DNA from: Candidatus Omnitrophota bacterium
GTDB taxonomy: Bacteria > Omnitrophota > Gorgyraeia > B26-G9
Direction of reading: 5' to 3'
Assembly: GCA_043814605.1 (NCBI GenBank)
Contig: JBDRJV010000037.1
Location: 31,899-95,898 of the forward strand
DNA length: 64,000 nucleotides
In this document: piece after piece, positions 1-64,000 of the stretch
Layout of the letters: each line of letters begins with the position of its first letter
How positions within the stretch are numbered: position 1 is the stretch's first letter
Notes under the pieces: generated by a model
What the model was told of the DNA's origin: nothing
Database searches by the model: none
What the model saw: the letters and a program-made list of their open reading frames with translations, nothing else
Position numbers and translations under genes: made by a program

Positions 1-53
1 AGTAAGTCTTGATTATTTAGCTATAGGAAATTTTTTGATTAAAGGAGAAAATA

Positions 54-833
54 ATGAAAAAAATAGATAATCGTAATTTATTTAAAAGATCACTTGATTG
101 GTTATTTAAAGAAGAAGATAATTCTTCTCAAAACTCGAGTGAAGAAGAAATCATTGAAATAAATATTTGGCAAATAGTAATAATTTTTATTCTGGTAGCC
201 GGGTTATTCTTGTTAAATATTTATCCTAAAATTGCAAAAAAATTTTTTCAAAGGCACAAAAATAGTAATTTTTCTTATGAATATATTGAAGAAAATATTG
301 AAAAAAATTATTTTGCTGGTAATCAAACAATTAAAAATGGTGATTTTAGCCAAGGGCTTATACACTGGAGCACATCTGATGGGGGAAAAGTTTTTAGAAA
401 TTCAAAGAGTAAAATGACTTTAGAAAAAAATGATTTTCATTCACCTCCCTACGCAATGAAAATCGAATCAATCGTACCGGCAAATCGATATTACTATACT
501 AAAACTGAGAATAGTGCGGTTATCAATAGTGCTTTTGATTTTTACGAAACTGAGCATTGGTTGGGTATTCTCCCTCAAGTTAATGCTAAATTGAGTTTGT
601 GGTATAAGGGGGATGTGCCGCGTGTATCATTGCACTGTCTGGATAAAAGGGGCAAATGGATAGGCTTAGGATCTGTTTCCGGGCCAGCTACAGATGAGTG
701 GACATATTTAGAAATTATGAAAAAAATACCGGAAAATGGCCGGGCGATAACATTTGATATTGTTTTAAATCAGGCTCAAGGCATGCCTCTTCCTGTAATT
801 ATCGTAGATGATGTTTTTTTATCAGTCGAGTAA
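54..833 (+). CDS. Membrane-anchored protein with a C-terminal CBM4_9/galactose-binding-like (jelly-roll) domain
   Basis: 259 aa ORF with the RBS-like aaaggagaa just upstream. It has one N-terminal TM helix (IWQIVIIFILVAGLFLLNIY). The C-terminal region opens with NGDFSQGLIHW, resembling the NG-x-FE-x-G-x3-W signature of CBM4_9-type domains. Motif-level call only. Confidence 0.4.
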   Translation: MKKIDNRNLFKRSLDWLFKEEDNSSQNSSEEEIIEINIWQIVIIFILVAGLFLLNIYPKIAKKFFQRHKNSNFSYEYIEENIEKNYFAGNQTIKNGDFSQGLIHWSTSDGGKVFRNSKSKMTLEKNDFHSPPYAMKIESIVPANRYYYTKTENSAVINSAFDFYETEHWLGILPQVNAKLSLWYKGDVPRVSLHCLDKRGKWIGLGSVSGPATDEWTYLEIMKKIPENGRAITFDIVLNQAQGMPLPVIIVDDVFLSVE

Positions 834-836
834 AAT

Positions 837-2510
837 ATGAGAGAAACTATAAATTTAAAACAAAACATAGATTCAAATAAAACATTTATAACTTTGCTTG
901 CTGTATTATTAGCATTCCACTTTTTTAGTAATGCTTATTTATTAACCAAAAATCCCTTACCAGAAGGTAAGGACAGTTATGCGCACATTATGGGTTATTT
1001 GAATTTTTCTGATATTTTACAACAACGAACCAAGAGTTTATTTTACCAACCAGAGAAAAGTTTATTTTATAACATATTTTTTTCTGTTTTTGACTATCCG
1101 GTATTTTTTTATTTAACTGTTTTTTTTATAAATATGATTTTCGGTAATTTTATATTTTATTGTATAATTTTTACTTCAACAGTATTTTTTTTACTGCTGT
1201 TAATCGCAGTTTATAAAATCGGATGTTTTCTCAACCCGCAAACAGGTATTTTAGCTGCGGTAATTTGTTCTTCTTTCCCGATTGTTTTTATTACAGCGCG
1301 ACATTTTAATTTAGAAATAGCTCTGAGTGCTTTAGTTTGTGTAAGTATCTGGATGCTATTAAGAACAAATTTTTTTACAGAACGCTTATTTTCTATTTTA
1401 CTGGGTATTATTTTAGGTTTAGGGATGTTAACGAAACAGTCTTTCCTGATATATGTTTTAGGACCGATCGCCATAATTTTATACAAATGTTTAGTAGTTC
1501 GCGATCGCGATATATTTTTTACAAGCATTAGGAATATTATTTTTTGCTTTGCAATTGCACTGCTTTTAAGCTTTTATTTTTATAGCCAAGGCGATATTTA
1601 TATGAATATTAACACAAGAATAAACTTTACTGGTGCAGTTAACGGCAATAATATTTTTCAAACACAACATTTGATGTATTATGTAAAATCATTAACATTA
1701 AGTTTAGGCTGGGGATTTACTTTGCTGTTAATATTTTCTTTATTTAGTATCAGGAAAATTACTCAACCGCTGCGGTTTTTACTAATTGCCTGGTTTATAT
1801 TTCCGTTATTAGTTTTTACTTTTATAAAAATTAAATATACTGAATATTCTATTGCCTATCTACCGGCAGCAGCGATAATTTCCGGATCAGCAATCAGTTT
1901 AATTAGAAATATTAAATTAAAAAAAATTTTAATAATTAGTATTTTAGTTATGGCTACAGTGAATTTTTTTATGTTATCTTATTTTAATTTTAAATCATTT
2001 TTTACCACATATTATTACCAAAATCTCAAAGGGGAACTTATTGAGAGTGATCAGATCACTGGGATAAGTCAGATCGAAAGGAAAACAGAATTTAAGGATT
2101 TGTTAAAAAAATTAGGCAATTCTGGCAAAGCAATAGGAATTTTTTATGATGATATAAACCTGCAATTCCCGGCTTATTTCACCAGGTTTATTAGTGTAGA
2201 AACAAAAAAACAAGTTCAAATATTGGATATGCTATTTCGCATCCCTTTATTTTTCAACAAGTTAGATCGGATTGACAGTTTAATTTTTGTTTCCTGCTCA
2301 GGGCAGGATTGGATCAGCGAGAAATCTTTTTTTAAGTTTGAGCAGGATTTAAATAAACAAACTTTTTACAGATACAAATTTAGACCGTATTTTTTGGAGA
2401 GAATCCTGGCGGCTAAAAAAAATTTTATATTAACGCACAAACTAGGTTTTGAAACCACAGGGAATAAATTGCAAAAGGAAAATATTTTTATTTATAAAAG
2501 GATGCCTTAA
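837..2510 (+). CDS. Polytopic GT-C-type glycosyltransferase (ArnT/PMT_2-like)
   Basis: 557 aa with many hydrophobic helices over the first ~380 aa, then a soluble C-terminal domain. The first loop contains an acidic residue (PLPEGKDSYAH). The architecture is typical of polyprenol-phosphate-sugar-dependent GT-C enzymes. It starts 4 bp after the previous gene. Confidence 0.5.
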   Translation: MRETINLKQNIDSNKTFITLLAVLLAFHFFSNAYLLTKNPLPEGKDSYAHIMGYLNFSDILQQRTKSLFYQPEKSLFYNIFFSVFDYPVFFYLTVFFINMIFGNFIFYCIIFTSTVFFLLLLIAVYKIGCFLNPQTGILAAVICSSFPIVFITARHFNLEIALSALVCVSIWMLLRTNFFTERLFSILLGIILGLGMLTKQSFLIYVLGPIAIILYKCLVVRDRDIFFTSIRNIIFCFAIALLLSFYFYSQGDIYMNINTRINFTGAVNGNNIFQTQHLMYYVKSLTLSLGWGFTLLLIFSLFSIRKITQPLRFLLIAWFIFPLLVFTFIKIKYTEYSIAYLPAAAIISGSAISLIRNIKLKKILIISILVMATVNFFMLSYFNFKSFFTTYYYQNLKGELIESDQITGISQIERKTEFKDLLKKLGNSGKAIGIFYDDINLQFPAYFTRFISVETKKQVQILDMLFRIPLFFNKLDRIDSLIFVSCSGQDWISEKSFFKFEQDLNKQTFYRYKFRPYFLERILAAKKNFILTHKLGFETTGNKLQKENIFIYKRMP

Positions 2511-3572
2511 ATGCTGCAAAGTATATATTTTCAATTAAATAATTTTATGGCTTTTTACAATCTTTTTTCAGTACGGCAAGCAGCCAGTTTTTTACAAAAT
2601 TTGCCGTTATCAATTAATTTATTGAGAACGGCAAAGTGTAATTTAAATTGCCGGATTTGCTCAGCTAAAGACATGCTTAATATAGGGAATGAATTAACCA
2701 CGGGTGAAATCATCAGCTTTATTGAAAAAAATGCAGAGTATAAACCGATTTTTTTTATCGGAGGAGGAGAACCTTTTATCCGTAAGGATATCCTGGAATT
2801 TGCCAGAGTGTTCAGCCGGAATAAATTAAAATACGGGATTGTTACTAATGGGACTTTGCTTAATCCCGAAATTATGGGTGAATTGTTCAATAATAAATTA
2901 AATGTGCTGATTTTTTCTTTACATGGCAATCAGCTGCAGCATGATAAGGTGACCGGTAAAAGTGGGGCATATAGTTTAATTAGTAATAATATAAAATTTG
3001 CTGCGAAAAATAAGAAAAGTACTAAAATAATTTTAAATTTTGTAATAAATGAGGAGAATTATTTACAGCTTGAGCAAATTATTAAATTTGGAAAAAATCA
3101 AGGAGTAAATCAAGTAAGAATTGAGCATTTAATTTTTTTAACAAAAAATGAATACAAGCAGCATTTAGAAGTTTGCCGGAAACTTTTTCCAAAGAACAAT
3201 ACAAATCTTGTAATTTTTAAAAAGGATATTAATAATTTGGAAATTGGTGATTTTTTAAAAAAAGAGATACCTCGCTTAAAAAAGAAATACAAAAATTTTG
3301 TTTTATTTAAACCGCATTTGAGTCAAGCTGAAATTGAATCATGGTATTGTGAGAATTTTCAATTAAATCGTAAGTGTTTTTTTGTGCAGCATTCAGTTTT
3401 TGTAAACCCAAACGGAGATATTGTTCCCTGTCAGTTTTTAGGAAATTATAAACTAGGGAATATCAAGGAGGTTGAGTTAGTTGATGCCTGGCGAAATAAA
3501 GCCAGTCAAAATATTAAAAAAACTTTAAAGCAAAAGATTTTACCCGGATGTAACCGATGCTGTAAATTATGA
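2511..3572 (+). CDS. Radical SAM enzyme with C-terminal SPASM/twitch-like Cys-rich domain
   Basis: CxxxCxxC motif in RTAKCNLNCRICSAK and a GGE motif in FIGGGEPFIRKD. C-terminal cysteines occur in NPNGDIVPCQFL and LPGCNRCCKL. Confidence 0.8.
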   Translation: MLQSIYFQLNNFMAFYNLFSVRQAASFLQNLPLSINLLRTAKCNLNCRICSAKDMLNIGNELTTGEIISFIEKNAEYKPIFFIGGGEPFIRKDILEFARVFSRNKLKYGIVTNGTLLNPEIMGELFNNKLNVLIFSLHGNQLQHDKVTGKSGAYSLISNNIKFAAKNKKSTKIILNFVINEENYLQLEQIIKFGKNQGVNQVRIEHLIFLTKNEYKQHLEVCRKLFPKNNTNLVIFKKDINNLEIGDFLKKEIPRLKKKYKNFVLFKPHLSQAEIESWYCENFQLNRKCFFVQHSVFVNPNGDIVPCQFLGNYKLGNIKEVELVDAWRNKASQNIKKTLKQKILPGCNRCCKL

Positions 3573-4117
3573 AAATTTTGTTAAATAAAAGTTATAACTT
3601 ATTAAGGGATATATATTTAGAAAGCATTAATTTTACGGATAAAACTAAGCTTTTAGATATCGGTTGCGGTTTGAGGGGTAATTTTCTAAAGCTGCCTAAA
3701 TTTGTGTATACAGGTGTTGATGCTAATAAACATATTATTGCTAAATTGAGAAAGAAATCAGATGGGCTATATGAGTGTATGGATGCGAATGATTTAAAAT
3801 TTGAAAATAACTTTTTTGATTACATAATATCAACGAGTTTTTTCCATCATTGCTCAAAGAATAATATTCGTGCGATAGTAGAGCAAATAAAAAAGATTTT
3901 AAAAGATTCGGGAAAAATAATTATTGCAGATGGGGTATATCCGGATTCTAAAATTAATATTTTAGGATATTTAATTAGATTTTTTGACCGGGGTAGATTC
4001 GTGAGAAGAAAAGATGAATTCAGAGAGTTATTTGAGAATTTTTTTATTGTTAAAAAAGAAGTTTATTTTGTGAATAAGTTTTTTGCATATTACGTATTAG
4101 TAATGGAAAAAAAATAA
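3569..4117 (+). CDS. Class I SAM-dependent methyltransferase (small, Methyltransf_11-like)
   Basis: Motif I is LLDIGCGLRGN. An acidic post-I residue and FDYIISTSFFHHC are present. ATGA overlap with the upstream gene. It resembles the second small methyltransferase at 53697-54290 (FDYIILNNVLHHM). Confidence 0.7.
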   Translation: MKILLNKSYNLLRDIYLESINFTDKTKLLDIGCGLRGNFLKLPKFVYTGVDANKHIIAKLRKKSDGLYECMDANDLKFENNFFDYIISTSFFHHCSKNNIRAIVEQIKKILKDSGKIIIADGVYPDSKINILGYLIRFFDRGRFVRRKDEFRELFENFFIVKKEVYFVNKFFAYYVLVMEKK

Positions 4118-4118
4118 G

Positions 4119-5555
4119 ATGATAAATCAGTTAAAACAAAAAAAAAATAATTCAGAACTTTTAGTGTTTACAGTAATTTTAGCCTGTGGATTTTTTATGC
4201 GGCTTTTTTCTTTAATAAATTCAGATAATTTCCATGGTATTGCGGCAGGTAAAATTTTTGAAGCTCGTTATTTGCTCAAACATCCAGAGGAGCTTTGGGC
4301 TTGGATTGTCCCGGCCCATGGGCCGGTGCATTTATACTTGATCGCAATTTTATTTAAAATATTTGGTGATTATATAATTATTGCAAGATTAATAAGTTTA
4401 TTTTCCGGAGTGGCCTTATTTTTTCCCTATTATAAACTGATCAAACTTTCCTTCAGCAGAGATATTGCGCTTTTTAGTTGTTTTATCGCAGCTTTTTTTT
4501 ACTTACATGTAATTTATAGTGTGATTTCGACTGCGGAATCAATTTTTATTTTATTTTTATTTTCGGGGTTGTATTTTTATTTTAAATATTTCCAAAGTCA
4601 AAGAGTTTTTGAGTTGATAATTTCTGCGCTTTGTGTAGGAGTTTCAAGTATGTGTCGATTTGAAGGAGGGTTATACATAGTTTTATTAAGTGCTTTTTTA
4701 ATAAAAAAACCAAAAATAATGTTGATTTTTTTAATAAGTTCCTGTATGTTGCCTTGGGTTTGGATAGTTTTTAATTTTATTTTGTACGGCGATTTTTTCT
4801 ATTTTTTAACATCAAGCGATAATATCGTAAAGTATGAATTTGATAACCTAAAAGTTTACGGAACTCAATATACAATAACCGAGAGAATTTTATATTGGCC
4901 AATGGTATTAAAAGGGTATTTTGGAAATATATTATTTATTTTCGGTATAATCGGGCTTTGGTCTAATTTTCGCAACGCTAAAACTAAACTGCTGTTAGTT
5001 CTATTCCTGAGTATTTTAGGTTTTTTTATTTTTAAAACTTTTTATAAAGAACTGGCAATGCAGCCGCGTTATGGATTAAGTCTCGGATGCTTATTCATCC
5101 CGTTTATTGCAGATGCCTTATTAACTGGCTATACAAGAGTAAAAAAAATTTCCAAAAATTTAATACTGGCTCGGGATCAATTTAAAATGCTATTTTTTTT
5201 AATTCTTTTTTATATAGTAATAAGAGGATCATATTTAAGTTTAGTGCAATTACCGCATACTCCTCTCTGGGTAGAGAAAACAGCTAAATTTCTTGCTGCT
5301 AATGTAGACGAAAATAAAAATGAATTAGTGTATATTGATTCTGATGATGATAATTTTATAGAGCCGATTAAAATTTTATCGGGACTGGATGTGGACAGTT
5401 TTGTGGATATGCAGGCAGAAGGAACACATAAAGAATTGATTGAATCAGCTTCTTTAAAAAATATTAAATATCGTATTTTAATTTCAAAAACCAGGAATCT
5501 TAATTTAAAACAAATTTTTCAAGCTTCTGATTGTAAAATTTATAAAATAAAGTAA
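4119..5555 (+). CDS. Polytopic GT-C-type glycosyltransferase (paralogue set with 5561 and 8297)
   Basis: 478 aa and multi-TM, with a soluble C-terminal domain. First-loop motif is SDNFHGIAAGK. It shares CRFEGG and QPRYGLSLG blocks with the next gene. Confidence 0.5.
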   Translation: MINQLKQKKNNSELLVFTVILACGFFMRLFSLINSDNFHGIAAGKIFEARYLLKHPEELWAWIVPAHGPVHLYLIAILFKIFGDYIIIARLISLFSGVALFFPYYKLIKLSFSRDIALFSCFIAAFFYLHVIYSVISTAESIFILFLFSGLYFYFKYFQSQRVFELIISALCVGVSSMCRFEGGLYIVLLSAFLIKKPKIMLIFLISSCMLPWVWIVFNFILYGDFFYFLTSSDNIVKYEFDNLKVYGTQYTITERILYWPMVLKGYFGNILFIFGIIGLWSNFRNAKTKLLLVLFLSILGFFIFKTFYKELAMQPRYGLSLGCLFIPFIADALLTGYTRVKKISKNLILARDQFKMLFFLILFYIVIRGSYLSLVQLPHTPLWVEKTAKFLAANVDENKNELVYIDSDDDNFIEPIKILSGLDVDSFVDMQAEGTHKELIESASLKNIKYRILISKTRNLNLKQIFQASDCKIYKIK

Positions 5556-5560
5556 ATTAT

Positions 5561-7057
5561 ATGTCAAATAAAATCACTAAAAGCAGCATCATTTTAATCC
5601 TGATAATAACCGCGATCTTTATAGGTTTAAGATTATTTTTATTACTGGACACGGATACTTTTCATGGTATTGCCGCAGGAAGAACTTTGCTTGCAGAATT
5701 AATATTAAGGAACGGTTTTTATTCAAAGTTATGCTTTGTTCCCGTACATCCGCCAATACATACAGTTATGCTAGTTGCGGGATTGTTTATCTGGAATAAT
5801 CCGATAATTTTACCTGGGTTAGTAAGTTTATTTTTCGGGACGCTTACTTGCCTTCCTTTTTATTACTATAACAAAAGTGTTTTTGATGAAAAAGTGGCTG
5901 TATTTTCGCTAGCAGCAATTAGTTTGTATTCTGATCATATTGCTTATAGTATTATTGGGACTTCAGAAACAATTTTTCATTTTTTTCTTTTCAGTAGTTT
6001 AGTTTTTGCTTTATTTTTTAAAAAAAACAAGAATATGCGGTATTTTTATCTGAGTGCAATAATGATTTCAATAGCTAGTTTATGCCGGTATGAAGGAATA
6101 ATATTTATCCCTTTTTTTTCTGTTTTTTTAACTAAGAAAATAAAAAATATTATTCTCTTTCTAATTGTTTCTTTAATTTTACCGGGTATATGGATGTGCG
6201 TAAATTTTTATTTTACCGGAAATTTTATATATTTTTTAAATACTAATGATATTACCGTACCTTTACAATTTAATTGGATGCGGTTGCAGGGGCTAGATAT
6301 AAACGTTACTTATAAAATTCTATTTTGGCCGCGAGTTTTAATCAATACAATAGGAGTATTTTTTCTTTTTTTTGGACTTGGGGGAGTTATCTTTTGTTTA
6401 AAGAGAGGAGAAAAATTATTTCCGGCAGGATTAGTCATATTTATATTATGTTTATTTGTATTAAGAACTTATCAAGAAAAACTCTATTTGCAGACTCGCT
6501 ACGGCATAACCATTGGTTTATTATTAATTCCTTTTGCAATTTACTTTTTTCAGGTTACTGTTAAAAAGATTAATCGTAACTTGCCGGACTGGTTAGTTTT
6601 ATTTTTACTTTTGACCCTGATTCCTGCCTGGGGAAAGACACTTTCCCAGGAAAGCTTATTTCTCCCGGATACAGTTAAAAATATAAGCAGTTTTTTAGGT
6701 AAAGAAGTTAAAGAAAATGAAAATATTTTTATAACTTCAGAACAAAATGAAAATTATCGTGAAGTGATAAAATTAAGAAGCCGTCTTAATCCTAAACAAT
6801 TTATACTAATTCCGTATCTTGAGCCGTATGAAAACAAATTTATTATAAAACTGGAAACATTTTTTCAATATTTAGAAAAAGAGAATATTAAGTTTTTTGT
6901 CTATTCTCCAGAGGGAGAGTTAGGAAATATTCTGAAATTTGAGGGAAAAGGGGAAAAGTTTAATATGAATGGGTTCTGGTTCAAGCTTATTTATAAAAAT
7001 AGATTATATCATATTTATAAGGTAGACCCTTTAAAAGAGGGGGTAGAAGATGTTTAA
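5561..7057 (+). CDS. Polytopic GT-C-type glycosyltransferase (tandem paralogue of 4119-5555)
   Basis: 498 aa. It carries TDTFHGIAAGR, CRYEGI and QTRYGITIG blocks collinear with the upstream gene. Multi-TM with a soluble C-terminus. Confidence 0.5.
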   Translation: MSNKITKSSIILILIITAIFIGLRLFLLLDTDTFHGIAAGRTLLAELILRNGFYSKLCFVPVHPPIHTVMLVAGLFIWNNPIILPGLVSLFFGTLTCLPFYYYNKSVFDEKVAVFSLAAISLYSDHIAYSIIGTSETIFHFFLFSSLVFALFFKKNKNMRYFYLSAIMISIASLCRYEGIIFIPFFSVFLTKKIKNIILFLIVSLILPGIWMCVNFYFTGNFIYFLNTNDITVPLQFNWMRLQGLDINVTYKILFWPRVLINTIGVFFLFFGLGGVIFCLKRGEKLFPAGLVIFILCLFVLRTYQEKLYLQTRYGITIGLLLIPFAIYFFQVTVKKINRNLPDWLVLFLLLTLIPAWGKTLSQESLFLPDTVKNISSFLGKEVKENENIFITSEQNENYREVIKLRSRLNPKQFILIPYLEPYENKFIIKLETFFQYLEKENIKFFVYSPEGELGNILKFEGKGEKFNMNGFWFKLIYKNRLYHIYKVDPLKEGVEDV

Positions 7058-8282
7058 ATTGTGCCGAGGCCGAATAATATTTTCAATGGATATATTCGGA
7101 GATTTAATTAAAAGTTTTTTTAGTAAAAAAAATAATGGAGAGTTAACTATTAAAAAATTTGAAGATGATTTTGCTCAATATATTGGCAGTAAACATGCAG
7201 TTGCGGTTGCTTCGGGTAAGATGGCATTGTATTTAACGTTGAAGGCATTAGGCGCAAAGGAGGGGGATCAGATTATTATTCCTGCCTATACAGTTAGCGA
7301 AGTTATTGATGTAATTATTCTTTGTAAATTAATACCGGTTTTTGTGGATATTAATCTTAAAGACGCGAATATTGATGTATCCTTGATTGAAAAAAGAATT
7401 ACTCCGAATACTAAATTTATCTTAATGGTACATATGTTTGGATGCCCCTGTGACATTGATGAAATAATTGCAATAAGCAAAAAATATAATCTTAAAGTTA
7501 TTGAAGATGGAGCTCAGAGCTGTGGGGCTGAATATAAAGGAAAAAAAATAGGAAGTTTTGGTGATATTGGGTATTTTAGCTTTGGCATCATGAAAAATTT
7601 AAATACATTAGGCGGGGGAATGATTGTAGCGCAAAATTCTGATCGAATAAATTTTATTAGAAAACAGATAAATAAGTTTTCTGAAAATTTGATGGGGCAA
7701 CTTTTTAAAAAAACGGTTTTAGTTTTTTTTGTATCTATACTAACTACGCCGGTTATATTCTCATTTGTAGTATATCCGTTACTATTTATTATCGAAGAGA
7801 ACAGAAGAGAAAAAATATTTAAGAGTTTATTTAAAGCTAGACCTGTAACAGCACAGTGTATGGAAAAGCTAAAAGTAAAATTTTCTCCTTATCAAGCGGC
7901 GATTGGCATAGCCGGCCTTAAAAAAATTGAACAGATAAATCAAAAGCGGATAAATAATGCTAAAGTTCTAAATCAGGCTCTTAATAATATCGATGGTGTT
8001 TCTTTGATTAAAGAATCAAGTGATTCAAAAAACATTTATTTAAACTATGTGATCCGCATTAATAACAGACAAAAACTAATTAATCGTATGTTTAATAAAG
8101 GAATTGATGTAAGTGCGGGGTTTATTGAATGCTGTCCGGATTTAGCCAGATTTGAGCTTTACCAGTGCGATTGTCCTAGAAGCAGGATTTGGGAAAAAGA
8201 AAATCTATATTTACCGGTTTATCATCCGCTGAAAAGAGAAGTAATGATAAAAATTTCGAAATTAATAAAGGAAGCATTGTGA
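7050..8282 (+). CDS. DegT/DnrJ/EryC1/StrS-family PLP-dependent sugar aminotransferase with an internal hydrophobic insertion
   Basis: AVASGKMALYLTLKALGAKEGDQIIIPAYT, VIEDGAQSCGAEYKGKKIGSFGDIGYFSFGIMKNL (candidate PLP lysine) and GGGMIV match the family. An alternative start is at 7086 (MDIFGDL). Confidence 0.8.
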   Translation: MFKLCRGRIIFSMDIFGDLIKSFFSKKNNGELTIKKFEDDFAQYIGSKHAVAVASGKMALYLTLKALGAKEGDQIIIPAYTVSEVIDVIILCKLIPVFVDINLKDANIDVSLIEKRITPNTKFILMVHMFGCPCDIDEIIAISKKYNLKVIEDGAQSCGAEYKGKKIGSFGDIGYFSFGIMKNLNTLGGGMIVAQNSDRINFIRKQINKFSENLMGQLFKKTVLVFFVSILTTPVIFSFVVYPLLFIIEENRREKIFKSLFKARPVTAQCMEKLKVKFSPYQAAIGIAGLKKIEQINQKRINNAKVLNQALNNIDGVSLIKESSDSKNIYLNYVIRINNRQKLINRMFNKGIDVSAGFIECCPDLARFELYQCDCPRSRIWEKENLYLPVYHPLKREVMIKISKLIKEAL

Positions 8283-8296
8283 AAAATAATCATAGC

Positions 8297-9676
8297 ATGG
8301 AGGGTGGTTTGAATATAATTAAGAATGCCTTACGAGGAGTCGGCGGGTTATTTTTATTAGCTTTTTTTGTGCGGCTTGGTTTTTTAATGAGTTCTGATAA
8401 TTTTTACGGATTTGGGCCGATGTTAAATATTATTACCGCATTAAAGGCTTTTAATTATTTTTCTTTTTTTGAAAATATTTATTTCTGCCCTTTACCCTTT
8501 TATTTATATTCACTGGTTTTTTCAGTATGGATGGGAACGGAACAAATTATTTGCGCACAGTTTTTAAGTTTATTATTCGGCAGTTTAAGCATACCAATTT
8601 TTTATTTATTTGTAAGAAAAAATTTCAATAAACTAATCGCTTTTTATGCCGCATTAATTTTGTGTTTTTATCCGGCCCATATCATAATGAGTATTATTAC
8701 AAGCGCGGATAGTATAGGTTTTTTTCTTTTACTTGTTTGTTTAAATCTAATTTTAAATAAAAATTATTTTTACGCATCAATAATATTAGCAATAAGTTGC
8801 GGATTTACCTATTTAGCATGGGTTTTTGTGCTGATTTTAAATTTATTTATGTTTATCCAATCGGATAAAAAAAATATAAAAAAAATAATAAAATTATTTT
8901 TTTTCAGTATAATTAGTTGTTCTGTTCCTGCAGCTATCATAGTTTTAATCAAGATTAAATATTGCTCGCAAGGGCTTTTTTACAGGAATTTTTATTTAGC
9001 AGACTCATTTATGCGCTACATAATAAATTATGGCAATACGGTTAAAATCGCAATCAGGGCTTTGTTAATGCAGCCGGTTTCGGGATTTTTCCTGGTTAGT
9101 TTAATCGGAGTTTTTTTCTTTTTAAAACAAAAAAGGATAAAGTGTTATGATTTAATTTTTTTATTTGGACTCACATTAATATTGATTTGTTTAGGGATAT
9201 TTAGAGATGAAATTTGCATTTTAGGTCAGGGTGTAAACTTTTTATCAATCATGTGCATACCTTTTTTTGTTTTTGCCGTTACATCCATATTGCAAAAATT
9301 TAAAATAAAAAAGATAATCTTTGTTTTAATTTGCATTTTTTGTTTGATTTTGTTTTTAGTCAGTACTTGTTTAAAACCGAAATTACCGGAAAAAGTAAAA
9401 GAATTGAGTGCCTGGCTAAAAGAAAATATTGATGAGAAAACCAAAATTTATATAAACAAGGATGAAACAGGGTATTATAGTTCAATTATCATGCTTAGCG
9501 GTCTGCCGCAGGGTAATTTTAAATATTATAATAGCTTTGATGATTTTTCTGGCCAGGTTGATGCTGAGGATAATTATCTTATTCTTAGTCTGGAGCAATA
9601 TAGTCAAGCTAAAAATGTTCCGGGTGAGAATTTAATAGTTTTAGAAGGTTATTCTGTATATAAATTAGATAACTAG
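8297..9676 (+). CDS. Polytopic GT-C-type glycosyltransferase (third member of the 4119/5561 family)
   Basis: The track ORF begins at 8189 inside the previous gene. Plausible real starts are GTG 8279 (GTGA overlap) or ATG 8297. SDNFYGFGPM and FLSLLFGSLSIPIFY blocks are collinear with 4119/5561. Multi-TM with a soluble C-terminus. Confidence 0.45.
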   Translation: MEGGLNIIKNALRGVGGLFLLAFFVRLGFLMSSDNFYGFGPMLNIITALKAFNYFSFFENIYFCPLPFYLYSLVFSVWMGTEQIICAQFLSLLFGSLSIPIFYLFVRKNFNKLIAFYAALILCFYPAHIIMSIITSADSIGFFLLLVCLNLILNKNYFYASIILAISCGFTYLAWVFVLILNLFMFIQSDKKNIKKIIKLFFFSIISCSVPAAIIVLIKIKYCSQGLFYRNFYLADSFMRYIINYGNTVKIAIRALLMQPVSGFFLVSLIGVFFFLKQKRIKCYDLIFLFGLTLILICLGIFRDEICILGQGVNFLSIMCIPFFVFAVTSILQKFKIKKIIFVLICIFCLILFLVSTCLKPKLPEKVKELSAWLKENIDEKTKIYINKDETGYYSSIIMLSGLPQGNFKYYNSFDDFSGQVDAEDNYLILSLEQYSQAKNVPGENLIVLEGYSVYKLDN

Positions 9677-9689
9677 ATTGTTAATAAAA

Positions 9690-10781
9690 ATGAAAATAAT
9701 TTTTATCACGCGAGAATCTAAAGAAATGCCAGCAGTGCGAGTCCGCAGCTATGGGTTTGCAAAATTTTTAGAAAAAGCAGGGTATGAAACTATAATTTTC
9801 TCTTATGCTGATAATTTAATGGCTGGAAGCGGAAAAAAAGAGGATAAGTTAAGTATTTTTGACAAAATTAAATATAATTTTAAAACTCTAAAATATCTTT
9901 CTTCTCAGAAAGCAATTTTAGTTTTACAAAGATGTAATTACCATTCTTTTGCGCCCTTACTGCTGGCATTATTGAACCGGAATAAGTTAATTTTCGACCT
10001 GGATGATTGGGAAGCGCGTGAAGATATTCATTATTATTTTAATAAAATCCCTAATTCAAAAGCAATAATTCTCTTATCGCTAATTGCGAGAAAGAGTAAA
10101 TTATGTATCGGCGCAAGCGATTTTTTATGTGAGTTTCTTTTGAATTATAATAAAAATATTTTAAAAATACCAACAGGTGTGGATGTGGAAAATTTTAAGC
10201 CGGATAAAAAGGATAATAATTTACAGCATATAGTATTGTCTTGGATTGGGACTATTTACCGCAAGGATAATCTGGAAAATTTAAAATTTCTTATAGATTG
10301 TTTTCAGGAGCTGTTTGCAGAATTTAATAATATCAGGCTTGAAATCGCCGGAGAGGGTATTTATGCAGATAAATTAATCGCGCTAATTAAAAATATTAAT
10401 AATCAAGATATCATTTTTAAAAACTGGATTAGTCCTGCGAAAATGCCGGATTATCTAAAGAATGTTGATATTGGCGTTATGCCTTTAACCCAAAATTCAA
10501 AATTTAATAAAGCGAAAAGCCCCACCCGCTTGTTTGAATATATGGCGATGGAAAAGGCAGTGGTGGCTAGTACTGTGGGAGAAGCACAAAAGATTATTAA
10601 AAACGGGGAAAATGGATTTTTAGCATCGACAAAAAGTGAGTTTGTTGCGTGCCTAAAAAAATTAATAGAAAATGAGCAGTTAAGGTTAACAATTGGCAGG
10701 TTCGCACGTAAAACAGTAATTGCAGATTATAATTTAAATAAAATTCCGGAAAAATTATTAGAATATATAGGGAAGATATAA
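9690..10781 (+). CDS. GT-B fold glycosyltransferase (GT4/GT1-like)
   Basis: The C-terminal block PTRLFEYMAMEKAVVASTVGEAQKIIKNGENGFL matches the E-x7-E nucleotide-sugar-binding region. ATG at 9690 is preferred over the TTG at 9678. Confidence 0.75.
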   Translation: MKIIFITRESKEMPAVRVRSYGFAKFLEKAGYETIIFSYADNLMAGSGKKEDKLSIFDKIKYNFKTLKYLSSQKAILVLQRCNYHSFAPLLLALLNRNKLIFDLDDWEAREDIHYYFNKIPNSKAIILLSLIARKSKLCIGASDFLCEFLLNYNKNILKIPTGVDVENFKPDKKDNNLQHIVLSWIGTIYRKDNLENLKFLIDCFQELFAEFNNIRLEIAGEGIYADKLIALIKNINNQDIIFKNWISPAKMPDYLKNVDIGVMPLTQNSKFNKAKSPTRLFEYMAMEKAVVASTVGEAQKIIKNGENGFLASTKSEFVACLKKLIENEQLRLTIGRFARKTVIADYNLNKIPEKLLEYIGKI

Positions 10782-10786
10782 AAAAA

Positions 10787-12253
10787 ATGAAAGTAGTTAT
10801 TGCAAACTCTATAGGTGTTGACAAAAATAACAATTTTATAATTCATTCTCCCAGTCGTTGGTCAGAAGGAGTTAAAAGTAAATCACATTGGTTTGCTTAT
10901 TATCCTTGGGAACTATCCTATTTATCCAGTTTATTAAAAAAAGAAACTGATTTTAATATTAAATTTTTAGATGGTTGTTTGATGCAATGGGATTCAGAAA
11001 CATATTTTTCTAAAATTACAACTATTAATCCAGATGTTTTGATTATGGAAAGTGCAACCAGAATGATTGATGAAAATGTTAATCTTGCTCGGCGCATTAA
11101 ACAAAAATGTCAGGCAACGATAATTTTTGTGGGCCAGCACGCCAGTGCTTTTCCACAAGAATTATTAACCCAGGGTATAGATTATGTTTGTATCGGAGAG
11201 TATGAATATACTGTGCTGGAATTGCTGCAGAATAAGGATAAGAGGCAGATTTTAGGGCTTTATCCTAATCCCAGAAGAGATTTATTAGATATTAACAGTT
11301 TACCCTGGCCTGAGGATTCTGACGTAAAACGTATTGATTATGCATCTCCGGGGGAACCGAGTTCAGAATATCGAGAAATTCAAATGTATGCATCCCGGGG
11401 TTGTCCGGGATCCTGCAGTTTTTGCGTTGCCAGGCACGTTTACTACAACCAGCCGAATTGGCGACCGAGAAAAATAGAAAACATTATTAGCGAAATTATT
11501 TATTTAAAAAATAAATATCCAAAGATGGAAGGAGTTTTTTTTGATGAAGAAGTTCATAATGGCAGAAAAGACTTTATCCTGGATTTAACGCAAGCCATAA
11601 TCGATGCAAAACTGAATAATTTAAAATATGAAGCGATGTGCGATGTAAGATTTTTAGATGAGCAGATCTTAGGAGCAATGAAAAGAGCTGGTTATTACAA
11701 GATCAGAATCGGCATTGAAACAGCAAGCCGGAAAATTATGCAGCAAATTAATAAAAAAATTGATTTAAAACAGGTTTTTAATCTGCTAAAGCTGGCCCAA
11801 AAAATTGGCATAAAAACCTACGGTACTTTTACTTTCGGAGCGCCGGGCTCTAATGAAACTGAGGATAAAAAAACAATTTTACTAATTCAAGATTTAATAA
11901 ATAATGATTATTTAGATAACTTACAGCTTTCAATTTGCACTCCTCAGCCAGGAACTCCTTTTTATGAAAAAGTAAAAGAAAATCATATGCTGCGAAATGA
12001 TTTAACTTTTAATATTTTTGACGGGGGGAATCATTGCATTATAAATTATCCAGATTATCATTATAAAATTATTGAAAAAACTAAACAAAATGCATTATTG
12101 ATGCGAGATCATTTTTTTTTAAAAAATAAAATTCAAAATAAGACTTTTTTCCAATGGATTGGGAATGTTTATAAAAAACATGGAGTTTTCAGAAGCGCGG
12201 CAAAGGCTTTTTTTAGAATATTAACAGAAATTAAATTTTATTTCGTAAAATGA
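10787..12253 (+). CDS. B12-binding-domain radical SAM enzyme (subfamily B)
   Basis: The N-terminal region is Rossmann-like (VLIMESATR..IIFVGQHASAFPQELL..YVCIGEYEYT). It carries the LPWPEDS motif and the radical SAM motif ASRGCPGSCSFCVAR. Confidence 0.8.
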   Translation: MKVVIANSIGVDKNNNFIIHSPSRWSEGVKSKSHWFAYYPWELSYLSSLLKKETDFNIKFLDGCLMQWDSETYFSKITTINPDVLIMESATRMIDENVNLARRIKQKCQATIIFVGQHASAFPQELLTQGIDYVCIGEYEYTVLELLQNKDKRQILGLYPNPRRDLLDINSLPWPEDSDVKRIDYASPGEPSSEYREIQMYASRGCPGSCSFCVARHVYYNQPNWRPRKIENIISEIIYLKNKYPKMEGVFFDEEVHNGRKDFILDLTQAIIDAKLNNLKYEAMCDVRFLDEQILGAMKRAGYYKIRIGIETASRKIMQQINKKIDLKQVFNLLKLAQKIGIKTYGTFTFGAPGSNETEDKKTILLIQDLINNDYLDNLQLSICTPQPGTPFYEKVKENHMLRNDLTFNIFDGGNHCIINYPDYHYKIIEKTKQNALLMRDHFFLKNKIQNKTFFQWIGNVYKKHGVFRSAAKAFFRILTEIKFYFVK

Positions 12254-13143
12254 TTGAAATCAGCATTGTTATTGTAACTTATTCTGCAGAGAAATTCATA
12301 AAAAATTGTTTAGATTCTGTTTTTGCGCAGGATTTAAATAATTTTGAAGTTATTATTATTGATAATAACTCTGGCGATAATACTATTAATATCTTAAAGA
12401 AATATTTGTCAAAAATAATTTTAATAGAAAATAAAAAAAATGAGGGTTTTTGTTTCGCAACTAATCAAGGCATATTACTTGCAAAAGGAAAATATATATT
12501 TACTTTAAATAGCGATGTTTACTTAAGTAAGGACTACGTTTTAAATTTAAAAAATTTTTTAGAAAGAAATTTAGAAGCAGGCATGGCAGGGGGTAAATTG
12601 TTAAGAATGGATAAAATAACTATCGATACTATCGGCCTAAAATTGGGGGTTTTTTATCGGTTCTTAAATATCGCAGAATCGGAGAAAGATACGGGTAAAT
12701 ATAAAGTTCCTTTAGAAATTATGGGTCCTTGTGCAGCCGCGGCCTTATATAAGCGGGAGCTTTTAGAGAGTATTAGATATAAGGATGAATTTTTTGATAA
12801 TCAGTTTTTTTTCTTGGCTGATGATTTTGATATTGCCTGGCGGGCACAGCGAATAGGTTGTAAGGGGTTTTATGTTCCAAATGCAGTTTGCTGGCATTAC
12901 CGGGATAGTTCAGGGCATAAATCCCAGTTCAAACAATACCTTTCATTCAGAAACAGGTATTATTTATTGATTAAAAATGCGGGTTTTAAAACTGTTTTTT
13001 TGTTTGCATTAGGTTTTTTATTTTATGATTTTCCCAGGCTGGTTTTTCTTTTAATAACTAATACTAAGTATACAGCGAAAGCAATAGCGGAAATTTTTAT
13101 GAATATGCCTGAAATTTTATCAAAGCGTGTAAAAAAAATATGA
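12250..13143 (+). CDS. GT2 glycosyltransferase (rhamnosyltransferase-like)
   Basis: ISIVIVTYSAEKFIKNCLDSV..VIIIDNNSGDNT, TLNSDV and DDFDIAWRAQRIGCKGFYVPNAVCWH match the family. Paralogue of 49120-50097. Confidence 0.8.
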   Translation: MIEISIVIVTYSAEKFIKNCLDSVFAQDLNNFEVIIIDNNSGDNTINILKKYLSKIILIENKKNEGFCFATNQGILLAKGKYIFTLNSDVYLSKDYVLNLKNFLERNLEAGMAGGKLLRMDKITIDTIGLKLGVFYRFLNIAESEKDTGKYKVPLEIMGPCAAAALYKRELLESIRYKDEFFDNQFFFLADDFDIAWRAQRIGCKGFYVPNAVCWHYRDSSGHKSQFKQYLSFRNRYYLLIKNAGFKTVFLFALGFLFYDFPRLVFLLITNTKYTAKAIAEIFMNMPEILSKRVKKI

Positions 13144-14252
13144 AAAAATTTACAAGAAGAGAATTTTTGCAAAAAGGAATAGGTTTAAGTACTGCAGTGG
13201 TCAGCGGACAGTTATTCAATGAAAATGTTTTTGCGCGTAATATTAATTTAACTAAACCAAGTCTTGTTTCAATAGCTAAAGGAAAGCATATTTCAAAAAT
13301 TACACAGGAAGCAATTCAAGAAATCGGAGGTATGGATAAAATAGTAAAACCGGGGCAAACTGTATTCATAAAACCTAATTATATTGCGGGAGGATTTATG
13401 GGGCATGATCCGGTGACTTCCGGAGAAATCCCGCATCCGGAAGTAGTGGCGGCAGTGGCCTGTGAATGTTTAGAAGCCGGGGCAAAAAATGTATTGATTG
13501 GAGAATGGTTTGAACGCCCGTTAGAAATAATGTGGCAGGGAAAAGAAGGTAAAGAAGGAGCTCAATTAAAGAAAAAAATTGATTTAATTAATAAAAAATA
13601 CGGAAATAAAGTATATTTAATTGATCTAAGAAAATATACAGAATCATTTTTTTATGTGCCTTCTTTGACAAAGATTAAATGGCTGGCGATTCCGAATTTA
13701 GTTAAAGAAGCAGATGTTATTATTTCAATTGCTGTTTTAAAAACACATCATTACCCAATTTCCGTAACTTTTGGCATGAAGAATTTTGTCGGTATTATGC
13801 CTTCCATTCTTTATGGTGAGCCCAGAATGAAATTACATCAGGCAGGGATTAATCAGATAATCGTAGATATCATACGGGGAATAACGCCAAGTTTAACAGT
13901 GATTAGCGGTGTTTTTGGCATGGAAGGAGAAGGAGTTGTTAAATCTTTTGGTGGAATTTCGGTTGATATCAGTCAAAGGATTGGCGGATACATTGTGATC
14001 GCAGGAGTTGATCCTGTAGCTACAGATGCTATAGCAACCCGGATTATAACTGAAAATTGGCATCCACAACCTAAAAATACTGATTTAGGAGTTCCTTGGT
14101 ATATTAAACATTTGAGACTGGCGTATCAACAGGGATTAGGCAATATAAAAAAATCAAATATTATAATTAAAGGTGCAGCTTTGAACGAGGTAAAAATGCC
14201 CTGGAAAATGCCGCAAGCCAATACATATCCGGAGTTACCTAATTATGTTTAG
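13140..14252 (+). CDS. DUF362-like protein with twin-arginine (Tat) signal peptide
   Basis: The N-terminus MKKFTRREFLQKGIGLSTAVVSGQLFNENVFA has an RR-x-FL motif, a hydrophobic region and a VFA cleavage-like site. VFIKPNYI and VLKTHH blocks are typical of DUF362. Confidence 0.6.
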   Translation: MKKFTRREFLQKGIGLSTAVVSGQLFNENVFARNINLTKPSLVSIAKGKHISKITQEAIQEIGGMDKIVKPGQTVFIKPNYIAGGFMGHDPVTSGEIPHPEVVAAVACECLEAGAKNVLIGEWFERPLEIMWQGKEGKEGAQLKKKIDLINKKYGNKVYLIDLRKYTESFFYVPSLTKIKWLAIPNLVKEADVIISIAVLKTHHYPISVTFGMKNFVGIMPSILYGEPRMKLHQAGINQIIVDIIRGITPSLTVISGVFGMEGEGVVKSFGGISVDISQRIGGYIVIAGVDPVATDAIATRIITENWHPQPKNTDLGVPWYIKHLRLAYQQGLGNIKKSNIIIKGAALNEVKMPWKMPQANTYPELPNYV

Positions 14253-14826
14253 AAAAATAATTCAGATTTTAACAATAAGCATAATTTTTATTAGTTTCAA
14301 TAGGTATCTTTATGCAGAAAATTTATTTTATCCATTTGATGCCCGAGATATTACCGGGAAATGGCAGGAATCAGTAATCGAACAAGATGAGGTAATTAAG
14401 ACGGCATCCTTAAAAACAAAAGGAAAAATACAGTTAAATATCCCGGAAGATGGATTTTACCAATTATGCATTGAATTATATCACAATTGGCACAAATTCT
14501 GTCCTTTTATCTATTTTAATACGAGAGACAGCCAAGGAAAAACTTTTTCGGATTTTTTATTTTCAGAAAAACGATGGTATTTACCAGAAAATAGCGGCCG
14601 CTGGGAAATGAGGGCGCTGAGTGCAAATCCTTTTTGGTTTTTACATAAAGGTGAACTTAATATTGAATTCTGGCTCGAATCAAAACAATCTTGCTGGGAC
14701 AAACAGGATAAAGAAATAGAAGGAGAGTTTTATATTAAAAGATTTATTTTAGTAAAAGTTGATATGCTCGAAAAAAGCGATAAAAACTTTCAAACTAAAA
14801 ATTTAGAAAAAACAGAAGATTTTTAA
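14245..14826 (+). CDS. Secreted hypothetical protein
   Basis: 193 aa with an N-terminal signal-like helix (ILTISIIFISFNRYLYAEN). No recognisable motif. It overlaps the upstream gene by 8 nt. Confidence 0.4.
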   Translation: MFRKIIQILTISIIFISFNRYLYAENLFYPFDARDITGKWQESVIEQDEVIKTASLKTKGKIQLNIPEDGFYQLCIELYHNWHKFCPFIYFNTRDSQGKTFSDFLFSEKRWYLPENSGRWEMRALSANPFWFLHKGELNIEFWLESKQSCWDKQDKEIEGEFYIKRFILVKVDMLEKSDKNFQTKNLEKTEDF

Positions 14827-14832
14827 TAAAAA

Positions 14833-15675
14833 ATGAAAAATAATAAAAAAATATTTTTAACATTTGACCTTGAAGAATGGCCGATAAGAGGACGTTATAA
14901 GATAGATCCTAATTTTGAAAAAAATACAAAGTTTTCAAAAAATGGAACTTTAAAATTAATGGATTTATTTAGTAAATACAATATTAAGTGTACTTTTTTT
15001 GTCACGGGTTTTTTTGCGCAAAATGAGCCAGAAGTTATAAAACTGCTTTCAAGTAAAGGGCATGAAATAGGTTCTCATTCTTTTGCGAACATTAATTTGT
15101 TGGATTTATCAATAGAGGATATTTATTCTGAATTAAGTGCAACAAAAAAATTACTAAAGGATTTAACCGGGCAAAATATAGTTAGTTTTCGTGCACCATT
15201 TTGTTGGTTAACACCCGATATTATTAAAATCTTAGAAAAGCTAGATTTTAAATATGATAGTTCAATTCATCCGGCAATTATTCCCGGCTATTATTATAAT
15301 TGGAAATATCCGCTGGATCCCTATTATCTTTGTTTAAAAAGTAAGTCATTTTTTAATAATAAGAGTAATGGGGTTTTAGAAATTCCTATATCCGTAATTC
15401 CCAGGGTAAGATTTCCTATTTCCTGGTGGTGGATGAGAAATTTAGGCGTAGGGATAACTAAATTAGGGATGAATATGAATTTAAACCAAAACCGGTCAGT
15501 AGTTTTATATTTTCATCCCTGGGAATTTGATAATATCCCTAGAATTAAGGGTATTCCTTATCATTTGATCAGAGGGTGCGGCAAAGCCAATTTAAAAAGA
15601 TTAGAAATTATAATAAAATTGTTTATAAAAAAATACCCCTTTGGTAAGATGAATGACTTTTTAGCTAAGGAATGA
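14833..15675 (+). CDS. Polysaccharide deacetylase family protein (CE4 / DUF3473-like)
   Basis: LTFDLEEW and FFVTGFFAQNEPEVIKLLSSKGHEIGSHSF are the typical N-terminal blocks of the NodB/CE4-type deacetylase fold. Confidence 0.75.
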   Translation: MKNNKKIFLTFDLEEWPIRGRYKIDPNFEKNTKFSKNGTLKLMDLFSKYNIKCTFFVTGFFAQNEPEVIKLLSSKGHEIGSHSFANINLLDLSIEDIYSELSATKKLLKDLTGQNIVSFRAPFCWLTPDIIKILEKLDFKYDSSIHPAIIPGYYYNWKYPLDPYYLCLKSKSFFNNKSNGVLEIPISVIPRVRFPISWWWMRNLGVGITKLGMNMNLNQNRSVVLYFHPWEFDNIPRIKGIPYHLIRGCGKANLKRLEIIIKLFIKKYPFGKMNDFLAKE

Positions 15676-15814
15676 GAGATAATTAATCCGGTGAAGAGGA
15701 TTATTGCTAAACCCAATATAATATTTATTAAAAAATTAGGGACGGTTAAGTTTTAATTAGTTAAGATTTTTATATTTGAGTACAGTATTCCATAAAAGTT
15801 TAGAAAGAAAAGTT

Positions 15815-17362
15815 ATGAGAAAAATGTTTATGATAGTTGTATTCATGTTTTGCACAGTTTTAATTTATCTGGTAAGTTTATATTTATTTTCAAGAACTAA
15901 CATAGAATTATTTCCTCCCGATGAAATGGCCAAACTGACTATTGCTTTAGGCTATTACCAATACTTATTTTCCCCAGAGTTGATGCCGCAATCAAGTTTA
16001 TTTAGTGTAAATTTAAATTATTTCCCGCCGGTTTATTTTGTGACTTCAGCAATGGTCTGCCACTTATTTAACGGGTTTTCCATAAAAACATGTTTACTCT
16101 CAAATCTCATATATTTAGTTACTCTAATTATCTCTATTTTTTTTCTGACAAAAAAAATTAGCAAAAATGAAATGTGTGCTTTATTTGCACTATTTGTACT
16201 ATTATTTTTTGACCCTTTATTTTCTAGATTTTCAAGGCATTATGCAATGGAGTTTGGGGTAGCAAGTTTCGTTTGTTTATTTTTATGTGTTTTGGTTCAT
16301 CTAAATGAATTTAAAAATAAATATTGGTATATAGCGCTTGGCTTAATCTGGGCGATAGGGATGCTTATAAAATGGACATTTATTGTTTATGCTACAGTTC
16401 CATTAGGGGGCTTCATTTATACTTTAATACTAAATAAACGCAAACAAGAATTAAATAGACTTAAAATAAGTTTTTATGTGGGGGCAATAATTTTCGGTAT
16501 TTGGTTTATGTTATTTTGCGACCTATCTTTACTTGTGAATAAGTATTTCCGTACAATAAATCAGGAATCCGTTATTTTTGATATCGTATCGTATTTACAT
16601 TGTACTAAAGAAACATTTTTATTTTATTTAATATGGGTTCTTATTTATTTACCATTTTTATTATTTTTCTGGAAAATAAAATTTTCCTACAAAAAATTTT
16701 TATTAACCTGGGTAGGAGTTCCTTTTATTTTTTATTCTTTTTTTACCGGGTCGCCTTACAATAAGTATCTTATTCCGATAATTCCGGGATTAGCCGTATT
16801 GACAAGCGTAACAGTTTTTCGATTTAGTAGAAAACTTAAAAAATTTTTAATAATCTTGATTATAATAATTGGGCTGTTTATTTACGTATCAAATTGCTTA
16901 AATTCAGGCGATCGAGAAAAATGGAACATAAATAATATTGAAAATTTTAAAAAAATTATACAGATAATTAAAACTAAAGAAGATCCAGAAAATTTTAAAG
17001 ATTTATTATTGATCATAAATCAAGATACAATAAAAAGTAATGCTTTAAATGCTAATTCAATTTATTTACATTACTTATTAATGTTAGAAAAATTAAATGT
17101 AAATTTTACCCAGATGAATATTTATCATTTTAATAGAATTGAATGGTATGATTCAAGGGTGTTTCTTTCGAAAAATATTGTAGGTTATGACTATATTATT
17201 ATCTGCGATAAAGAAGATATTGATTTGCAAAGTATTAATTTTGATTTCCAAAGTTTTGAAAAATTAAATGAATATAATTTAATTTTAAAACATAATCAAA
17301 ACGAATATATATCGACAATTACATTTTTCAAAAAATTAATCCAAAATAAGAGTTTATTATAA
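15815..17362 (+). CDS. Polytopic GT-C-type glycosyltransferase (ArnT/PMT-like, DE motif in first loop)
   Basis: The track ORF starts at TTG 15776, but ATG 15815 (MRKMFMIVV) is more plausible. The first loop FPPDEMAKLTIALGY carries the D-E pair typical of PMT/ArnT loop 1. More than 10 TM helices precede a soluble C-terminal domain. Confidence 0.5.
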   Translation: MRKMFMIVVFMFCTVLIYLVSLYLFSRTNIELFPPDEMAKLTIALGYYQYLFSPELMPQSSLFSVNLNYFPPVYFVTSAMVCHLFNGFSIKTCLLSNLIYLVTLIISIFFLTKKISKNEMCALFALFVLLFFDPLFSRFSRHYAMEFGVASFVCLFLCVLVHLNEFKNKYWYIALGLIWAIGMLIKWTFIVYATVPLGGFIYTLILNKRKQELNRLKISFYVGAIIFGIWFMLFCDLSLLVNKYFRTINQESVIFDIVSYLHCTKETFLFYLIWVLIYLPFLLFFWKIKFSYKKFLLTWVGVPFIFYSFFTGSPYNKYLIPIIPGLAVLTSVTVFRFSRKLKKFLIILIIIIGLFIYVSNCLNSGDREKWNINNIENFKKIIQIIKTKEDPENFKDLLLIINQDTIKSNALNANSIYLHYLLMLEKLNVNFTQMNIYHFNRIEWYDSRVFLSKNIVGYDYIIICDKEDIDLQSINFDFQSFEKLNEYNLILKHNQNEYISTITFFKKLIQNKSLL

Positions 17363-18063
17363 TGAAAAATAAGCGTATTGCAATAATGCAGCCTGGATAT
17401 ATCCCCTGGTTGGGATTTTTTGAATTAATGGATAAAGCGGATTTATTTGTGTATTTAGATGACGTGCAGTATACAATCAGAGATTGGAGAAATAGGAATA
17501 GAATCAGGACGGCTCAGGGGTGGCAGTGGTTAAGTATTCCTGTATTGCATAAATCTAGACGGGAACAACTATTAAAGGATGCCTTAATTAATAATCAAAT
17601 TGATTGGAGGGGTAGTCATTTGCGTGCACTTGAGATTAATTATTCAAAAGCTAGTTTTTTTAGTAACAATTTTAGTGTAATAACGCAAATATTATTAAAA
17701 CATTGGGAAAATTTAACAGATTTAAATATTACAATGATTGAAGTTATCAGAGAATTATTAGGAATCAAAACTCCAACTATACGAGCATCTATGCTTAATA
17801 ATATTAAGACTGGTAAAACTCAACGAATAATTAGTATTTGTAAACAATTACAAGCAAATTATCTTTATGATAGCGCAGCAGCGGCTAGTTTTATTGATAT
17901 TGATTTGTTTGCAAAAGAGGGAATAGTAGTAGAATTTCAAAATTATAAACATCCTGAATATAAACAAGTATATAAACCATTTATTCCGTATATGTCTGTG
18001 TTAGACTTATTGTTTAACTGTGGGAGAGAAAGTTTGCAAAATATTTCTAATCGCAAAAAATAA
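17362..18063 (+). CDS. WbqC-family protein
   Basis: The N-terminus IAIMQPGYIPWLGFFELMDKADLFVYLDDVQY matches the WbqC-like signature (MQP-x-(Y/F)-x-P-(W/Y)-x-G-(F/Y)F..(F/L)DDVQ(Y/F)). TAATG overlap with the upstream gene. Confidence 0.7.
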   Translation: MKNKRIAIMQPGYIPWLGFFELMDKADLFVYLDDVQYTIRDWRNRNRIRTAQGWQWLSIPVLHKSRREQLLKDALINNQIDWRGSHLRALEINYSKASFFSNNFSVITQILLKHWENLTDLNITMIEVIRELLGIKTPTIRASMLNNIKTGKTQRIISICKQLQANYLYDSAAAASFIDIDLFAKEGIVVEFQNYKHPEYKQVYKPFIPYMSVLDLLFNCGRESLQNISNRKK

Positions 18064-18131
18064 TAGATAAAATTAATTTTTAAAGCATAGATTTATGAAA
18101 AAGTATTTAAAAATTTGAAAGGATAAAACCA

Positions 18132-18968
18132 GTGAGGCTAATTAAAGTTTTCAATCTTTGCGTTGTTTTTTTTGCGGTTTTTAGCTTTTTGTCAAAATAC
18201 TGTTTAGAAGCTGCAGATAATCAATGTTTTAAAATAGTTCCTTTTAAAGTAGGTCAATGGGTCGAGTATCAGATCGTTAGTTTAGAGGAGCAAAGTAAAG
18301 ATAATAGATATAAAATTTCAGTTTTAAATGAAGAAATCATTGATGGAGAAATTTATTTTTGGATTGGTTTTGATGTTTTTAACCAAGGAAAAAGAGAAAT
18401 ATCATTTAAGGCCTTAATGAAAAATTTTAAAACAGATGACTTAAAGCTTAAAAAAGAGCAATTTATAGCAGAAGGGATAATAAGTTTTTTCAAAGCTTCG
18501 GATAAACTTTATATAAAAGCAGGTGGTAGCGAGTGGGTAGAGGTTAATCCTAAAACGTACTTTTTAAATTTGAAACTATTAGAAAATTCGTTCTATGAAC
18601 AGGTTCCGGATGAACTAGGGAAAGTTGATTATTCTAAACTTGTGATGATTGGGAGGGAAGAGATTAATGTTTCTTCTCAGGAATTTAACTGTTTGCATTA
18701 CCAAGTAAAAACTAATCCTTCGGATGAATTTTCTGATGAAGGGATAGATTTGTGGCGCTCAGATAAAGTGCCTTTTTTAGGAATTGTAAAATTAGAATTT
18801 TCAAAAACTGATTACGATCTTAAGTTGCGCTATCAAGAAAGCAAAATCCTTGCTTCAAAAAGTATTTTTTATAAAATTTTTTATTACTTATTTAACAAAT
18901 TACCTAAAGATACGCATACTCGTAAAGATATTTATAAAATAAATTTGATTGATTATAAAAATTATTAA
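18132..18968 (+). CDS. Secreted hypothetical protein (paralogue-like to 60954-61658)
   Basis: GTG start and a signal-like N-terminus (LCVVFFAVFSFLSKYCLEAA). Blocks VPFKVGQWVEYQ, QEFNCLHYQV and DLW..FLGIVKL are collinear with FPLAIGNEWHYEQ, GDFFNCYKLI and GWYGKGVGKVK in 60954-61658. Confidence 0.4.
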   Translation: MRLIKVFNLCVVFFAVFSFLSKYCLEAADNQCFKIVPFKVGQWVEYQIVSLEEQSKDNRYKISVLNEEIIDGEIYFWIGFDVFNQGKREISFKALMKNFKTDDLKLKKEQFIAEGIISFFKASDKLYIKAGGSEWVEVNPKTYFLNLKLLENSFYEQVPDELGKVDYSKLVMIGREEINVSSQEFNCLHYQVKTNPSDEFSDEGIDLWRSDKVPFLGIVKLEFSKTDYDLKLRYQESKILASKSIFYKIFYYLFNKLPKDTHTRKDIYKINLIDYKNY

Positions 18969-20805
18969 TTTTAACTGGGGTGGTCCATTGAAGAAAAACA
19001 TAAAAAATTTAACAGCAATTTTGATGATTTTGATTGCAGTCATAATATATTTACTTCCGTTATTATTAAATCTAGACAAAGCATTTGATTTTCCTAAAAA
19101 AAATTTTGTTAATGGATTCTATGATATTTATTATTGTGCAATGATGTATCGATATAGTTTGCTGGAGGAAGGTCAGTTATTGTTTTGGTGGCCATTTAGG
19201 GAAGGAGGTTTATATGTTTTAATGCACCCTGCATTTATAGGAGTCAGTCCTTTCTCAATATTTATTCTGTTATTAGGGGTAATTAAAGGAGTTAATTTTA
19301 TATATGCTATATCCTACTTGATTGCTGGAATATCTATGTTCTATTTAACCCGTATGGTTTTAAAATATGATATTTATGGAGCAGTTTATTCATCCTTAGT
19401 ATTTGCGATGTGTGGGTTTTTCCCCTTTATGCAGTTTAATGGATTTATTTATGCGCGTGAGACAGTATTTTTACCCTTAATTACAGCAATGTATTTAAAA
19501 GCAGAATATTCAAATAAGTATAGTTATTTAACTGCAGTAATTTTGAGTGTATTTATTTTTTCAACAGGAATTTATTTTTTAGTGATTTTACTTTTTTTAT
19601 TCATATTTTCGTGTGTAAATTCTCAATCAGAAAAAAATGATAAATTGTATTTTTCGCATAGATTTTTTATAATTTTTTTAACAATAATATTCTTTACTTT
19701 AATTTTTTCTTTACCAAAAATTTCTCCAGTACCGCAATTAATTGACGCAAACTATGAACCTTTAAATACCGTATATTATCCAGAAAGTATTTTAAGCGTT
19801 AATCATGCGGCGAATAATATAAACCTATTTTTTACTCATCTTCTGGTTCCAGGAATGACTGGATTAGGGACAATGTACACAGGGATTTTACCGGTTTTTT
19901 TATGCATAATATCTTTTGTAATTTTTTTTAAAAAAAATCTAAAGTGGCTGATAATTTTAATAATTTTCATCGTATTATCTTTTGGACCTAATTCGCTTTT
20001 AGATTTACATTACTGGGTACAAAAAATTCCGTTGTTTAAATATATGATTGAAATATCTAAATATTACGCATTGATTATTGTTTTTATTATAAGTATAATT
20101 AGCGGTGCTTTTTTTAAATTATTAAAATCAAATTTTTCAAAGAAGAATAGAAATATTATTGCCATAACTCTTTGTTTGCTCACCTATGGGAATTTATTAT
20201 GGGCTAATATCGGATATTTTAGCGTTTATAATAAAAAAATTATGTTAGAGAAAAAACTTTCTTCAGGCAATTTTAGCAGTGCTAGATGTATTAATATGCA
20301 TCGCAGAGATGAAGGTGGTTTTGTATTGCTATTTAATGCGCTATTTCTAAAAGGAATAGGGGCGCATAATTTTATGTATAGAAGTACCGGAACTTTTAGG
20401 TCCGATTATCTTGAATCTAAATATTTTGTAATTCCTCGTTTTGTTTTCCTTCAACCCAGTACAGAAATAATGATACTCAAGAATCCGGCATATAATGGGG
20501 AGGTAAATTTTCTTAGTAAAAGTAATTTAGTTAAGTATTTTTCTATAAAACCTAATAGTGTTCATTTAAAAATTGAGGTTATTGAACCGGACATATTGAT
20601 CATCAATCAGAATTACTCTAAATACTGGATGTCTCAAGAGGGTAACGTTATCAATTATAAGGGGTTATTAGCATTAGCAATAAATAAAAAAGGTGAGTAT
20701 GAGGTAACGATTAAGTATGTTCCAATAGAATTTTATTTAGGAAGTATTATTTCCCTAATTTTTTTGATGTTATTTGGAATATATTTTTTAAAAAGGAAAA
20801 AGTGA
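18949..20805 (+). CDS. Large polytopic membrane protein, probable GT-C-like (YfhO-type) glycosyltransferase
   Basis: 618 aa with ~12 hydrophobic helices, then a ~170 aa soluble domain and a terminal TM helix. The start is uncertain: TTG 18949, or TTG 18988 preceded by ggggtgg. Family call by architecture only. Confidence 0.35.
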   Translation: MIIKIINFNWGGPLKKNIKNLTAILMILIAVIIYLLPLLLNLDKAFDFPKKNFVNGFYDIYYCAMMYRYSLLEEGQLLFWWPFREGGLYVLMHPAFIGVSPFSIFILLLGVIKGVNFIYAISYLIAGISMFYLTRMVLKYDIYGAVYSSLVFAMCGFFPFMQFNGFIYARETVFLPLITAMYLKAEYSNKYSYLTAVILSVFIFSTGIYFLVILLFLFIFSCVNSQSEKNDKLYFSHRFFIIFLTIIFFTLIFSLPKISPVPQLIDANYEPLNTVYYPESILSVNHAANNINLFFTHLLVPGMTGLGTMYTGILPVFLCIISFVIFFKKNLKWLIILIIFIVLSFGPNSLLDLHYWVQKIPLFKYMIEISKYYALIIVFIISIISGAFFKLLKSNFSKKNRNIIAITLCLLTYGNLLWANIGYFSVYNKKIMLEKKLSSGNFSSARCINMHRRDEGGFVLLFNALFLKGIGAHNFMYRSTGTFRSDYLESKYFVIPRFVFLQPSTEIMILKNPAYNGEVNFLSKSNLVKYFSIKPNSVHLKIEVIEPDILIINQNYSKYWMSQEGNVINYKGLLALAINKKGEYEVTIKYVPIEFYLGSIISLIFLMLFGIYFLKRKK

Positions 20806-20817
20806 ACACTTTTCATT

Positions 20818-22284
20818 ATGAAAATTAAATTTGTGCATTCAGATTTACAGGCGTTGGGTATTGAATATCTTAGTGCAATACTTAAAAAAAATGGGCATAA
20901 TGTGGATTTAATAATTGACCCCATGTTTCCATTTTTGAAAGCAATTTTAAATCCTTTAAAAAAAATTCTTCAATTAAAAGAAAAATTATTAAGAAATATT
21001 TTAAGCAATACCCCAGATATAGTTGCTTTTTCAGTAACAATCCATAATTTTGAATGGGCATGTCAATTAGCAAATGAAATAAAAAAATATTCAAATGCTT
21101 TTATAGTTTTTGGCGGTATCCAAGCAACTTTATTGCCGGAAGTAATTTTTCAAAAAGTAAAAGCTGATTTTGTAATCAGGGGTGAAGCAGAATATGTATT
21201 TATGGAGTTGGTCCAAAGCTTAGAATCTGATAAAAAATGGCATAAAATTAAAAATTTATGTTTCCAGGATAAGGAGAAAATAATAATAAATCCTTTACGA
21301 GAGTTAATTAACAATTTAGATGAGTTGCCTTTTCCGGATAAGGATATTCTCCCCGGATGGTTTAATAAAAAGGCTTACAGGATTATTACAAGCCGTGGTT
21401 GTATAGGAGAATGCAGTTATTGTTGTGCGCCTATTTTAAAAGAATTTTATAAAGGGTTGGGAAGTAAGATTAGAAGGCGTTCGGTTGATAACGTAATTGA
21501 AGAATTGACGTTAGCTCCAGCAAAGTATAATATTAGGAAAGTATTTTTTGAAGATGATTTGTTCACTTTTGATAAAAAGTGGGTAAGAGAATTTACTAAA
21601 CAATATGCTAAAAAAGTCAATTTGCCCTGTCTTATTCATGCTACTCCCGAAACCTTAGATTTAGAGATGATTGAATTATTAAAGGAGATGAACTGTTCTT
21701 GTGTTGAAATAGGAGTGCAAAGTTTAAATCCAGAAATAAGACAAAATTTATTAAGTAGGTATTATTCTAATGGAAAAATAGTAGAAATTATTGAAACTTT
21801 GAAGCAAAAAGGGATAATTTGTATTTGTGATAATATTGTTGGATTGCCGCAGGAAAAATTATCGGATATAAAAGCTGCTATAAAATTTTATGCTAAACTA
21901 AAGCCAGGTAAGATAGAAGTTTTACGCCTTGAGTTCTATCCCCAGGCGTCAATTATCGAAATGAGTAATTTAGCTAAAAAGGATAAAGAAAGAATAAATA
22001 ATGGGGAATTATTTATTTCTAAAGGATCTAATTATAAAAAGGTCTCAAAAATGTTGCTGCTTATAGGCTTAAGTTATATATTACCAGCTAAATCAGTGAA
22101 TTTTTTATTAAGAAAACATTTATTTAATATTTTTCCTTTTTTTGATGATTTTAATCACGTGAATGAATTTATATATTACTTTTCTGCTTTTTTTAAAAAA
22201 AATAAAAAAATAATATTTATTTCCTATCGGAATGATTTACTTGATAAAATTAAGTATGTATTTAAAAATATATTAGAAAATTAA
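20818..22284 (+). CDS. B12-binding-domain radical SAM enzyme (subfamily A)
   Basis: The N-terminus is MKIKFVHSDLQALGIEYLSAILKKNGHNVDLIIDP. It carries FGGIQATLLPE, LPFPDKDIL and the radical SAM motif TSRGCIGECSYCCAP. The hydrophobic C-terminal block is ILPAKSVNFLLRKHLF. Confidence 0.8.
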   Translation: MKIKFVHSDLQALGIEYLSAILKKNGHNVDLIIDPMFPFLKAILNPLKKILQLKEKLLRNILSNTPDIVAFSVTIHNFEWACQLANEIKKYSNAFIVFGGIQATLLPEVIFQKVKADFVIRGEAEYVFMELVQSLESDKKWHKIKNLCFQDKEKIIINPLRELINNLDELPFPDKDILPGWFNKKAYRIITSRGCIGECSYCCAPILKEFYKGLGSKIRRRSVDNVIEELTLAPAKYNIRKVFFEDDLFTFDKKWVREFTKQYAKKVNLPCLIHATPETLDLEMIELLKEMNCSCVEIGVQSLNPEIRQNLLSRYYSNGKIVEIIETLKQKGIICICDNIVGLPQEKLSDIKAAIKFYAKLKPGKIEVLRLEFYPQASIIEMSNLAKKDKERINNGELFISKGSNYKKVSKMLLLIGLSYILPAKSVNFLLRKHLFNIFPFFDDFNHVNEFIYYFSAFFKKNKKIIFISYRNDLLDKIKYVFKNILEN

Positions 22285-22286
22285 TT

Positions 22287-23339
22287 ATGAAATTAAAAAA
22301 AATTATAAGCCCTTTAAATGTAATTGCTAAAATTACTGAAGTTAGATTGTTTAACAAAATTAGATTATTAAATGTTAATTTTTCTGTAACGTCACGCTGT
22401 AATTTAAATTGCAAATATTGTTGGAGAGGAGAGATCAGCAAAAATAATAATCATAATTTTCCGGACGAAATGAAACTTGTACAAATAAAGAAGGCTTTCC
22501 ATAATTTAAGGGAGCTGTATGCAGAAGTGATTAATATTACGGGAGGTGAACCTTTAGTCCGGGAAGATATCTCAGAGATAATCAGGGCTGGACTCAAAGA
22601 TAACTTATGGGTTTCTTTGACGACAAATGGGGTTCTTTTGACACAAAGATTAAAAGAGATTGATGAAGTCAAGCTTCTAATTGTAAGTTTAGACGGGAAA
22701 AAGGAATCTAATGATAGTTTAAGGGGTGAAGGGACTTTTTTAAAAGTAATAAAAGGTATAGAGTTAAGTAAAAACCTAGGCGTACCGCTTATGCTTTCTT
22801 GTGTAATTTCAGCAAAAACTCAAAATGAAGATATTGATTTTCTTTTAAATCTAGCTAAATTTTACGAAATTTATTGTATATTCCATCCTGTAAACGATAG
22901 GGGCATTGTAAATGATAAATGGGAAGTTAATTCGAATATAAAAAAAGTTAAAACAGAGAAAAACGAATTAATTAATAAACTAAATTATTTAAAAAATCAT
23001 CAACTGATTAATAAATCTTGTGGGGGTAAATATTGGTGTGAATTGATGAAAGAATTTCAGGAAAAACAAGAAATACTTAAAAATAAACTGTGTTTTGGCG
23101 GGAGGCTATTTGTAAATATTGAATCAAATGGGGTTGTGACATCTTGCGGGTTAAGCCAAGATCCTTTATTAAGAGACAGGATATTTGATCAGGGGTTTTT
23201 AGAAAACTATCAGTTAGCAGTAAGGAGAATTAGCTGTAAGGGGTGTTTTTGTTATTCATATAAAATGATAAATGATATTTCTAAATTTAATTTGCGAACA
23301 ATTAAGAATTTTTTAATACAAGATAAATTCAAGTATTAG
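22287..23339 (+). CDS. Radical SAM enzyme with SPASM/twitch-like C-terminus
   Basis: SVTSRCNLNCKYCW and ITGGEPLVRED are present. C-terminal cysteines occur in CFGGRLFVNIESNGVVTSCG and ISCKGCFCYSY. Similar to 46178-47167. Confidence 0.75.
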   Translation: MKLKKIISPLNVIAKITEVRLFNKIRLLNVNFSVTSRCNLNCKYCWRGEISKNNNHNFPDEMKLVQIKKAFHNLRELYAEVINITGGEPLVREDISEIIRAGLKDNLWVSLTTNGVLLTQRLKEIDEVKLLIVSLDGKKESNDSLRGEGTFLKVIKGIELSKNLGVPLMLSCVISAKTQNEDIDFLLNLAKFYEIYCIFHPVNDRGIVNDKWEVNSNIKKVKTEKNELINKLNYLKNHQLINKSCGGKYWCELMKEFQEKQEILKNKLCFGGRLFVNIESNGVVTSCGLSQDPLLRDRIFDQGFLENYQLAVRRISCKGCFCYSYKMINDISKFNLRTIKNFLIQDKFKY

Positions 23340-23387
23340 CTTTTATTTGCAAAAGTAATAAAATTTATTTTTAAGGAGATTTTAGCT

Positions 23388-24746
23388 GTGGTAAATAACG
23401 TGAATATCAAAAGAAAAACGCAGAGCCTATGTATTGTTTGTAAACAAAGAGTCCCGGCTGAAGTTTACAAGAAAGACGAAAAAATATTTTTAAAAAAAAT
23501 ATGTCCTGAACATGGAGATATGGAGGTTTTTTTAGGACGAGCGGATTATTATGAATCATTAGATGAGTTCTTTTGTCTTATCCGTACGAATAAAAATAAA
23601 CACATGCCGACTCTTGAGCTTATTGTTAATTTCGATTGTAATATGAATTGTCCGATTTGTTATTTAGGCCCTCAGCGGAAAGAACTAAGCAAATTCTCAC
23701 CGACTCTTAATGAATTAGAAGATTTTATAAAACAAACAAAGTATTATTCTTTTGTCATTTCCGGAGCAGAGGCAACATGCCGGGATGATTTACTGGAAAT
23801 AATTAAATTACTTAAAAAATATGGTAAGACAGTAAGTATTAATACAAATGCTTTAAAATTAGCAGATTATAAATATGCGAAAAAAATGAAAAAAGCTGGG
23901 ATTGACCGTGTTAATATACAGTTTTCCGGTTTTAATGAAAAAGCTGAGAAGATTTTTAGAGGAGAAAATTATATAGAGATTAGGATTCAAGCTATGGAAA
24001 ATCTAAATAAGCTAGGCATCTCTATGGGACTAAATACTCTAATTGCCGGAAGCTTAAATGAGAATGATATAATTAGGGTACTAGAATTTGGCTTAAAATA
24101 TAAATCACTGCGTATGATAAATTTTTCAACATTAATTTTTGTGGGTGAGACAATGGATTATCCTTTAAATTATTACCTAATGCCCGATGATTTAATGATG
24201 CTTGTTGAAAAACAAACAAAAGGGAAAATTAAAAGAGAAAATCTTTATATTTTTAAAAAACTTGAAATTGTTATTTCATCATTTTTAAATAAAGATACTT
24301 GTTTTTATCGTCATGCTTATTTGCTGATCAAAAAAGGAAAAAATTATTTCCCAATAGATAATTTTATAAATCTAAAAAAACTGGAACCATATTTAGAATG
24401 TTATAAAAATCTTTTTAAAAAAAATAAGTTTCTGGGTAAAACCTTTCTGATTGTAATGACTCCATATTTATTGATTATAAATTATAAAATTTTAAAAATT
24501 TTAAGTGAAGTTACAAGAATGATCATATCCTATTTTTTTAAAAGATGGCTTTTCTTGCAGTCTAGCGATATAGTTTATTTACAATTTTCAGCGGTATGTG
24601 ATTTGTACAAAATTGATTATGATTTATTTAAAAGCTGTCAGTGTAAAACTATTTTCTTTTTTGATCGAGAAAATAATAAATTCTTTAAAAAAAGTAAGCC
24701 CATAGAAGATCATTATTGGTTGTTATGGAGAGATCGTGATAATTAA
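23388..24746 (+). CDS. Zinc-ribbon radical SAM enzyme, paralogue 1 of 6 (possibly Tes/GDGT-MAS-like)
   Basis: GTG start after aaggag. The N-terminal motif is CIVC-x20-CPEH. The radical SAM motif is DCNMNCPICY, with ISGAEATCRDD in the GGE position. Conserved extra cysteines occur in DTCFY, AVCD and KSC. Confidence 0.8.
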   Translation: MVNNVNIKRKTQSLCIVCKQRVPAEVYKKDEKIFLKKICPEHGDMEVFLGRADYYESLDEFFCLIRTNKNKHMPTLELIVNFDCNMNCPICYLGPQRKELSKFSPTLNELEDFIKQTKYYSFVISGAEATCRDDLLEIIKLLKKYGKTVSINTNALKLADYKYAKKMKKAGIDRVNIQFSGFNEKAEKIFRGENYIEIRIQAMENLNKLGISMGLNTLIAGSLNENDIIRVLEFGLKYKSLRMINFSTLIFVGETMDYPLNYYLMPDDLMMLVEKQTKGKIKRENLYIFKKLEIVISSFLNKDTCFYRHAYLLIKKGKNYFPIDNFINLKKLEPYLECYKNLFKKNKFLGKTFLIVMTPYLLIINYKILKILSEVTRMIISYFFKRWLFLQSSDIVYLQFSAVCDLYKIDYDLFKSCQCKTIFFFDRENNKFFKKSKPIEDHYWLLWRDRDN

Positions 24747-24779
24747 AGTTATTTGCGTAAAAAATATCAGGATAATATA

Positions 24780-26135
24780 ATGAACGGACAAGAAGTAATA
24801 AGAAAAACAACAAGCTTTTGCCCAGAATGTAAAACCACAATACCGGCAGAAGTTATAAAAAAAGATGGAAAAATTTTCCTGTGCAAGTTATGTCCTGAGC
24901 ATAAGGCGCAGGATTATTTTTTGGGTGAAGCTAAATACCATGAATCTTTAGAAGATTTTTATTTTAAGATACGTAAGAATATTAATAAACCTATAGTAAG
25001 TGTAGAGTTAGTGGTTAATTTTAGCTGTAATATGAATTGTCCGGTATGTTTTTTAGGAGATAATTTTGATACCTTAAAAAATTTTGACCCAACGGTTAAT
25101 GAAATAGAATCTTTTATTAAAAAAACAAAGTATAAATCATTTGTAATTTCCGGGGCGGAAGCAACTTGCCGGGACGATTTATTCGAAATAATTAAAATTC
25201 TAAAAAAATACAGCAAGACAGTGGGGATAAATACAAACGGGTTAAAATTAGCTGAATTTTCATATGTGAAAAAACTTAAAGCTGCAGGTGTGGACCGTGT
25301 AAATCTTCAATTTTCCGGTTTTAATTCAGATGCAGAAAAATATCTCAGAGGAGAAGATTACATCAATCAAAAACTTAAAGCCTTGGAAAATCTCAACAAA
25401 TTAAATATTGCTGTGGGATTAAATGCCCTTATTGCCGGAAATTGTAATGAAGATCAAATCGGTAATATTATCGAAATGGTTTCTGCTTATAGGGTAATAA
25501 AAATGGTTAATTTTGGATCTATGGTTTTTACGGGACTAGCAAAAGATTATCCCAGAAAAAATTATATAATGCCAGATGATTTGTTGAGGTTTGCTCAAGA
25601 ACAAACAAAAAATAAAATTAAACGCCAAAGTGTATATATATTCAAAAAACTTGAAATTGTAATTGCATCTTTTTTTAATAAAGATACTTGTTTTTACCAT
25701 CATTTATATTTAATTGTAAAAAAGAAAAATAGTTATAAACCGATAGATAAATTTCTCAATCTAGAAAAAATTGAATCTGTTTTAGAGCAATATAAAAATA
25801 TATATGGAAGAAGTAGTTTTATGGCTAAAATATATTTAATTATGATTCTTCCTTACCTATTAATTATAAATTACAAAATAATTTTAATTCTGGGTGAGAT
25901 TTTTCAAATGTTTTTTTCTTACTTTTTTAAGAAAGCCAATTTTCTTAAACAGCGCAATATTATTTATTTACTATTTTTTGTTGAATGTGATGTGTTACGG
26001 ATTGATTATGACATATTTAATAAATGTCCGTTTAAATCAATTTTCTTTTTTGACAAAAGTAATAATGGGTTTCAGAAAAAAAGGGATCCCATAGAAAATC
26101 ATTATTGGTTTTTATGGAAAGATAAAAAGAATTAG
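24780..26135 (+). CDS. Zinc-ribbon radical SAM enzyme, paralogue 2 of 6
   Basis: CPEC..CPEH, SCNMNCPVCF, ISGAEATCRDD, DTCFY, VECD and NKC. The track ORF starts at TTG 24753, but ATG 24780 (MNGQEV) aligns with the other paralogues. Confidence 0.8.
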   Translation: MNGQEVIRKTTSFCPECKTTIPAEVIKKDGKIFLCKLCPEHKAQDYFLGEAKYHESLEDFYFKIRKNINKPIVSVELVVNFSCNMNCPVCFLGDNFDTLKNFDPTVNEIESFIKKTKYKSFVISGAEATCRDDLFEIIKILKKYSKTVGINTNGLKLAEFSYVKKLKAAGVDRVNLQFSGFNSDAEKYLRGEDYINQKLKALENLNKLNIAVGLNALIAGNCNEDQIGNIIEMVSAYRVIKMVNFGSMVFTGLAKDYPRKNYIMPDDLLRFAQEQTKNKIKRQSVYIFKKLEIVIASFFNKDTCFYHHLYLIVKKKNSYKPIDKFLNLEKIESVLEQYKNIYGRSSFMAKIYLIMILPYLLIINYKIILILGEIFQMFFSYFFKKANFLKQRNIIYLLFFVECDVLRIDYDIFNKCPFKSIFFFDKSNNGFQKKRDPIENHYWFLWKDKKN

Positions 26136-26144
26136 GAATAGAAT

Positions 26145-27512
26145 ATGGAATTAAGAGTCATAAAAAGAAAAACAACAAGCTTGTGTCATGTCTGTAAACA
26201 AAAAGTCCCGGCGGAGGTTTTTAAGGAAAACAATAAGATTTTTTTACGTAAAATATGCCCGGAGCATGGGAATTTTGACGTTTTTTTAGGCCGGGCTCAA
26301 TTTTATGAGTCTTTAGACGATTATTTATTTTTGATTTATCCCGCTAAAAAAATACATAGTGAAGCCGCAGAATTAATGATCAGTTTTGATTGTAATATGC
26401 ATTGTCCGATTTGTTACTTGAAAGACGAGCGTAAATTTTTAAAAAAGTTTGATCCTTCGCTGTGTGAATTAGAAGAATTTATTAAGAATACCCAGCATCA
26501 TTATTTTGTTATTTCTGGGGCTGAGCCGACTTGTCGTGATGATTTATGTAAAATAATTAAAATACTCAAAAAATACAAAAAAACTGTCAGTTTGAATACA
26601 AATGCTCTAAAATTAGCAGATTATAGATATGTGACTAGTCTTAAGAAAGCGGGGGTTGATAAAGTTAATGTGCAGTTTTCTGGGTTAGATCCAAAAGCGG
26701 AATATTTTTTAAGAGGCAGTAATTATATAGATCTGAAATTAAAAGCGTTAGAGAATTTAGAAAAACTTAATATTTCTATAGGATTAAATACACTTATTGC
26801 GCGCACTCATAATGAAGATCAGGTGGGCAAAGTTATAACTCAAGCATTACAATATAATTCTTTGAGGATGATATGTTTTTCAACCATGGTTTTTATTGGT
26901 CATACAGAAAATTATGTTCTGGATACATATTTAGCTCCAGATGATTTACTAAGATTAGCAGAGGAACAGACACAAGGAAAAATTAAGAGCGAAAGCGTAT
27001 ATATTTTTAAAAAACTTATAATCGTTATATTATCTTTTTTTAATAAAAATACTTGTTTTTATGATTTTGTTTTTTTAATTATTAGGAAAAAAAAATCTTA
27101 TATTCCTATAGACAAATTGATGAATCTTAAAAAAACTGAGCGATGTTTAGATAAATATAAAAATATATATAAAAATAATCAAATTTTAGCCAAGGTTTAT
27201 TTAATATTTATTAGTCCGTATTTATTTTTAATCAATTATAAGATTTTGAAAATAGCAGGAAAACTTATTCGCATGATTTTTTCAAAATTTTTTAAAAAAT
27301 TAGGGATTTTTTATCCTAGTGATTTAATCCTGATCCAATTCTTTACAGATTGTGATCTGTACCGTATTGATTATGATATATTTAGAAAATGTCCGTTTAA
27401 AGCAGTTTTCTTTTTTGATAAAAATAAAGAAGGGTTTAAAAAAAGTGATCACCCGATAGAAGATAATTACTGGTTTTTATGGAATAATAAAAATGATTTA
27501 GGATTAATTTGA
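26145..27512 (+). CDS. Zinc-ribbon radical SAM enzyme, paralogue 3 of 6
   Basis: CHVC..CPEH, DCNMHCPICY, ISGAEPTCRDD, NTCFY, TDCD and RKC. Confidence 0.8.
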   Translation: MELRVIKRKTTSLCHVCKQKVPAEVFKENNKIFLRKICPEHGNFDVFLGRAQFYESLDDYLFLIYPAKKIHSEAAELMISFDCNMHCPICYLKDERKFLKKFDPSLCELEEFIKNTQHHYFVISGAEPTCRDDLCKIIKILKKYKKTVSLNTNALKLADYRYVTSLKKAGVDKVNVQFSGLDPKAEYFLRGSNYIDLKLKALENLEKLNISIGLNTLIARTHNEDQVGKVITQALQYNSLRMICFSTMVFIGHTENYVLDTYLAPDDLLRLAEEQTQGKIKSESVYIFKKLIIVILSFFNKNTCFYDFVFLIIRKKKSYIPIDKLMNLKKTERCLDKYKNIYKNNQILAKVYLIFISPYLFLINYKILKIAGKLIRMIFSKFFKKLGIFYPSDLILIQFFTDCDLYRIDYDIFRKCPFKAVFFFDKNKEGFKKSDHPIEDNYWFLWNNKNDLGLI

Positions 27513-28855
27513 TGGACGTAAGGCAAGTAAAAAGAAAAACTACAAGTTTGTGTAGTGTTTGTAAACAAATAATTCCGGCGGAGGTTTTTACAAAAAACAG
27601 AAAGGTATTTTTACGAAAAATATGCCAGGATCATGGAGAAATAGATGTTTTTTTAGGAGATGCTGATCTTTATGAACAGCTTGATGATTTTTATTTTAAA
27701 ATACGGTCTAATAAAAACAGCACGATAGCAAGTCCAGAGCTTATCGTTAATTTTAATTGTAATATGAATTGTCCGGTATGTTATTTAGGACACAATCGAA
27801 AATATTTGGAAAAATTTAATCCTTCGCTTGATGAAATTGATGTTTTTACTAAAAATACTAGTTATAAATCATTGGTTATTTCCGGAGCAGAGGCAACTTG
27901 CCGAAATGATTTATTTGAGATAATAAAAATTCTAAAAAAATACAGAAAAACTGTCAGCCTGAATACAAATGCCCTAAAGTTAGCAGATTATAAATATGTG
28001 GCTGGTCTTAAGAAGGCGGGGATTGACAGAGTTAATGTGCAATTTTCCGGATTTGATGCACAAGCGGAAAAATTTTTAAGAGGTGACAATTACATCGGCC
28101 AAAAAATAAAGGCCCTGAGGAATTTAAATAATTTAAATATTTCTATAGGGCTAAATTTATTGATTGCCGGGGGTTGCAATGAAAAACAGATGATTGAAGT
28201 TCTAAAAATGGTACCTCAATATGGATCCTTGCGGATGATTAATTTTAGTACGATGGTTTTTGCTGGAGGCGCTGAGAATTTCCCTCAAAAAAATTATTTA
28301 GTTGTTGACGATTTATTGAAAATAATTCAGGTTCAGACAAAGGGAATTATTAATCGGGAAGATATTTATATTTTTAAAAAACTAGAACTTGTAATTTCTT
28401 CATTTTTAAATAAATTTACATGTTTTTATCATCATGCTTTTTTAATCATTAGAAAAAAGAATGGTTATATGCCGATCAGTAATTTTTTAAATTTAAAAAA
28501 AACAGAGCTAATTTTAGAAAAATATAATAAAATATATCAAAATAGTAAATTTTTGGCTAAAATTTTTTTAATAATGAGCATGCCTTATTTATTATTTATA
28601 AATTGGAAAATATTAAAAATATTTAGCCAGATTTGGTTAATCTTATTTTCCTATTTTTTAAAACGTGGGCATTTTTTAAGACAAAGTAATTTAGTTTATT
28701 TACAATTTTGTGTTGAATGTGATAAATATCGCATTGATCATGATATATTTAAAAGTTGTACGTGTAAATCATTATTCTTTTTTGATAAAAGCGAAGATGG
28801 ATTTAGAAAAGTAAGTAAACCTGTTTTAAAGGATTACTGGATGTTATGGAAGTAA
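27512..28855 (+). CDS. Zinc-ribbon radical SAM enzyme, paralogue 4 of 6
   Basis: CSVC..CQDH, NCNMNCPVCY, ISGAEATCRND, FTCFY, VECD and KSC. The ATG at 27512 shares a base with the upstream stop (TGATG). Confidence 0.8.
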   Translation: MDVRQVKRKTTSLCSVCKQIIPAEVFTKNRKVFLRKICQDHGEIDVFLGDADLYEQLDDFYFKIRSNKNSTIASPELIVNFNCNMNCPVCYLGHNRKYLEKFNPSLDEIDVFTKNTSYKSLVISGAEATCRNDLFEIIKILKKYRKTVSLNTNALKLADYKYVAGLKKAGIDRVNVQFSGFDAQAEKFLRGDNYIGQKIKALRNLNNLNISIGLNLLIAGGCNEKQMIEVLKMVPQYGSLRMINFSTMVFAGGAENFPQKNYLVVDDLLKIIQVQTKGIINREDIYIFKKLELVISSFLNKFTCFYHHAFLIIRKKNGYMPISNFLNLKKTELILEKYNKIYQNSKFLAKIFLIMSMPYLLFINWKILKIFSQIWLILFSYFLKRGHFLRQSNLVYLQFCVECDKYRIDHDIFKSCTCKSLFFFDKSEDGFRKVSKPVLKDYWMLWK

Positions 28856-28859
28856 GAAT

Positions 28860-30458
28860 ATGCAACTAAAAAATGATATTAAGAAAATAGTATTAGTCCG
28901 TGCTCCGAAACATATGTGGCCATGGGTTAATGAATCAGACAATTTTCTATTACCATTAGGTTTACCGATTCTTGCTGCTGCAATAAGAAATCAATTTAAA
29001 AATAAAATTGAAGTAAAAATTATTGATTGTCCTCCGTTAAAGATTGGATGGGAAAGTTTAGAACAGATATTAAAGGAAGAGAAAGCGGATGTTATCGGAG
29101 CGGGAGAGGAAGCATTATATCATCATGAGGCCATAAGACTTTTTGAAATATCTAAAAGAATTAACCCTAATGTGATCAATATCGCCGGCGGACATTATTT
29201 TTCCTGGATGGTTAAAGATAGCTTGAAAAATCATCCCATTGATATTATTGTTAAATTTGAAGGAGAGCAGACAATTGTAGATTTGATTGATGCGCTAAAA
29301 CAAAGGCGGGATTTAAACTCTGTCCCGGGAATAGCTTTTAAGAAAAACAGCCAAATTATTGAAACTCAAGCTCGGCCAATTATTCAAAATCTTGATGAGC
29401 TGCCTATCCCTGCCTATGATTTAATGCCCATGCGTAAATATGGTGATAGAGCCATTTTTTGGCCGGAAAGTGCCACGATTGAAGGCAGCCGGGGGTGTAT
29501 AGATACTTGCAGTTATTGCTCATTATGGACATTTTGGGGGAAACACAATAACTCGGGATGCCGAGAAGATAAAATTAAGGCAACGCCTTTTTTTCGGCAA
29601 AAAAGTATTGATCATGTAATGCAGGAAATAGAGATTCTTTATGAAAAATATAATCGCCGATTGCTTTTATGGGCAGATCCGACTTTTAATGTTAATCCGG
29701 AGTGGACAGATAAACTTTGTGATGAAATATTAAGGAGAAATTACAAGTTAGAACATTGGGTATTTTTGCGTACTGATTATGCTTTAAGAGATGAAAAAAC
29801 CGGACTCTTAGCAAAAATGGTGCGTGCTGGTATTGTACATCCACTTTTTGGTGTAGAAAGATCTCATGCTGATGAGTGGAATAAGTTAGGAAAACATGGA
29901 TATAAAAGAGATGAGATTAAAGAGTTATTTCATATAATGAGAGATAAATATCCGCAAATTTTCCGGCAGGCAACTTTTATTACATGTTTACCTTTTGATG
30001 ATGAAAAATCAATGATGAATTTAGCTAAATATGCGGTTGAAATTGATTGTGATTTTCCGGTTTTGCATCCAGCGACGCCTGTACCGGGAACATACCTTTA
30101 TGAAGAGGTGATCAAAAATAATTTTCTTGAAGAAAAAGATCTTAAAGAAGCTTATTGGGAGTATCCATTACTAAAGAATATTCATGGATTATCCAGAACA
30201 GAGCAGGCTCGTTTAAATAGAAAAGCACAATTATATTGCATCCTAATGAATTTTAAAACTATGTTCAAAGGTATTTTCTCAAAATATCCGAGTAAAAGAT
30301 TTCGTTACCGTGAAGTATTAAGAGTTTTAATTTTAAAATCGTTTCAAATGTTTTCTTTGAAGGTTAAAGAATTATTTAATAAACCAACCGATTTAGAAAA
30401 GAAAATTCCTCAGTCGCTATTTTTTATTATGGAAAAGCCTAAGTGGTATGATAAATAG
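28860..30458 (+). CDS. B12-binding-domain radical SAM enzyme (subfamily B)
   Basis: N-terminal Rossmann-like domain (VIGAGEEALYHHE..NIAGGHYFS..IIVKFEGEQT), the LPIPAYDLMP motif and the radical SAM motif EGSRGCIDTCSYCSLW. Confidence 0.8.
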   Translation: MQLKNDIKKIVLVRAPKHMWPWVNESDNFLLPLGLPILAAAIRNQFKNKIEVKIIDCPPLKIGWESLEQILKEEKADVIGAGEEALYHHEAIRLFEISKRINPNVINIAGGHYFSWMVKDSLKNHPIDIIVKFEGEQTIVDLIDALKQRRDLNSVPGIAFKKNSQIIETQARPIIQNLDELPIPAYDLMPMRKYGDRAIFWPESATIEGSRGCIDTCSYCSLWTFWGKHNNSGCREDKIKATPFFRQKSIDHVMQEIEILYEKYNRRLLLWADPTFNVNPEWTDKLCDEILRRNYKLEHWVFLRTDYALRDEKTGLLAKMVRAGIVHPLFGVERSHADEWNKLGKHGYKRDEIKELFHIMRDKYPQIFRQATFITCLPFDDEKSMMNLAKYAVEIDCDFPVLHPATPVPGTYLYEEVIKNNFLEEKDLKEAYWEYPLLKNIHGLSRTEQARLNRKAQLYCILMNFKTMFKGIFSKYPSKRFRYREVLRVLILKSFQMFSLKVKELFNKPTDLEKKIPQSLFFIMEKPKWYDK

Positions 30459-31851
30459 AAATTATTGCAAAAACGGGAACAATAAAAATAATATTATTCG
30501 CAAGACTACAAGCAGATGTGTTGTTTGTTCACAACCAGTTGATGCATCGCTTATTAAAGTTTTGGATAAAGTATTTTTAGAAAAATTTTGTCCGGTACAT
30601 GGAAGTTTTTGTCTGCTGATTTCTGAACATGCAGATGAATATATGGATTTAGAAAAATTTTATTTTAATGTTAGCGAAAATAATCTTAATTTTTGGGCCT
30701 TAGAAGTAGATTTAACATTTGAATGTAATATGGAATGTCCAATTTGTGCTTGGGGTGAGGATGTGGGAATAGGCAAGACTAATAATCAGCCTGTAATGGA
30801 TGAAATAAAGCGGCTGTTAATTAAAACTAAAGCAAAAGTTATTAGATTCTCAGGAGGAGAGCCTACTTGTAGGAATGATTTGTTTGATATTATTAAAATG
30901 GCAAAAAAGTTAAATAAAAAAATTATTTTAAATACAAATGGTTTGAAATTAGCTAATTTTGAATATGTAAAAAAGTTAAAACAGAGCGGAGTTGATTGTG
31001 TTAATTTAACTTTTGATGGTTTTAATATAGAATTTGAAAGAAACATGAGAGGAAATAATTATTTAGAACCGAAACTTAAGGCGCTAGAAAATTTAAATAG
31101 TCTTTGTTTACCAACAGGATTAAATATTAGGGTTGTCCCAGAGGGGAATGAAGCTGAAATACCTAAAATTATTGATTTGGCTAAAAACAATAAAAATATT
31201 AAACTGCTTAGTTTCGGAACAGTTGGCTATTTGGGACATGCACAGAAGCGGAACATTAAAAAATACTTAATGCCAGATCAATTAGTAGATATTGTTGTTG
31301 AGAATGCCTGTGGTTTAATTTCTCGAGAAAGTATTCGATTATTTCAAAAGTTTTTTATTACGGTTAATTCTTTTTTTACGCAGCGTTGGTGTTTCTATGA
31401 TTCTGCAGCAATTATTTTAGTGCGGGATAAAGATAGTTTGGTTACATTGGATAAATATATTGATCTGCATGATTTAGAAAAGATTTTAGATAATTACGCG
31501 GATAAGTATAAACATAATAAAATATTAGCTAAAATATGTTTATTATTGGGTGGGATTAAAGTTTTTTTTAAGATAAAAAATTTAAGAGTAATAAAAGAAA
31601 TTGTTTTCAGAGGAATTAGTTTTTTTATGCAGAAAAAAAAATACTTAAACTCACAATTATTAATTTATGTAAGTATTAATACTAGTTGTGATCGGTATAA
31701 AATGGATGATATGATTGCTAAAAATTGTATTTTTTCAATGGCCTTTAAAGATGAAAACAATAAACTAAGCATTAAAGGCAGCGGTGCTTTTATTTGTGAT
31801 AAAATTTCTAGTTCAAGTAATAAGAATCAGTTAAAATTTATGGGCATTTAA
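30448..31851 (+). CDS. Zinc-ribbon radical SAM enzyme, paralogue 5 of 6 (divergent)
   Basis: CVVC..CPVH, ECNMECPICA, FSGGEPTCRND, RWCFY, TSCD and KNC. It overlaps the upstream gene by 11 nt. Confidence 0.75.
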   Translation: MINRNYCKNGNNKNNIIRKTTSRCVVCSQPVDASLIKVLDKVFLEKFCPVHGSFCLLISEHADEYMDLEKFYFNVSENNLNFWALEVDLTFECNMECPICAWGEDVGIGKTNNQPVMDEIKRLLIKTKAKVIRFSGGEPTCRNDLFDIIKMAKKLNKKIILNTNGLKLANFEYVKKLKQSGVDCVNLTFDGFNIEFERNMRGNNYLEPKLKALENLNSLCLPTGLNIRVVPEGNEAEIPKIIDLAKNNKNIKLLSFGTVGYLGHAQKRNIKKYLMPDQLVDIVVENACGLISRESIRLFQKFFITVNSFFTQRWCFYDSAAIILVRDKDSLVTLDKYIDLHDLEKILDNYADKYKHNKILAKICLLLGGIKVFFKIKNLRVIKEIVFRGISFFMQKKKYLNSQLLIYVSINTSCDRYKMDDMIAKNCIFSMAFKDENNKLSIKGSGAFICDKISSSSNKNQLKFMGI

Positions 31852-31865
31852 AAAGAGGAAAACTA

Positions 31866-32933
31866 ATGTTAAAAACGATTCAACATTCATTTCCGCTAAT
31901 CGGTAATGCTGAGAAAAATGCTCTCAATAAGGTGTTAAATACGAGCTTTCTGGCTCAAGGCAGAGAAGTTGAGAAGTTTGAAAAAGGTGTATCCGAATAT
32001 GTTGGATGTTTTCATGCCCAAGCTGTTAATTCGGGTACAGCAGCTTTGCATTTGGCGCTATTAGCTTTAGACATTAAAGCTGGGGATGAGGTAATTATAC
32101 CTAACTATGTGTGTCGGTCAGTATTAAACGCTGTGCAATATGCTAGAGCACGGCCGGTCTTATGTGATGTGGATAAACGCACATTTAACATATTACCAGC
32201 AGCTCTTAAGTCAAAAATTAATAAAAGAGCAAAAGCTGTAATTGTAGCGCATATGTTTGGCTTTCCGGCTCAGATGGATGAATTAAAAAAAATAAGAATC
32301 CCGATTATTGAAGATTGCGCACAAAGTATCGGAGCTGATTTTAAAGGAAAACTTGTGGGTAGTTTTGGAGATTTATCTATTTTTTCATTTGAAGGGACAA
32401 AAACAATTACTACCGGAGAAGGAGGTATGATTTTAACTAATTCCCAGAAATTATCAAATAAAATTACTAGATTTAAAGAGCCTTATGAGAAAGATCAAAT
32501 GCCTAAATATACATTTCGAATGAGTGATTTACAGGCAGCCATTGGCAGAGTTCAGTTAAAAAAATTACCCGGTTTTATTTTTAGAAGAAGAAAAATTGCA
32601 CAAATTTATAGAAAAGCATTTAAAAATTTAAAGGTTGATTTACCATTTGAAAATGATAATATGATTCATTCTTATCATCGATTTATAATTAGTCTAAAAA
32701 AGAAAAATCAAATAAATAAAGTCATTAATTATTGTCAAAAAAAAAGGGTAATGGTGAAAAGGCCGATTAAACATTATGCGCTTAACCAATATTTAGGCAT
32801 ATCAAATAAATTATTTCCGAATACGGATTTTATAATGAAACATTGTATTTCGATCCCCATATATCCAGCTTTAAGCGAAGCAGAAATTATGAGAATAATT
32901 AAAGTAGTTAAAGACGGGGTAAGTCAGTTGTGA
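31866..32933 (+). CDS. DegT/DnrJ/EryC1-family PLP-dependent sugar aminotransferase
   Basis: AVNSGTAALHLALLALDIKAGDEVIIPNY, IIEDCAQSIGADFKGKLVGSFGDLSIFSFEGTKTIT and GEGGMILTN are present, along with FRMSDLQAAIGRVQLKKL. Confidence 0.85.
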   Translation: MLKTIQHSFPLIGNAEKNALNKVLNTSFLAQGREVEKFEKGVSEYVGCFHAQAVNSGTAALHLALLALDIKAGDEVIIPNYVCRSVLNAVQYARARPVLCDVDKRTFNILPAALKSKINKRAKAVIVAHMFGFPAQMDELKKIRIPIIEDCAQSIGADFKGKLVGSFGDLSIFSFEGTKTITTGEGGMILTNSQKLSNKITRFKEPYEKDQMPKYTFRMSDLQAAIGRVQLKKLPGFIFRRRKIAQIYRKAFKNLKVDLPFENDNMIHSYHRFIISLKKKNQINKVINYCQKKRVMVKRPIKHYALNQYLGISNKLFPNTDFIMKHCISIPIYPALSEAEIMRIIKVVKDGVSQL

Positions 32934-33895
32934 ATATAAAATATGATTTTAGAAATGAACGGGAAAAGAATTTTCCTTTGATGCTTAATTTGGAAATAAC
33001 TAATATCTGTAATTATCAATGTATACATTGTCCTTATCCAAGTATTTCTCAAAGAAAAGATTATACCCCTAAGTTTATGTCCTGGGAAATTTTTAAGAAA
33101 ATAGCTGATCAAACTGCTAATTATCCTGAGACAATTTTTAGATTTGTTTGTGATGGGGAACCAATGATGCACCCAGATTTTTTAAGAATGGTTGAATATG
33201 TTAAAAACTTAAAAATCAGTCCGGTTTGTTTTACTACTAACGGATATTTTTTAACCCCGGAGGTTTCTCGTAAAATAGTTGAATTTGGTTGTGACCTTAT
33301 CGAAATAAGTTTAGATGCTTTTTCAGAGTATAGTTATAATAAAATCCGCCGGGGTGGAAATTATCATAAAGTTATTGATAACCTTAATTATCTTATCCAG
33401 TCAAAAAATGAACTATCTGCAAAGAGTTCAAAGATTATGGTTAGTATTATAGATCAGCCTTTAGTTAAAAATGAGATAACTACATTTAAGAATTTTTGGC
33501 AGGATAAGGTAGATTATGTGATTACAAGAGTATTAACGAGTGCGGGCGGGTTTATTAAGGAATCTATTCGAGATAATAAAACTGATGTGGAAATACGATG
33601 GCCTTGTCCTTTATTATGGCGGAGATTGTTTATTAATGTAGATGGTTGGGCTGAATATTGTGTGGATGATTGGTTAGATCAATCGATTTTAGGTGATGTA
33701 AATAAAGAGAGTATTGCCTCTATCTGGGGAGGCCAAAAATATCGAGATTTAAGAAAAAATCACATAAATAATAATTTTAGTTACAATGAAAAGTGTGCAC
33801 AATGTCAGGATTGGAGAGCCAGAACCTGGGAAAATGATTATTTTCATGCAATAGAGAGGATTTTTAATTTAAATTTTAAAAATGAGAATTATTGA
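32930..33895 (+). CDS. Radical SAM enzyme with SPASM-like C-terminus
   Basis: GTG start overlapping the upstream stop. LEITNICNYQCIHCPYP and CDGEPMMHPD are present. C-terminal cysteines occur in WPCPLLW..INVDGWAEYCVDDW and CAQCQDW. Confidence 0.8.
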   Translation: MNIKYDFRNEREKNFPLMLNLEITNICNYQCIHCPYPSISQRKDYTPKFMSWEIFKKIADQTANYPETIFRFVCDGEPMMHPDFLRMVEYVKNLKISPVCFTTNGYFLTPEVSRKIVEFGCDLIEISLDAFSEYSYNKIRRGGNYHKVIDNLNYLIQSKNELSAKSSKIMVSIIDQPLVKNEITTFKNFWQDKVDYVITRVLTSAGGFIKESIRDNKTDVEIRWPCPLLWRRLFINVDGWAEYCVDDWLDQSILGDVNKESIASIWGGQKYRDLRKNHINNNFSYNEKCAQCQDWRARTWENDYFHAIERIFNLNFKNENY

Positions 33896-35222
33896 TAGTA
33901 CAAAAAGCTTATGTCCGGTTTGTTTACAATGGATTGATTCTGCGGTAGTTACAAAAGATGACCATAAAGTATATTTAGAAAAAAAATGTCCGGAACATAA
34001 AGGAAGTTTGGTGTTTCTTTCTCCGGATGCAGAAGGATTTATTGTTTTAAGAGATTTCTACTTTCAAACTCATCAAAAAATATTTCCCCAAACTCGCTAC
34101 CTTTGTTTTTTAACCCCTAAGTGCAACCTTTCTTGTCCAATTTGTTTTTTGGATTCAGGAATGCAGGATAAAGAAGATATTAATAGGAAAGACTTAGTTA
34201 GGTTTTTGAATAATGGCAAAAAAGAAATAATTATTTTTGGAGCAGAGCCAACTTGCCGTAAAGATATTTTTGAAATAATCAGTTTTCTTAAAAAAAAGCA
34301 GCATTCGGTGAGTCTATACACTAATGGGATAAAATTAGTTGATTATAAATATGCGGAGAAGATTAAGCAAACAAAAGTAAACAAAATATATTTTCAATTT
34401 GATGGTTTTGATGATTCTATTTATGAGGTTTTACGTAAAGTAAAGCTCAAAGATCTCAAGATTAAGGCATTAGATAATTTAAAAAAAATTAATATGCCTG
34501 TGGTTTTAGATGTTGCCTTAGCCAGAGATGTTAATATTAACCAAATGGGATCTATTTTTGAATACGCTCTGAATAACAATTTTATTAAAACAATAAACTA
34601 TATCGCTTATGTGCGTTCTGGTGGAGGAGGAAAATATCTAGCGAATCAAGCAATTATGCCGGATGAATTAATAGACGAAATAAGTAAAGCTACAAAAATG
34701 AGAATAAACAGAGTTAATATGAGAATTTTTCAGAAGTTATTATATGTGTATATGTCAACTTTAAAGAAAAGAACATGTTTTTATATTAAATATTTTTGGG
34801 TTTTCCGCACAGAAAATAACCAGTATTTAACATTTGATCAAATAATTAATTTTGATATGCTAGAAAAAATATTAAATAAGTATGTATTATTAGTAAAAAA
34901 ACAAAATCAGATAATTGCTAGTATGTATTTAGTACTGAAACTTCCTTTTTTACTTTTTTCTATAAAAAACAATAAAGCTTTTTTTCAAATGCTGAAAATG
35001 ATTTTTTCGCATGTTTTTAATCGGGGAGATTATTCTTGCGTTAGGGGTGAGTTTTTACAACTAATATTTACTACTGCCTGTGATGTGGATAAGGCAGATT
35101 TGAAGATTTCGCAGCGTTGTCATGTGGGCATGATGTATAAAAATAAACAAGAAAAATTAGAAGTTTTTAATGAAAATGGTATGTATTTATTAAATCAGGA
35201 AATTCAGAAGAAAGGTGTTTAG
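33882..35222 (+). CDS. Zinc-ribbon radical SAM enzyme, paralogue 6 of 6 (divergent)
   Basis: CPVC..CPEH, PKCNLSCPICF, FGAEPTCRKD, RTCFY, TACD and QRC. It overlaps the upstream gene by 14 nt. Confidence 0.75.
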   Translation: MRIIDSTKSLCPVCLQWIDSAVVTKDDHKVYLEKKCPEHKGSLVFLSPDAEGFIVLRDFYFQTHQKIFPQTRYLCFLTPKCNLSCPICFLDSGMQDKEDINRKDLVRFLNNGKKEIIIFGAEPTCRKDIFEIISFLKKKQHSVSLYTNGIKLVDYKYAEKIKQTKVNKIYFQFDGFDDSIYEVLRKVKLKDLKIKALDNLKKINMPVVLDVALARDVNINQMGSIFEYALNNNFIKTINYIAYVRSGGGGKYLANQAIMPDELIDEISKATKMRINRVNMRIFQKLLYVYMSTLKKRTCFYIKYFWVFRTENNQYLTFDQIINFDMLEKILNKYVLLVKKQNQIIASMYLVLKLPFLLFSIKNNKAFFQMLKMIFSHVFNRGDYSCVRGEFLQLIFTTACDVDKADLKISQRCHVGMMYKNKQEKLEVFNENGMYLLNQEIQKKGV

Positions 35223-35227
35223 CTAAA

Positions 35228-36715
35228 ATGCGGATTGGATTTATTTATTCTGAAATGGAAACACTGGGTATCCAATATTTATCTAGTTTTTTAAAACAAA
35301 ATGGATATACAACCAAGCTTTTTTTTGATCCGCAATTATTTGCAGATACAATTTCTCAGAGCAAGTCTTTAAACAAGGTCTTTGACTATAAAAAACAATT
35401 ATTCAAGCAGATAGAAGCATTTAAGCCGGATTTTTTAGCATTTTCTGTTTTAAGTACTAACTACCATTGGGCATTTAAATTTACAAAAGAAATAAAAGCA
35501 AGGTTGAACATTCCTATTGTTTGGGGGGGGGTTCATCCTACTTTAGACCCGGAATCTGTTTTAAAACTTGATTGTGTGGATTATATAATAGCGGGAGAAG
35601 CAGAAGAAGCATTGCTTGAGTTTGTTAATAAATTTAAGAATAAGAATTCTCTGAGTAAATTGAGAAATGTATATACAAAGGTTAATGGAAAAATTATAAA
35701 AAATTTATTAAGGCCATTAATAAATAATTTAGATCAATTACCTTTTCCGGATAAAGATATATTTTATGACATTATGCCATATTTAAAAGATCATTATACA
35801 ATTGTAACGGGAAGAGGATGTCCGCATGCGTGTACTTTTTGTTGCAATCACAGTTTAAGGAAAATAAATGAGCAAAATAGTGGGAAAAATAATTTTTTAA
35901 GACGTAGATCAGCAGACAATGTGGTTACTGAATTAAAGCAAGCTAAAGAAAAATATCATATCAAAGATGTTTTTTTTGAGGATAGTACTTTTACTTACGA
36001 TAAAAAGTGGTTGAAGGAATTTGCAATCTTGTACCATGATTCAATTAATTTGAATTGCTTTTGCTGGGTTCATCCGGCTGAAATTGATGAGGAAGTAGTA
36101 GGATACTTAAGATTAATGAATTGCCGTGCTGTTGAAATGGGAGTAGAAAGTATAAACTCAGAGATTAGGGCCAAATGGTTAGGGCGTAACTATCCCAATG
36201 AGAAGATTGAAAACGCATTAAAATTATTAAAGAAAAATAAGATTTTTTGCATCACAGATAATATTATCGGATTACCCGAAGAAGAAATAAAAGATTTAGA
36301 AAATTTAGTAGATTTTTATAATAAATTACGGCCTGAAAAAATTTATATATTTGAACTAAGAATGTTTCCAAATACTCAGATGCATGAATTGTATCATGAT
36401 TATCAAGACAGCTTTAAAGAAAACAATGATGGATTGTCCCCGTTTACGTTATCTTCTTCACAGAACAAAATGGCGAAAAAAATTATTGTTTTAATTTTAG
36501 CGATACAATTTTTGCCTAAAAAAGTAATCAATTTTTTATTAAAAAATAAGTTATACAAGTTTTTCCCCGCTATAAATTTATATAATCTTTTAGAAATTAC
36601 GCCTTTTTTCTTGAATTTATTCAAAAGAGAAAAACTTTGGTTTCCCATTCGCGGAACAAGAAAAAGGTATTTATTTTTTGCTAAAAAGATGATTATAAAT
36701 TTTATTAAACGTTAA
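35228..36715 (+). CDS. B12-binding-domain radical SAM enzyme (subfamily A), contains a G9 tract
   Basis: MRIGFIYSEMETLGIQYLSSFLKQNGYTTKLFFDPQLF, VWGGVHPT, LPFPDKDIF, VTGRGCPHACTFCCNH and FLPKKVINFLLKNKLY. WGG is encoded by tgg ggg ggg g. Confidence 0.8.
   Translation: MRIGFIYSEMETLGIQYLSSFLKQNGYTTKLFFDPQLFADTISQSKSLNKVFDYKKQLFKQIEAFKPDFLAFSVLSTNYHWAFKFTKEIKARLNIPIVWGGVHPTLDPESVLKLDCVDYIIAGEAEEALLEFVNKFKNKNSLSKLRNVYTKVNGKIIKNLLRPLINNLDQLPFPDKDIFYDIMPYLKDHYTIVTGRGCPHACTFCCNHSLRKINEQNSGKNNFLRRRSADNVVTELKQAKEKYHIKDVFFEDSTFTYDKKWLKEFAILYHDSINLNCFCWVHPAEIDEEVVGYLRLMNCRAVEMGVESINSEIRAKWLGRNYPNEKIENALKLLKKNKIFCITDNIIGLPEEEIKDLENLVDFYNKLRPEKIYIFELRMFPNTQMHELYHDYQDSFKENNDGLSPFTLSSSQNKMAKKIIVLILAIQFLPKKVINFLLKNKLYKFFPAINLYNLLEITPFFLNLFKREKLWFPIRGTRKRYLFFAKKMIINFIKR
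35523..35531 (+). repeat. G9 homopolymeric tract inside a coding sequence
   Basis: Nine consecutive G at 35523-35531 (tt ggggggggg tt) encode W-G-G-V of the B12-radical SAM gene. It is the longest G/C run I found in the window. Confidence 0.9.
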
Positions 36716-36738
36716 GTAGTGATCAGTAAGGATAAATA

Positions 36739-38199
36739 ATGAAAGTTGCTTTTATTAGCTGCTCTAATGAAAGTTTAGGGATCGAATATTTATCAGCGTA
36801 TTTAAAACAGCAGGGACATAAAACTAGAGTTTTTATTGATCCCCAATTATTTAATGATGAACATTTAGATGTTCCTTTGGCTGCAAAAATTTTTAGTTAC
36901 CAAAAAAACCTAGTGAAAAAGGTCATTGATTATAATCCGGATTTAATCGGATTTTCTGTAGTTAGCGATTTTTATCATTGGGCTTGTGATTTAGCCCGAG
37001 AATTTAAAAAACATCTAAATGTACCGATAATTTTTGGCGGTATCCATGCGAGTTCTGTCCCGGAAGAAGTGATTAAAAATAAATTTGTAGATATGGTTTG
37101 CATTGGTGAAGGGGAAGAAGCTTTAGCTGAGGTTGTTAATCGATTAGAAAATAGACAAAATCCGGTTGATGTTTTGAATGTTTGGGCAAAAAAAGATGGC
37201 AATATTATTAAAAATAAATTACGACCATTGATAAATGATTTAGATCATATCCCTTATCCAGATAAGAAAATATATTATGATACAAGCTTTCATTTTCAAA
37301 TAGGTTATTATACAATAGCCAGCCGAGGTTGTCTTTATACTTGTACATATTGTCATCACTCATTTTTGAGAACAATTTATCCTCATTCTGATTATTATCG
37401 TGTTCGTAGTGTAGGCAATATCATAGAAGAATTATCCATTAATTTTGATAAAAAAAAACATAAAGTTATCCGTTTTTCCGATGATATTTTCCCTTTTAAA
37501 GAAGAGTGGTTAAAGGAATTTGCAGATAAATTTAAGGCGCGTATAAATGCTCCGTTTATTTGTTATATTCATCCGGACACTATTAATCCAGAAAATATTG
37601 ATTTATTAAAAAAAAGCGGATGCGTGGAAGTACAATTAGGAATCCAGACTCTCTATGAGCAGACTCAGAAAAAAATACTAAACAGAAATATTTCTCAAAA
37701 AAGATGGCAGGAAGTATTTTTATTGCTTTATAATGCAAACATTAAAATTACAGCAGAAAATATATTAGGTATTCCCAATCAGGAAATTTGTGAAATTGAA
37801 GATTTAATTAGGTTTTACTGTTATAATAAAGCTGATCGAATTCAGGTTTTTTGGCTTAAATTTTATCCTAAAACAAAAATTAAAGAGTTTATTAACCAAA
37901 TTGACAAAAATACGCAAGTGGATAACTCAAATAAAGAGAAAACTTTTACACAAGGCGGTGATATTTTTACAAAGGAACTTGCCAAATTAAGAATTATTTT
38001 TTGTTTATTGCATTTTCTGCCCCCTAAAGTAATTGAATGGCTGCTTGCTAATAAAAGATATCAATCTTGTTTTTTAATCCCTTTATGGATTTTAAATTTA
38101 ATATCGAATTTTACGAGTAAAGTTGCTTCTGATAAAATCACACGCAAAAGGGAGTGGATGAAATACTTAATCTTTGTCCAGAGAAGGTTTATTCGGTAA
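36739..38199 (+). CDS. B12-binding-domain radical SAM enzyme (subfamily A), tandem paralogue
   Basis: MKVAFISCSNESLGIEYLSAYLKQQGHKTRVFIDPQLF, IFGGIHAS, IPYPDKKIY, ASRGCLYTCTYCHHS and FLPPKVIEWLLANKRY. Confidence 0.8.
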   Translation: MKVAFISCSNESLGIEYLSAYLKQQGHKTRVFIDPQLFNDEHLDVPLAAKIFSYQKNLVKKVIDYNPDLIGFSVVSDFYHWACDLAREFKKHLNVPIIFGGIHASSVPEEVIKNKFVDMVCIGEGEEALAEVVNRLENRQNPVDVLNVWAKKDGNIIKNKLRPLINDLDHIPYPDKKIYYDTSFHFQIGYYTIASRGCLYTCTYCHHSFLRTIYPHSDYYRVRSVGNIIEELSINFDKKKHKVIRFSDDIFPFKEEWLKEFADKFKARINAPFICYIHPDTINPENIDLLKKSGCVEVQLGIQTLYEQTQKKILNRNISQKRWQEVFLLLYNANIKITAENILGIPNQEICEIEDLIRFYCYNKADRIQVFWLKFYPKTKIKEFINQIDKNTQVDNSNKEKTFTQGGDIFTKELAKLRIIFCLLHFLPPKVIEWLLANKRYQSCFLIPLWILNLISNFTSKVASDKITRKREWMKYLIFVQRRFIR

Positions 38200-38918
38200 T
38201 GGTAGTTGATGAAATATCTTTAATTGTCCCTGTTTATAATGAGCAGGAATTAATTCAAGAAACAGTAGAAATATTTTTAACAGATTTATCAAATATCTGT
38301 AAAAATTATGAATTGATTATAGTTGATGATGCGAGCACAGATGAGACAGCAGAGATTTTAAAGAATCTGAAATCTAAATATCAACACCGGTTAATAGTTA
38401 TTACAAATGAGAAAAATATAGGTGGTGGCCGGAGTTTAATTAAGGGCTTTCACGCGGCTAGATATTCGCTTGTGGCAACAAACTTTGCGGATAGGCCATT
38501 TAATTTATTAGAACTTAAAAATATATTACCAAAATTTTTAAAGAATATTGATTTTATCGTTGTGGTCCGTAAAAATAGGTCCGCTAACAGTGTTTACCGT
38601 AAAATTACTTCTCTGATTAATTATTATTTAATTCGGCTGCTTTTTAATATAAAAGTTAAGGATTTCCAATTTGTCCAGATTTATAAAAGAGAAATATTAC
38701 AATCGATAAGCGTAGATTCCCACAGAACTTTTGTGCCCCCGGAAATTATTATTAGGCTGCTTTTGAATAATTACATTATGGATGAATATGAAGCCGATTT
38801 TTATCCGAGGACAAAAGGGATGGCTAAGTGCGGAAATCCGCGGATAATTTTAAGGGCAATTTATGATATGTTTTCTTTCTGGGTAAATTTAAATTTATTG
38901 AAAAAATATAGGGATTAA
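38199..38918 (+). CDS. GT2 polyprenol-phosphate glycosyltransferase-like (DPM1/ArnC/GtrB-like)
   Basis: ISLIVPVYNEQELIQETVE..LIIVDDASTDETAEIL and YYLIRLLFNIKVKDFQFVQIYKREIL. The track ORF starts at 38154, but ATG 38199 (TAATG junction) is preferred. Confidence 0.7.
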   Translation: MVVDEISLIVPVYNEQELIQETVEIFLTDLSNICKNYELIIVDDASTDETAEILKNLKSKYQHRLIVITNEKNIGGGRSLIKGFHAARYSLVATNFADRPFNLLELKNILPKFLKNIDFIVVVRKNRSANSVYRKITSLINYYLIRLLFNIKVKDFQFVQIYKREILQSISVDSHRTFVPPEIIIRLLLNNYIMDEYEADFYPRTKGMAKCGNPRIILRAIYDMFSFWVNLNLLKKYRD

Positions 38919-38924
38919 AGAATC

Positions 38925-40139
38925 ATGCAGGCTAATCATAAATTAAAACCAGCTATTGCAGGGGGGAAACCCGTAAGGAAAAAAATGCTGCCTTTGCATC
39001 AATCTGATTTTTCTCAAGCAGAAGAAAAAGCGGTAATAAAAGTTTTGCGCTCGGGATGGCTGACTAAGGGGCCGCAAACAAAAACACTCGAAGAAAAATT
39101 TACTAAATTTGTTAAAGCCAAATATGCTATTGGGACAAATTCTGGGACAAGTGCATTACATCTTGCTTTGAGTTGTTTAGATTTAAAAAAAGGTGATGAG
39201 ATTATAGTTTCTCCGCTGACTTTTGTCTCTGCGATTAATTCAATTATTCATTGTAATTGCAAACCTGTATTTGTTGATGTTGATCCCCTAACTTTAAATA
39301 TTGATCCCGAGCAGATTGAATCTAAAATCAATATGAGAACTAAATGTATAATGCCCGTACATTTATATGGACAAGCATGTGTGATGAATAAAATTTTAAG
39401 AATAGCTAAAAAAAATAAAATATTTGTAATCAGTGATGCGGCGCATGCTTTAGAAACAGTATATAACCGGAAAAAAATCGGCTCGATCGGGGATATCACT
39501 TGTTTTAGTTTTCATCCGGCTAAAAATATTACTTCTGGGGAAGGAGGAATGCTGGTAACAAATAATAAAAAGTTTGCACAAAAAGCTCAAATGTTAAGTT
39601 TGCATGGTATAGATAAAAGTACTTGGACCAGATACACTCAAGATAGATTTCAGCATTGGACAACAATCGCGCCGGGGTTTAAATATCACATGACTGATCT
39701 GCAAGCTGCAATTGGTTTAGCCCAATTAGAAAAAATCAAAAAATTTTGGCAAAAAAGAAAAAAATACACAAAAATGTATTTATCTGCTTTTAAAGATATT
39801 CCTCAAATAAGAGTGATTACAAAAATGTCATCACTAAAAAATAAAAATGCATATCATTTATTCATAATACAAATAGATACAAAAATGTTAAAAATTAATA
39901 GAGACTATATTTTAAATGCACTACTAGCTGAAAATATTGGGGTAGGGGTTCATTATCGTGCAATTCATTTACACAGTTTTTATAAGAACCATTTTAGTTT
40001 TAAAAAAGGAATGCTGCCTCAGGCTGAGTATGCAGCAGAGAGAATAATTACTTTACCCTTATATCCAAAAATGAAACAAAGTGATATTAGTGATGTTATT
40101 GATGCAGTGAGCAAGGTTATAACCTATTATAAAAAGTAG
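38925..40139 (+). CDS. DegT/DnrJ/EryC1-family PLP-dependent sugar aminotransferase (ArnB/PglE-like)
   Basis: VLRSGWLTKGPQTKTLEEKF, GTNSGTSALHLALSCLDLKKGDEIIVSPLTF, SDAAHALE..GDITCFSFHPAKNITSGEGGMLVTN and YHMTDLQAAIGLAQLEKI. Confidence 0.85.
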   Translation: MQANHKLKPAIAGGKPVRKKMLPLHQSDFSQAEEKAVIKVLRSGWLTKGPQTKTLEEKFTKFVKAKYAIGTNSGTSALHLALSCLDLKKGDEIIVSPLTFVSAINSIIHCNCKPVFVDVDPLTLNIDPEQIESKINMRTKCIMPVHLYGQACVMNKILRIAKKNKIFVISDAAHALETVYNRKKIGSIGDITCFSFHPAKNITSGEGGMLVTNNKKFAQKAQMLSLHGIDKSTWTRYTQDRFQHWTTIAPGFKYHMTDLQAAIGLAQLEKIKKFWQKRKKYTKMYLSAFKDIPQIRVITKMSSLKNKNAYHLFIIQIDTKMLKINRDYILNALLAENIGVGVHYRAIHLHSFYKNHFSFKKGMLPQAEYAAERIITLPLYPKMKQSDISDVIDAVSKVITYYKK

Positions 40140-40166
40140 TTATTAAATTGTTGCATATTTATAAGT

Positions 40167-41591
40167 ATGATGAAAAAAAGAATATTATTGATAAATCCAA
40201 ATTATACTTACTTTCCCGGTTGGTTATCAACGGCGGTTAATTATAAAGGCCTGTCTTTAGGACTAGCTTATATTGCGGGATTTTTAAGAAAACAGAATAA
40301 TGTCAAGGTGCGGATTTTTGATGCAGTTATTTTAAATGCTACAATTAAAGATATCATTTTAGATATAAAAAAATTCAATCCGGATATTATAGGGATTACG
40401 ACAACGACAATTACAATAAATGGTGCCAGACAAATTGCTCAAGCAGCAAAAAAAATATTAAAAGATATTATTATTGTTTTGGGAGGGCCACATGTTAGTG
40501 CGTTACCTTTTGAGAATTTAGATGTTGCAAATTTTTGTGTAATAGGTGAAGGAGAAGTTACCTTTTCAGAATTAGTTACTGAGATTAATAATCAGAAAGC
40601 TTGGGATAATATAAAAGGGATTTCATTTAAAAAAAATGGAGAATTTGTAAAAACTCCATCACGTAATTTAATCGAAAATCTAGATTGTTTACCATTTCCG
40701 GCTAGAGATTTGTTACCTGAACATAAATTTATGCATATTTATCCTTATAGGTTAAATAATCCATATTATGAAAATTTAGTAACTTCTCGAGGATGTAACT
40801 TTAATTGTAATTTTTGCTTAAATGATTTAATGTGGCAAAAAAGAACGAGATATCGTAGTTTGAATAGTGTTTTTGAAGAAATAGATATCTTGGTAAAAAA
40901 TAAAAATACTTCGGTTTTGTTTTTTCAGGATGATAACTTTACATCGAACTTTGACAGGATTTATGAATTTTGCACAAAAAAAAGAATATATTTTCCAGAT
41001 TTAAAATGGATTTGTCATGCTCGGGTTGATTTTTTAACTTTGCCATTATTAAAAGAAATGGAGTCGGCCGGTTGTGTTGAGATTCAATTAGGCGTTGAAA
41101 GCGGTGAAAATAGCATACTGTCTGATTCTAATAAATCGTTTAAGAAAGAAAGCATCATAAAAGCGTTTAATTTTATAAGAAAAACTAAAATTAACAGCTG
41201 GGCAACAGTTATTATTGGGCATGAAAATGATACTAAGGCAACAGTTGAAGAAACAATTAAGTTTGTTAAAGCTATTGATCCAACTTATTGTACTTTTTTA
41301 TTTCTATCCCCTTTACCAGGGACAAAAACGTTTGCTGATTTTTCAAAAAAAAGATTTATTAAAACTTATGATTGGGATAAATATGGCTGGCATGGAGAGC
41401 CGGTTTTTGAAACTCATTTATTAAATAGAAAAATGTTGTTGAAATTAAGAAGGAAAGCTTACTGTGATTTCTATATTCGACCGAAAAATTTTTTAAAGTA
41501 TTTTCACATTCTATTTTATCGTAAGCAATTTAGTACAATTATAAATAATCTTCTAATCATGATCAAATTTATATTTAGCCCAGTAAAATAA
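40167..41591 (+). CDS. B12-binding-domain radical SAM enzyme (subfamily B)
   Basis: LLINPNY..LSLGLAYIAGFLRK, IIGITTTT, VLGGPHVSALP, LPFPARDLLPEHKF and VTSRGCNFNCNFCLND. Confidence 0.8.
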   Translation: MMKKRILLINPNYTYFPGWLSTAVNYKGLSLGLAYIAGFLRKQNNVKVRIFDAVILNATIKDIILDIKKFNPDIIGITTTTITINGARQIAQAAKKILKDIIIVLGGPHVSALPFENLDVANFCVIGEGEVTFSELVTEINNQKAWDNIKGISFKKNGEFVKTPSRNLIENLDCLPFPARDLLPEHKFMHIYPYRLNNPYYENLVTSRGCNFNCNFCLNDLMWQKRTRYRSLNSVFEEIDILVKNKNTSVLFFQDDNFTSNFDRIYEFCTKKRIYFPDLKWICHARVDFLTLPLLKEMESAGCVEIQLGVESGENSILSDSNKSFKKESIIKAFNFIRKTKINSWATVIIGHENDTKATVEETIKFVKAIDPTYCTFLFLSPLPGTKTFADFSKKRFIKTYDWDKYGWHGEPVFETHLLNRKMLLKLRRKAYCDFYIRPKNFLKYFHILFYRKQFSTIINNLLIMIKFIFSPVK

Positions 41592-41972
41592 TAAAAAAAT
41601 AATATCGTATAAAGCGATACTTATTAATTTTACCGCTAAAATTTTTCTACTATTGGTTAGAGGACTAATTATATTACTGTTGTTTCCAAAGAGAAAGATA
41701 GTATTGTAGATATTACTGGTTTATAAAATGATTCGAAAAAAATAACTAATCGATTAAGCTTAATAAAATGTAATTTTAATTATTTTAAAGGACTAACTAT
41801 TAGTTGATTGATAAGGTTGTTACGAATACCGAGACTAATATAATAAGCGATTTAAATTAATCGCCATGTCCTGTAGAAGGTATAATTAGTTTACGTAATT
41901 ATAATAATGTTGTGGTGAATTTTCAAGAAAATATTTTTCAATTAATATATACAATTCGGCGAGAGGATCTAG

Positions 41973-43166
41973 ATGTCTATTTCGAGAAGAAATTTTTTAA
42001 AAAATAGTTTAAAATTTTGTGCAGGAGTTGGATTATGCATCTTAACAAAAAGTTTCTGGGATAATTTTGAAAATACAGAAAGGATAGACAATTTTTTATT
42101 AAAAGAAGCAAAATATTATCGTAAAGGAAGTAACAATACTGTGCAATGCTTATTATGTGCCAGAAATTGTGTAATTAAGGATAAAAAAAGAGGGTTTTGC
42201 CAAGCCAGGATAAATAGTAAAGGTAAATTATTTAGTATGGTATACGGAAGTGTGATTATAACCCATTCAAAGGATAGACCGTTTAGGTCTTTGATTTATT
42301 TTGCTAATGATATTGAAGGGCTATGTATTGGTACAGCTGGATGTAATATGAGATGCAAGTTTTGTCTTGCCTCAGGAATTAGTCAGGTAAAACCTGAAGA
42401 TATTAAGATTAATAATAGATTTCCTTTTACTATGAATAAGAAACAAAATAAGACTCAGATTCTTCCAGATCAATTGATAAGCATGGCCAAAAAAAACAAT
42501 GTAAAATTAATTCATTTTAATCTTAATGAACCTACAATATATTATGAGTATATGCTAGATGTGGCAAAAATAGCGGTAAAAAATGGAATTTTTACAATGC
42601 TATGGAGCAATGCATATATAAATAGGGACCCTTTGCTTGAGTTAGCTCCTTATTTAGGCGGAGCGAGCATTGGATTGAAAGCTTTTAACAATGATATCTA
42701 TAAAAAGTTTTGCAGCGGAGAATTAAGTCCGGTTTTAGATACTTTAAAGTTGCTGAAAAAACAAAAAATTCCTTTTGAGATAATTTATCCAGTCATTCCG
42801 ACTGTTAATGATGATACTCAACAAATTAAAGATATGTGTTTTTGGATTAAAGATAAATTGGGTACGGAAGTGCCATTGCATTTTTATCGTTTCCTGCCTA
42901 GGTATAAATTAGTTAATTATCCTCCAACCCCTATCTCAACCTTGGAATCCATACAGAGTTTGGCTAAAAATACTGGTCTAAAATATGTATATGTTTTCTA
43001 TATGGGAGATTATCCTATCCCGGGCATGGAAGAAAAAATTTATTGTCCAAATTGTAAGAAATTAGTTTTATTACGTAAAAATTTAAATAATCTTGTAATA
43101 AATAATACGAAAAATTCCTGTTGTAAATTTTGCGGTGAAAAATTACTTTTTTTTATTTTTAAATAA
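41973..43166 (+). CDS. PflA/AmmeMemoRadiSam-like radical SAM enzyme with N-terminal twin-arginine signal and C-terminal zinc ribbon
   Basis: The N-terminus MSISRRNFLKNSLKFCAGVGLCIL carries the canonical S-R-R-x-F-L-K. AKYYRKGSNNTVQCLLCARNCVIKDKKRGFCQARINSKGKLF is the family-typical CxxCxxxC..G-x-C-x-x-R block. The radical SAM motif is GTAGCNMRCKFCLA. The C-terminus has CPNCKK..CCKFCGEKL. Confidence 0.7.
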   Translation: MSISRRNFLKNSLKFCAGVGLCILTKSFWDNFENTERIDNFLLKEAKYYRKGSNNTVQCLLCARNCVIKDKKRGFCQARINSKGKLFSMVYGSVIITHSKDRPFRSLIYFANDIEGLCIGTAGCNMRCKFCLASGISQVKPEDIKINNRFPFTMNKKQNKTQILPDQLISMAKKNNVKLIHFNLNEPTIYYEYMLDVAKIAVKNGIFTMLWSNAYINRDPLLELAPYLGGASIGLKAFNNDIYKKFCSGELSPVLDTLKLLKKQKIPFEIIYPVIPTVNDDTQQIKDMCFWIKDKLGTEVPLHFYRFLPRYKLVNYPPTPISTLESIQSLAKNTGLKYVYVFYMGDYPIPGMEEKIYCPNCKKLVLLRKNLNNLVINNTKNSCCKFCGEKLLFFIFK

Positions 43167-43234
43167 TCTAAATTATGGGAAAAATTTATTACTTAATACG
43201 ATTAAATAAAAAATTGAAAATTTATTAAAAATAT

Positions 43235-44644
43235 ATGAGAGTTCAATTTATTTTTCCGCCTTATACGCATAAAAAATTTGAAGAGGACATTTCAATTGTC
43301 AGCCGTAGATTTGGTATTTTCCCGCCGTTAGGGCTTGCATTTGCGGCGGCTATTTTAGAGGCACAGGGACATTGTGTGGATATTATTGATGCGCGGGCTT
43401 CGAATCTATCAAAAGAGCAGACACTGCAAAGAATAAAATATTTTCAGCCTAAATTACTGGGATTTATGCTCACGTTTTATATGTTTCATGATACTTTAGT
43501 CTGGATTAAATTTTTTAAAGAAAAAACTAATATCCCGATTATTGTCGGTAATGTATTAATGGAGTTTTTCCCGCAGGACGTGATGGCGTATCCTGAGATT
43601 GATTATGGAATTATTGGCTCCGCGCAAAAAAATTTACCGCTACTCATAGAATTTTTGGAAAATAATAAAAATATCGAAAACATTAGTGGGCTTTGTTATC
43701 GTAAAGATGGACAAGTAATTATTAATAAACCCAAAGAATTATTTGAGGATTTTCAGACTTTGCCTTTTCCGGCAAGGCATTTATTGCCTAATCATAAGTA
43801 CCATGCGGTAATGTCAAAACGTAAAAATCTTACGATAATGGTTACAACCCGTGGATGTGCCGCTAGCTGTAATTTCTGTCATATTAAAGATATTAAATAT
43901 TCAGCTAGGTCAGCCCAGATGGTTGTGGATGAAATGCAAGAGTGTTATGAAAAATTTAATGTGCGTGAAATTGAAATATTTGATCCTACTTTCAATATGG
44001 ATAAACGCAGAGTGATGGATATTTGCCAAGGCATAGTTGATAGAAAACTGGATATTGATTGGGCTTGCCGTGCGAGAATTGATTGCATGAACCCAGAAAT
44101 GTTGAAAATTATGTGTCAGGCTGGGTGCAAAAGAATATTATACGGGATTGAATCAGGCGATGAAAATATTCTTAAAAAAATTAAGAAAGGAATAAATTTA
44201 TCACAAATTAGAGATACGATTAAAGCTACCCAAGATTTAGGAATAAAGGCATTAGGATTTTTTCTTTTAGGGAGTCCCGGAGATAGTTTAAAAACTATTA
44301 ATAAAACAGTTAAATTTGCTAAAGAATTAAAGCTTGATTATGCGCAATTTCATAAAACAATAGCAAAACCTGGAACCGAATTGTACGACCAAGTTAAGAA
44401 TTATACAGGACGCGATTTATGGAGAGAATATATTCTAGGTAAATATCCAGAATCAAGATTACCTACGCCTTGGACAGATTTATCAGCTCAAACCATAGAG
44501 CAGTGCACTTATCAAGCGTATCGAAAATTCTATTTTAGAATTGGTTACCTCTGGCAAACTCTTAGAGGAATAAAATCATTTCATGAATTTAAGAGATACC
44601 TAGCTTCTTTTTTTGGTTTAATTTTTGAAAAACGGGATTATTAA
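43235..44644 (+). CDS. B12-binding-domain radical SAM enzyme (subfamily B)
   Basis: FPPLGLAFAAAILEAQGHCVDIIDA, LLGFML, LPFPARHLLPNHKY, VTTRGCAASCNFCHIKD and ILYGIESGDENIL. Confidence 0.8.
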   Translation: MRVQFIFPPYTHKKFEEDISIVSRRFGIFPPLGLAFAAAILEAQGHCVDIIDARASNLSKEQTLQRIKYFQPKLLGFMLTFYMFHDTLVWIKFFKEKTNIPIIVGNVLMEFFPQDVMAYPEIDYGIIGSAQKNLPLLIEFLENNKNIENISGLCYRKDGQVIINKPKELFEDFQTLPFPARHLLPNHKYHAVMSKRKNLTIMVTTRGCAASCNFCHIKDIKYSARSAQMVVDEMQECYEKFNVREIEIFDPTFNMDKRRVMDICQGIVDRKLDIDWACRARIDCMNPEMLKIMCQAGCKRILYGIESGDENILKKIKKGINLSQIRDTIKATQDLGIKALGFFLLGSPGDSLKTINKTVKFAKELKLDYAQFHKTIAKPGTELYDQVKNYTGRDLWREYILGKYPESRLPTPWTDLSAQTIEQCTYQAYRKFYFRIGYLWQTLRGIKSFHEFKRYLASFFGLIFEKRDY

Positions 44645-44659
44645 AAGGAATTAATTTAA

Positions 44660-46144
44660 ATGAAAATAATGTTTTATTATTCTGCCTTTGAAAATTTAGG
44701 CATTGAATATCTTTCTGCAGTTTTAAAACAATCCGGACATAAAACCCGCCTTCTCTTTGATCCGGGTTTATTTAACGACCCTTTTTTGAGTATTAAACCA
44801 TTGGCTAAAATTTTCAACTGGGAGAAAAAATTATTACGTGAATTTACCCAATACAATCCGGGTTTAGTAGCCTTTTCTGTGACGAGTTCAACTTATTTAG
44901 CCGCATTGGATTTTTCAAAAAAACTTAAAAAAATAACGAAAATTAAAATAGTTTTTGGCGGGATCCATGCCAGTGCAGTGCCAGAGGTTGTTATAAAGGA
45001 TGATGCAGTTGATTACTTAATTGTGGGTGAAGCAGAAGAAGCTTTATTGGAACTAGTCGAGGCATTAGAAAACAATAAACCGATTAATAGCATTAAAAAT
45101 CTGTGGTATAAAGATAGGTATAAAATCTTTAATAATTCTTTAAGAGACTATATTACTGATCTTGATAAACTTCCATTTCCAGATAAGGATCTTTATTATG
45201 ATCAAATTCCTGAATATAGAAGCGGGTATACAATAATTACCCGCCGGGGTTGTCCGAATCATTGTGCTTATTGCCATAATAGTTTATGGCATAAATTATA
45301 TAAAGATTATGACAGTGAAATTGTCCGGTACCGAGGGGTAGATAATGTAATTACAGAGTTAAAACAGGCAAAAAAAAAGTATAATTTTAAAAGGGTTCGC
45401 ATAAACGATGAAATTTTTACTCTTAATGAAGGCTGGTTAAAGGAATTCTCTGCAATGTATAAGAAATATATTAATCGGCCAATGTTCTGTTTTGTTAGTC
45501 CTCATACTGTAAACGAAAAAACTGTAGAATGTTTAAAAGCTATGAATTGTTATCAGGTTTGTATGGGTGTGCAAACTCTAAATGAAGAAAAGAATAGAAT
45601 CTTGTTAAACCGCAATCAAACTAATAATCAGGTAAAACAGGCAATTAAATTATTTCGTGAATATAAAATTCGTTGTGTTGTGGATAATATAATTGGTTTA
45701 CCTGGTGAAAAGGAAGAAGATTTATTGCAGATGGCAAGGTTTTATAATAATAACCGTCCCGATAGGATTTGTATTTTTTGGCTGATTTATTTCCCTGGGA
45801 CAAAAATTATAGATGCAGGATTAGAAAAAGAGGTGCTTAACCAAAAAATGCTAGAAGAAATTAAAACAAATCCGCAAGCTACAGCGAATACTATCTATAG
45901 TCTGTTACATGAAAGGGGCAAGAATAAGTATTATATTTTGCTTCTGCTGATACATTTTTTACCTAAAAATATTATTGATTTTATCATAAAGAAAAGATTA
46001 TTTGAATTATTTTCATTATTAAACCCCTCGTTGATTGAAATCCCTTTTACGATGATTGCTCGGGACAGATTAGATATAGTCAGACGCAGATATTATTCAC
46101 GTTATATCAAATATGGAATTAAAAAATTATTTTTAGTTGGATAA
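44660..46144 (+). CDS. B12-binding-domain radical SAM enzyme (subfamily A)
   Basis: MKIMFYYSAFENLGIEYLSAVLKQSGHKTRLLFDPGLF, VFGGIHASAVPE, LPFPDKDLY, ITRRGCPNHCAYCHNS and FLPKNIIDFIIKKRLF. Confidence 0.8.
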   Translation: MKIMFYYSAFENLGIEYLSAVLKQSGHKTRLLFDPGLFNDPFLSIKPLAKIFNWEKKLLREFTQYNPGLVAFSVTSSTYLAALDFSKKLKKITKIKIVFGGIHASAVPEVVIKDDAVDYLIVGEAEEALLELVEALENNKPINSIKNLWYKDRYKIFNNSLRDYITDLDKLPFPDKDLYYDQIPEYRSGYTIITRRGCPNHCAYCHNSLWHKLYKDYDSEIVRYRGVDNVITELKQAKKKYNFKRVRINDEIFTLNEGWLKEFSAMYKKYINRPMFCFVSPHTVNEKTVECLKAMNCYQVCMGVQTLNEEKNRILLNRNQTNNQVKQAIKLFREYKIRCVVDNIIGLPGEKEEDLLQMARFYNNNRPDRICIFWLIYFPGTKIIDAGLEKEVLNQKMLEEIKTNPQATANTIYSLLHERGKNKYYILLLLIHFLPKNIIDFIIKKRLFELFSLLNPSLIEIPFTMIARDRLDIVRRRYYSRYIKYGIKKLFLVG

Positions 46145-46177
46145 ATATTAAATTGATCAAAGTATCAGGATAAAATT

Positions 46178-47167
46178 ATGAATTCAGGATTATTGAATAT
46201 ATTAAAAATTGTTAGAATTTTTTTTAAAGTAAAATTTTTTAGAAATAAAATTCCTATTTTTGTGGGCTGGGATTTAACTTACAGGTGTAACTTTAATTGT
46301 CAATATTGTAAAATTCCGAAACTTGATACCGATCGAGAATTGTCAACGGATAAGGTGTTAAAAATGATAGATCAGTTTAGTAAACTTGGTGTTTGCCGTA
46401 TACATTTTGGTGGGGGAGAGGTTCTATTACGAGATGATCTTGATCAAATTTTAAAATTTTGTAAAAAAAGAAATATTTATACTGTTATTCTCACAAATGG
46501 AGCTTTATTTGAAGCTAAGATACCTGTTATAAAGAAAGCAAATCTAATAAAAGTAAGTTTTGATGGTCCTGCTAAAATTCATGATAATTTGCGTCATAAG
46601 GGGTCTTATAGTCAGATTGTTAAAGTATTAGTTTTAGCAAAAAAACTTAAAATAAAAGTAACGTTAAGTGCAACTTTAACTAGAAAAAATTATGAATATA
46701 TTGATTATATTTTAGATTTTGCTAAAGAAAATAGGACCCCAGTAAAATTTCAGTTAGTTAATGAGTTCTTGTCAGGATCTAAAGACATTGCTAATCTTAA
46801 GCTTTCCCGAGAGCAGCAGCAGAAGGCAATGGGAAAATTATTAAAGGAAAAAAAGAGGAGCGGGTATATAATAAATTCTAAAAATGCACTGGAGTATATG
46901 CGTGATTACCCAAATGTAAAAAATTTATGTTGTACGGCAGGAAAGCTTTATGTGCGTGTTTCTGTTGATGGAAGGCTATATCCGTGCGAAATACTAAAAG
47001 ATGAGTTTTTAAAAAATACATCTTTTGAAAAAGATATCGGTAAATCATTCAAAGTATTAAAAAATGTTAATTGTAAATATTGTTTATGTACTACAACATT
47101 AGAATTAAATCAATTATTTTCTTTAAATTTAAATGCAATTTTTAATGGGCTAAAGTATTTTAGTTAA
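46178..47167 (+). CDS. Radical SAM enzyme with SPASM/twitch-like C-terminus
   Basis: WDLTYRCNFNCQYCKIP and FGGGEVLLRDD are present. C-terminal cysteines occur in CCTAGKLYVRVSVDGRLYPCE and VNCKYCLCTT. Similar to 22287-23339. Confidence 0.75.
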   Translation: MNSGLLNILKIVRIFFKVKFFRNKIPIFVGWDLTYRCNFNCQYCKIPKLDTDRELSTDKVLKMIDQFSKLGVCRIHFGGGEVLLRDDLDQILKFCKKRNIYTVILTNGALFEAKIPVIKKANLIKVSFDGPAKIHDNLRHKGSYSQIVKVLVLAKKLKIKVTLSATLTRKNYEYIDYILDFAKENRTPVKFQLVNEFLSGSKDIANLKLSREQQQKAMGKLLKEKKRSGYIINSKNALEYMRDYPNVKNLCCTAGKLYVRVSVDGRLYPCEILKDEFLKNTSFEKDIGKSFKVLKNVNCKYCLCTTTLELNQLFSLNLNAIFNGLKYFS

Positions 47168-47387
47168 AATTTAATATGGCTAAGAACTAATTCTATATTA
47201 AGAATTATAGAAGAACTTTTCCGTGTTATTAATAAAAAAATGGTTCGATTGTGGAAACAAAGTTTAACGTTTTTTTTCGACAATATTGCTTTTGTATTTT
47301 TAGAATTGATAAACGAATCTTCAATTAGAAATAAGAACTGTAGTTTAAAAGTAATTTTTTTATTACCAACACTATGGAGGATGAAGT

Positions 47388-48833
47388 TTGAAAATATTAC
47401 TTATAGTTGAGGAAACTTTTTATATGGATAGACTGGGCATTTTATATTTAAGTTATCCTCTAAAGCGTTTCAACTATGATGTCAAACTTGCTGTTTTTGC
47501 TAAAGAGGGGTTTCCAGGAATAGAACAAATAATGCAAGAATATTCTCCGGATATTGTTGGTTATAGTATGATGACTGGTGAGTATAATACGCTTAATAGA
47601 GTAAATAAGTATTTAAAAAATAAATTTAATTTTTTATCAGTTTTTGGAGGTCCTCACCCGACATTTTATCCGGATTTAATTAAAGAATCCCATATTGACG
47701 CAATTTGTGTAGGAGAGGGAGATATTGCTTTTGCGGAGTTTTGTCGGAGAGTTAAAGAGAGCGATAAATATTGGCAAACTCCAGGGTTTTATGTAAAGCA
47801 TAATGGTAATATTTTTAGTAATCCACTATTATCTTTAGTTAAAGATTTAGACCAATTATCTTTTCCAGATAGAAAATTAATGTATGAGGCCCAACCTGAT
47901 GTCTATGAAGATGGAACCAAAGTTTTTATATCTTCTCGTGGATGCCCTTATAGTTGTTCATATTGTTTTAATAAAAAATATAATGATATTTATAAAAATA
48001 AGTCAATTGTAGTTCGTCATCGTTCGCCTAATAATGTAATTCAGGAAATTGATGCTACTAAGCAGGAATACGGATTAAGACATGTATTTTTTTTAGATGA
48101 TATTTTTACGATAAAACCTAAGGGATGGGTAGAAGAGTTTTCAACACTATATAAGCAAAAGATTGATCTGCCGTTTTCTTGTCACGTACGTGCAAATCTG
48201 GTAAGCGATAGTGAGATAAAACTATTAAAAAATGCCGGCTTAAATTCAGTTTTAATCGGAATAGAATGTGGGGATGAGAGAGTATCAAATGAAGTGTTAA
48301 ATAGAAATTTATCGAATAAAATAATTTTTCAAGCAATACAAATTTTAAAAAAACATGATATTAAAATATGGACACATAATTTATTGGGGATCCCAGTTAA
48401 GGATAGTTTCGAAGTAGGAATTAAAACGCTTGATATGAATTTAAAAATAAGACCAGTTTATGCCCATTCAGGCTTACTTTTTCCTTATCCTGGGACTGAA
48501 ATTCGGAAGCAATCATTACGAAATAATTTTTTGAATGAAAATAGTGTTTTTTTTGAAACTCATCAAAAATATTCAGTTTTTAATTTTAATAAAAAAGAAA
48601 AATCTCAGATTGAAAGATTGCATTATTTATTTGGATTAACAGTTCGTTTTCCTTTTTTACGTAAAATAATTAGATTGCTTGTAAAAATTCCTTTATCAGG
48701 ATTTTATTTTATGATTTTTTATGTTTGGTATGGATACAATCTTAAATTTAAATTTTTTCCCATGCAGTCTTGGACAAAAGAAATAAAAAAATATGTCAAA
48801 TTAGGGGAAAAGATACTAAAAAAACATAATTAA
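47388..48833 (+). CDS. B12-binding-domain radical SAM enzyme (distant member of subfamily A)
   Basis: TTG start, with the RBS-like ggagga ending 6 nt upstream of it. MDRLGILYLSYPLKRFNYDVKLAVF, VFGGPHPTFYP, LSFPDRKLMY, ISSRGCPYSCSYCFNK and LIGIECGDERVSNEVL. Confidence 0.75.
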   Translation: MKILLIVEETFYMDRLGILYLSYPLKRFNYDVKLAVFAKEGFPGIEQIMQEYSPDIVGYSMMTGEYNTLNRVNKYLKNKFNFLSVFGGPHPTFYPDLIKESHIDAICVGEGDIAFAEFCRRVKESDKYWQTPGFYVKHNGNIFSNPLLSLVKDLDQLSFPDRKLMYEAQPDVYEDGTKVFISSRGCPYSCSYCFNKKYNDIYKNKSIVVRHRSPNNVIQEIDATKQEYGLRHVFFLDDIFTIKPKGWVEEFSTLYKQKIDLPFSCHVRANLVSDSEIKLLKNAGLNSVLIGIECGDERVSNEVLNRNLSNKIIFQAIQILKKHDIKIWTHNLLGIPVKDSFEVGIKTLDMNLKIRPVYAHSGLLFPYPGTEIRKQSLRNNFLNENSVFFETHQKYSVFNFNKKEKSQIERLHYLFGLTVRFPFLRKIIRLLVKIPLSGFYFMIFYVWYGYNLKFKFFPMQSWTKEIKKYVKLGEKILKKHN

Positions 48834-49119
48834 TCAGGTATAAATAAATTTTTATTTGATTTCTATGAGTACCACAGTAAAGATTATGAAATTATTTATA
48901 AAAATATGCCTAAAATAAATTTAAATATAAACCATGTTTTATAAAAGAACTTAAAATTTTAAATAAGAAGAATCTAAATATTAAGTTAAAATATGTTACT
49001 GAGTATATTTAGACAAGAAAATTTGTTGTGATGCAACACGTTAGAAAATTAAAAAAATAGGTTTAATTTAAAATACAAAAAAGTTTTAAAATATTTTAAA
49101 AATAAAATAATTATATTTT

Positions 49120-50097
49120 ATGAATAAAACTGTAAGCGTTCTGATTACCTCTAAGGAAAATAAATCTGAACAACTGAAGCATTTGCTGCATAGCTTGGTG
49201 GTTCAGGATATTCGATACCTAAGAATTTACTTAATTTTAGATCGCAAAAATGATCTATTAATTAATGATATCCAAAAAATATTAAAACCAGTGGAATTTT
49301 TTTTTAATGATAACCATTGTATTACTTATATTCAAAATAAAATTATGAAAAATTTAAATAGTGAATTAATTTTGTTATTAAATGATGATATTATATTAGA
49401 AAATTATTTTATTTCTAGTTTAACTGATTCAATTGATAAGAATGAAAAAATAGGTATTTGCTGTGGGAAAATAAAGCGTATGGATAAAATAACTATTGAT
49501 AGCGCAGGGCAATTTTTAGCCCGGAGTCGAAAACCACTAGATAGGGGTTATGGTCAAAAAGATAAAGGGCAGTTTGATAGTGCAGAATATATTTTTGGAG
49601 CTTGTGGGGCAGCAGTTTTGTATCGTAAAAAAATGCTAGAAAGTATTCAAATAACTCCGGGTGAATATTTTGATAATGATTACCATCTATTTTACGAGGA
49701 TTTAGATATTGCCTGGCGGGCGCAAAACTTAGGCTGGAAGGTATTTTATGATCCAAAAGCTGTTTGCTATCATGTTCGCGGAGCTACAGTAAAACAAAAT
49801 AAACCAAAATTTAGTTTTTTAAACAATTTTAATTTTGCTTGGCTTCCGAATAGTTTGAAGGTAGATGTAATAAAAAACCGTTATATGACTATAATAAAAA
49901 ATGATAAATTAAGTAATTTTTTAATTAATTTACCTTTCATTTTATTTTATGATCTTAAAGTTTTTATTTACTGCTTATTTTTTTGCCCGATTGTCATTAA
50001 AAATTGCTTAAATAAAGTGCCTTTGATTATGAACGCTTGGAAAAAAAGAAAATATTACTACTTAAAATATGAAAAAATAAGACAGAAGGAATGCTAA
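49120..50097 (+). CDS. GT2 glycosyltransferase (paralogue of 12250-13143)
   Basis: VSVLITSKEN, LLNDDIIL, MDKITIDSAGQFL and EDLDIAWRAQNLGWKVFYDPKAVCYH, collinear with MDKITIDTIGLKL and DDFDIAWRAQRIGCKGFYVPNAVCWH in the other copy. Confidence 0.75.
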   Translation: MNKTVSVLITSKENKSEQLKHLLHSLVVQDIRYLRIYLILDRKNDLLINDIQKILKPVEFFFNDNHCITYIQNKIMKNLNSELILLLNDDIILENYFISSLTDSIDKNEKIGICCGKIKRMDKITIDSAGQFLARSRKPLDRGYGQKDKGQFDSAEYIFGACGAAVLYRKKMLESIQITPGEYFDNDYHLFYEDLDIAWRAQNLGWKVFYDPKAVCYHVRGATVKQNKPKFSFLNNFNFAWLPNSLKVDVIKNRYMTIIKNDKLSNFLINLPFILFYDLKVFIYCLFFCPIVIKNCLNKVPLIMNAWKKRKYYYLKYEKIRQKEC

Positions 50098-51755
50098 AAA
50101 TAATAAATTATTTAGGATTAATTCTTTTAATTTTTAGGCCGTTTATTTGCGAACAAGTTTTTCCCGTTTGTGGAATTATGTTTAATCTAGTCTTTACGGT
50201 AGTTTTTTTCTCGAAGTTAATTGTTGATAAAAATATTAAAACTAGTAAAACTATTGTAATCATTATTTTTTTTATTTTTGTGTTTTTTATATGCCAAATT
50301 ATTTTTTCTATAAATATTTATAACACCTGTAATGTTTTATGCTATTTATTTACTTTAGTTATAATTTATATGTTCGTTGATTCTTTAGAAAGTGAAAAAC
50401 AAGAATTCTTAATTAAAGCAATGGTTGCGATAAGTTTTATAATTGCTTTACGGGGAGCATATCAATATTTATTTGGTTTAAACTTGATCAATAAAATTTT
50501 TTCAGAAGAACAAATTGCAAAAGAAAGTTTGTATGCTTTTGAATTACTTAAGCGAAGAAGAATCGTTTCCTGGTTTACTACCCCAAATTTATTAGCCAGT
50601 TATTTACTTATGTTTATCCCGCTTGCTTTAGCTCAAATAGATTTCGATAAAAATAATATTTTAAAAGTCAAGAATATATTTTATTTTTTAGGTTTTATTT
50701 GTATATTTTTTGCGGTTTTGTTTGCTAAAGTTATTGCTGTTTATCTGGTAATTATTTTCTTAATTTCATGTTTTTTTATAAAAAAATTTACAATTAAATC
50801 TCAGATTGCCCATAAAAATAGTTTTTTGTTTATAGCCGCTTTTTTTGTGATTTCAGGCGGAGTTTTTTTTGCGGAACGAGCCAGTGCATTTTTACTCAAT
50901 GATATTAATAATTCAATAATTCAAAGATTATACTATTGGCAGGCAACTTTAAGGATAATAAAAAATAATTTATTCTTTGGGTTAGGGCTGGGAAATTTTG
51001 GGATTGTATATCCTTTTTACAAAAATAGTTACGCAAATGAAACCATATATGTACATAATAGTTATTTGCAATTGTTTGCTGAAACCGGAATTATATTTTT
51101 TCTAACTGCAGTTAGTTTACTAGGTTGCAGTTTGAGAAATTTATTTAAAAATGAAGATCAAAAGTTGACAATAGCTTTAAGTTTTAGTTGTGCGGCATTT
51201 TTAATCCATAATCTTGTCAGTTATTCTTTTTTTATTATGCAGGTTTGCTTTGTTTGGGTTGTGTTGTTTGCCTGTCTATTTTCAAAAGTTACTAACCGTG
51301 AGGAAAATTATAAAAAGCTTAAAAAACTATTCAATTTTTTAGTTAAGGCAGCTATTTCCTTCATAATAATTAGTAATGGTTTATTTTTAATTAGTGAAAT
51401 TAATCTTAAAAAAGGAATAGAATTATTAAAAAAAGCTCAATATGATCAGGCAAGGCAGAGTATAAAATATGCTTTAAATTTTATTCCTTTTAATGATGTT
51501 GCGTATTATTGTTTAGCAATTAATGCAAAGCGTGAAGCAAATAATAATTTTTCAAATGAAGTAGTTAAAAATTTTAAAAAAGCAATTATTCATAATCCGT
51601 ATTATGTATATTATTACTTTTATTTAGGCGAGTACTACAAGCAGCATGATTTTTTAGCATGGGCAAAAGATTATTTAGCTATGGCTTCTAGGCTATATCC
51701 GACAAATAAAAAATTTAGGATTGAATTGGATGCGGTTATCAAGAAGGGGCAGTAA
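50091..51755 (+). CDS. O-antigen ligase/polymerase-like (Wzy_C) membrane protein fused to a C-terminal TPR-like domain
   Basis: ~10 TM helices. The loop block GLGLGNFGIVYPFYKNSYANETIYVHNSYLQLFAETGIIFF matches the H-N-x-(Y/F)-L-x3-E-x-G signature of the family. The C-terminal ~150 aa is helical repeat-like (AQYDQARQSIKYALNFIP..AIIHNPYYVYYYFYLGEYYKQ). Confidence 0.65.
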   Translation: MLKIINYLGLILLIFRPFICEQVFPVCGIMFNLVFTVVFFSKLIVDKNIKTSKTIVIIIFFIFVFFICQIIFSINIYNTCNVLCYLFTLVIIYMFVDSLESEKQEFLIKAMVAISFIIALRGAYQYLFGLNLINKIFSEEQIAKESLYAFELLKRRRIVSWFTTPNLLASYLLMFIPLALAQIDFDKNNILKVKNIFYFLGFICIFFAVLFAKVIAVYLVIIFLISCFFIKKFTIKSQIAHKNSFLFIAAFFVISGGVFFAERASAFLLNDINNSIIQRLYYWQATLRIIKNNLFFGLGLGNFGIVYPFYKNSYANETIYVHNSYLQLFAETGIIFFLTAVSLLGCSLRNLFKNEDQKLTIALSFSCAAFLIHNLVSYSFFIMQVCFVWVVLFACLFSKVTNREENYKKLKKLFNFLVKAAISFIIISNGLFLISEINLKKGIELLKKAQYDQARQSIKYALNFIPFNDVAYYCLAINAKREANNNFSNEVVKNFKKAIIHNPYYVYYYFYLGEYYKQHDFLAWAKDYLAMASRLYPTNKKFRIELDAVIKKGQ

Positions 51756-51757
51756 AG

Positions 51758-53491
51758 ATGAATTATGCTAAGTATAAGGCTTTTTGCAGAGTAATATATT
51801 GTTATCAAGAATATTGGATTTGGATTGTTTTAGGTATAATAATAAATATTCTAATATTGTTTGTTGTTAATAAGCTTTTAGAAAAGAGTAAGAATTTAAG
51901 CATTAAAAAGTATATAAAAAAAATAAATTTAAATAGAATTGATTATTTATTACTTTTTATGCTAACATTTATTTTTTTTATTTGGAAAATTACTAATATT
52001 AGTAAAGAAAATGTTGATAGTATGGAATCTTTCAACATGCAATTTAATTCTTTATTGAGTACAAATATTATAAAGTTTTTAGATACTTCAATAGTAATTG
52101 CACATAAGTTGATTTATGCAGTTATGCTTAATCTTGTACAAATATTTTGTGCTCCTGAAAATTTAGTTTTTTTGTATAGATTTATTTCTTTTGGTTTTGG
52201 AGTATTATGTTCTTTACTGCTGTTTAAATTTTCAATCAGAGTATTTCAGAATAAATTGATTGCATACCTAGGGTTCATTTTATTCAACTTAAATGCGCTT
52301 TTTTTGTTTTATTGCCGAAGAATTGAAGTTTATTCTATATTTTGTTTTTTTGTATTATTAAGTTTTTATGATTTCTGGAGAATATTTATTGATCGGGATA
52401 AAAATAAGACCTTACGATATGGCATATGGATAATTATTGTATTTTGCTTACATGATACAGGCGTTGTAGTTATTTTTTCGCAGGCTCTTGCTTTATTTTT
52501 TTTAAACAGGAAGCAGCCACTTGAAACTAGAAATTATTTATATTTAAAGTTTATGCAATCGGTACTTGTTTTTGCTTGTTTATTTTTTTTGTTGGGACCT
52601 ATTTTTTGTGCATCAATTATTAGTAATCATTTAATTCTTTACAAAGGTGCTTGGGAAAATAATTTTTATTTAGGTATGGAAAAATTACCGGAACAAATAA
52701 ATACTATGCTGAATTTAATTTTTGGGATGCCCATATTTACGATAGGGCTATTTAGTTTTCCCTTATTTTTTGCAGTTTTTTCGTTAATTAAAAAAAATAA
52801 TAATTTTTTTTGGCTTTTATTAAGCATATTGATATCAAGTATTCTATTTCAGGCAACTTTCATTTATATGTTTTATATTAAAGTTAATGCTTGTTATTTT
52901 AATATTAGGCATTTATTATGGATAGTTCCCTTTATTATCATGATGTATAGTTTTGGTTTTTGTGATTTATGTTTTTTGAGTAATAAAAATTATAAGAAAA
53001 TTTTAGGGTACAGTTTTTTAATTATTATTTTAAGCTCAGGAATTGTGAAATCAAATACTGTTATTTATAGCAATAAAACTCCTGATTACGAGAAAGCATT
53101 TTATTATATTAAAGATAAATTCAAAGATGGAGATTTTTTAGGTTGGCTGTGTTCTTTTACCAGTGATGTATTTTTTATTCACACTAAAAAAAATGATATT
53201 TTTTATGATCATGATAATACCATTTTAGATGAAAGAAGTGCCGGGGTTATATTTAATAATATCGCTTTAAAGCAAAAAAAATTTAAAAGATTTTGGGTGA
53301 TTGTTGCAAAAGAAGATTATTTTGGAGTTGATCATATGAATTTGGAATTTATTGATAAATGCGTTAATTTTTTAAAAAAAGAATTTAAAGAAATTTCTTG
53401 CGTGAAGATGAATAAAATTGATATCTACTTATTTGAATCAACTAGGGAAAGACTGGGGGGTATAATTGAAATTAACAGAAGAATTTTTTAA
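51758..53491 (+). CDS. Polytopic GT-C-type glycosyltransferase (ArnT/PMT_2-like)
   Basis: 577 aa with more than 10 hydrophobic helices, followed by a ~150 aa soluble C-terminal domain. Same overall architecture as the other six GT-C candidates. Architecture-only call. Confidence 0.4.
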   Translation: MNYAKYKAFCRVIYCYQEYWIWIVLGIIINILILFVVNKLLEKSKNLSIKKYIKKINLNRIDYLLLFMLTFIFFIWKITNISKENVDSMESFNMQFNSLLSTNIIKFLDTSIVIAHKLIYAVMLNLVQIFCAPENLVFLYRFISFGFGVLCSLLLFKFSIRVFQNKLIAYLGFILFNLNALFLFYCRRIEVYSIFCFFVLLSFYDFWRIFIDRDKNKTLRYGIWIIIVFCLHDTGVVVIFSQALALFFLNRKQPLETRNYLYLKFMQSVLVFACLFFLLGPIFCASIISNHLILYKGAWENNFYLGMEKLPEQINTMLNLIFGMPIFTIGLFSFPLFFAVFSLIKKNNNFFWLLLSILISSILFQATFIYMFYIKVNACYFNIRHLLWIVPFIIMMYSFGFCDLCFLSNKNYKKILGYSFLIIILSSGIVKSNTVIYSNKTPDYEKAFYYIKDKFKDGDFLGWLCSFTSDVFFIHTKKNDIFYDHDNTILDERSAGVIFNNIALKQKKFKRFWVIVAKEDYFGVDHMNLEFIDKCVNFLKKEFKEISCVKMNKIDIYLFESTRERLGGIIEINRRIF

Positions 53492-53696
53492 AAAAGGAAA
53501 ACTTAACGTGTTTTATAAGGGAAATTAAGTTTCCATTGCAAGTTTTTTTGAAATTAATAGTATTTCAAAAGAGAAATTGATCCGAACCATTATTAGAAGT
53601 GCTAAAGGTTCCAGAAATATCAGGGCTAAGAACTGATTTAAATTTTATACGATTGGAATTTAATATTTATTTTTTAAATATAAAACGCAAGAAATT

Positions 53697-54290
53697 ATGA
53701 AAAAAATTTATATAATTCTAAATTATTTACTCCAGTTTCTATCCTGTCCGATATCAGCTCATAAAAAATTTATTAGGAAGGAAATTGTTAAAGAAATAAA
53801 TATAAATTTAAAAAAAAATATTTTAGATTTTGGATGTGGTCACGGAATATTTTCTGGTCTTTTTAAAAATACAAATATCAATTATATTGAACTTGATTGT
53901 GATTTAAATTCACTGCTGTTTGCAAAATATATACATCAAAATAACTTATATTTGTGTGCAGGAGAATTGCTGTGTTTTAAGCAGAATATCTTTGATTATA
54001 TTATACTAAATAATGTTCTGCATCATATGGATAAAAAATCAATTATTAAATTATTTGACGAAATCATACGGGTGCTTAAAAATAAGAGAAAAGTTATAAT
54101 AATTGAATTGCTGCCTTTTGAAAAACAAAGAGGATTTTTTTTAAAAATTGTTACCTCTTTAGAAAAAAAAATAAAAAAAATTTCTTATGTTTCTGATGAT
54201 TTTTTAACAGAAATTGCAAAAAAATATTTTAGAAATATTAAAAAATTAGAAGTAAGCCGCAATTTTATTTCTTATATTTTAGAAAACTAG
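53697..54290 (+). CDS. Class I SAM-dependent methyltransferase (small)
   Basis: Motif I is ILDFGCGHGIFS, with ELDCD as the acidic loop and FDYIILNNVLHHM also present. Resembles 3569-4117. Confidence 0.65.
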   Translation: MKKIYIILNYLLQFLSCPISAHKKFIRKEIVKEININLKKNILDFGCGHGIFSGLFKNTNINYIELDCDLNSLLFAKYIHQNNLYLCAGELLCFKQNIFDYIILNNVLHHMDKKSIIKLFDEIIRVLKNKRKVIIIELLPFEKQRGFFLKIVTSLEKKIKKISYVSDDFLTEIAKKYFRNIKKLEVSRNFISYILEN

Positions 54291-54466
54291 CCATTTAAAA
54301 TTAGCTTGAAAATTATCGTGGAAGCTGCTTTTTTAAATCAACTCCCAATTTAAAAAAAAGTAAATAAAGTAAAAAATATCTTTTCTACAATATATTGTGT
54401 CTATTCTTTCTGTAACCTACTATAAATAGTGTTGTTAAATATTTTTAAAAAAACGATATTTTTTTA

Positions 54467-54494
54467 TTGACGTCCCTAAAAAATAGCGTATATT
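54467..54494 (+). promoter_or_regulatory. Sigma-70-like promoter of the dcw cluster (TTGACG - 16 nt - TATATT)
   Basis: TTGACG at 54467-54472 and TATATT at 54489-54494 with a 16-nt spacer. It sits 37 bp upstream of the mraZ ATG and just 5' of the MraZ boxes. AT-rich DNA produces many -10 look-alikes, so confidence is moderate. Confidence 0.45.
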
Positions 54495-54501
54495 TAATAA
54501 T

Positions 54502-54527
54502 GTGGTTAAAAGTGGAGGAAAGTGGAG
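54502..54527 (+). promoter_or_regulatory. MraZ operator: three direct GTGG repeats with exact 10-bp phasing
   Basis: GTGG occurs at 54502, 54512 and 54522. The last two are exact 9-mers, AAAGTGGAG at 54509-54517 and 54519-54527. The position (between promoter and mraZ) and the 10-bp periodic GTG(G/T) repeats match the described MraZ binding-site organisation. Confidence 0.6.
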
Positions 54528-54530
54528 TAG

Positions 54531-54971
54531 ATGTTTTATGGCGAATTTGAACATTCATTAGATAAAAAAAGCCGTGTGATTATTCCGGCTAAATTTCGGG
54601 AAGCATTTAAAGAAAATTTTGTCGAAAAATTTTTCGTTACCCGAGGGTTAGATAGCTGTTTGTTTTTATTCACGGAAGAAGAATGGAAAAAACAGGAACA
54701 AAAATTTAAAGCACTTTCTTTTACCAAGCCGGAAGCAAGGAAATTTAATCGTTTGTTTTTTTCTGGTGCCAGTGAAATTATCTGCGACTCACAAGGAAGA
54801 GTTTTGATTCCTCAATACCTTAAGGATTTCGCGCAAATACAAAAGGATGTTGTAATTATTGGAGTTTCTAATCGAATAGAAATCTGGAGTAAAAATCGCT
54901 GGAAGGAATTTTATGAAAATACTAGAGGAACCTTTGAGGATACTGCCGAAAAACTCATGGGTTTGGAATGA
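54531..54971 (+). CDS. mraZ: Transcriptional regulator MraZ
   Basis: MFYGEFEHSLDKKSRVIIPAKFRE. Two DxxxR motifs (DKKSR and DSQGR) lie in duplicated SpoVT/AbrB-like halves. It is the first gene of the dcw order. Confidence 0.95.
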   Translation: MFYGEFEHSLDKKSRVIIPAKFREAFKENFVEKFFVTRGLDSCLFLFTEEEWKKQEQKFKALSFTKPEARKFNRLFFSGASEIICDSQGRVLIPQYLKDFAQIQKDVVIIGVSNRIEIWSKNRWKEFYENTRGTFEDTAEKLMGLE

Positions 54972-54978
54972 AGAGGAA

Positions 54979-55866
54979 ATGGGCCGACACACCCCGGTAA
55001 TGTATGATGAAGTAGTAGCGTACCTGAAGCTTTCACCAGGGAAGGTGATTGTTGATTGTACTTTGGGGGAAGGGGGGCATAGTGAAGGCATACTGAGAAA
55101 GATAACGCCAGGCGGACAGCTCATTGGCATAGATCAGGATGATGATGCTTTGAGTATAACCCGCCTGCGTCTTTCTCGCTTTGAAGATTCTGTGAGGCTA
55201 GTTCATGATAATTTTCAAAATATTAGGGTTATTTTGAAACGTTTGGGATTAGATAAAGTGGATGGTTTTGTTATGGATCTAGGAATATCTTCTTTGCAAT
55301 TATCTGCTCCGGAACGCGGGTTTAGTTTTCAAATCGATGGCCCTCTCAATATGCGTATGGATAAAAAAGCTCAAATTACTGCTTTTGATTTAGTCAATAA
55401 TTTAAGTGAAGAAGAAATTGCGAATGTTATATATATTTTTGGTCAAGAGAGATTTAGCCGTAGAATTGCACGTAACATTGTACAACAGCGCAACAAACAT
55501 GTAATTACAACCACTCAAGAACTGGCTAATTTAATAATCGAATCTGTTCCCAAACATCAAAGATTTAGAAAAATTCATCCGGCAACCAGAACATTTATGG
55601 CGTTACGGATTGCAGTTAACAGAGAATTGGAAGTCTTACAAAGCACACTTAAAGATGCGGTTGATTTACTGAATCCCGGAGGGAGGATTTGTGTGATTTC
55701 TTTTCATTCTTTAGAAGACAGGATTGTAAAGAATGAATTTAAGTCCCAAGCCAGAAATTCCGTAATAAAAATAATTACAAAAAAACCGCTTGTGCCAACA
55801 CAAAACGAAATCCAGGAAAATCATCGTAGTCGTAGTGCAAAACTCCGGGTGGCTGAGAAAATATAA
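54979..55866 (+). CDS. rsmH: 16S rRNA (cytosine1402-N4)-methyltransferase RsmH
   Basis: HTPVMYDEV, DCTLGEGGHSE, DLGISSLQL, FGQERFSRRIA and SFHSLEDRIVK. The track ORF starts at 54913 inside mraZ. ATG 54979 follows the mraZ stop and a gaagagg RBS. Confidence 0.95.
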   Translation: MGRHTPVMYDEVVAYLKLSPGKVIVDCTLGEGGHSEGILRKITPGGQLIGIDQDDDALSITRLRLSRFEDSVRLVHDNFQNIRVILKRLGLDKVDGFVMDLGISSLQLSAPERGFSFQIDGPLNMRMDKKAQITAFDLVNNLSEEEIANVIYIFGQERFSRRIARNIVQQRNKHVITTTQELANLIIESVPKHQRFRKIHPATRTFMALRIAVNRELEVLQSTLKDAVDLLNPGGRICVISFHSLEDRIVKNEFKSQARNSVIKIITKKPLVPTQNEIQENHRSRSAKLRVAEKI

Positions 55867-55898
55867 ATATCTAGTTTATTTTAAATAGGGGGCTTAAG

Positions 55899-56273
55899 GT
55901 GAGCTTAAAAAAGACACTCATATTTGCTGTAATAACCACTTGTTTATCTATAAGTTATGTTAATCAACAAATTTCTGTGGTTAAACTAAGTTATCAACTT
56001 CGGAGTAAAGAAAAAAACCTGTCTGAACTAATTGACCAAAATAGAATTTTATTATATAATAATGCCAGCCTAAAATCACCACAGTATTTAGCCGGAATGC
56101 TCAAAGAAAATGATCAAGAATTAACATTTCCGGATACTACTGTTGTGGCAAAAGTAAAAATGGTGAGAAAAGATCACAGGCAGCAGGTGAAAACAACGAA
56201 AAGTAACTGGAGAACTAAATTGCTTGATTTGTTTATTCCTAAAGCACAAGCAGCGTTAGATAAAAGACAATAG
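55899..56273 (+). CDS. ftsL: Cell division protein FtsL-like
   Basis: 124 aa with a GTG start after aggggg. It has a single N-terminal TM helix (LIFAVITTCLSISYV) followed by a coiled-coil-like segment. It sits in the canonical position between rsmH and ftsI. Confidence 0.7.
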   Translation: MSLKKTLIFAVITTCLSISYVNQQISVVKLSYQLRSKEKNLSELIDQNRILLYNNASLKSPQYLAGMLKENDQELTFPDTTVVAKVKMVRKDHRQQVKTTKSNWRTKLLDLFIPKAQAALDKRQ

Positions 56274-56335
56274 TTTTTCTCTTCTGCTTCACCAAAAATT
56301 AATTACTTCCTAAATATAAGGATATATTAAAAAAA

Positions 56336-58021
56336 GTGTATAAAAAGGCGCAAAAAATTCGCCTGAGTATAGTTTTTTTCTTTTTTCTTTTAATTCTCCT
56401 AATTATTCTAGTTCGTCTGCTGAATATTCAGGTTCTGAATAATCAGCATTATTTAGAGCTAGCTGATTCGCAACATCATCTAACCTTAACTCTTTATCCG
56501 CAAAGAGGATTAATCTATGACCGAAATCTGAAGGTTTTGGCGTTGAGTTTAAAAGTTTTTTCTGTGTATGCCGAGCCAAGATTAATTGATAATAAATTAG
56601 AAGTAGCGCAAAAATTGGCGGATCTATTAGATTTAGATTATGATAAAACTTTAACCCAGCTTCAAAAGGATAAATCATTTGTTTGGATAAAAAGAAGGAT
56701 TGAGCAAAATCAGGCACAAGCAGTTAATGATTTAAAATTGTATGGAGTGGGATTATTAAAGGAAAATAAACGCTATTATCCGAATAATGAATTAGCAGCG
56801 CATGTATTAGGATTTACGGGAATTGATGATTCCGGGCTGGAAGGACTGGAACTAGAGTATGATTCATATTTAAAAGGAGAATCAGGTTATCGGTCGTTAC
56901 TGCGTGATGCTAAGCAAAGGATGTTGCCTGCTTTTGAGTATGAGTATGTTCCGGCAATGGATGGATATAATTTAGTCTTAACAATTGATCAGATAATTCA
57001 ACATATTGTTGAGGAAGAGTTAAATAAAGCATTTGATAAAAATCAGGCAAAGGGAGCTTCCGTACTTGTTATGAATCCTGAAAACGGAGAGATTTTTGCT
57101 TTAGCTAATCGCCCGGGGTATGATTTAAATTTATTTGAAACTGCAACTTCAGACCAAAGACGCAATCGGGCAGTGTGTGATTATTTTGAACCTGGTTCTA
57201 CCTTTAAAATTATTACAGCCACCGCAGCTTTGTCCGAAAAAGCTGTTGAACTTGATGAGGTATTTTTTTGCGAAAATGGAACTTATCAAATTTCCCGGCA
57301 TACATTGCATGATCATCGGCCACACGGGGATTTAACATTTGTTGAGGTTATTGAAAAATCAAGTAATATTGGTACAGTAAAAGTCGCGCAAAAACTGGGA
57401 GCAGAAGTATTATATAAATATATTAAAAATTTTGAATTTGCGGAAAAAACTAGTATTGATTTATCCGGGGAAACTGCCGGGTTTTTAAGGCCGGTAGCTG
57501 GTTGGTCAAAATTATCAATTGCAGCTATTCCCATTGGACATGAAATTGGAGTTTCAGTTTTACAAATGGCCAAAGCTATGGCGGTAATTGCCAATGGCGG
57601 ATATTTAGTTAAACCGCATCTAGTAAATAAAATAATTGATAATAACCAGCAAATCATAAAGGAATTTGATTATTCACAAAAAAAATCCATTATTTCACCG
57701 GATATTGCTAAAAAAATGCAGGAAATTTTAAAAGGAGTTGTTGAACGCGGTACGGCTAAAAAAGCAAAAATTGATGGATATACAGCTGCAGGAAAAACAG
57801 GTACAGCCCAAAAATTAAATCCTCAAGGCGGGTACTCACATGATCTGTTTATCGCATCTTTTATCGGATTTGCTCCGGTCAAAAATCCAAAGGTTGTAAT
57901 TGCGGTTGTTTTTGATGAACCCAAGCCGGTTTATTATGGCGGGGTTGTGTGTGCTCCAATTTTTAAAAATATAGCCGAAAAAGTGTTAAGATATATGAAT
58001 ACAGAAAAAGAAAGTAAATAA
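56336..58021 (+). CDS. ftsI: Penicillin-binding protein (class B transpeptidase, FtsI/PBP3-like)
   Basis: N-terminal TM anchor. SxxK (GSTFK), SxN (SSN) and KTG (KTGTA) motifs appear in the correct order. Canonical dcw position. Confidence 0.9.
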   Translation: MYKKAQKIRLSIVFFFFLLILLIILVRLLNIQVLNNQHYLELADSQHHLTLTLYPQRGLIYDRNLKVLALSLKVFSVYAEPRLIDNKLEVAQKLADLLDLDYDKTLTQLQKDKSFVWIKRRIEQNQAQAVNDLKLYGVGLLKENKRYYPNNELAAHVLGFTGIDDSGLEGLELEYDSYLKGESGYRSLLRDAKQRMLPAFEYEYVPAMDGYNLVLTIDQIIQHIVEEELNKAFDKNQAKGASVLVMNPENGEIFALANRPGYDLNLFETATSDQRRNRAVCDYFEPGSTFKIITATAALSEKAVELDEVFFCENGTYQISRHTLHDHRPHGDLTFVEVIEKSSNIGTVKVAQKLGAEVLYKYIKNFEFAEKTSIDLSGETAGFLRPVAGWSKLSIAAIPIGHEIGVSVLQMAKAMAVIANGGYLVKPHLVNKIIDNNQQIIKEFDYSQKKSIISPDIAKKMQEILKGVVERGTAKKAKIDGYTAAGKTGTAQKLNPQGGYSHDLFIASFIGFAPVKNPKVVIAVVFDEPKPVYYGGVVCAPIFKNIAEKVLRYMNTEKESK

Positions 58022-59527
58022 ATGTTAGCTTCAGAAATAATAAAACTTCTAAAAATTAAGCCCCAGGCTAAAAATTTTGTAGATTTTGAAGTCAAAGGCA
58101 TTAGTATTGATTCTCGTAATGTCGCAAATGATTTTTGTTTTATCGCTCAAGACGGAACTAAAACAAACGGATATGAATTTATTCAAGCGGCGATAGAAAA
58201 AGGGGCACGTTTGATTATTTATCCTGAATTTTATCCTGAACCTAAAATTAATTCCTTAGAATTAGCAAAGAAGACAATTTTCCTAAAAACTGATAATCTG
58301 CGCAAAGTTACCGGGCTAATTGCGGCGGAATTTTTCCAGAGGCCTTCCCGTAATTTACAAATGATTGGGGTAACAGGCACTAACGGAAAAACAACAGTTA
58401 CTTTTTTTATTGAACATTTACTCAAAAAAAATCAAATTAAAACGGGCATGATTTCTACTGTCTATTACAAAATTGATGATCATATTATTGATGCGACCCA
58501 TACTACCCCGGATGCGATAAAACTACAGCAGTTATTTTTTAATATGATTAATCATAATATTTCCCATTGTGTTATGGAAGTTTCCTCCCATGCTTTAGAC
58601 CAGAAAAGGGTTTCAGAAATTGATTTCCAATGTGCAGTGTTTACGAATTTGAGTCAAGATCATTTAGATTACCATGTGGATATGGAAAATTATTTTAAGA
58701 CAAAAGCACAATTGTTTAAACGTCTTAGTAAAAATAGTTTTGCCGTAATAAATACGGATGATCCTTGCGGTATCCGGCTTAAAAAAATTACTCAAGCAAA
58801 AATTATTGGTTATGCGGTTATGGATAAAAATGCAACTGTCCGGGCACAAAATATAGTTTTTGATTTAAATTCAACAACTTTTGATATAATCACACCCGCA
58901 GGTATACTGCCGGTTAAGACTAAATTTATCGGCCGCTATAATATTTATAATATTTTAGCTTGTATTTGTGTAGGGCTTGCCCAAAATATTGAATTAAATT
59001 CTATTGTTAAAGCAATCCAAACCATGGATTCTGTTCCGGGAAGATTAGAAAGATTATCAAATAATAACATTTTTGAGATTTTTGTTGATTATGCTCATAC
59101 GGATGATGCATTAACTAAAGTTTTGACAACTTTAAAAGAACTAAAACCGCATAAGATTATTACAGTTTTTGGCTGCGGGGGAAATCGAGATACAAAAAAA
59201 AGGCCGCTTATGGGTAAAGCCGCAAGTTTGTTGTCAGATTTTTTGATTTTAACTAATGATAATCCGCGTAATGAAAACCCGGAAAAAATCATTGCAGATA
59301 TTCAGTCAGGGTTTGAGGTTAGTTTTAAAAATTTTGAAGTAATTTTAGACAGAAAAAAAGCAATCGAAAAAGCAATCACAAGAGCGCAACAGGATGACTT
59401 TATTTTAGTTGCCGGTAAAGGACATGAAAATTACCAAATTTTTGGTGATAAGAAAATTGATTTTGATGATCGAAAAATAATAAAGGATCTCCTGCTGACT
59501 AGCCCCAAGCTTACCTTAGGAGAATGA
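58022..59527 (+). CDS. murE: UDP-N-acetylmuramoyl-L-alanyl-D-glutamate--2,6-diaminopimelate ligase
   Basis: GVTGTNGKTT P-loop and DYAHTDDAL. The DNPR motif (TNDNPRNE) is characteristic of meso-DAP-adding MurE. Position is after ftsI. Confidence 0.9.
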   Translation: MLASEIIKLLKIKPQAKNFVDFEVKGISIDSRNVANDFCFIAQDGTKTNGYEFIQAAIEKGARLIIYPEFYPEPKINSLELAKKTIFLKTDNLRKVTGLIAAEFFQRPSRNLQMIGVTGTNGKTTVTFFIEHLLKKNQIKTGMISTVYYKIDDHIIDATHTTPDAIKLQQLFFNMINHNISHCVMEVSSHALDQKRVSEIDFQCAVFTNLSQDHLDYHVDMENYFKTKAQLFKRLSKNSFAVINTDDPCGIRLKKITQAKIIGYAVMDKNATVRAQNIVFDLNSTTFDIITPAGILPVKTKFIGRYNIYNILACICVGLAQNIELNSIVKAIQTMDSVPGRLERLSNNNIFEIFVDYAHTDDALTKVLTTLKELKPHKIITVFGCGGNRDTKKRPLMGKAASLLSDFLILTNDNPRNENPEKIIADIQSGFEVSFKNFEVILDRKKAIEKAITRAQQDDFILVAGKGHENYQIFGDKKIDFDDRKIIKDLLLTSPKLTLGE

Positions 59528-60939
59528 TGGTTACACCGGTTGTAAGCCGGGAACGGAAAGATATGTTTAGACTTAATGAAATAGTTAAATGGACAAACGC
59601 ACAATCAGTTAATATGAGTTCAGATAGGCCTATCTGCGGAATTTCGATTGATTCGCGTACAATAAAGAAGGCAGAATTATTTGTGGCGATTTGTGGTGAT
59701 AAATTTAATGGGCATGATTATTTATTTGAGGCAGAAGAAAAAAGAGCAAGTGCTGTTTTAATCAATAAAAAATGGGCAGATTTCCACCCGGATCAGATTA
59801 ACGGGCTTTCCTGTCCGGTAATTTTAGTGGAAAATACAAATAACGCATTGATGGATATGGCAAAAGGACACCGGAAAAAATTTAATATTCCAGTAATTGC
59901 TGTAACTGGATCAAACGGGAAAACCACAACCAAAGAAATGCTCGCAGAAGTTCTCAGTGCCCGATTTAAGGTATTAAAGAGCAAGGCTTCTTTTAATAAT
60001 AATATTGGTGTTCCGCTGAGTATCCTCGAACTTAATGCTGGACATGATGCTGCTGTATTAGAATTAGGCATGAATCATCCCGGTGAAATTCGCATTTTGA
60101 GTTCAATTGTTAGGCCAAATATTGCAATTATCACTAATGTTGCGGCAGCTCATCTCGGATTTTTCAACAGCGTTGATGAGATTATCAGTGCTAAATGTGA
60201 ATTAATTGAAAAAGCAAATGAACTTGATTTAGTGATTTCTAATGCTGATTGCCTAGATTTGTTTCATAAAATTAAAGAACATATTTTATCTGCTGTAGGG
60301 ATAGGAATTAAAAATAAGTGCTCTTACCAGGCATCCAATGTTATCAGCCGTCAAGAAGGGGTAGCTTTTACCTTGAACTTAAAGGACACATTTAGGTTGA
60401 ATTTATTGGGTGAGCATAATGTTTACAATGCGTTGTGCGCGATTGCGGTTGCGGATCATTTTAAAATTGATATGAGTATAGTACGGGAAAGACTAAAAGA
60501 AATAAAACCGGCTAAAATGAGAATGGAAAGAATTAATTTTCAAGGTATAGAAATAATTGCCGATTGCTATAATGCTAACCCCCAGTCTGTAACCGCAGCG
60601 ATTGAAACGCTTGCGGCGATGAGTTATAAGAAAAGACGGATATTTATTTTAGGCGATATGCTTGAATTAGGAACACATAGTGATAAATTCCATGCACAAA
60701 TCGGAGAACTTTTTACGGATATAAGAATAGATAAGCTGGTTACAATCGGTGAAAAAGCAGCGTTAAGCGCAGAGGTTGCGCTTAAATTAGGAAATAAAAA
60801 AAATAATGTGTTTATGTATGATTCCGTAGAATTAGCTCAGACAGAAATATTTCAAATGCTAAAAGAGGGGGATGTGGTTTTAATCAAAGGATCACGCCTA
60901 ATGCAATTAGAAAAACTTATTCCTGGTTATAAATTATAG
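59524..60939 (+). CDS. murF: UDP-N-acetylmuramoyl-tripeptide--D-alanyl-D-alanine ligase
   Basis: AVTGSNGKTTTKEM, LELGMNHPGEI, DCYNANP and GDMLELG. ATGA overlap with murE. An alternative start is at 59563 (MFRLNEI). Confidence 0.9.
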   Translation: MMVTPVVSRERKDMFRLNEIVKWTNAQSVNMSSDRPICGISIDSRTIKKAELFVAICGDKFNGHDYLFEAEEKRASAVLINKKWADFHPDQINGLSCPVILVENTNNALMDMAKGHRKKFNIPVIAVTGSNGKTTTKEMLAEVLSARFKVLKSKASFNNNIGVPLSILELNAGHDAAVLELGMNHPGEIRILSSIVRPNIAIITNVAAAHLGFFNSVDEIISAKCELIEKANELDLVISNADCLDLFHKIKEHILSAVGIGIKNKCSYQASNVISRQEGVAFTLNLKDTFRLNLLGEHNVYNALCAIAVADHFKIDMSIVRERLKEIKPAKMRMERINFQGIEIIADCYNANPQSVTAAIETLAAMSYKKRRIFILGDMLELGTHSDKFHAQIGELFTDIRIDKLVTIGEKAALSAEVALKLGNKKNNVFMYDSVELAQTEIFQMLKEGDVVLIKGSRLMQLEKLIPGYKL

Positions 60940-60953
60940 ATAGGGATAGGAAA

Positions 60954-61658
60954 ATGTTTCTTATGCGATATTTCATAAAAAAAATTCTGACATTAATTTT
61001 AGTTTTTTTATTTTTAGGAGTGTTTGATAAAAGTTTTGCTGAAGATTTATCAGAATATTTTCCTCTAGCTATAGGCAATGAATGGCATTATGAGCAAAAT
61101 TCAACTGATGATTTGTTTATTGTAAAAGCAGAAAAAGCTGCTTCTAATCATTTCTTTAATAATCAAGATATAATAAAGCTTGTTAATAGCGAATTAAGCT
61201 CAATTTATTTACAAAAAACGATAAATGGGATTATATTCTTAGGAAACTCTTCTGTAAAAAGTGATTTTAATTTTTATAATAAGAAACCGTTAATGTTTCT
61301 ACCTTTTAACAAAAAATATTATAAATATGGAATTATGGAAGAAGAAACAGAAATTTATATGCCGGAAAATAATTCTGACAATGTAGCTGAAATTAAGTTG
61401 AATGTCAAAGTGTGTGGAAAGGAAAACGTGTTCGTAAAAGCAGGAGATTTTTTTAATTGCTATAAATTAATTTCTACTATTACCATCTATAACAAAATTA
61501 ATAATTTTATTTATATTTTTACTGAATATGGCTGGTATGGAAAAGGGGTGGGAAAGGTAAAATATGTTTTAAAATTATCTTTTTTAAACCAGGGGCAAAT
61601 TGATACTCAAACCCAACTTTTTGAACTTAAGGAATGTTTTATTACCAGTAATCATTAA
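60954..61658 (+). CDS. Secreted hypothetical protein inserted between murF and mraY
   Basis: Signal peptide-like N-terminus (ILTLILVFLFLGVFDKSFAED). Collinear blocks are shared with 18132-18968. No known dcw function. Confidence 0.45.
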   Translation: MFLMRYFIKKILTLILVFLFLGVFDKSFAEDLSEYFPLAIGNEWHYEQNSTDDLFIVKAEKAASNHFFNNQDIIKLVNSELSSIYLQKTINGIIFLGNSSVKSDFNFYNKKPLMFLPFNKKYYKYGIMEEETEIYMPENNSDNVAEIKLNVKVCGKENVFVKAGDFFNCYKLISTITIYNKINNFIYIFTEYGWYGKGVGKVKYVLKLSFLNQGQIDTQTQLFELKECFITSNH

Positions 61659-61681
61659 AATATTAGCAAAGGTTACTTGTT

Positions 61682-63130
61682 ATGAATAAAAGAAAAAAAA
61701 TTTTAATTGTACTAGGTCTGCTAGGAAGCGTTATTTGTTTTATTTGCTCAGATTTGTTTTTTATGAATTTATCTTTTTTTCTGATTGATAATTTTCAGAA
61801 AAAATTAGATAGTTATGTGAATGCAGTGAATTTTGAATTAGCAAGTAATAAATATCAATTTTTAGGAGGGAACAGAGAAAAATACTTATTAAAAGACCAG
61901 AATAATAACTTATGGCTTTTTAAGGTCACAGATGATTCTACAGTTGATAGAGTAGTTTTTTTTAATAAAATTATTATTTTTTTGGGAGTGGAAACTCCGC
62001 TGCTTTGCCGATATGAAATGTATATAAATAATATTAAGAAAAGAGGGTATCTTCAGAGTTTTTTAAAAAAATATAAAGATCCTGTAAATAAGCTTATGGA
62101 AAAAGATGATTTTAGTAAAAGAATCTATCCGAAAATTGTAAGAAATGAGCTTCTCGCCTGGATTTTTTTTATGAAAATTTCTCAGAATATAATTGATGAT
62201 AAAACTCAAATTTATTTTATTGATTTAGATAATGCATTTGCTTTAAAAAATAAAGTTAAAAACAATGAGCCTAGTGATAAAGATTTAAAATACCTAGAAT
62301 CTTTCTTCAGCATATTAGAAGGAGACAATAAAAAGTTTATTTATTCATTCGTAGATTGTTTATCCATGTTGAATAAAGACTATTTATTAAATCAGATGAA
62401 AAAAGAAGTAAAAACAGCTAAGGGGCATTTTTTTGTGGACATCAAACATTTTATAAATCGAAAAAATAAGCTAGGTACTTTTTGTAAGACATTGGAAGAT
62501 AATGATATTTTTTTTTATAACAGATTTTTTTATAAGATGAATGTTTTGAAATGTTTATTTAGAAAATTTGGAAGTCATTCGATGCGAATTGGTGATAAAA
62601 AAAACAAGGGGAATCATTCGATTGCTGTAATTGGATCTTCTGATTGTTGGAATTATTTTAATAAAAATTGTAATTATAAAATAATTAATGGGGTATCGCA
62701 AAAAGAACTTTCTATTATTCGCAAACAGATAATTAGCCAACTTTTAGTGATAAGAATGAGTAAGGCTTTAGTTGAGGAAAAACTGGCGGCAACAATTTAT
62801 ATCATGCAGTTTAATGCTTTTTTAAATTATTTTAAAAACTCAAATATTCCTGATAATGATGGCGTTTACCCGCCATTTTTTTTTAGTGAATCGATTATTC
62901 AAGTAGTTCAAAGTGTAGATTCATTTGTAAATTTGAAAAATATTGAAGAGCATTATTTCTTTAAAAAATTTAAATATACTAATTATTTAAGCTATGAGCC
63001 AGGAGAAAAGGCTTATATTTATGGATTAATTAATAGGCTGCAGGGAAATAACCGCGAAGCTTTAAATTTTTTTAACCAGGCTTTAAATAATCAATATGCT
63101 ACGGAAGAAATACAGTATATAATAAATTAA
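61682..63130 (+). CDS. Membrane-anchored hypothetical protein (possible kinase-like core, TPR-like C-terminus) inserted between murF and mraY
   Basis: 482 aa with an N-terminal TM helix (ILIVLGLLGSVICFICSDLFF). GGNREKYLLKD..LWLFKV and IYFIDLDNAF loosely resemble the glycine-loop/lysine and DFG-like elements of PI3/4K- or HipA-like kinases. The C-terminus YIYGLINRLQGNNREALNFFNQALN is TPR-like. Confidence 0.35.
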   Translation: MNKRKKILIVLGLLGSVICFICSDLFFMNLSFFLIDNFQKKLDSYVNAVNFELASNKYQFLGGNREKYLLKDQNNNLWLFKVTDDSTVDRVVFFNKIIIFLGVETPLLCRYEMYINNIKKRGYLQSFLKKYKDPVNKLMEKDDFSKRIYPKIVRNELLAWIFFMKISQNIIDDKTQIYFIDLDNAFALKNKVKNNEPSDKDLKYLESFFSILEGDNKKFIYSFVDCLSMLNKDYLLNQMKKEVKTAKGHFFVDIKHFINRKNKLGTFCKTLEDNDIFFYNRFFYKMNVLKCLFRKFGSHSMRIGDKKNKGNHSIAVIGSSDCWNYFNKNCNYKIINGVSQKELSIIRKQIISQLLVIRMSKALVEEKLAATIYIMQFNAFLNYFKNSNIPDNDGVYPPFFFSESIIQVVQSVDSFVNLKNIEEHYFFKKFKYTNYLSYEPGEKAYIYGLINRLQGNNREALNFFNQALNNQYATEEIQYIIN

Positions 63131-63176
63131 GAAATTAAATTTAATTGTGAATGAAGTTATAAGTTAGGAGATACAT

Positions 63177-64000
63177 CATGTTTTATCATTGGCTTTATCC
63201 TTTGCGCGAATATTTTTTCGGGTTCAATGTTTTTAAATATATTACTTTTCGTGCTGCGGGAAGTGCTGTAACTGCGTTTATTCTTAGTATAATGATGGGA
63301 AAATTTGTTATTCAACTGCTTAAAAAATTTAATATCGGTGAATCAGTACGAAAGGATAAATACTGCGCTACGCTTTATGAGCATCATAAAGAAAAGGAAG
63401 GTACCCCCACAATGGGCGGGGTTCTGATTTTGCTGGTTGTTCTGATTGCAGTATTATTATGGGCTAATCTTTCTAATAAGTATATTTGGATTGTTTTATT
63501 TGCAACGTTGTGGCTGGGAGCAGTGGGGTTTATTGATGATTATATTAAATTAACTCAGAAAAATTCCCGCGGTCTTACCGCAACCGTAAAATTAACCGGC
63601 CAATTAATACTAGGTATTGTTGTGGGATTTATTATTTATTATGATCCTTATTTGGGGGATCAATTGAATATTCCTTTTTTTAAAAACTTTGTTGTGCATC
63701 TGGGATTTATCTATATATTTTTTTCTGCACTTGTAATTATCGGAACTTCTAATGCCGTAAATCTTACAGATGGCTTGGATGGTTTAGCGATTGGGTGTGT
63801 TTTAATTGTGGCGATAACCTACAGCGGGATGAGTTATTTGACTGGCCATTTTAAATTTTCTCAATATTTACAAATGAATTATATCCCCGGAGTGGGAGAA
63901 TTAACAATTTTCTGTACCGCTGTTTTTGGCGCGGGATTAGGGTTTCTCTGGTACAATTGCCATCCGGCGGATGTGTTTATGGGAGATACAGGGGCTTTAG
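63177..64000 (+). CDS. mraY: Phospho-N-acetylmuramoyl-pentapeptide transferase MraY (3' end beyond window)
   Basis: Not in the ORF track because no stop lies within the window. ATG 63177 sits 6 nt after the aggaga RBS. My translation is MFYHWLYPLREYFFGFNVFKYITFRAAGSAVTAFILS...HKEKEGTPTMGG...NAVNLTDGLDGLA, which contains hallmark MraY motifs. Confidence 0.9.

Follow-up and report, generated by a model that had tools for sequence, protein, structure and literature searches.

The four contiguous radical SAM genes c1 to c4 described here probably go back to an old, lineage-specific tandem quadruplication of one gene type, Zo, which belongs to a multi-paralogue radical SAM subfamily with the fold of the tetraether synthase GDGT-MAS/Tes. 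They reside in a 64,000-nucleotide stretch of DNA from a Candidatus Omnitrophota bacterium (GCA_043814605.1, JBDRJV010000037.1:31899-95898), in the following referred to as the window. Omnitrophota are an uncultivated phylum of ultra-small bacteria, and a literature search yielded no published description of such arrays from them. As tandem arrays of diverged paralogues are ordinary, the evolutionary claim alone matters little and is outweighed in importance by the type of enzyme encoded.

The array and the state of its copies

Positions 23388-28855 are taken up by four paralogous, head-to-tail reading frames on the plus strand, each encoding a zinc-ribbon (rubredoxin-like) and a radical SAM domain: c1 (23388..24746, 452 aa, MFH1460424.1), c2 (24753..26135, likely true start ATG 24780, 451 aa, MFH1460425.1), c3 (26145..27512, 455 aa, MFH1460426.1) and c4 (27509..28855, likely true start ATG 27512, 447 aa, MFH1460427.1). 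All four were recognized by their Pfam domains, c1 also by its fold model. Two further copies on the same strand, c5 (30448..31851) and c6 (33882..35222), are more diverged (31-37% identical to the others; 34-37% for c5 against c1-c4) and represent an older and the oldest paralogue type in the window, respectively. The contiguity of the four genes and the presence of two outlying copies, as put forward in an earlier note made from the sequence, were thus confirmed by reading frames, domains (Zn_ribbon_HMPTM and Radical_SAM in six of six copies) and a repeat search, which lines the four copies up in register (periods 1389, 1365 and 1367 nt; 62-77% identity). Tandem Repeats Finder returned only short AT-rich microrepeats.

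Gene c1 starts with GTG, preceded by AGGAG 8 nt upstream. The junctions originally read as gaps of 6 and 9 bp and a TGATG overlap are borne out for c2/c3 (9 bp) and for c3/c4, where the A is common to the c3 stop and the c4 start if c4 begins with ATG 27512 as annotated. The 6 bp between c1 and c2, however, apply only to a c2 start at TTG 24753; with the NCBI start ATG 24780, which has AGGA 9 nt upstream, the gap measures 33 bp. Protein P0003 corresponds to c2 from residue 10. Similarity among the copies is far beyond chance. The 20-mer ATTTCCGGAGCAGAGGCAAC occurs at 23757 in c1 and at 27878 in c4, followed after one mismatch by TGCCG, and the later common run ..AATACAAATGC..TAGCAGATTATAAATATG.. 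is equally real; in the best 100-residue window of the c1/c4 core 74 positions are identical, where 73 had been counted before.

In each of c1-c4 the rubredoxin-type site CX2C...CX2H, the CX3CX2C motif of the radical SAM cluster, the motifs for SAM binding and three conserved cysteines in the C-terminal part are retained. C84, C88 and C91 are invariant among the window copies, as are G126, E128, T153, N154 and R191, and a hydrophobic helix lies near residues 350-372 in every copy. We regard all four as functional enzymes, predicted to be co-transcribed and probably translationally coupled. A promoter and terminator scan of the 17-36 kb region gave counts equal to shuffled expectation, so that there is no sign of internal transcription units. 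The alternative that the copies are redundant and serve dosage, or are decaying towards pseudogenes so that a single copy matters, appears very unlikely. Co-directional copies would indeed be co-expressed and nothing more specific speaks for it, but all four reading frames are intact, metal ligands and SAM motifs are invariant, dN/dS amounts to 0.20-0.31 in every pair, the branches are no faster than those of single-copy orthologues, and an unconstrained copy would be disrupted once dS exceeds 1. Still more remote, and in fact negligible, is a mis-assembled repeat in the metagenome-assembled genome, for which we see no supporting point: about one in three DNA positions differs between the copies, so an assembler could neither have created nor collapsed them, the contig carrying the array is 229,859 bp long, and comparable arrays are present in independent assemblies.

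Age and probable origin of the quadruplication

In two neighbour-joining trees, which are distance-based and not maximum-likelihood, c1-c4 form one clade with 100% bootstrap support that excludes the five outgroup orthologues included and all other orthologues from other genomes. Its sister consists of the single genes of L001 and L006, two other Omnitrophota species (97% and 85% in the two trees), followed by L087_697 (96%) and then by L003 together with P0057 (100%). Since the sister and the successive outgroups of this clade, nested among genes from five other genomes or contigs (L001, L006, L087, L003 and that of P0057), are single genes elsewhere, the expansion is lineage-specific; closer orthologues in distant genomes, named in the earlier note as evidence of ancient duplication, were not found, and none of the four contiguous genes has a closer relative than the other three. 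The two outlying types have orthologues of their own, each in a clade with 100% bootstrap support: L001 7207, L006 12972 and 14357 and L087 2045 for c5, and L001 15130, L006 17778, L003 13143 and L019 for c6. No close relative of the source genome turned up in the protein collection, GTDB or the JGI metagenomes: in a word-indexed search of 5.8e9 proteins, no match from outside the contig of the window came closer than 50%, a scan of GTDB genomes, which did not include the source genome, gave no match above 50%, a JGI metagenome scan with c1 gave matches of only 22-27%, and exact look-ups of c1 and P0001 led to no recorded contig. P0053, a 37-aa JGI cluster representative for c3, was discarded because it stems from a contig with 70% GC that has no blastn match to the window, which makes the clustering spurious.

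The quadruplication is old. Pairwise identity within c1-c4 is 56-60% for the proteins (55.7-59.2% for c2 against the other three) and 66-69% for the DNA, with dN values of 0.29-0.34 and dS values of 0.99-1.60, i.e. near saturation. The copies are thus slightly further apart than the single-copy orthologues of L001 and L006, which are 61% identical, and in length their tip branches match those of these orthologues (0.28-0.31 versus 0.26-0.29 substitutions per site). The opposite reading had been proposed initially, namely a recent and ongoing tandem amplification in which conversion maintains similarity and copy number probably varies between strains. It draws on the strict contiguity of the genes, on exact runs of 17-25 nt common to copies and on the copy number of the family, which is in fact not uniform but amounts to 6, 5, 4, 4, 4, 4, 3 and 3 per locus in the sampled flanks of related genomes. 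The near-identical copies with low synonymous divergence that mark recent amplification are not what we see, however; over 150-300 nt, identity stays at or below 77% for every repeat in the array, and the shared runs lie on the invariant motifs ISGAEAT and CNMNCP in a genome of 29% GC. In a GENECONV-style permutation test run lengths were non-significant for all sites (global P at least 0.16) and at silent sites reached a borderline global P of 0.05 at best, for c3-c4, all other pairs being non-significant. Recent amplification is therefore scarcely credible and, in our view, already refuted by the level of synonymous divergence. Birth-and-death expansion remains a fair description of the family, which comprises one to six copies per locus in varying gene order and includes further lineage-specific pairs in L020 and possibly L006, but the same dS, identity and tip-branch values lend no support to the notion that it is ongoing. 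Related loci were sampled to 10 kb on either side, and further Zo copies elsewhere in those genomes are possible.

The site itself offers clues to the history of the array. In the window, a B12-binding radical SAM gene (20818-22284) and a gene for a 350-aa radical SAM protein (22287-23339), both on the plus strand, form the upstream syntenic border, and the order is rSAM350-[c1-c4]-B12_532-c5. The corresponding orders are rSAM350-Zx-Zo-B12_532-c5-c5 in L006 and Zx-Zo-c5 in L087, Zx being a different paralogue type that precedes the amplified type Zo. The window has no Zx; c1 stands in its position. The gene following the array (28860..30458, plus strand) encodes a BchE-like protein with Pfam B12-binding and Radical_SAM domains that is 82% identical to its counterpart in L006 and 66-68% identical to those in L001 and L003; it is a conserved neighbour of Zo and adjoins it in the window, L006 and L003. 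We propose that the ancestral site held one Zo with Zx before it, as in L006 and L087, and that Zo was copied head-to-tail to four in the lineage of the window, with unequal crossing-over as the likely cause. Copying would have occurred in one short burst, because the internal branches within c1-c4 are very short (0.013-0.047), and would have been followed by long divergence under purifying selection. Invariant sites make up 39% among c1-c4 versus 26-31% in sets of four orthologues, and a scan for functional shifts found only 33 sites that are invariant in orthologues yet variable among the copies, most changes being conservative. Zx may have been lost or may equally have been overwritten by conversion.

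Gene conversion, also suggested by the earlier note, is at most minor. Its one significant trace is a tract of about 150 bp of excess identity between c3 (26562..26712) and c4 (27929..28079), both on the plus strand, in which DNA identity is 86-90% as compared to 66-74% for other pairs (windowed permutation test, pair P=0.007, global P=0.011); this is a probable old conversion tract. It is also one of two arguments for concerted evolution, according to which ancient distinct paralogues, perhaps including the former Zx, were homogenized long ago, so that monophyly would not reflect duplication within the lineage. The other argument is the missing Zx with c1 in its position. Nevertheless we consider this scenario unlikely: no mosaic signal is evident outside the c3-c4 tract, the four copies are roughly equidistant over their whole length, homogenizing three extra full-length genes takes more events than a burst of crossing-over, and only two genes, not four, are present at the site in L006 and L001.

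Relation to GDGT-MAS/Tes

The AF2 model of c1 (pLDDT 92.9) matches 7tol and 7tom over the full length as top Foldseek hits with TM scores of 0.73-0.76, the next scores lying below 0.41. These entries are the only full-length structural matches in the PDB and represent GDGT-MAS or tetraether synthase Tes (MJ0619 of M. jannaschii; PDB 7TOL/7TOM, NCBIfam NF045702). Tes is also the best PDB sequence match, with E values of 3.5e-40 for c1 alone and 3e-151 for the family profile. The overall four-domain fold is common to both, minus the N-terminal auxiliary domain, and so is the CX3CX2C radical SAM cluster motif. The rubredoxin spacing CX2CX20CX2H is identical (C9/C12/C33/H36 in Tes, C15/C18/C39/H42 in the window copies), the Cys residues of this site being present in 47 of 47 and the His in 46 of 47 full-length subfamily members. 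C-terminal C305, C404 and C417 are conserved in 49/49 members; only C417, equivalent to Tes Cys455, and probably C305, equivalent to Cys338, align with GDGT-MAS cysteines.

Other features set the window proteins apart from Tes, among them the multi-copy state of their genes. None of the 50 subfamily members, c1-c6 among them, has the loop that carries the N-terminal [4Fe-4S] cluster in Tes (C73, C77, C80, His); it is deleted throughout. In place of Met439 there is S, T, A or N, Cys470 is absent from c1-c4, and a Cys404-Asp405 pair is specific to the subfamily. The column of Tyr459, in which the alignment is moderately reliable, reads T, S, A, S, M and M in c1-c6, while I, M or V prevail across the subfamily; in about 1,000 archaeal homologues this residue is strictly conserved (PMC9433317). 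Against NF045702, c1-c6 score 123-159 bits, the equivalog cut-off being 450. Lacking the N-terminal [4Fe-4S] cluster and Tyr459 and scoring far below the Tes cut-off, the c1-c6 type constitutes an uncharacterised subfamily of its own, observed in this analysis mainly in Omnitrophota. Because this auxiliary cluster and Tyr459 are missing, its chemistry may differ from that of GDGT-MAS.

GDGT-MAS homologues have been noted in bacteria that make no biphytanyl lipids. The bacterial Tes homologues proposed as brGDGT synthases belong to the same superfamily, have no demonstrated activity and are reported mainly from Acidobacteriota, Chloroflexota and Planctomycetota; they are usually single-copy, about 500 aa or longer and more closely related to Tes, with 32-42% identity (PMC8941075, PMC11868695), whereas the window proteins are shorter, form a separate clade and reside in Omnitrophota glycan clusters. 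The model for the radical SAM (seleno)protein TrsS (NF045646) scores all six copies about as well as Tes does (135-153 bits), but these values fall far short of its cut-off of 490, and what is matched is mainly the radical SAM core, in two stretches; the related loci in Eggerthellaceae are no more than 21-27% identical.

The enclosing glycan cluster and a conceivable substrate

The array is embedded in a co-directional surface-glycan/glycolipid cluster of about 53 kb (54..53491, plus strand) with 20 radical SAM genes, three DegT aminotransferases, GT1 and GT2 glycosyltransferases, four PMT_2/ArnT-like GT-C proteins, Wzy_C, WbqC and a deacetylase; the dcw cluster begins thereafter at 54531. Tes, in contrast, acts in archaeal lipid synthesis. 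With ArnB/PseC-like DegT proteins, an ArnC-like GT2, the deacetylase and the ArnT-like GT-C proteins the cluster resembles the aminoarabinose (Arn) pathway, but its Arn-like proteins all score below equivalog cut-offs, and we know of no radical SAM enzymes in the Arn pathway. A DegT/PseC-like aminotransferase and a SPASM radical SAM gene (31866..33895, plus strand), recognized by Pfam domains and synteny, form a pair that precedes a Z gene in nine of nine related loci examined, and genes of the c6 type always follow it.

From fold and neighbourhood only, we infer that the substrate may be a hydrophobic or lipid-linked intermediate. GDGT-MAS holds lipid tails in a hydrophobic tunnel (PMC9433317), and a lipid-linked substrate would fit the surroundings with the ArnC-like GT2, the ArnB/PseC-like DegT proteins, the four PMT_2 proteins and Wzy_C; among database proteins, there is also one in which a B12-binding radical SAM enzyme is fused to a Z enzyme. 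The DegT-SPASM-Z triad, on the other hand, could just as well indicate a nucleotide-sugar substrate instead of a lipid. Each enzyme would, as its fold suggests, cleave SAM reductively, and the 5'-deoxyadenosyl radical would take hydrogen from a carbon that is not activated, in a hydrophobic or lipid-linked intermediate of the glycan or glycolipid pathway, with a putative C-terminal auxiliary cluster aiding formation of the new bond. The four copies might act at different positions, in different rounds or on variants of the substrate. A more far-reaching scheme, in which a team of radical SAM enzymes remodels the hydrophobic part of a surface glycolipid or lipid-linked glycan and the Tes-fold paralogues each forge or prepare a different C-C link, is tentative and, on balance, rather unlikely. 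If it held, bacteria would possess a carbohydrate-associated parallel to the way in which archaea form tetraethers and macrocycles, methyl groups or rings would be added by the B12-binding radical SAM enzymes in the manner of archaeal Grs and methylases, and the amplification would record diversification of site specificity.

To our knowledge, no characterised enzyme other than GDGT-MAS/Tes links two unactivated sp3 carbons of lipid tails, and what its bacterial homologues do matters for the question of where the brGDGT palaeoclimate biomarkers come from. The subfamily described here is compact, devoid of the N-terminal cluster, present in up to six copies per locus and always found beside sugar aminotransferases and SPASM and B12-binding radical SAM enzymes, which implies that Tes-like chemistry may have been recruited to the synthesis of cell-surface glycoconjugates. 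Four co-linear paralogues of 56-60% identity also provide a natural set for mapping specificity determinants in the Tes fold.

A RiPP precursor was considered as well and rejected: from 18 to 40 kb the genes follow one another at distances below 50 bp, and in 41591-41973, the one sizeable gap that was checked, no small ORF is convincing.

Anatomy and integrity of the array

The interval 23388-28855 carries four plus-strand ORFs of 448-460 codons each, c1 (23388-24746), c2 (24753-26135), c3 (26145-27512) and c4 (27509-28855), and two further homologues, c5 and c6, reside at 30448-31851 and 33882-35222. All six gene products feature a Zn_ribbon_HMPTM domain (PF23545) followed by a Radical_SAM domain (Pfam), and a repeat search places c1-c4 in register over their full length with periods of 1389, 1365 and 1367 nt and identities of 62-77%, confirming the four-copy observation of an earlier note on this DNA. 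In the NCBI annotation of the source, a 229,859-bp contig of a Candidatus Omnitrophota MAG, c1-c4 are entered as MFH1460424.1 to MFH1460427.1 and are all named 'radical SAM protein'. Translation starts are set there at ATG 24780 for c2 and ATG 27512 for c4, both preceded by AGGA about 9 nt upstream. The tight junctions originally noted hold overall, including the TGATG in which the stop codon of c3 overlaps the start codon of c4 by one base, except that the c1-c2 spacer amounts to 33 bp and not to 6 bp when the NCBI start of c2 is used. The DNA strings said to be shared by c1 and c4 are genuine: a 20-mer at 23757 and 27878 is separated by a single mismatch from a TGCCG behind it, more shared runs lie beyond, and the best 100-residue window of the two proteins contains 74 identical residues.

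Reading frames are intact in all four copies. Sixty columns are invariant across c1-c6, among them the four rubredoxin-type zinc-ribbon ligands, the CX3CX2C motif, the GxE, TN and R SAM motifs and cysteines C305, C404 and C417. Among c1-c4, 39% of the sites are invariant, whereas any quartet of orthologues within the same clade reaches 26-31%, and only 33 orthologue-invariant sites vary, usually in one copy and by a conservative change. Branch lengths of c1-c4 reveal no acceleration relative to single-copy orthologues, and promoter or terminator signals above chance were not detected between the four genes. Judging from sequence, we conclude that c1-c4 appear to encode four working, co-transcribed enzymes.

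Age and relatives of the tandem copies

Pairwise identities among c1-c4 are 55.7-59.6% for the proteins and 65.9-68.9% for the DNA, while identity to c5 and c6 is 31-37%. For the six c1-c4 pairs, dS is 0.99-1.60, dN 0.29-0.34 and dN/dS 0.20-0.31 (Nei-Gojobori), i.e. synonymous sites are near saturation and purifying selection acts on every copy. Exact runs of 17-25 nt shared among the copies fall on invariant motifs, e.g. ISGAEAT and CNMNCP, and when polymorphic sites were permuted in the manner of GENECONV the shared runs were not significant (global P at least 0.16, all sites). Given these identities, the high dS and the non-significant runs, the array is not recent.

A protein search, contig look-ups and scanning of GTDB species representatives supplied the related loci. 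A profile of the six copies yielded 50 full-length relatives, distributed over the window and 18 non-redundant related loci, nearly all of them from Omnitrophota MAGs; a close relative of the genome studied here was not present in any collection searched, including the protein database and the GTDB species representatives. Counted within the sampled ±10 kb only, family members number six in the window, five in locus L006, four each in L001, L003, L008 and L013 and three each in L012 and L009. Multiple copies per locus are thus the rule.

In a first neighbor-joining tree (61 sequences, 100 bootstraps), c1-c4 are monophyletic at 100%, their sister (97%) consists of one gene each of L001 (10001-11392) and L006 (9968-11335), and L003 10001 is the next outgroup (100%). 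c5 and c6 fall into separate clades with their own orthologues, both at 100%. A second tree (200 bootstraps), to which sequences from an exhaustive profile search including the database proteins P0054 (L087 697) and P0057 had been added, again recovered c1-c4 at 100%, followed by L001 plus L006 (85%), the L087 gene (96%) and L003 plus P0057 (100%). The expansion is therefore lineage-specific and set apart from single orthologues in L001, L006, L087 and L003, so that the interpretation given in the earlier note holds in part. Within the c1-c4 clade, internal branches measure 0.013-0.047 and tips 0.28-0.31, which indicates a duplication burst followed by long independent divergence. The orthologues of L001 and L006 served as calibration: their tips are 0.26-0.29 and the proteins are 61% identical, so that c1-c4 have diverged from each other at least as far as the orthologues of two species-level lineages. 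The terms 'recent' and 'ongoing' used for the expansion in the earlier note are incompatible with these tips and with the dS values. In evolutionary terms c1-c4 are an ordinary old tandem array and, at the same time, by far the youngest paralogue set of the cluster.

The birth-and-death dynamics suggested for the family do find support in copy numbers of three to six across loci and in separate tandem or nearby pairs in L006 (12972-14333 and 14357-15709, a doubled c5 type) and L020 (6929-8314 and 9977-11314, 100% bootstrap). Lineage-specific duplication is therefore recurrent in the family. The gene order in the window is WbqC, hyp278, hyp618, B12, rSAM350, c1-c4, B12_532, c5, DegT, SPASM, c6, B12, B12, GT2, DegT (in hyp278, hyp618 and rSAM350 the number is the protein size in aa). 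L006 retains this frame but has, in place of the four genes, a fourth paralogue type (Zx) followed by the type of c1-c4 (Zo), while L087 exhibits the order Zx, Zo, c5 type. Zx thus lies directly upstream of Zo in L006 (8581-9918) and L087 (2-700), and is also found in L001 (8621-9970). The window contains no Zx-type member and c1 takes its place; Zx was either lost or overwritten in this lineage.

To assess gene conversion among the copies, each pair was checked in windows of 50 codons for identity in excess of that of the remaining five pairs, and 5000 codon permutations were used for significance. Such an excess occurs only in c3-c4, at alignment codons ~149-199 (c3 26562-26712, c4 27929-28079), where this pair reaches 86-90% identity and the others 66-74% (pair P=0.007, global P=0.011); the 5' ends of c3 and c4 show a weaker patch of 75-83%. 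The tract looks like a single short conversion event between adjacent copies that is itself old. Gene conversion, suspected from the outset, is thus marginal and limited to this tract, and the windowed test gave no sign of ongoing homogenisation of c1-c4.

Relation to archaeal tetraether synthase

The best sequence match in the PDB is the archaeal tetraether synthase GDGT-MAS/Tes (7TOL/7TOM), with E-values of 3.5e-40 for c1 and 3e-151 for the family profile. An AlphaFold2 model of c1 (pLDDT 92.9) matches 7TOM (TM 0.76) and 7TOL (TM 0.73) over the full length, whereas all remaining PDB entries match only the radical SAM core with TM values of at most 0.40. When compared to the features of GDGT-MAS described in PMC9433317, the subfamily shares the rubredoxin motif with identical spacing (C9X2C12X20C33X2H36 in Tes, C15X2C18X20C39X2H42 here) and the radical SAM cluster. 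In contrast, the N-terminal loop carrying the auxiliary cluster (C73, C77, C80, His) is deleted in 50 of 50 members, neither Met439 nor Tyr459, the latter reported as 'strictly conserved' (PMC9433317), is conserved, and Cys470 is absent from c1-c4. The C-terminal cysteines C305, C404 and C417 occur in 49 of 49 subfamily members, and D405 is nearly invariant. Scores for the NCBIfam models Tes (123-159 bits, cut-off 450) and TrsS (135-153 bits, cut-off 490) stay below threshold. The full-length fold match together with the lost loop and residues and the low scores points to proteins that are built on the predicted GDGT-MAS scaffold and yet are not Tes.

The subfamily is sizeable though uncharacterised, since a profile search of 1.84e9 representatives returned no fewer than 150 clusters (50% identity) with scores over 215 bits, most of them aligned along the entire profile. 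P0060 (950 aa, representative library) is a candidate single-chain fusion of a B12-binding radical SAM protein with an enzyme of the c1-c6 family, suggesting that both types may act in the same pathway. The more distant relatives P0104, P0113, P0156 and P0159 carry an N-terminal hemerythrin domain, and one of them is also fused to a P-type ATPase. A 37-aa protein on L086 (JGI Ga0070717_10335779), given as representative of the 90% cluster of c3, was discarded as a database clustering artefact: it resides on a contig of 70% GC without similarity to the window.

The enclosing glycan cluster and a likely role

The window is bacterial with 29% GC and nearly all genes are co-directional; every ORF above 150 aa at 1-64000 lies on the plus strand, and all 2 kb windows have a positive GC skew, which fits a single replichore with strong gene co-orientation. 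The array is part of one cluster of ~53 kb (54-53491), after which the dcw genes (mraZ, rsmH, ftsI, murE, murF) begin at 54531. Among the products of the cluster are 20 radical SAM proteins, i.e. the six family members, nine B12-binding, two SPASM and three others, a density that is unusually high for a glycan cluster. In enzymological terms, a multi-copy subfamily of Tes fold lacking the N-terminal cluster, situated in such an Omnitrophota glycan cluster, is of interest as a variation on a known enzyme type. The cluster further contains three DegT aminotransferases (PseC/ArnB-like, below cut-off), an ArnC-like GT2, other GT1 and GT2 enzymes, WbqC, a polysaccharide deacetylase, four PMT_2 proteins (ArnT-like GT-C), three further polytopic membrane proteins and a Wzy_C protein. 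By gene content, the cluster resembles a pathway in which an amino-sugar or glycan is carried on polyprenyl phosphate. The triad of DegT, SPASM and c1-c6 family genes is present again in the nine related loci that were inspected.

GDGT-MAS holds lipid tails in a hydrophobic tunnel (PMC9433317) and in every protein of the c1-c6 family a helix around residues 350-372 is strongly hydrophobic; by analogy, we infer that the substrate of these enzymes would be an intermediate that is hydrophobic or linked to a lipid. A nucleotide-sugar is a possible alternative substrate. With an intermediate of the former kind, the paralogues would be devoted to different positions or rounds.

At 35228-38199 and 43235-46144, neighbouring B12-binding radical SAM genes form pairs with a mutual identity of only 23-41%, and L008, L011 and L012 contain three or four such genes each. 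The product of a radical SAM gene at 41973-43166 scores above the AmmeMemoRadiSam cut-off (231 versus 220 bits) and starts with a twin-arginine-like signal (MSISRRNFLK); AmmeMemo partner genes were not seen beside it. A secreted-looking 278-aa protein (18132-18968) precedes a 618-aa protein (18949-20805) that crosses the membrane ~9 times and matches no family. The pair is kept in L001, L006 and L018, where it precedes the radical SAM block, while L003 matches the 618-aa protein only. The BchE-like B12-binding radical SAM gene at 28860-30458 is 82% identical to that of L006 and 66-68% to those of L001 and L003, far better conserved than its neighbours (36-65% for other cluster genes), and it adjoins a gene of the c1-c4 type in the window, L006 and L003.

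Follow-up and report, generated by a model that had tools for sequence, protein, structure and literature searches.

Results

A lone G9 tract in a radical SAM gene

The stretch of Omnitrophota DNA analysed here (the window, 64 kb) has a GC content of 29.5% and carries 51 densely packed ORFs on the + strand, none of them broken. One of these ORFs contains nine consecutive G residues in frame (Table 1). The codons across the tract, GTT TGG GGG GGG GTT CAT, encode V98 W99 G100 G101 V102 H103, and the run consists of the last two bases of TGG (W99), both glycine codons (GGG for G100 and for G101) and the first base of GTT (V102). A first-pass annotation, made from the letters of the window, had reported a G9 run at this place in a B12-radical SAM gene, and its coordinates, reading frame and gene class all agree with our sequence and Pfam analyses. 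A census of homopolymers gave G9 as the sole G/C run of seven or more in the 64 kb, with no second such tract even in the ~50-kb glycan cluster, and so upheld the further claim that the longest G/C run elsewhere is G6. Runs of G6 lie at 12023, 38961, 53455 and 55072 (the last in rsmH); the earlier list was right for 12023, 53455 and rsmH, and its entry at 38971 should read 38961. No run of six or more C was found in the window. Runs of A and T are plentiful, with 46 A8 runs, 31 T8 runs and more than 150 A/T runs of at least seven, whereas T runs of ten or more number 0 in the coding sequence against 5.8 expected.

Table 1. Coordinates of the tract, its gene and neighbouring features in the window
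Feature	Position	Strand	Basis or remark
Co-directional envelope-glycan cluster containing the tract gene	2511..53491	+	Pfam, synteny
Tract gene; product a predicted cobalamin-dependent (class B) radical SAM enzyme of 495 aa	35228..36715	+	Sequence, Pfam, AF2/Foldseek
B12-binding (Rossmann-like) domain, aa 7-132	35246..35623	+	Pfam PF02310, E 3.5e-18
G9 homopolymer	35523..35531	+	Window sequence; C9 on the - strand
TAG stop after -1 slip (G8)	35544..35546	+	Computed; product 105 aa, ends ...WGGFILL
TGA stop after +1 slip (G10)	35569..35571	+	Computed; product 114 aa, ends ...WGGGSSYFRPGICFKT
Radical SAM core, aa 192-363	35801..36316	+	Pfam PF04055, E 2e-21
Adjacent B12-radical SAM paralogue, 35% identity	36739..38199	+	Sequence, Pfam

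The protein encoded by the tract gene is identical to NCBI MFH1460433.1, from a Candidatus Omnitrophota MAG. Its radical SAM core contains the cluster motif C198-x3-C202-x2-C205 (RGCPHACTFCC), in which C198, C202 and C205 are invariant. G100, G101 and H103, at the tract, are invariant in 25 orthologues, and the two glycine codons are therefore obligatory. An AF2 model (pLDDT 83.5) places G100-G101 at the end of β-strand 97-101 in the Rossmann-like domain. When the model was compared with the PDB by Foldseek, the best matches were TsrM (6wtf), MgmA (9ccb), OxsB (5ul4), CysS (9n1b), TokK (7kdx) and AprD4 (6fd2), with E-values of 1e-18 to 1e-15 and TM-scores of 0.6-0.66. In these solved class B radical SAM enzymes, too, the B12-binding Rossmann domain is N-terminal and precedes a radical SAM barrel with CxxxCxxC, although sequence identity to them is only 14-18%. 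No NCBIfam model reached its cut-off, the best being HpnJ (99 bits against a cut-off of 578) and rSAM_ladder_B12 (98 against 360). The B12-binding domain with its GG element, the CxxxCxxC core and the modelled fold identify the product as a predicted class B radical SAM enzyme.

The tract gene lies in a cluster that is syntenic in other Omnitrophota and contains ~20 radical SAM genes, 9 of them of the B12 type. The other cluster genes include three DegT aminotransferases, GT2 and GT1 glycosyltransferases, PMT_2-type (GT-C) transferases, WbqC, a polysaccharide deacetylase and Wzy_C, and the dcw cluster (mraZ-rsmH-...-murE-murF) follows directly. This Pfam content bears out the surface-glycan neighbourhood proposed in the first-pass annotation. 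The downstream paralogue begins 24 nt past the stop codon of the tract gene, with an AAGGA Shine-Dalgarno-like site of its own; early termination of the tract gene could exert polarity on it. An Rfam scan of the window found no RNA family, promoter and terminator scans around the tract gene gave no sites above those in shuffled sequence, and neither mutS nor mutL was present among the window ORFs scanned against Pfam.

Since the gene is intact, it is currently in the ON frame. The tract lies within the first fifth of the gene, and the computed products of slippage (Table 1) accord with the earlier expectation that a slip of one base in either direction would truncate the 495-aa enzyme after about 100 aa. 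The radical SAM core lies downstream of the tract and is therefore lost after any +1 or -1 slip. The G9 tract thus has both the simple sequence repeat (SSR) length and the combination of one ON frame with truncated alternative frames that are looked for in a phase-variable locus.

The tract compared with chance expectation

Markov models of orders 1-3 predict 0.08-0.12 G9 words per window. Resampling of synonymous codons on the real proteins gave 0.16 runs of G9 or longer per window (P of any such run = 0.15), and for runs of G7 or longer 1 was observed against 1.9 expected by the same resampling. Given the residues W-G-G-V, a G9 run requires just GGG GGG, and for IVWGGVHP under the codon usage of the window the probability of G9 is 0.06. 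GGG makes up 23.7% of glycine codons, and GGG-GGG pairs encode 4 of the 59 GG dipeptides, matching expectation. The tract exceeds chance weakly, and chance alone should produce several such runs across a complete genome. Contingency loci are recognised by tracts that are commoner than chance, with several per genome; in the window there is one tract, at a frequency near that expected.

The motif was also examined in 140 family genes, taken from the matches listed in a profile search of genome contigs with the orthologue alignment, a set in which distant paralogues dominate. Runs of G8 or longer at the motif numbered 3 against 0.93 expected when the case that led to the search is counted; when it is left out (2 against ~0.9), the over-representation is not significant. 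Runs of G5-G7 were fewer than expected (17 against 29), and those of G8 or longer were not.

Orthologues and paralogues at the motif

Comparison of orthologues, which the first-pass annotation had set as a check, went against conservation of the tract: the run at this site is G2-G6 in six distinct syntenic orthologues, although at their 58-66% identity even real tracts are often not common to both genes of a pair. Two of them (L001 and L008) use GGA GGA and the other four have G4-G6, coded TTC GGG GGG ATA, TTT GGG GGG ATC, TTT GGG GGA and TGG GGA GGT. In L008, an Omnitrophota/PVC MAG, the neighbouring paralogue codes the same motif with a G8 run.

The tract gene departs from the family consensus in having W in place of F and V in place of I. 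Each of these changes lengthens the run, and together they take it from G6 to G9. Of 25 orthologues, 3 have the W flank and 1 has the V flank; among the 140 family genes the counts are 14 and 27. The window paralogues at 44660 (TTT GGC GGG ATC) and at 20818 and 36739 (both TTT GGC GGT ATC) have the codons that had been given for them and contain no run. They had been described as avoiding one, which over-reads the codons, as F and I flanks allow G6 at most.

Among 5.8 billion proteins, the nearest to the product of the tract gene is 66% identical. Exact look-ups of this protein, of P0001 and of the products of both neighbouring genes returned no other assembly of the same population on record, and a pattern search of metagenome contigs with 17-nt flanks and variable G length gave 0 matches.

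Frameshifts at the motif in other metagenomes

In three family genes from other metagenomes (L150, L172 and L162) the reading frame is disrupted only by one extra G, placed precisely at the tract. Without that G, the ORFs run to 563, 522 and 472 aa respectively. The 62.5 kb of family coding sequence yielded only one further frameshift, so that 3 of 4 frameshifts fall at tracts accounting for under 1% of the sequence. In-frame tracts at the motif were intact elsewhere in 46 of 47 cases for G7 and 11 of 13 for G8. One of the three OFF alleles adjoins pilin, GT2 and YfhO genes. Two of the three (L150 and L172) come from a single WGS project, PVBE01, and may be technical; L162 is from Ga0056137. 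The search pattern captured -1 variants only for W-type G8 tracts and caught +1 variants more easily; because of this bias, the direction of slippage (+1 in all three OFF alleles) is not interpretable.

Discussion

Comparison with known phase-variable systems

Poly-G tracts make lipooligosaccharide (LOS) glycosyltransferase genes phase-variable in Neisseria (lgtA, lgtC and lgtG), and similar loci exist in Haemophilus and Helicobacter. The Omnitrophota tract resembles these in being a homopolymer in the 5′ part of a glycan-modifying gene, where slippage would toggle one decoration. In those host-associated pathogens, however, the tracts are longer or experimentally variable, whereas here a tract in an environmental, uncultivated bacterium is known from its sequence alone. 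To our knowledge, homopolymer phase variation is documented almost solely in host-associated pathogens. A literature search on radical SAM clusters, mismatch repair and phase variation in Omnitrophota found nothing relevant.

The closest parallel is with Campylobacter. The tract shares with the switches of that genus an intragenic G9 in an AT-rich genome (~30% GC), a glycan-tailoring gene in a surface-polysaccharide cluster, an early stop on a slip of one base either way, and a radical SAM gene as target (PMC6321876; PMC8355987). In C. jejuni, tracts of G8 or longer switch at 1e-4 to 1.6e-3 per division (PMC6321876; PMC8355987), and the modal length of working Campylobacter switches is G9 (PMC8355987). 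The SSR length cut-off used for slipping G/C tracts is 7-8 or more, and phase-variable radical SAM genes with G9-10 are found in Campylobacter fetus (PMC6321876). The C. fetus enzymes fall in the SPASM/MoaA-like branch, in contrast to the B12-binding class of the tract gene. Campylobacter genomes also differ from the Omnitrophota window in having dozens of tracts, above chance (29 of G/C ≥7 in NCTC 11168), which vary between isolates in a genus without functional mismatch repair. The window has a single tract in its 64 kb, a frequency in line with chance, and unlike those of Campylobacter this tract falls on an invariant cofactor-domain motif.

Origin and behaviour of the tract

The best explanation, to which we give about an even chance of being right, is that the tract is a slippage-prone but incidental homopolymer, a mutational hot spot tolerated by selection. 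The G9 would be an in-frame by-product of coding the conserved W/F-G-G-I/V-H cobalamin-domain motif as TGG GGG GGG GTT. A G/C run of such length is intrinsically prone to slippage and would give rise to +1 and -1 frameshift alleles at a raised rate. These alleles would encode products of 105 or 114 aa that stop short of the radical SAM core, and the consequence would be loss of one of nine paralogous envelope-glycan tailoring enzymes. The existence of nine such paralogues would probably explain why selection tolerates the hot spot. We infer that slippage is raised in this organism, that the truncated product has lost its function and that the glycan is affected. A true contingency locus, in which selection keeps the G9 for reversible, high-frequency ON/OFF switching by slipped-strand mispairing, is possible but doubtful. 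It would create subpopulations that differ in one radical SAM glycan tailoring step, for example for phage escape or varied host contact. The G9 lies within the range of lengths that switch experimentally (PMC6321876; PMC8355987), yet it shows no excess over codon-usage expectation and is the lone G/C tract of seven or more in 64 kb. Its position early in the gene, with early stops both ways, and the company of Wzy_C, GT2, DegT and WbqC genes are as expected of a switch, and nine paralogues would make the loss of one viable; however, the run sits on an invariant functional motif and not on the dispensable glycine stretch that is typical. That both flanking substitutions extend the run, and that the adjacent paralogue in L008 has G8 at the same motif, argue for a switch, while the absence of the tract from all six syntenic orthologues compared argues against it. 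The phase-variable C. fetus radical SAM genes provide a precedent (PMC6321876). The three clean +1 OFF alleles at the same tract also count in favour of switching, although two share PVBE01 and may be technical, and the search favoured +1 over -1 variants. Maintenance of the tract by selection as a reversible switch is not demonstrable on present evidence.

The opposite reading, a chance tract held stable by efficient mismatch repair and without biological consequence, appears unlikely. It fits a chance expectation that is not small, a MAG consensus that is in frame, the mostly intact G7 and G8 tracts elsewhere, and the statement for PhasomeIt that mutation rates may be <1e-5 for tracts close to the length cut-offs (PMC6321876). 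The clustering of family-gene frameshifts at the tract speaks against inertness. So does the general dependence of indel rates on run length. Homopolymers are also a known source of error, and the sequence is a MAG consensus. An artefact, such as two-colour poly-G or a miscalled homopolymer length, is very improbable: the length is exactly that which preserves the frame, translation of the flanks gives the conserved PIVWGGVHPT in alignment with the orthologues, and the family accepts both W and V at the flanking positions. All 51 ORFs on the + strand are unbroken despite the many A8 and T8 runs, and for this reason a homopolymer assembly error is unlikely; the artefact was rejected on the reading frame, on conservation of the translated motif and on the uninterrupted genes around it. 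Programmed recoding, by ribosomal frameshifting or transcriptional slippage yielding a second protein, deserves next to no credence. Transcriptional slippage can occur at long homopolymers, mostly A/T runs, but here the two shifted frames close after 5 or 14 codons and give no extended product, and the window has no Rfam element; this candidate was rejected on the early stops.

Implications

A broader proposal sees in poly-G at the Gly-Gly motif a slipped-strand switch that is kept by selection and recurs among B12-radical SAM glycan-tailoring genes in uncultivated bacteria; it is improbable, though not negligibly so. The G8 of L008, the 11 in-frame G8 tracts elsewhere, the three +1 OFF alleles and the flank substitutions are consistent with it. 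If this recurrent switch were real, the locus studied here would be the first contingency locus described in Omnitrophota. Switching at the tract would extend homopolymer phase variation to an environmental candidate phylum and add cobalamin-dependent radical SAM tailoring enzymes to its targets. These cells, which are very small and may be attached to a host, would then be able to vary their envelope glycan stochastically, and a run of at least G8 over the GG motif of the B12 domain would serve as a simple marker for mining metagenomes for variable surface chemistry.

If there is no switching, the tract is an ordinary result of coding Trp-Gly-Gly-Val with GGG codons, and a caution: even in an AT-rich window, a single G9 is no statistical exception when codon structure is allowed for. 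Some observations nevertheless count against an incidental origin. G9 stands out somewhat in a coding sequence otherwise depleted in long homopolymers, the W and V flanks are both run-lengthening, and the deficit of G5-G7 runs at the motif is not accompanied by a deficit of G8 or longer. In addition, the length is the modal one for Campylobacter switches, and multi-paralogue glycan-tailoring genes are a classic target class.

The G9 tract and the encoded enzyme

The tract consists of exactly nine G residues within an open reading frame of 495 amino acids, and is read as GTT TGG GGG GGG GTT CAT (V98-W99-G100-G101-V102-H103). Its presence in a B12-radical SAM gene, encoding W-G-G-V, had been reported in the first-pass annotation and is borne out by the sequence, the reading frame and the codons. 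In the 64-kb window (29.5% GC), a homopolymer census found this single G9 run, four G6 runs and no C runs of 6 or longer. Three of the G6 runs (12023, 53455 and the one in rsmH) had been correctly placed; the other, given as 38971, lies at 38961. Apart from this coordinate the remaining observations were accurate, and reading the codons of the three closest paralogues confirmed that they write FGGI with GGC GGG or GGC GGT.

The encoded protein has the same sequence as MFH1460433.1, annotated as 'MAG: radical SAM protein [Candidatus Omnitrophota bacterium]', and contains the Pfam domains B12-binding (aa 7–132) and Radical_SAM (aa 192–363). An AlphaFold2 model made with 25 orthologues as input (pLDDT 83.5, pTM 0.86) gave its best PDB matches with the cobalamin-dependent radical SAM enzymes TsrM, MgmA, OxsB, CysS, AprD4 and TokK (E 1e-18 to 1e-15, identity 14–18%), and no NCBIfam model came near its cut-off with the protein. 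The product therefore belongs to the class B radical SAM enzymes, within an uncharacterised subfamily. All 25 orthologues share G100, G101, H103 and the cluster cysteines C198, C202 and C205. In the model G100-G101 forms the end of beta-strand 97–101 of the Rossmann-like domain; in the cobalamin-binding signature, this pair corresponds to the GG element.

A slip of one nucleotide had been predicted to truncate the enzyme after about 100 amino acids. The computed products are 105 amino acids for a −1 slip (G8) and 114 for a +1 slip (G10), in agreement with that prediction, and both are without part of the B12 domain and without the entire radical SAM core.

Positions of the tract, related runs and neighbouring genes (window coordinates unless a locus is named)
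Feature	Locus	Position	Strand	Detail
G9 tract	window	35523–35531	+	
Tract gene	window	35228–36715	+	
Stop codon after −1 slip	window	35544–35546		TAG
Stop codon after +1 slip	window	35569–35571		TGA
G6 runs	window	12023, 38961, 53455, 55072		
A10 run	window	4138–4147		longest homopolymer of the window
PMT_2-type transferase gene	window	4119–5555		
Dense radical SAM cluster	window	2511–48833	+	about 20 genes
B12-binding radical SAM paralogues	window	10787, 20818, 28860, 35228, 36739, 40167, 43235, 44660, 47388	+	nine genes
HMPTM-zinc-ribbon, Tes/TrsS-like radical SAM	window	22287?, 23388, 24753, 26145, 27509, 30448, 33882	+	6–7 genes
SPASM-type radical SAM	window	2511, 32930	+	
Further radical SAM gene	window	46178	+	
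AmmeMemoRadiSam-type radical SAM gene	window	41973–43166	+	
G8 at GG motif of paralogue	L008	11777–11784		
G9 in asparagine-synthase-like ORF	L079	8288–8296		
ORF with B12-binding domain only	L004	5039–6082		347 aa
Frameshifted metagenome gene	L150	970 (oriented)	−	G9, in-frame length G8; one G removed gives a 563-aa ORF
Frameshifted metagenome gene	L172	989		G8, in-frame length G7; one G removed gives a 522-aa ORF
Frameshifted metagenome gene	L162	5671		G9, in-frame length G8; one G removed gives a 472-aa ORF

Expected frequency of G runs

Markov models of order 1–3 predict 0.08–0.12 G9 words per window. A stricter expectation was obtained by codon resampling, in which the real proteins were kept and each codon was redrawn from the window's own usage (GGG is 23.7% of Gly codons). 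Expected numbers per window were 4.2 for G6 (4 observed), 1.3 for G7 (0 observed), 0.45 for G8 (0 observed) and 0.16 for G9 or more (1 observed), and a window had a probability of 0.15 of containing any run of G9 or more. Given the residues IVWGGVHP, the probability of G9 is 0.06, the sole need being that GGG is used twice. Several runs of this type are expected without any selection in a genome of a few megabases. In the window genes, resampling predicted 5.8 runs of T10 or longer and 3.6 of A10 or longer, against 0 and 1 observed. Long A/T runs are depleted, not enriched, in these genes, and the lack of T10 runs therefore indicates that long homopolymers are not generally tolerated there.

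Orthologues and the wider family

The nearest relatives of the protein are only 58–66% identical, and a set of 5.8 billion proteins contained none above 66%. No match was obtained in an exact-protein look-up of the tract gene and two neighbours in the assembly collection, or in a pattern search for the tract flanks with variable G length. At the site of the tract, syntenic orthologue loci read TTC GGG GGG ATA (L002) and TTT GGG GGG ATC (L007), both G6, TTT GGG GGA (L005, G5), TGG GGA GGT (L004, G4), and GGA GGA with no G run (L001 and L008). The orthologue comparison called for in the first-pass annotation thus went against a conserved tract, with G9 absent and from no run to G6 at the site, in proteins whose identity places them at an uninformative distance. 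By this distribution, the G9 tract is specific to the window's lineage.

Besides GGG GGG, the tract includes two residue differences from the consensus, F to W and I to V, found in 3 and 1 of the 25 orthologues respectively. Both add G residues, a coincidence that hints, more than any other internal feature, at selection for length. A survey of 140 B12-radical-SAM genes from fetched loci found W in 14 and V in 27, showing both to be accepted residues. At the GG motif, three of these genes carried G8 or longer (0.93 expected), the ascertained case being counted, and 17 carried G5–G7 (29 expected). The genes with G8 or longer are the tract gene, one gene in the fetched locus L041, and an intact gene in L008 (Omnitrophota/PVC MAG GCA_024231215.1). 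This last gene is a paralogue that directly follows the orthologue, and its G8 lies in the same GG motif, ATC TGG GGG GGG ATA (I-W-G-G-I).

A further fetched locus with a B12-radical-SAM homologue (L079, 37% GC) contains a G9 in an intact asparagine-synthase-like ORF of 597 amino acids, where TGG GGA GGG GGG GGG CCC encodes WGGGGP.

Frameshifted alleles in metagenomes

Metagenome contigs were scanned with the pattern TGGGGGGGN{0,4}RTNCAYCCNAC, which admits in-frame and out-of-frame lengths and matched at least 120 loci. The matches listed included 62 family homologues, with 46 intact in-frame G7 tracts, 11 intact in-frame G8 tracts and no in-frame G9 tracts. Three genes among the matches listed (L150, L172 and L162) had their only frameshift precisely at the tract; in L150, ten other A/T runs of 6–8 nt were all intact. 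Among the matches listed, the coding sequence of the family (62.5 kb) showed only one other frameshift. The scan shows that the motif-embedded tract is where genes of this family break. The frameshifted alleles belong to other organisms, and the pattern is better at catching +1 than −1 variants. Two of the three alleles share the WGS project PVBE01, so they may have a technical cause. The L162 gene is flanked by genes for a pilin-like protein, a TPR protein, a GT2-methyltransferase fusion, a YfhO-like protein and another GT2.

Comparison with contingency loci

The first-pass annotation proposed a slipped-strand phase-variation switch. Mechanistically this would be a classical poly-G contingency locus and, if real, would add to a known kind. 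In Campylobacter jejuni, which is without functional mismatch repair, tracts of G8 or longer change phase at rates of 1e-4 to 1.6e-3 per division (PMC6321876, PMC8355987), settle at G9–G10 (PMC8355987) and are commoner than chance (PMC6321876). Two radical SAM genes with G9–10 belong to the core phasome of C. fetus (PMC6321876), and there is therefore a precedent for a phase-variable radical SAM gene. Of the features that define such a locus, which also include length polymorphism and repair status or switching rate, the present tract has sufficient length and a reading frame that a slip would toggle. Neither an excess over chance nor conservation in relatives was found, the latter at an uninformative distance; we therefore did not file the tract as a contingency locus. 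That it works like one is a live possibility.

We consider the chances about even that the tract is an incidental in-frame homopolymer. Codon choice over the obligatory Gly-Gly motif would have produced the in-frame G9, and this physically slippage-prone run would now and then yield null alleles for a putative tailoring enzyme that is one of nine paralogues. A selected, reversible switch appears rather unlikely, and an effectively inert run somewhat more so. Artefact or recoding is very improbable, and programmed recoding at the tract was excluded because both shifted frames close at once.

Genomic context

All 51 long ORFs, and every real-looking ORF of at least 100 amino acids, are on the + strand, making the 64 kb one co-directional block. 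Strand asymmetry is strong over the whole window (G 11,312, C 7,592). From about 2.5 to 53.5 kb, the nine B12-radical-SAM paralogues and further radical SAM genes, which together form an exceptionally dense cluster, are interleaved with genes for three DegT aminotransferases, GT2, GT1, five PMT_2-type transferases, WbqC, polysaccharide deacetylase and Wzy_C. Matches of the HMPTM-zinc-ribbon genes to TrsS and Tes were sub-threshold. The dcw cluster mraZ-rsmH-ftsL-ftsI-murE-murF lies directly downstream. The core order (DegT, SPASM radical SAM, HMPTM radical SAM, two B12 radical SAM, GT2 and, farther along, Wzy_C, mraZ and rsmH) recurs in five other Omnitrophota/PVC assemblies (L002, L004, L005, L007 and L008). 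Given the cluster content and this conserved order, 'envelope-glycan tailoring enzyme' is a reasonable, though inferred, description of the tract gene product. The radical SAM cluster beside dcw is arguably a more unusual feature of the window than the tract, and a literature search turned up no paper on it.

The A10 run lies 19 nt into a PMT_2-type transferase gene, in the stretch encoding M-I-N-Q-L-K-Q-K-K-N. Another radical SAM protein scored above the NCBIfam cut-off for 'AmmeMemoRadiSam system radical SAM enzyme' (231 against 220 bits); the neighbouring genes that were scanned with Pfam included neither an AMMECR1 nor a Memo partner. In L004, a locus with no G/C runs of 7 or longer, the place taken by a full B12-radical-SAM gene in related loci has an ORF with only the B12-binding domain and, after it, a gap of about 540 nt; this ORF is possibly a pseudogene or a truncated paralogue.

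Follow-up and report, generated by a model that had tools for sequence, protein, structure and literature searches.

Radical SAM enzymes are among the largest enzyme superfamilies and are treated as strictly cytoplasmic, since their chemistry depends on SAM, on Fe-S assembly and on an electron donor of low potential. The locus described here lies in a 64-kb stretch of DNA (the window) and raises the question of where such an enzyme works, as one of its genes encodes a radical SAM enzyme starting with the residues MSISRRNFLK.

The window encodes a divergent AmmeMemoRadiSam-type radical SAM enzyme

The gene and its conserved elements are located as follows (A1 is an alignment of 30 sequences).

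41973–43166, plus strand: coding sequence of a divergent AmmeMemoRadiSam-type radical SAM enzyme, 397 amino acids (open reading frame, PF04055, TIGR04337)
42147–42200, plus strand: N-terminal cysteine motif C59-x2-C62-x3-C66-x9-C76 (four cysteines invariant in A1)
42342–42365, plus strand: radical SAM cluster motif G-C124-NMR-C128-KF-C131, C-x3-C-x2-C (invariant in A1, inside the PF04055 match)
42399–42461, plus strand: subclade-specific insertion, approximately residues 143–163 (in A1 only in P0001–P0006)
43044–43133, plus strand: zinc-ribbon-like C358-PN-C361...C384-KF-C387 (four cysteines invariant in A1; weak PF13248 match)

The protein is identical to P0001, an NCBI MAG protein from Candidatus Omnitrophota. 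It matches PF04055 with 60.3 bits and narrowly passes the NCBIfam model TIGR04337 (AmmeMemoRadiSam system radical SAM enzyme), with 231.3 bits versus a cutoff of 220 over residues 46–391. The best fold match of its AF2 model (pLDDT 88) is PflA (3cb8; E 6.6e-14, TM 0.74 normalised to the target). Together these results bear out an earlier note on this DNA, which had assigned the protein to the PflA/AmmeMemoRadiSam-type radical SAM enzymes with three cysteine motifs. All 11 motif cysteines are invariant columns in A1, as is E186-P187, which aligns with the S/T-E-P-T stretch of the family; the four N-terminal cysteines may form an auxiliary metal or cluster site.

The window protein shares the length, the cysteine motifs and the PflA-like core of the TIGR04337 family, but its borderline score differs from the 336–396 bits of canonical Tat-type members (orthologue L005: 245 bits). 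Neither the near-universal HIDPIEKKPLFHFLPG loop nor the CQNW motif is present in it, and it carries an insertion of 15–30 residues, of which residues 147–159 have a pLDDT below 50. At the position of the conserved H-(I)-D-P-I-E-K-K-P-(L/F)-F-H-F loop, upstream of the cluster motif, it reads HSKDRPFRSLIYFANDIEG, and this loop is missing across the subclade P0001–P0007 in A1. The likeness to glycyl-radical enzyme activases is structural, with weak HMM similarity (TIGR02493: 41.8 versus a cutoff of 231.75; TIGR02494: 40.6 versus 174.35). PflA itself is a signal-less cytoplasmic protein, and the window protein differs from these activases by the added N-terminal Cys4 and C-terminal zinc-ribbon modules. 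A Pfam survey of the window found no glycyl-radical enzyme. A search for a solved structure of the family returned only weak TYW1 and PflA matches. Because the TIGR04337 model starts at residue 46, the first ~45 residues are an extension; export-type extensions outside the family model are also present in most close relatives.

The N-terminal extension resembles a twin-arginine signal

The protein starts with MSISRRNFLKNSLKFCAGVGLCILTKSFW. The elements around its start are listed below.

41592–41972, no strand: non-coding gap of 381 nt, probably the promoter region (largest of five window gaps of more than 200 nt)
41961–41967, plus strand: Shine-Dalgarno-like GAGAGGA, 5 nt 5′ of the ATG (direct reading)
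41982–42002, plus strand: twin-arginine motif S4-R5-R6-N7-F8-L9-K10 (exact S/T-R-R-x-F-L-K consensus)
42015–42047, plus strand: h-region F15-T25 (FCAGVGLCILT) between K14 and K26 (hydropathy)

A canonical S-R-R-x-F-L-K Tat motif followed by a hydrophobic region had been proposed before, and both were found: residues S4–K10 match exactly, and the h-region comprises 11 uncharged residues with a mean Kyte-Doolittle value of 2.22, compared with 1.3–2.4 in Tat-type and 2.5–4.0 in Sec-like relatives. The TATFIND rules require at least 13 uncharged h-region residues. The best 19-residue hydropathy window is 1.01, poor for a stable transmembrane anchor, and in the AF2 model residues 5–38 form a single helix outside the globular core. 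No A-x-A signal peptidase site was found in the c-region CILTKSFWDNF, in agreement with the earlier note; T25-K-S27 is a marginal candidate. A lipoprotein signal was rejected, C16 and C22 having no lipobox. The generic Tat-signal HMM TIGR01409 gives 13.7, below its cutoff of 16.7. It is a weak detector here, as among ten other family members tested (nine canonical Tat-type relatives and the subclade orthologue L005) one passes (L015, 22.4).

Could the motif be an artefact, that is, a mis-called start or an accidental RR pair on an ordinary cytoplasmic enzyme? The TIGR01409 score would fit this explanation, as would the few relatives that begin right at the core (P0104, P0115 and Bacteroidales loci). 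However, an in-frame TAG (41970–41972) directly abuts the ATG, and the first in-frame ATG, GTG or TTG thereafter is codon 57 (GTG, 42141), so that the RR motif is unavoidable and an alternative start 3′ of it is excluded. Initiation at codon 57 would moreover delete the conserved LKEAKYY core start seen in A1, the Shine-Dalgarno-like element is correctly spaced from the ATG, and P0002 and P0004 have homologous N-terminal extensions. An accidental match is excluded by frequency: among the N-termini of the 51 large window ORFs, 1.7e-4 matches to [ST]RRxFLK would be expected by chance. The motif occurs twice in the 20,430 window residues, both times at the extreme N-terminus and followed by a hydrophobic stretch. 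We thus regard an artefact as very improbable and, judging from these features, as largely refuted already; the window protein appears to bear a genuine Tat signal.

No tatA or tatC gene was found within the 64-kb window, which does encode a second Tat-type protein; the organism thus appears to use Tat.

13140–14252, plus strand: second Tat-type protein, belonging to the gene cluster of the radical SAM gene, DUF362, MKKFTRREFLQKGIGLSTAVVSGQLF (motif scan; PF04015, 92.7 bits)

Nine of the 39 loci of Tat-type relatives likewise have a DUF362-profile neighbour; the inspected example, L066, has its own Tat signal.

The gap upstream of the gene had been called the only large non-coding gap in the locus; it is the largest, but four further gaps measure 205–286 nt. 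An Rfam search for a riboswitch or sRNA in it gave no match at the gathering score or at E≤1, and no convincing small ORF, precursor peptide or repeat was found there. The gap contains a promoter-like TTGTTA-16-TATAAT (41817–41844), a type of site no commoner than in shuffled sequence. In the syntenic locus L001 the corresponding gap is 44 nt, thus the 381-nt gap is not conserved there.

Export-type signals are found throughout the family

Signal types were called by rules in 81 loci from genome contigs (80 species representatives and L003). Tat-type N-termini (RR or KR) were found in 42 loci, Sec-like ones in 24 and no signal in 15. The Tat-type loci come from more than 10 phyla, including Omnitrophota, Thermodesulfobacteriota, Planctomycetota, Acidobacteriota, Clostridia, Latescibacterota, Altiarchaeota and Aenigmatarchaeota, and the Tat-type relatives score 336–396 bits with TIGR04337, as genuine members of that family. 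Many of them have classical cleavage sites, e.g., ASAMA/QE and FAWA/EK (cleavage at the slash). An independent metagenome sample gave 21 Tat-type, 51 Sec-like and 8 signal-less proteins. Two doubts voiced in the earlier note, a true start 3′ of the RR motif and absence of the motif from orthologues, have been removed: with codon 57 as the next start the motif stays, and it recurs in the syntenic orthologue P0004 and in about half of the 80 species-level relatives.

The gene neighbourhoods carry further signs of export. Genes for tatA/tatC adjoin the family gene in three loci, L007 (Omnitrophota), L015 and L058; in L015 the order is tatA-tatC-tatA-radical SAM-Memo/AMMECR1. Where a Memo-AMMECR1 fusion is adjacent, 26 loci combine a signal-bearing enzyme with a fusion that has a Sec or lipoprotein signal, and in five Bacteroidales loci neither protein has a signal, so that the status of enzyme and partner agrees in 31 of 32 loci (one is discordant). 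A CcdA/DsbD-like gene is linked almost exclusively to Sec-like versions and is present in most Sec-type loci. Taken together, the Tat and Sec-like signals, the tatA/tatC adjacency, the co-variation with the partner and the CcdA/DsbD-like linkage argue that export is a family-wide trait of AmmeMemoRadiSam radical SAM enzymes, with Sec-type signals in place of Tat signals in many relatives.

The window protein belongs to a rare subclade whose genes do not adjoin Memo and AMMECR1

The subclade of the window protein is divergent and has nine known members; a metagenome scan for more yielded only two, L087 and L088. RR is kept by two of the nine. The syntenic Omnitrophota orthologue P0004 retains TRRDFLKNGLK at 46% identity, P0002 has RY and P0003 YR at this position, and P0005, P0007, L087 and L088 have strongly hydrophobic Sec-like segments. 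What the subclade conserves is therefore the hydrophobicity of the N-terminus and not Tat per se.

Subclade loci are radical-SAM-rich envelope glycan/lipid clusters that do not adjoin Memo or AMMECR1, with conserved synteny of B12-radical SAM, methyltransferase, GT2, PMT_2 and Wzy_C genes. The cluster around the window gene encodes B12-radical SAM and Tes/TrsS-like radical SAM enzymes, DegT aminotransferases, GT2, GT-C/PMT_2 and Wzy_C proteins; the four PMT_2 GT-C proteins and Wzy_C act on the outer face. Among the neighbours, the B12-radical SAM enzymes are signal-less and probably reside in the cytoplasm. The earlier note had seen no adjacent AMMECR1 or Memo gene, and none was found among window ORFs of at least 70 amino acids or in the syntenic loci L001 and L085. 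Genes for DsbD_TM/DsbD-like and membrane SpeE-like proteins are likewise missing across the 64 kb, which sets this locus apart from the family. The best explanation appears to be that the window enzyme arose as a divergent paralogue within the AmmeMemoRadiSam radical SAM family, lost the DPIEKKPLFHF loop and works without Memo and AMMECR1.

Where does the enzyme act?

The best reading, which we consider somewhat more probable than its negation, is that a Tat-targeted radical SAM enzyme is delivered to the outer face of the cytoplasmic membrane. The enzyme would be synthesised, folded and loaded with Fe-S clusters, possibly also SAM, in the cytoplasm, and its SRRNFLK signal would direct it via TatABC to the outer face. 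There it might act on an envelope glycan or lipid-linked intermediate from the surrounding cluster; we infer both the export and this substrate. A point against this is that neither SAM nor a low-potential reductant is known to be supplied in the periplasm. The simplest idea for the cofactor supply would be a SAM-regenerating reaction as in lysine 2,3-aminomutase: carried out with bound SAM and a reduced cluster, the enzyme would need neither SAM nor reductant from outside. Counted against a Tat route were the TIGR01409 score, the 11-residue h-region, the missing A-x-A site and the RR in two of nine subclade members, as well as the neighbouring signal-less, presumably cytoplasmic B12-radical SAM enzymes. 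Close parallels are Tat-exported Fe-S proteins (Rieske protein, hydrogenase small subunits, DmsA-type proteins), which share the S/T-RRxFLK signal, the weakly hydrophobic h-region and Fe-S loading in the cytoplasm. The Rieske protein keeps its signal as an N-terminal anchor, as the window enzyme possibly does as well. Unlike these proteins, a radical SAM enzyme requires SAM and a low-potential electron for turnover, neither of which is known outside the cytoplasm.

The N-terminal segment could instead be a membrane tether that holds the catalytic domain on the cytoplasmic face, near membrane-bound glycan or lipid substrates, with RR as a mere charged flank; we consider this rather unlikely. 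It would resemble viperin, an ER-anchored eukaryotic radical SAM enzyme with an amphipathic helix on the cytosolic face, and would use cytoplasmic SAM and ferredoxin or flavodoxin. Viperin structures are among the fold matches and share a membrane-associating helix in front of the radical SAM core; the window N-terminus differs in being a canonical export signal. A tether fits the cytoplasmic location of SAM and low-potential reductants and, presumably, of the neighbouring radical SAM enzymes, the seven of nine subclade members that lost RR yet keep a hydrophobic segment, the lack of an A-x-A site, and the long helix of residues 5–38. However, a tether would have no use for an exact seven-residue Tat consensus, and such a match is very improbable as a chance event. 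A positive N-flank before one hydrophobic segment would place the C-terminal domain outside by the positive-inside rule, and the 19-residue hydropathy is weak for a spanning anchor. In the wider family, the presence of cleavable Sec or lipoprotein signals on partner proteins follows that of signals on the enzyme, tatA/tatC adjoin the gene in three loci, and many relatives have A-x-A sites, which a tether does not need. An explanation we consider improbable accepts Tat export and places radical SAM chemistry before export or nowhere, the protein being a carrier, an escort or an Fe-S electron-transfer or structural subunit outside; after a single modification of itself or of a bound partner, it might leave by hitch-hiking. 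Tat transports complexes that are already folded and loaded with cofactors, and subunits of hydrogenase and DMSO reductase are established cases of hitch-hiking (PMC10924467). Extracytoplasmic SAM and reductant would not be required, and the PflA-like fold would be in line with a protein substrate, as PflA-type enzymes act on proteins. But the Memo-AMMECR1 fusion, the expected partner in canonical systems, itself bears a Sec or lipoprotein signal and would thus cross separately and unfolded; no conserved signal-less candidate passenger adjoins the gene in the window subclade; and the SAM-cluster cysteines and E186-P187 are invariant, as for an active enzyme. Weighing the signals and neighbourhoods together, we favour a real extracytoplasmic location of the window enzyme.

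More tentatively, the AmmeMemoRadiSam system as a whole (enzyme plus Memo-AMMECR1) may be an extracytoplasmic machine in many bacterial and some archaeal lineages, with radical SAM chemistry taking place there; we find this conceivable and would not yet call it probable. Its enzymes would take one of two routes, either Tat with pre-loaded clusters, or Sec, in which case a dedicated CcdA/DsbD-like membrane protein would hold the 11 cysteines in the reduced state and so allow cluster formation outside. A frequent helper would be a spermidine-synthase-like protein embedded in the membrane and binding a SAM derivative, and the window gene would be a spin-off recruited for envelope glycan or lipid modification on the outer face.

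Relation to previous work and implications

A search of the literature for radical SAM together with twin-arginine, Tat signal or Tat substrates found no description of an exported radical SAM enzyme or of family-wide export signals, and no characterised Tat substrate that is a radical SAM enzyme. Burroughs et al. are said to have treated Memo-AMMECR1-radical SAM contexts in JBC in 2019 and might mention signal peptides. AmmeMemoRadiSam itself has only incidental mentions in the searchable literature. The 2026 HXS papers appear to concern a periplasmic effector whose maturation depends on a radical SAM enzyme, not an exported radical SAM enzyme.

The conserved, co-varying signals, the tatA/tatC linkage in three loci and the linkage to a thiol-reductant transporter challenge the assumption that radical SAM enzymes are confined to the cytoplasm, and chemistry held to be cytoplasmic may also run outside. 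They also give a first hint at where in the cell to place the AMMECR1/Memo/radical SAM system, the function of which is, to our knowledge, unknown from bacteria to humans. For the Omnitrophota host, the window enzyme would point to an unusual late step of envelope glycan or lipid biosynthesis on the outer face of the membrane.

The twin-arginine motif is part of the radical SAM protein

The gene under study encodes a protein identical to P0001, an annotated protein of a Candidatus Omnitrophota MAG at NCBI. The three cysteine motifs named in the earlier note were all found in the translation of the ORF:

41973-43166, + strand: radical SAM CDS, 397 aa; N-terminus MSISRRNFLKNSLKFCAGVGLCILTKSFW
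C59-x2-C62-x3-C66...C76: N-terminal Cys motif
GC124NMRC128KFC131: radical SAM cluster motif
C358PNC361...C384KFC387: C-terminal Cys motif

The SRRxFLK-type motif is likewise present. An in-frame TAG directly precedes the ATG, and a GAGAGGA element lies at the Shine-Dalgarno position 5 nt before it. The earlier note had considered that a true start downstream would remove the signal; no further in-frame ATG, GTG or TTG comes before codon 57, and initiation there would also remove LKEAKYY, which the alignment identifies as the conserved beginning of the core. Because of the upstream TAG and the lack of a start before codon 57, the twin-arginine motif is part of the protein. Calculated from the amino-acid frequencies of the window, 1.7e-4 occurrences of [ST]RRxFLK are expected in the N-termini of its 51 large ORFs. 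The 20,430 residues contain two copies of the motif, each at an extreme N-terminus and in front of a hydrophobic stretch, and we consider an artefact most improbable. The second protein is a DUF362 protein (13140-14252; N-terminus MKKFTRREFLQKGIGLSTAVVSG), the Tat signal of which is textbook (MKKFTRREFLQKGIGLSTAVVSGQLF).

The gap before the radical SAM gene had been described as the only large one of the locus; with 381 nt it is indeed the largest, but four more of 205-286 nt exist. No Rfam match, convincing small ORF or notable repeat was found in it, and the equivalent gap in the syntenic Omnitrophota locus L001 is 44 nt long.

The protein is a divergent variant of the TIGR04337 family

The radical SAM core is the sole Pfam match of the protein. 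The assignment to the PflA/AmmeMemoRadiSam type held: the NCBIfam model for the AmmeMemoRadiSam system radical SAM enzyme, TIGR04337, matches from residue 46 with 231.3 bits (cutoff 220), and the AlphaFold2 model (pLDDT 88) shows a PflA-like core with residues 5-38 helical and outside it. The best PDB match of the model is PflA (3cb8, E 6.6e-14); a PDB search found no solved structure of the TIGR04337 family. The fold is shared with PflA, but according to NCBIfam the protein is no glycyl-radical activase.

A 30-sequence alignment shows no variation at any of the 11 cysteine positions. The window protein and its relatives P0002-P0007 are without the near-universal HIDPIEKKPLFHFLPG loop and the CQNW motif, and have an insertion of 15-30 residues that is disordered in the AlphaFold2 model. 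Canonical relatives reach 336-396 bits with TIGR04337, compared to 231 for the window protein and 245 for its orthologue. The subclade is monophyletic on a neighbour-joining (NJ) tree and rare, with 7 relatives among the best matches from 5.8 billion protein clusters and two further members from a metagenome scan. Since HMM and cysteine motifs agree with the family, but the conserved loop and the association with Memo/AMMECR1 are missing, the protein is a divergent variant of TIGR04337 and untypical as a member.

Export signals are widespread in the family and change type

Of the 120 best homologues, nearly all have a hydrophobic extension at the N-terminus, before the core. We classed the signals by rules in 81 genome loci (80 species representatives and the Omnitrophota locus L003), which gave 42 RR/KR Tat-type, 24 Sec-like and 15 without signal; these rules misassign a few loci (they call L009, L011 and L028 Tat-type, although the hydrophobicity of these is Sec-like, and L037 and L073 Sec-like despite RR). 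An independent metagenome sample contained 21 Tat, 51 Sec-like and 8 without signal. Tat-type loci occur in Omnitrophota, Thermodesulfobacteriota, Planctomycetota, Acidobacteriota, Clostridia, Halanaerobiaceae, Caldithrix, Latescibacterota, Eisenbacteria, Bacteriovoracaceae, Altiarchaeota and Aenigmatarchaeota. The family's two signal classes differ in the manner of known Tat and Sec signals, with a mean h-region hydropathy of 1.3-2.4 in Tat-type and 2.5-4.0 in Sec-like members (window protein: 2.22), and classical AxA sites end the signals of many Tat-type members. Judged by sequence comparison, there is strong evidence at the family level that the export signal is meaningful. The type of signal is evolutionarily labile, a rough NJ tree of 199 sequences demanding at least 23 changes under parsimony; about a third to two-thirds of the close relatives have Sec-type signals, though the protein needs three metal sites. 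Two adjoining radical SAM paralogues of the family occur in eight loci, among them L041, where the second (3457-4515, - strand), the one example inspected, has its own Tat signal (MHLLMGITRRDFIKGSLLLGSS...).

The survey of RR conservation that the earlier note asked for thus finds Tat-type signals in about half of the genome loci, but only two of the nine subclade members, the window protein and P0004, keep RR. P0002 has RY and a more hydrophobic h-region (3.2), P0003 has YR, the N-termini of P0005, P0007, L087 and L088 are Sec-like, and no hydrophobic segment was seen in P0006. For this reason the trait conserved in the subclade is the predicted hydrophobic N-terminus, and the subclade, like the wider family, appears to alternate between the Tat and Sec routes.

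Three loci have tatA and tatC directly beside a Tat-type radical SAM gene:

L007 9977-13929: Omnitrophota
L015 8941-12605: Altiarchaeota; order tatA-tatC-tatA-rSAM-Memo/AMMECR1
L058 7864-12151: Aenigmatarchaeota

The L015 string is apparently one operon, and its Memo/AMMECR1 has a lipobox. Altogether, 32 loci with an adjacent Memo-AMMECR1 fusion were compared. Enzyme and partner are both signal-bearing in 26, the partner signal being Sec-type and often with a lipobox; neither bears a signal in five, all Bacteroidales (two of them counted after correction of over-extended ORFs), and one locus (L050) is discordant. The fusion of L003 (proteins B plus A, 11049-12548) has the signal ...LLVFCSILLSAC|YSG, and 25 other loci have Sec/lipoprotein signals. 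Just upstream of this canonical Sec-type system lies a type II secretion/type IV pilus cluster (L003 539-9760: PilM, PilO, secretin, T2SSE, T2SSF, pseudopilins), an arrangement repeated in L004.

Two further neighbours were recurrent:

L003 12549-13223: DsbD_TM/CcdA-like gene, six helices, ~220 aa, motifs GPC-x3-CGP and SPCAP; also in L006, L008-L012, L016-L018, L027, L028, L030 and L048
L007 11119-13365 (-), L015 13952-16108 (-), L030 11010-13166 (-) and 33 further loci: 'fused MFS/spermidine synthase', polytopic, ~720 aa, with a spermidine-synthase-like domain (NF037959, PRK03612-like)

The DsbD_TM/CcdA-like gene is present in 19/26 Sec-like, 1/39 Tat-type and 0/15 signal-less genome loci and in 24/51 Sec-like and 0/21 Tat-type metagenome loci, most loci being Omnitrophota and the counts phylogenetically non-independent. 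Its occurrence almost only with the Sec-like class suggests a helper that reduces thiols outside the cell and serves a cysteine-rich enzyme which is exported unfolded. We know of no Fe-S assembly outside the cytoplasm. The 'fused MFS/spermidine synthase' is the commonest neighbour of signal-bearing systems (35/65 versus 1/15 signal-less loci); the window contains none, and a link to SAM supply is speculation.

The gene belongs to an envelope glycan/lipid cluster

The window is a single long same-strand cluster of ~29% GC with 20 radical SAM genes on one strand within ~46 kb (2511-48833).

Radical SAM genes in the cluster
B12-binding type: 9
HMPTM zinc ribbon, tandem-like paralogues, closest to the tetraether (lipid) synthase Tes and TrsS: 6
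SPASM type: 2
Related to the MoaA, NirJ and PTO1314 families: 2
Gene under study: 1

Interleaved are genes for three DegT aminotransferases, GT1 and GT2 glycosyltransferases, four GT-C proteins of the PMT_2 type, WbqC, a polysaccharide deacetylase and a Wzy_C protein. Methyltransferases are also encoded, and the cluster terminates at the cell-division genes mraZ-mraW-ftsI-murE-murF. For an envelope glycan/lipid cluster it is unusually dense in radical SAM genes, and another Omnitrophota MAG (L001) shares its synteny. Three small proteins with Sec-type signals may be secreted cluster components or substrates; two (14245-14826, 18132-18968) have no Pfam or NCBIfam match and one (60954-61658) has a DUF3108-like match of 23.8 (Pfam cutoff 27).

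The P0004 gene (Omnitrophota, 46% identity) lies in a like cluster immediately upstream of mraZ. P0003 is preceded by two B12-radical SAM genes and followed by methyltransferase, GT2, PMT_2 and Wzy_C, and P0007 adjoins WbqC. That no Memo or AMMECR1 partner is adjacent was borne out: neither these nor DsbD-like genes were found in the window or the inspected syntenic subclade loci. Because the context is conserved in the subclade and these genes are absent there, the protein is a paralogue that has been recruited into an envelope glycan/lipid pathway, outside the canonical three-component system. A DUF362-profile neighbour also stands beside the Tat-type enzyme in 9 of 39 other loci from other phyla; in L066 (8812-9810), the one example inspected, it has its own Tat signal.

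Discussion

A Tat-exported radical SAM enzyme acting on the outer membrane face is the reading we favour, with slightly better than even confidence. The protein would fold and receive its clusters in the cytoplasm, cross the membrane by Tat, and act at the outer face, where GT-C and Wzy_C enzymes encoded in the cluster are active too, on a glycan or lipid-linked intermediate. The loss of the DPIEKKP loop, positioned just upstream of the radical SAM cluster motif, plausibly reflects a change of substrate; the substrate-contacting loop of PflA presumably lies in roughly the same place.

The Tat-signal model TIGR01409 gives 13.7, under its cutoff of 16.7, being a weak detector that only one of ten other family members tested passes. 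The uncharged stretch of the h-region is only 11 residues long and, as the earlier note had remarked, no AxA site was found when the sequence was read. Tethering of the enzyme on the cytoplasmic face by this segment is rather unlikely. The best 19-residue hydropathy window of 1.01 argues against a stable membrane-spanning anchor. A Trp conserved immediately after the h-region in the alignment of P0001-P0003 would fit an interfacial position. For the exported enzyme, a SAM-regenerating reaction, as in lysine 2,3-aminomutase, would be the most economical idea for the supply of SAM and electrons; export after a single turnover in the cytoplasm, or an escort role, seems to us quite improbable.

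The full-text literature searched contained no account of a radical SAM enzyme that is exported or depends on Tat, and none of signal peptides on components of the AmmeMemoRadiSam system; Burroughs et al. 2019, reportedly the key comparative paper on Memo-AMMECR1 systems, was outside this search and possibly mentions either. The signal-bearing Memo-AMMECR1 fusions imply an extracytoplasmic site for relatives of human Memo and AMMECR1, and through the comparative pattern one odd gene leads to a claim that can be tested: radical SAM chemistry may take place outside the cytoplasm.

Follow-up and report, generated by a model that had tools for sequence, protein, structure and literature searches.

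Do three GTGG repeats that stand between a promoter-like sequence and the start codon of mraZ, the gene that opens the dcw cluster, form a binding site for the MraZ protein, a ribosome-binding element, or a coincidence of base composition? This question is raised by positions 54467-54530 of a 64-kb stretch of Candidatus Omnitrophota DNA, here called the window (64,000 nucleotides in full). Our analysis indicates that the segment is very probably the principal promoter of the dcw operon together with its MraZ operator, a reading in which MraZ binding, the transcription start site and the sign of regulation are predictions drawn from sequence and from homologous systems. The features of the locus are as follows.

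54437-54466, + strand: A/T-tract block AAATATTTTTAAAAAAACGATATTTTTTTA, adjoining the -35 hexamer; a possible UP element.
54467-54472, + strand: putative -35 hexamer TTGACG, aligning with an invariant TTGAC in close relatives.
54489-54494, + strand: putative -10 hexamer TATATT, separated from the -35 hexamer by a 16-nt spacer; GTATATT or GTATAGT in close relatives.
54500-54503, + strand: predicted start of transcription, some 6-9 nt past the -10 hexamer, at the edge of or inside box 1; placed by promoter geometry only.
54502-54505, + strand: putative MraZ box 1, GTGG in the context aatGTGGtt, 7 nt after the -10 hexamer; invariant in close relatives.
54509-54517, + strand: putative MraZ box 2, AAAGTGGAG, with its GTGG core at 54512-54515; includes the start of a GGAGG (54514-54518) that lies 12 nt before the ATG.
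54519-54527, + strand: putative MraZ box 3, AAAGTGGAG, with its GTGG core at 54522-54525; contains a GGAG (54524-54527) that lies 3 nt before the ATG.
54531-54971, + strand: mraZ, 146 aa (Pfam PF02381, E=1.3e-41), coding for the predicted cognate repressor.
54979-55866, + strand: rsmH/mraW (Pfam Methyltransf_5, E=2.5e-111), the first operon gene after mraZ.
55899-60939, + strand: remaining proximal dcw genes, namely an ftsL-sized ORF (124 aa), a class B PBP gene (ftsI-like) and two Mur ligase genes taken as murE and murF.

The three GTGG boxes lie directly upstream of mraZ, all on the + strand, with 6-nt spacers and a 10-bp period, in agreement with the MraZ box consensus of at least three direct GTG(G/T) (or TGGGN) boxes separated by 6-nt spacers (PMC12957436; 10.1101/2022.02.09.479790). 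The predicted transcription start has analogues in the mapped start inside box 1 of M. genitalium (PMC12957436) and in the start overlapped by the repeats in B. cenocepacia (PMC7761207). The mraZ ATG at 54531 directly follows an in-frame TAG (54528-54530), so the start cannot lie further upstream, and this stop codon together with the conserved MFYGE N-terminus rules out an upstream alternative start codon. The GTGG core of box 3 ends 5 nt, and its GTGGAG 3 nt, before the ATG. Box 1 is without the AAA flank present at boxes 2 and 3, and there is no fourth in-phase box, the corresponding positions reading ATTT (54492) and TGTT (54532). The preliminary description had proposed the TTGACG-16 nt-TATATT promoter candidate, listed GTGG at 54502, 54512 and 54522 with an exact AAAGTGGAG repeat at 54509 and 54519, and placed the last box 3 nt from the ATG in overlap with GGAG; the promoter coordinates proved exact (54467-54494), and direct reading of the sequence confirmed every box position and the overlap.

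The gene order downstream is that of a canonical dcw cluster. The genes at 55899-60939 are presumed to be under the mraZ promoter, co-transcription being suggested by their tight packing on the same strand. In its longest form the rsmH ORF begins at 54913, with a 59-nt overlap with mraZ, and the corresponding start is the one chosen by gene callers in relatives. The match to the Pfam MraW profile begins at residue 3 of the protein translated from the ATG at 54979, just past the mraZ stop, so the annotated rsmH start is probably too far upstream. Directly upstream of mraZ lies a small SAM-methyltransferase gene (53697-54290; Pfam Methyltransf_23/11), preceded by a 577-aa membrane-protein ORF (51758-53491). 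A Wzy_C (O-antigen ligase-like) gene adjoins mraZ on this side in the relatives L082, L084 and L085, and the Wzy_C match of the window is found at 50091-51755; the methyltransferase gene, and possibly the ORF at 51758-53491, thus have the appearance of local insertions. Over the window as a whole, a greedy non-overlapping call placed all 50 ORFs of at least 120 aa on the + strand.

The MraZ protein encoded in the window is 100% identical to NCBI 'MraZ [Candidatus Omnitrophota bacterium]', and the next ~100 homologues are mostly from Omnitrophota. A phmmer search against PDB sequences returned the MraZ proteins of M. pneumoniae and M. genitalium (E=2.5e-21 to 1e-18), with solved structures matched at 2.5e-21 and 8e-19. 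Cryo-EM of M. genitalium MraZ showed that Lys13, Arg15 and Arg86 contact the bases of the GTG(T/G) box and that the transcription start lies inside box 1 (PMC12957436). K13, R15 and R90 of the window protein align with these residues (K13, R15 and R86 in 9qlr/9qlg). The cognate protein thus carries the base-contacting residues along with two DXXXR motifs (D11-R15 and D86-R90), and all 28 Omnitrophota homologues compared have D11, K13, R15, D86 and R90. The conservation of the contact residues indicates that the cognate regulator is intact and should recognise the same core.

Searches of both strands of the 64-kb window revealed a single occurrence of GTGG-N6-GTGG-N6-GTGG. The strict triplet appeared in 0 of 100 dinucleotide-preserving shuffles, and approximately 2e-4 triplets are expected at the frequency with which GTGG was observed. 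A search with the looser box GTG[GT] gave the same single site, and the two perfect copies of AAAGTGGAG in the window are both located there. When up to two mismatches were allowed in a search for other MraZ sites that could form a regulon in the window, one more was obtained, intragenic at 18523 and within chance expectation. The GTGG-N6-GTGG doublets at 18523-18546 and 59683-59696 were rejected as operators; both are inside ORFs with no third box and are probably due to chance. The doublet at 59683-59696 falls within the murF-like gene, the second of the two Mur ligase genes in the dcw cluster, and a double repeat is likewise present in the dcw cluster of B. subtilis, at mraY/murD (10.1101/2022.02.09.479790). 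The promoter candidate matches the consensus at 10 of 12 positions and is the best match in 53400-55000. Promoter-like matches are not enriched in this 29.5% GC DNA (12 found vs 8.3 expected from shuffles), and since a consensus match alone is unremarkable at such a base composition, the credibility of the promoter derives from its positional conservation in relatives.

Upstream regions were compared among 81 mraZ loci, comprising the window and 80 loci from species-representative genomes. The sample consists mostly of Omnitrophota or of MAGs labelled PVC/Planctomycetia, and L069-L080 include Macrococcus, Neobacillus, Brevibacillus and Paenibacillus. Most of the loci display the three GTGG boxes at 10-bp phase already between -90 and +6. 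The strict triplet was found at most 260 nt upstream of mraZ in 63 of the 81 loci, window included, and a triplet with one core mismatch (GTAG, ATGG, GTGT or GTGA) in 11 further loci. Elsewhere in the same loci, the strict triplet occurred zero times in 246 kb per strand. The arrangement is thus conserved in orthologous loci and specific to the region upstream of mraZ. Its strict form is absent from 18 of the 81 loci, so it is not universal even within the Omnitrophota phylum. The AAA flank of box 2 is present in 85-93% of the loci.

Whether the triple GTGG might have arisen by chance, or through the composition of an intergenic region rich in purines and in A/T, can be judged from these counts. 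GTGG is five times commoner on the + than on the - strand of the window (121 vs 25), and there are two other doublets, both intragenic (18523 and 59683). The small expected number of triplets, the empty shuffles and the recurrence of the triplet in 63-74 of the 81 orthologous loci, across at least two phyla and nowhere else in those loci, argue against a chance origin and leave it hardly any probability.

A close set was formed by the window and six relatives (L082-L085, L001 and L002) whose MraZ proteins are 80-92% identical, L082-L085 having come from exact-protein look-ups. All seven sequences agree in the -35 TTGAC, the -10 GTATA.T and each of the three GTGG boxes. The spacer between the -35 and -10 hexamers and that between boxes 1 and 2 diverge freely, while the box 2-3 segment GTGGAGGAAAGTGGAG is nearly invariant. 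Box 2 is GTGGAGG in six of the seven and GTGGAAG in L002; in box 3, AAGTGGAG is invariant in all seven, and the first A of its flank is a G in L002. Invariant boxes and hexamers set among divergent spacers are the mark of selection acting on these elements in particular. The preliminary description had proposed an alignment of related mraZ upstream regions and named absence of the repeats from close relatives as evidence against an operator; the repeats are firmly retained there and, in strict form, in most of the wider sample. Its overall reading of a dcw promoter with an MraZ operator is supported in that the box sequence and 10-bp phasing match the published consensus, the relatives keep the boxes and MraZ keeps its DNA-contact residues.

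The relation of the boxes to the promoter was examined in 49 loci with a promoter match of at least 10/12. The -35 hexamer is TTGACA in 47 of these and TTGACG in the window and L035, and the -10 hexamer is mostly TATACT; at the aligned -10 position, other Omnitrophota have TATACT, TATAAT or TATAGT. The two hexamers are separated by 17 nt in all 49 loci except the window (16 nt) and four loci (18 nt), and the deviating 16-nt spacer of the window was counted against the promoter reading. Box 1 begins 10-12 nt after the -10 hexamer in 30 of the 49 loci, the window having 7 nt within an overall range of 1-16 nt. Between box 3 and the start codon lie 0 to 87 nt, or ~140-205 nt in L014, L015, L041 and L047. 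The boxes are therefore fixed relative to the -10 hexamer and variable relative to the start codon, which indicates that they belong to the promoter and not to the ribosome-binding region.

Several loci with other layouts were observed in the same comparison. L041, L047, L014 and L015 have long leaders, with the promoter and a strict three-box operator 165-228 nt upstream of mraZ; L045 and L056 also have long leaders, with one-mismatch triplets only, at -211 and -125. The last ~35 nt before mraZ in L041, L045, L047 and L056 contain a conserved hairpin-like CCCTTCTCGGTGGGGAGAGAGGCTAA motif that could sequester the Shine-Dalgarno (SD) sequence. A sub-clade of five loci (L006, L009, L010, L012 and L022) has two GTGGG boxes only, following CCCATAA-N3-4-CCCATAAA (inverted ATGGG boxes), in a region ~70 nt upstream of mraZ at locus coordinates of roughly 1440-1500. 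The RNA of this region folds into a nested hairpin in which each GUGGG is paired with CCCAU (-16.8 to -22.7 kcal/mol), with z=-2.7 in L010 and -3.5 in L006, the other three loci being not significant. This sub-clade could have a variant of the operator in which boxes are inverted, or else a leader with RNA structure.

The overlap of the boxes with SD-like sequence requires a closer look at the leader RNA. The predicted leader (54501-54545) is purine-rich and unstructured (-0.4 kcal/mol, z=+1.0), and the region 54200-54700 gave no Rfam match at E<=1; a known RNA family or a structured leader was ruled out on the basis of these two results. About 8 of 50 genes in the window have a GGAG or GAGG core at most 25 nt from the putative start, with few clear SDs, at a spacing of 6-10 nt. 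Both the GGAGG (12 nt from the ATG) and the GGAG (3 nt) of the mraZ leader fall outside this spacing. In loci where box 3 lies at most 9 nt from the start codon, positions +1, +2 and +3 after the box 2 core are A in 83%, G in 86% and G in 66%, vs only 40%, 68% and 36% for the same A/G/G where this distance is at least 20 nt; where box 3 directly adjoins the ATG, the box 2 GGAGG has an ideal spacing of 7-8 nt. This association between leader length and GGAGG, a comparison not corrected for phylogeny, is suggestive and compatible with box 2 doubling as an SD. The G at +2 is frequent also in long-leader loci, consistent with its being part of the MraZ box.

We considered on these grounds whether the repeats are primarily translational, acting as tandem SD-like GGAG/GGAGG elements or ribosome standby sites and not as a DNA operator. 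The position of GGAGG and GGAG inside boxes 2 and 3, the more frequent GTGGAGG in box 2 of short-leader loci and the unstructured, purine-rich leader are in keeping with such a role. However, the invariant part of the repeat is GTGG and not GGAG, and the distance of the boxes is fixed to the -10 hexamer and not to the start codon: at least 25 loci have the boxes 20 to ~205 nt away from the ATG, and in several of these a separate purine-rich AGGAG-like stretch lies nearer the start. In the window itself, spacings of 3 and 12 nt miss those of its clear SDs, in a genome stretch where few genes have an SD core at all. The same boxes are, moreover, experimentally established as MraZ DNA sites elsewhere (10.1101/2022.02.09.479790; PMC12957436). 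A primarily translational function is accordingly very improbable, and we retain the reading of the repeats as a DNA operator for MraZ.

Within that reading, a second use of the same letters is conceivable. The leader is ~30 nt long and consists almost entirely of operator, so in the transcript the ribosome-binding site is probably supplied by the GGAGG of box 2, the GGAG of box 3 or both. The overlap of the boxes with GGAG/GGAGG suggests sequence economy and not a second regulatory layer. A stronger proposal is that in this lineage the leader has been compressed until the operator became the whole 5' UTR (~30 nt) and the transcribed boxes became the ribosome-binding site, placing the 10-nt units under dual selection by MraZ on DNA and by the anti-SD on RNA. 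We regard this proposal as tentative and rather doubtful; if true, dual selection could explain the GTGGAGG form of box 2 in short-leader loci. An extreme form of it, with a further action of MraZ on the RNA of the repeats, found no support. The earlier suggestion that operator occupancy could affect the 5' UTR as well as transcription is weaker in its 5' UTR part: the overlap of boxes and SD-like sequence stands, but nothing in the data suggests an action on RNA, MraZ being a dsDNA binder, the leader unstructured and Rfam without a match.

Upstream of the -35 hexamer, the A/T tract is conserved as AAATATTTTTAAAAAA-N5-6-TTTTTTT in the six close relatives, the window reading AAATATTTTTAAAAAAA-N-TTTTTTT. 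The tract at 54437-54466 resembles an UP element and probably acts as one. Further upstream, a conserved block was observed at 54383-54440 and in the aligned regions of L082-L085, L001 and L002, with a palindrome ACCACAATATATTGTGG followed by TAACCCACTGTAAATAGTATTATTAAAT; the window copy is degenerate (ctACAATATATTGTgt ... aacctac). This block is possibly the site of another regulator or a remnant of extra CCAC/GTGG boxes. The CCAC/GTGG palindrome of the relatives was not counted in the operator as additional MraZ boxes, the window copy being degenerate.

The proposed mode of action follows from this layout. The sigma-70-type promoter TTGACG-16-TATATT, probably aided by the upstream A/T tract, would start transcription at approximately 54500-54503, placing the three direct GTGG boxes at about +1 to +24, all on the same side of the helix. 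MraZ, as an opened-ring oligomer, would insert one 'cradle' DNA-binding motif (K13, R15 and R90) into the major groove of each box. Bound in this way, it would occupy the start site and the early transcribed region and block RNA polymerase, and the predicted outcome of this operator position is negative autoregulation of mraZ-rsmH-ftsL-ftsI-murE-murF. We infer the repressing sign from the position of the operator and by analogy with E. coli, B. subtilis, M. genitalium and B. cenocepacia. In M. gallisepticum, an activating role of MraZ has reportedly been suggested, and for this reason the sign of regulation is not certain from homology alone.

The boxes could thus be a real MraZ site at which the protein serves as an activator or dual regulator instead of a simple autorepressor. 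Besides the reported case of M. gallisepticum, it can be said for this view that the DNA sequence itself gives no measure of the sign. Boxes at about +1 to +24, downstream of the -10 hexamer, are nevertheless in the position of a repressor site and poorly compatible with class I/II activation, and the same geometry is found in E. coli, B. cenocepacia (PMC7761207) and M. genitalium (PMC12957436, PMC8475190), where repression has been measured. Activation or dual control is accordingly quite improbable, and autorepression remains the predicted function of the operator.

The locus is an ordinary, textbook-type example of the established MraZ operator with three GTG(G/T) boxes and 6-nt spacers, and the understanding of MraZ is unchanged by it. 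No specific description of an MraZ operator in Omnitrophota was found in the literature searched, and the present analysis extends an experimentally defined operator architecture to Candidatus Omnitrophota, a largely uncultured phylum. The layout in this phylum is exceptionally clean, with a near-consensus TTGACA-17-TATACT promoter and box 1 mostly 10-12 nt after the -10 hexamer, and can reliably guide annotation of the dcw promoter and its start site in such MAGs. Apart from the extremely compact leader, in which operator and ribosome-binding site probably share the same sequence, nothing about the locus is even mildly unusual. Leader lengths from 0 to ~205 nt constitute a natural series for studying this sharing.

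Comparison with characterised systems places the locus among known MraZ sites. In E. coli, the MraZ operator at Pmra is said to consist of three direct repeats. Direct reading of the K-12 sequence gave TTGACA-17 nt-GTAAAC-8 nt-GTGGG-N5-GTGGG-N5-GTGGG-19 nt-ATG, and the RefSeq name of the E. coli protein is 'DNA-binding transcriptional repressor MraZ'. In both loci, a -35 and a -10 hexamer are followed, after 8 nt in E. coli and 7 nt in the window, by three coding-strand boxes at 10-bp phase and then by mraZ as the first gene, and in both the operator overlaps the start site and early transcribed region (the start here being predicted). They differ in that the E. coli boxes are GTGGG (published as TGGGN with 5-nt spacers) whereas those of the window are (AAA)GTGGAG, and in that E. 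coli has 19 nt from the last box to the ATG and a separate purine-rich stretch, compared with 5 nt after the GTGG core here. The E. coli -10 hexamer is weak (GTAAAC), whereas that of the window is TATATT.

In B. subtilis, repression by MraZ depends on three GTGG[A/T]G motifs with 4-nt spacers, a triple repeat that occurs at Pmra alone (White et al., bioRxiv 10.1101/2022.02.09.479790). The window's boxes 2 and 3 (GTGGAG) fit this motif and spacing, and in both organisms the triplet is unique to the region upstream of mraZ; box 1 of the window (GTGGTT), by contrast, departs from GTGG[A/T]G at the sixth position. The same triplet is present in the Firmicutes loci L069, L071-L074, L076 and L078-L080. 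Unlike in the window, their last box lies ~27-32 nt from the start codon, and our scan gave no near-consensus TTGACA-17-TATAAT directly upstream of their boxes.

In Mollicutes, the boxes are reportedly AAAGTG[T/G] direct repeats with 3-nt spacers. AAAGTG[T/G] direct repeats have been described for this group, together with MraZ as a repressor in M. genitalium (PMC8475190). The window resembles these sites in its AAA 5' flank, GTG(G/T) core, 10-bp period, start site within box 1 (predicted here) and conserved K13/R15/R86 (R90 here). M. genitalium differs in having four boxes, mostly GTGT, in comparison with three here, all GTGG, and the MraZ proteins are distant (phmmer E ~1e-19).

In B. cenocepacia, PmraBc carries repeats of 7 nt spaced by 3 nt, which lie past the -10 and overlap the transcription start 'as in E. 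coli', and binding of MraZ was demonstrated by EMSA (PMC7761207). The position of the repeats, downstream of the -10 hexamer and over the (here predicted) start, is the same in the window; B. cenocepacia differs in having four repeats and in being a high-GC organism. Boxes 2 and 3 of the Omnitrophota locus, both AAAGTGGAG, satisfy at once the AAA flank of the Mollicutes repeats and the GTGGAG hexamer of Bacillus.
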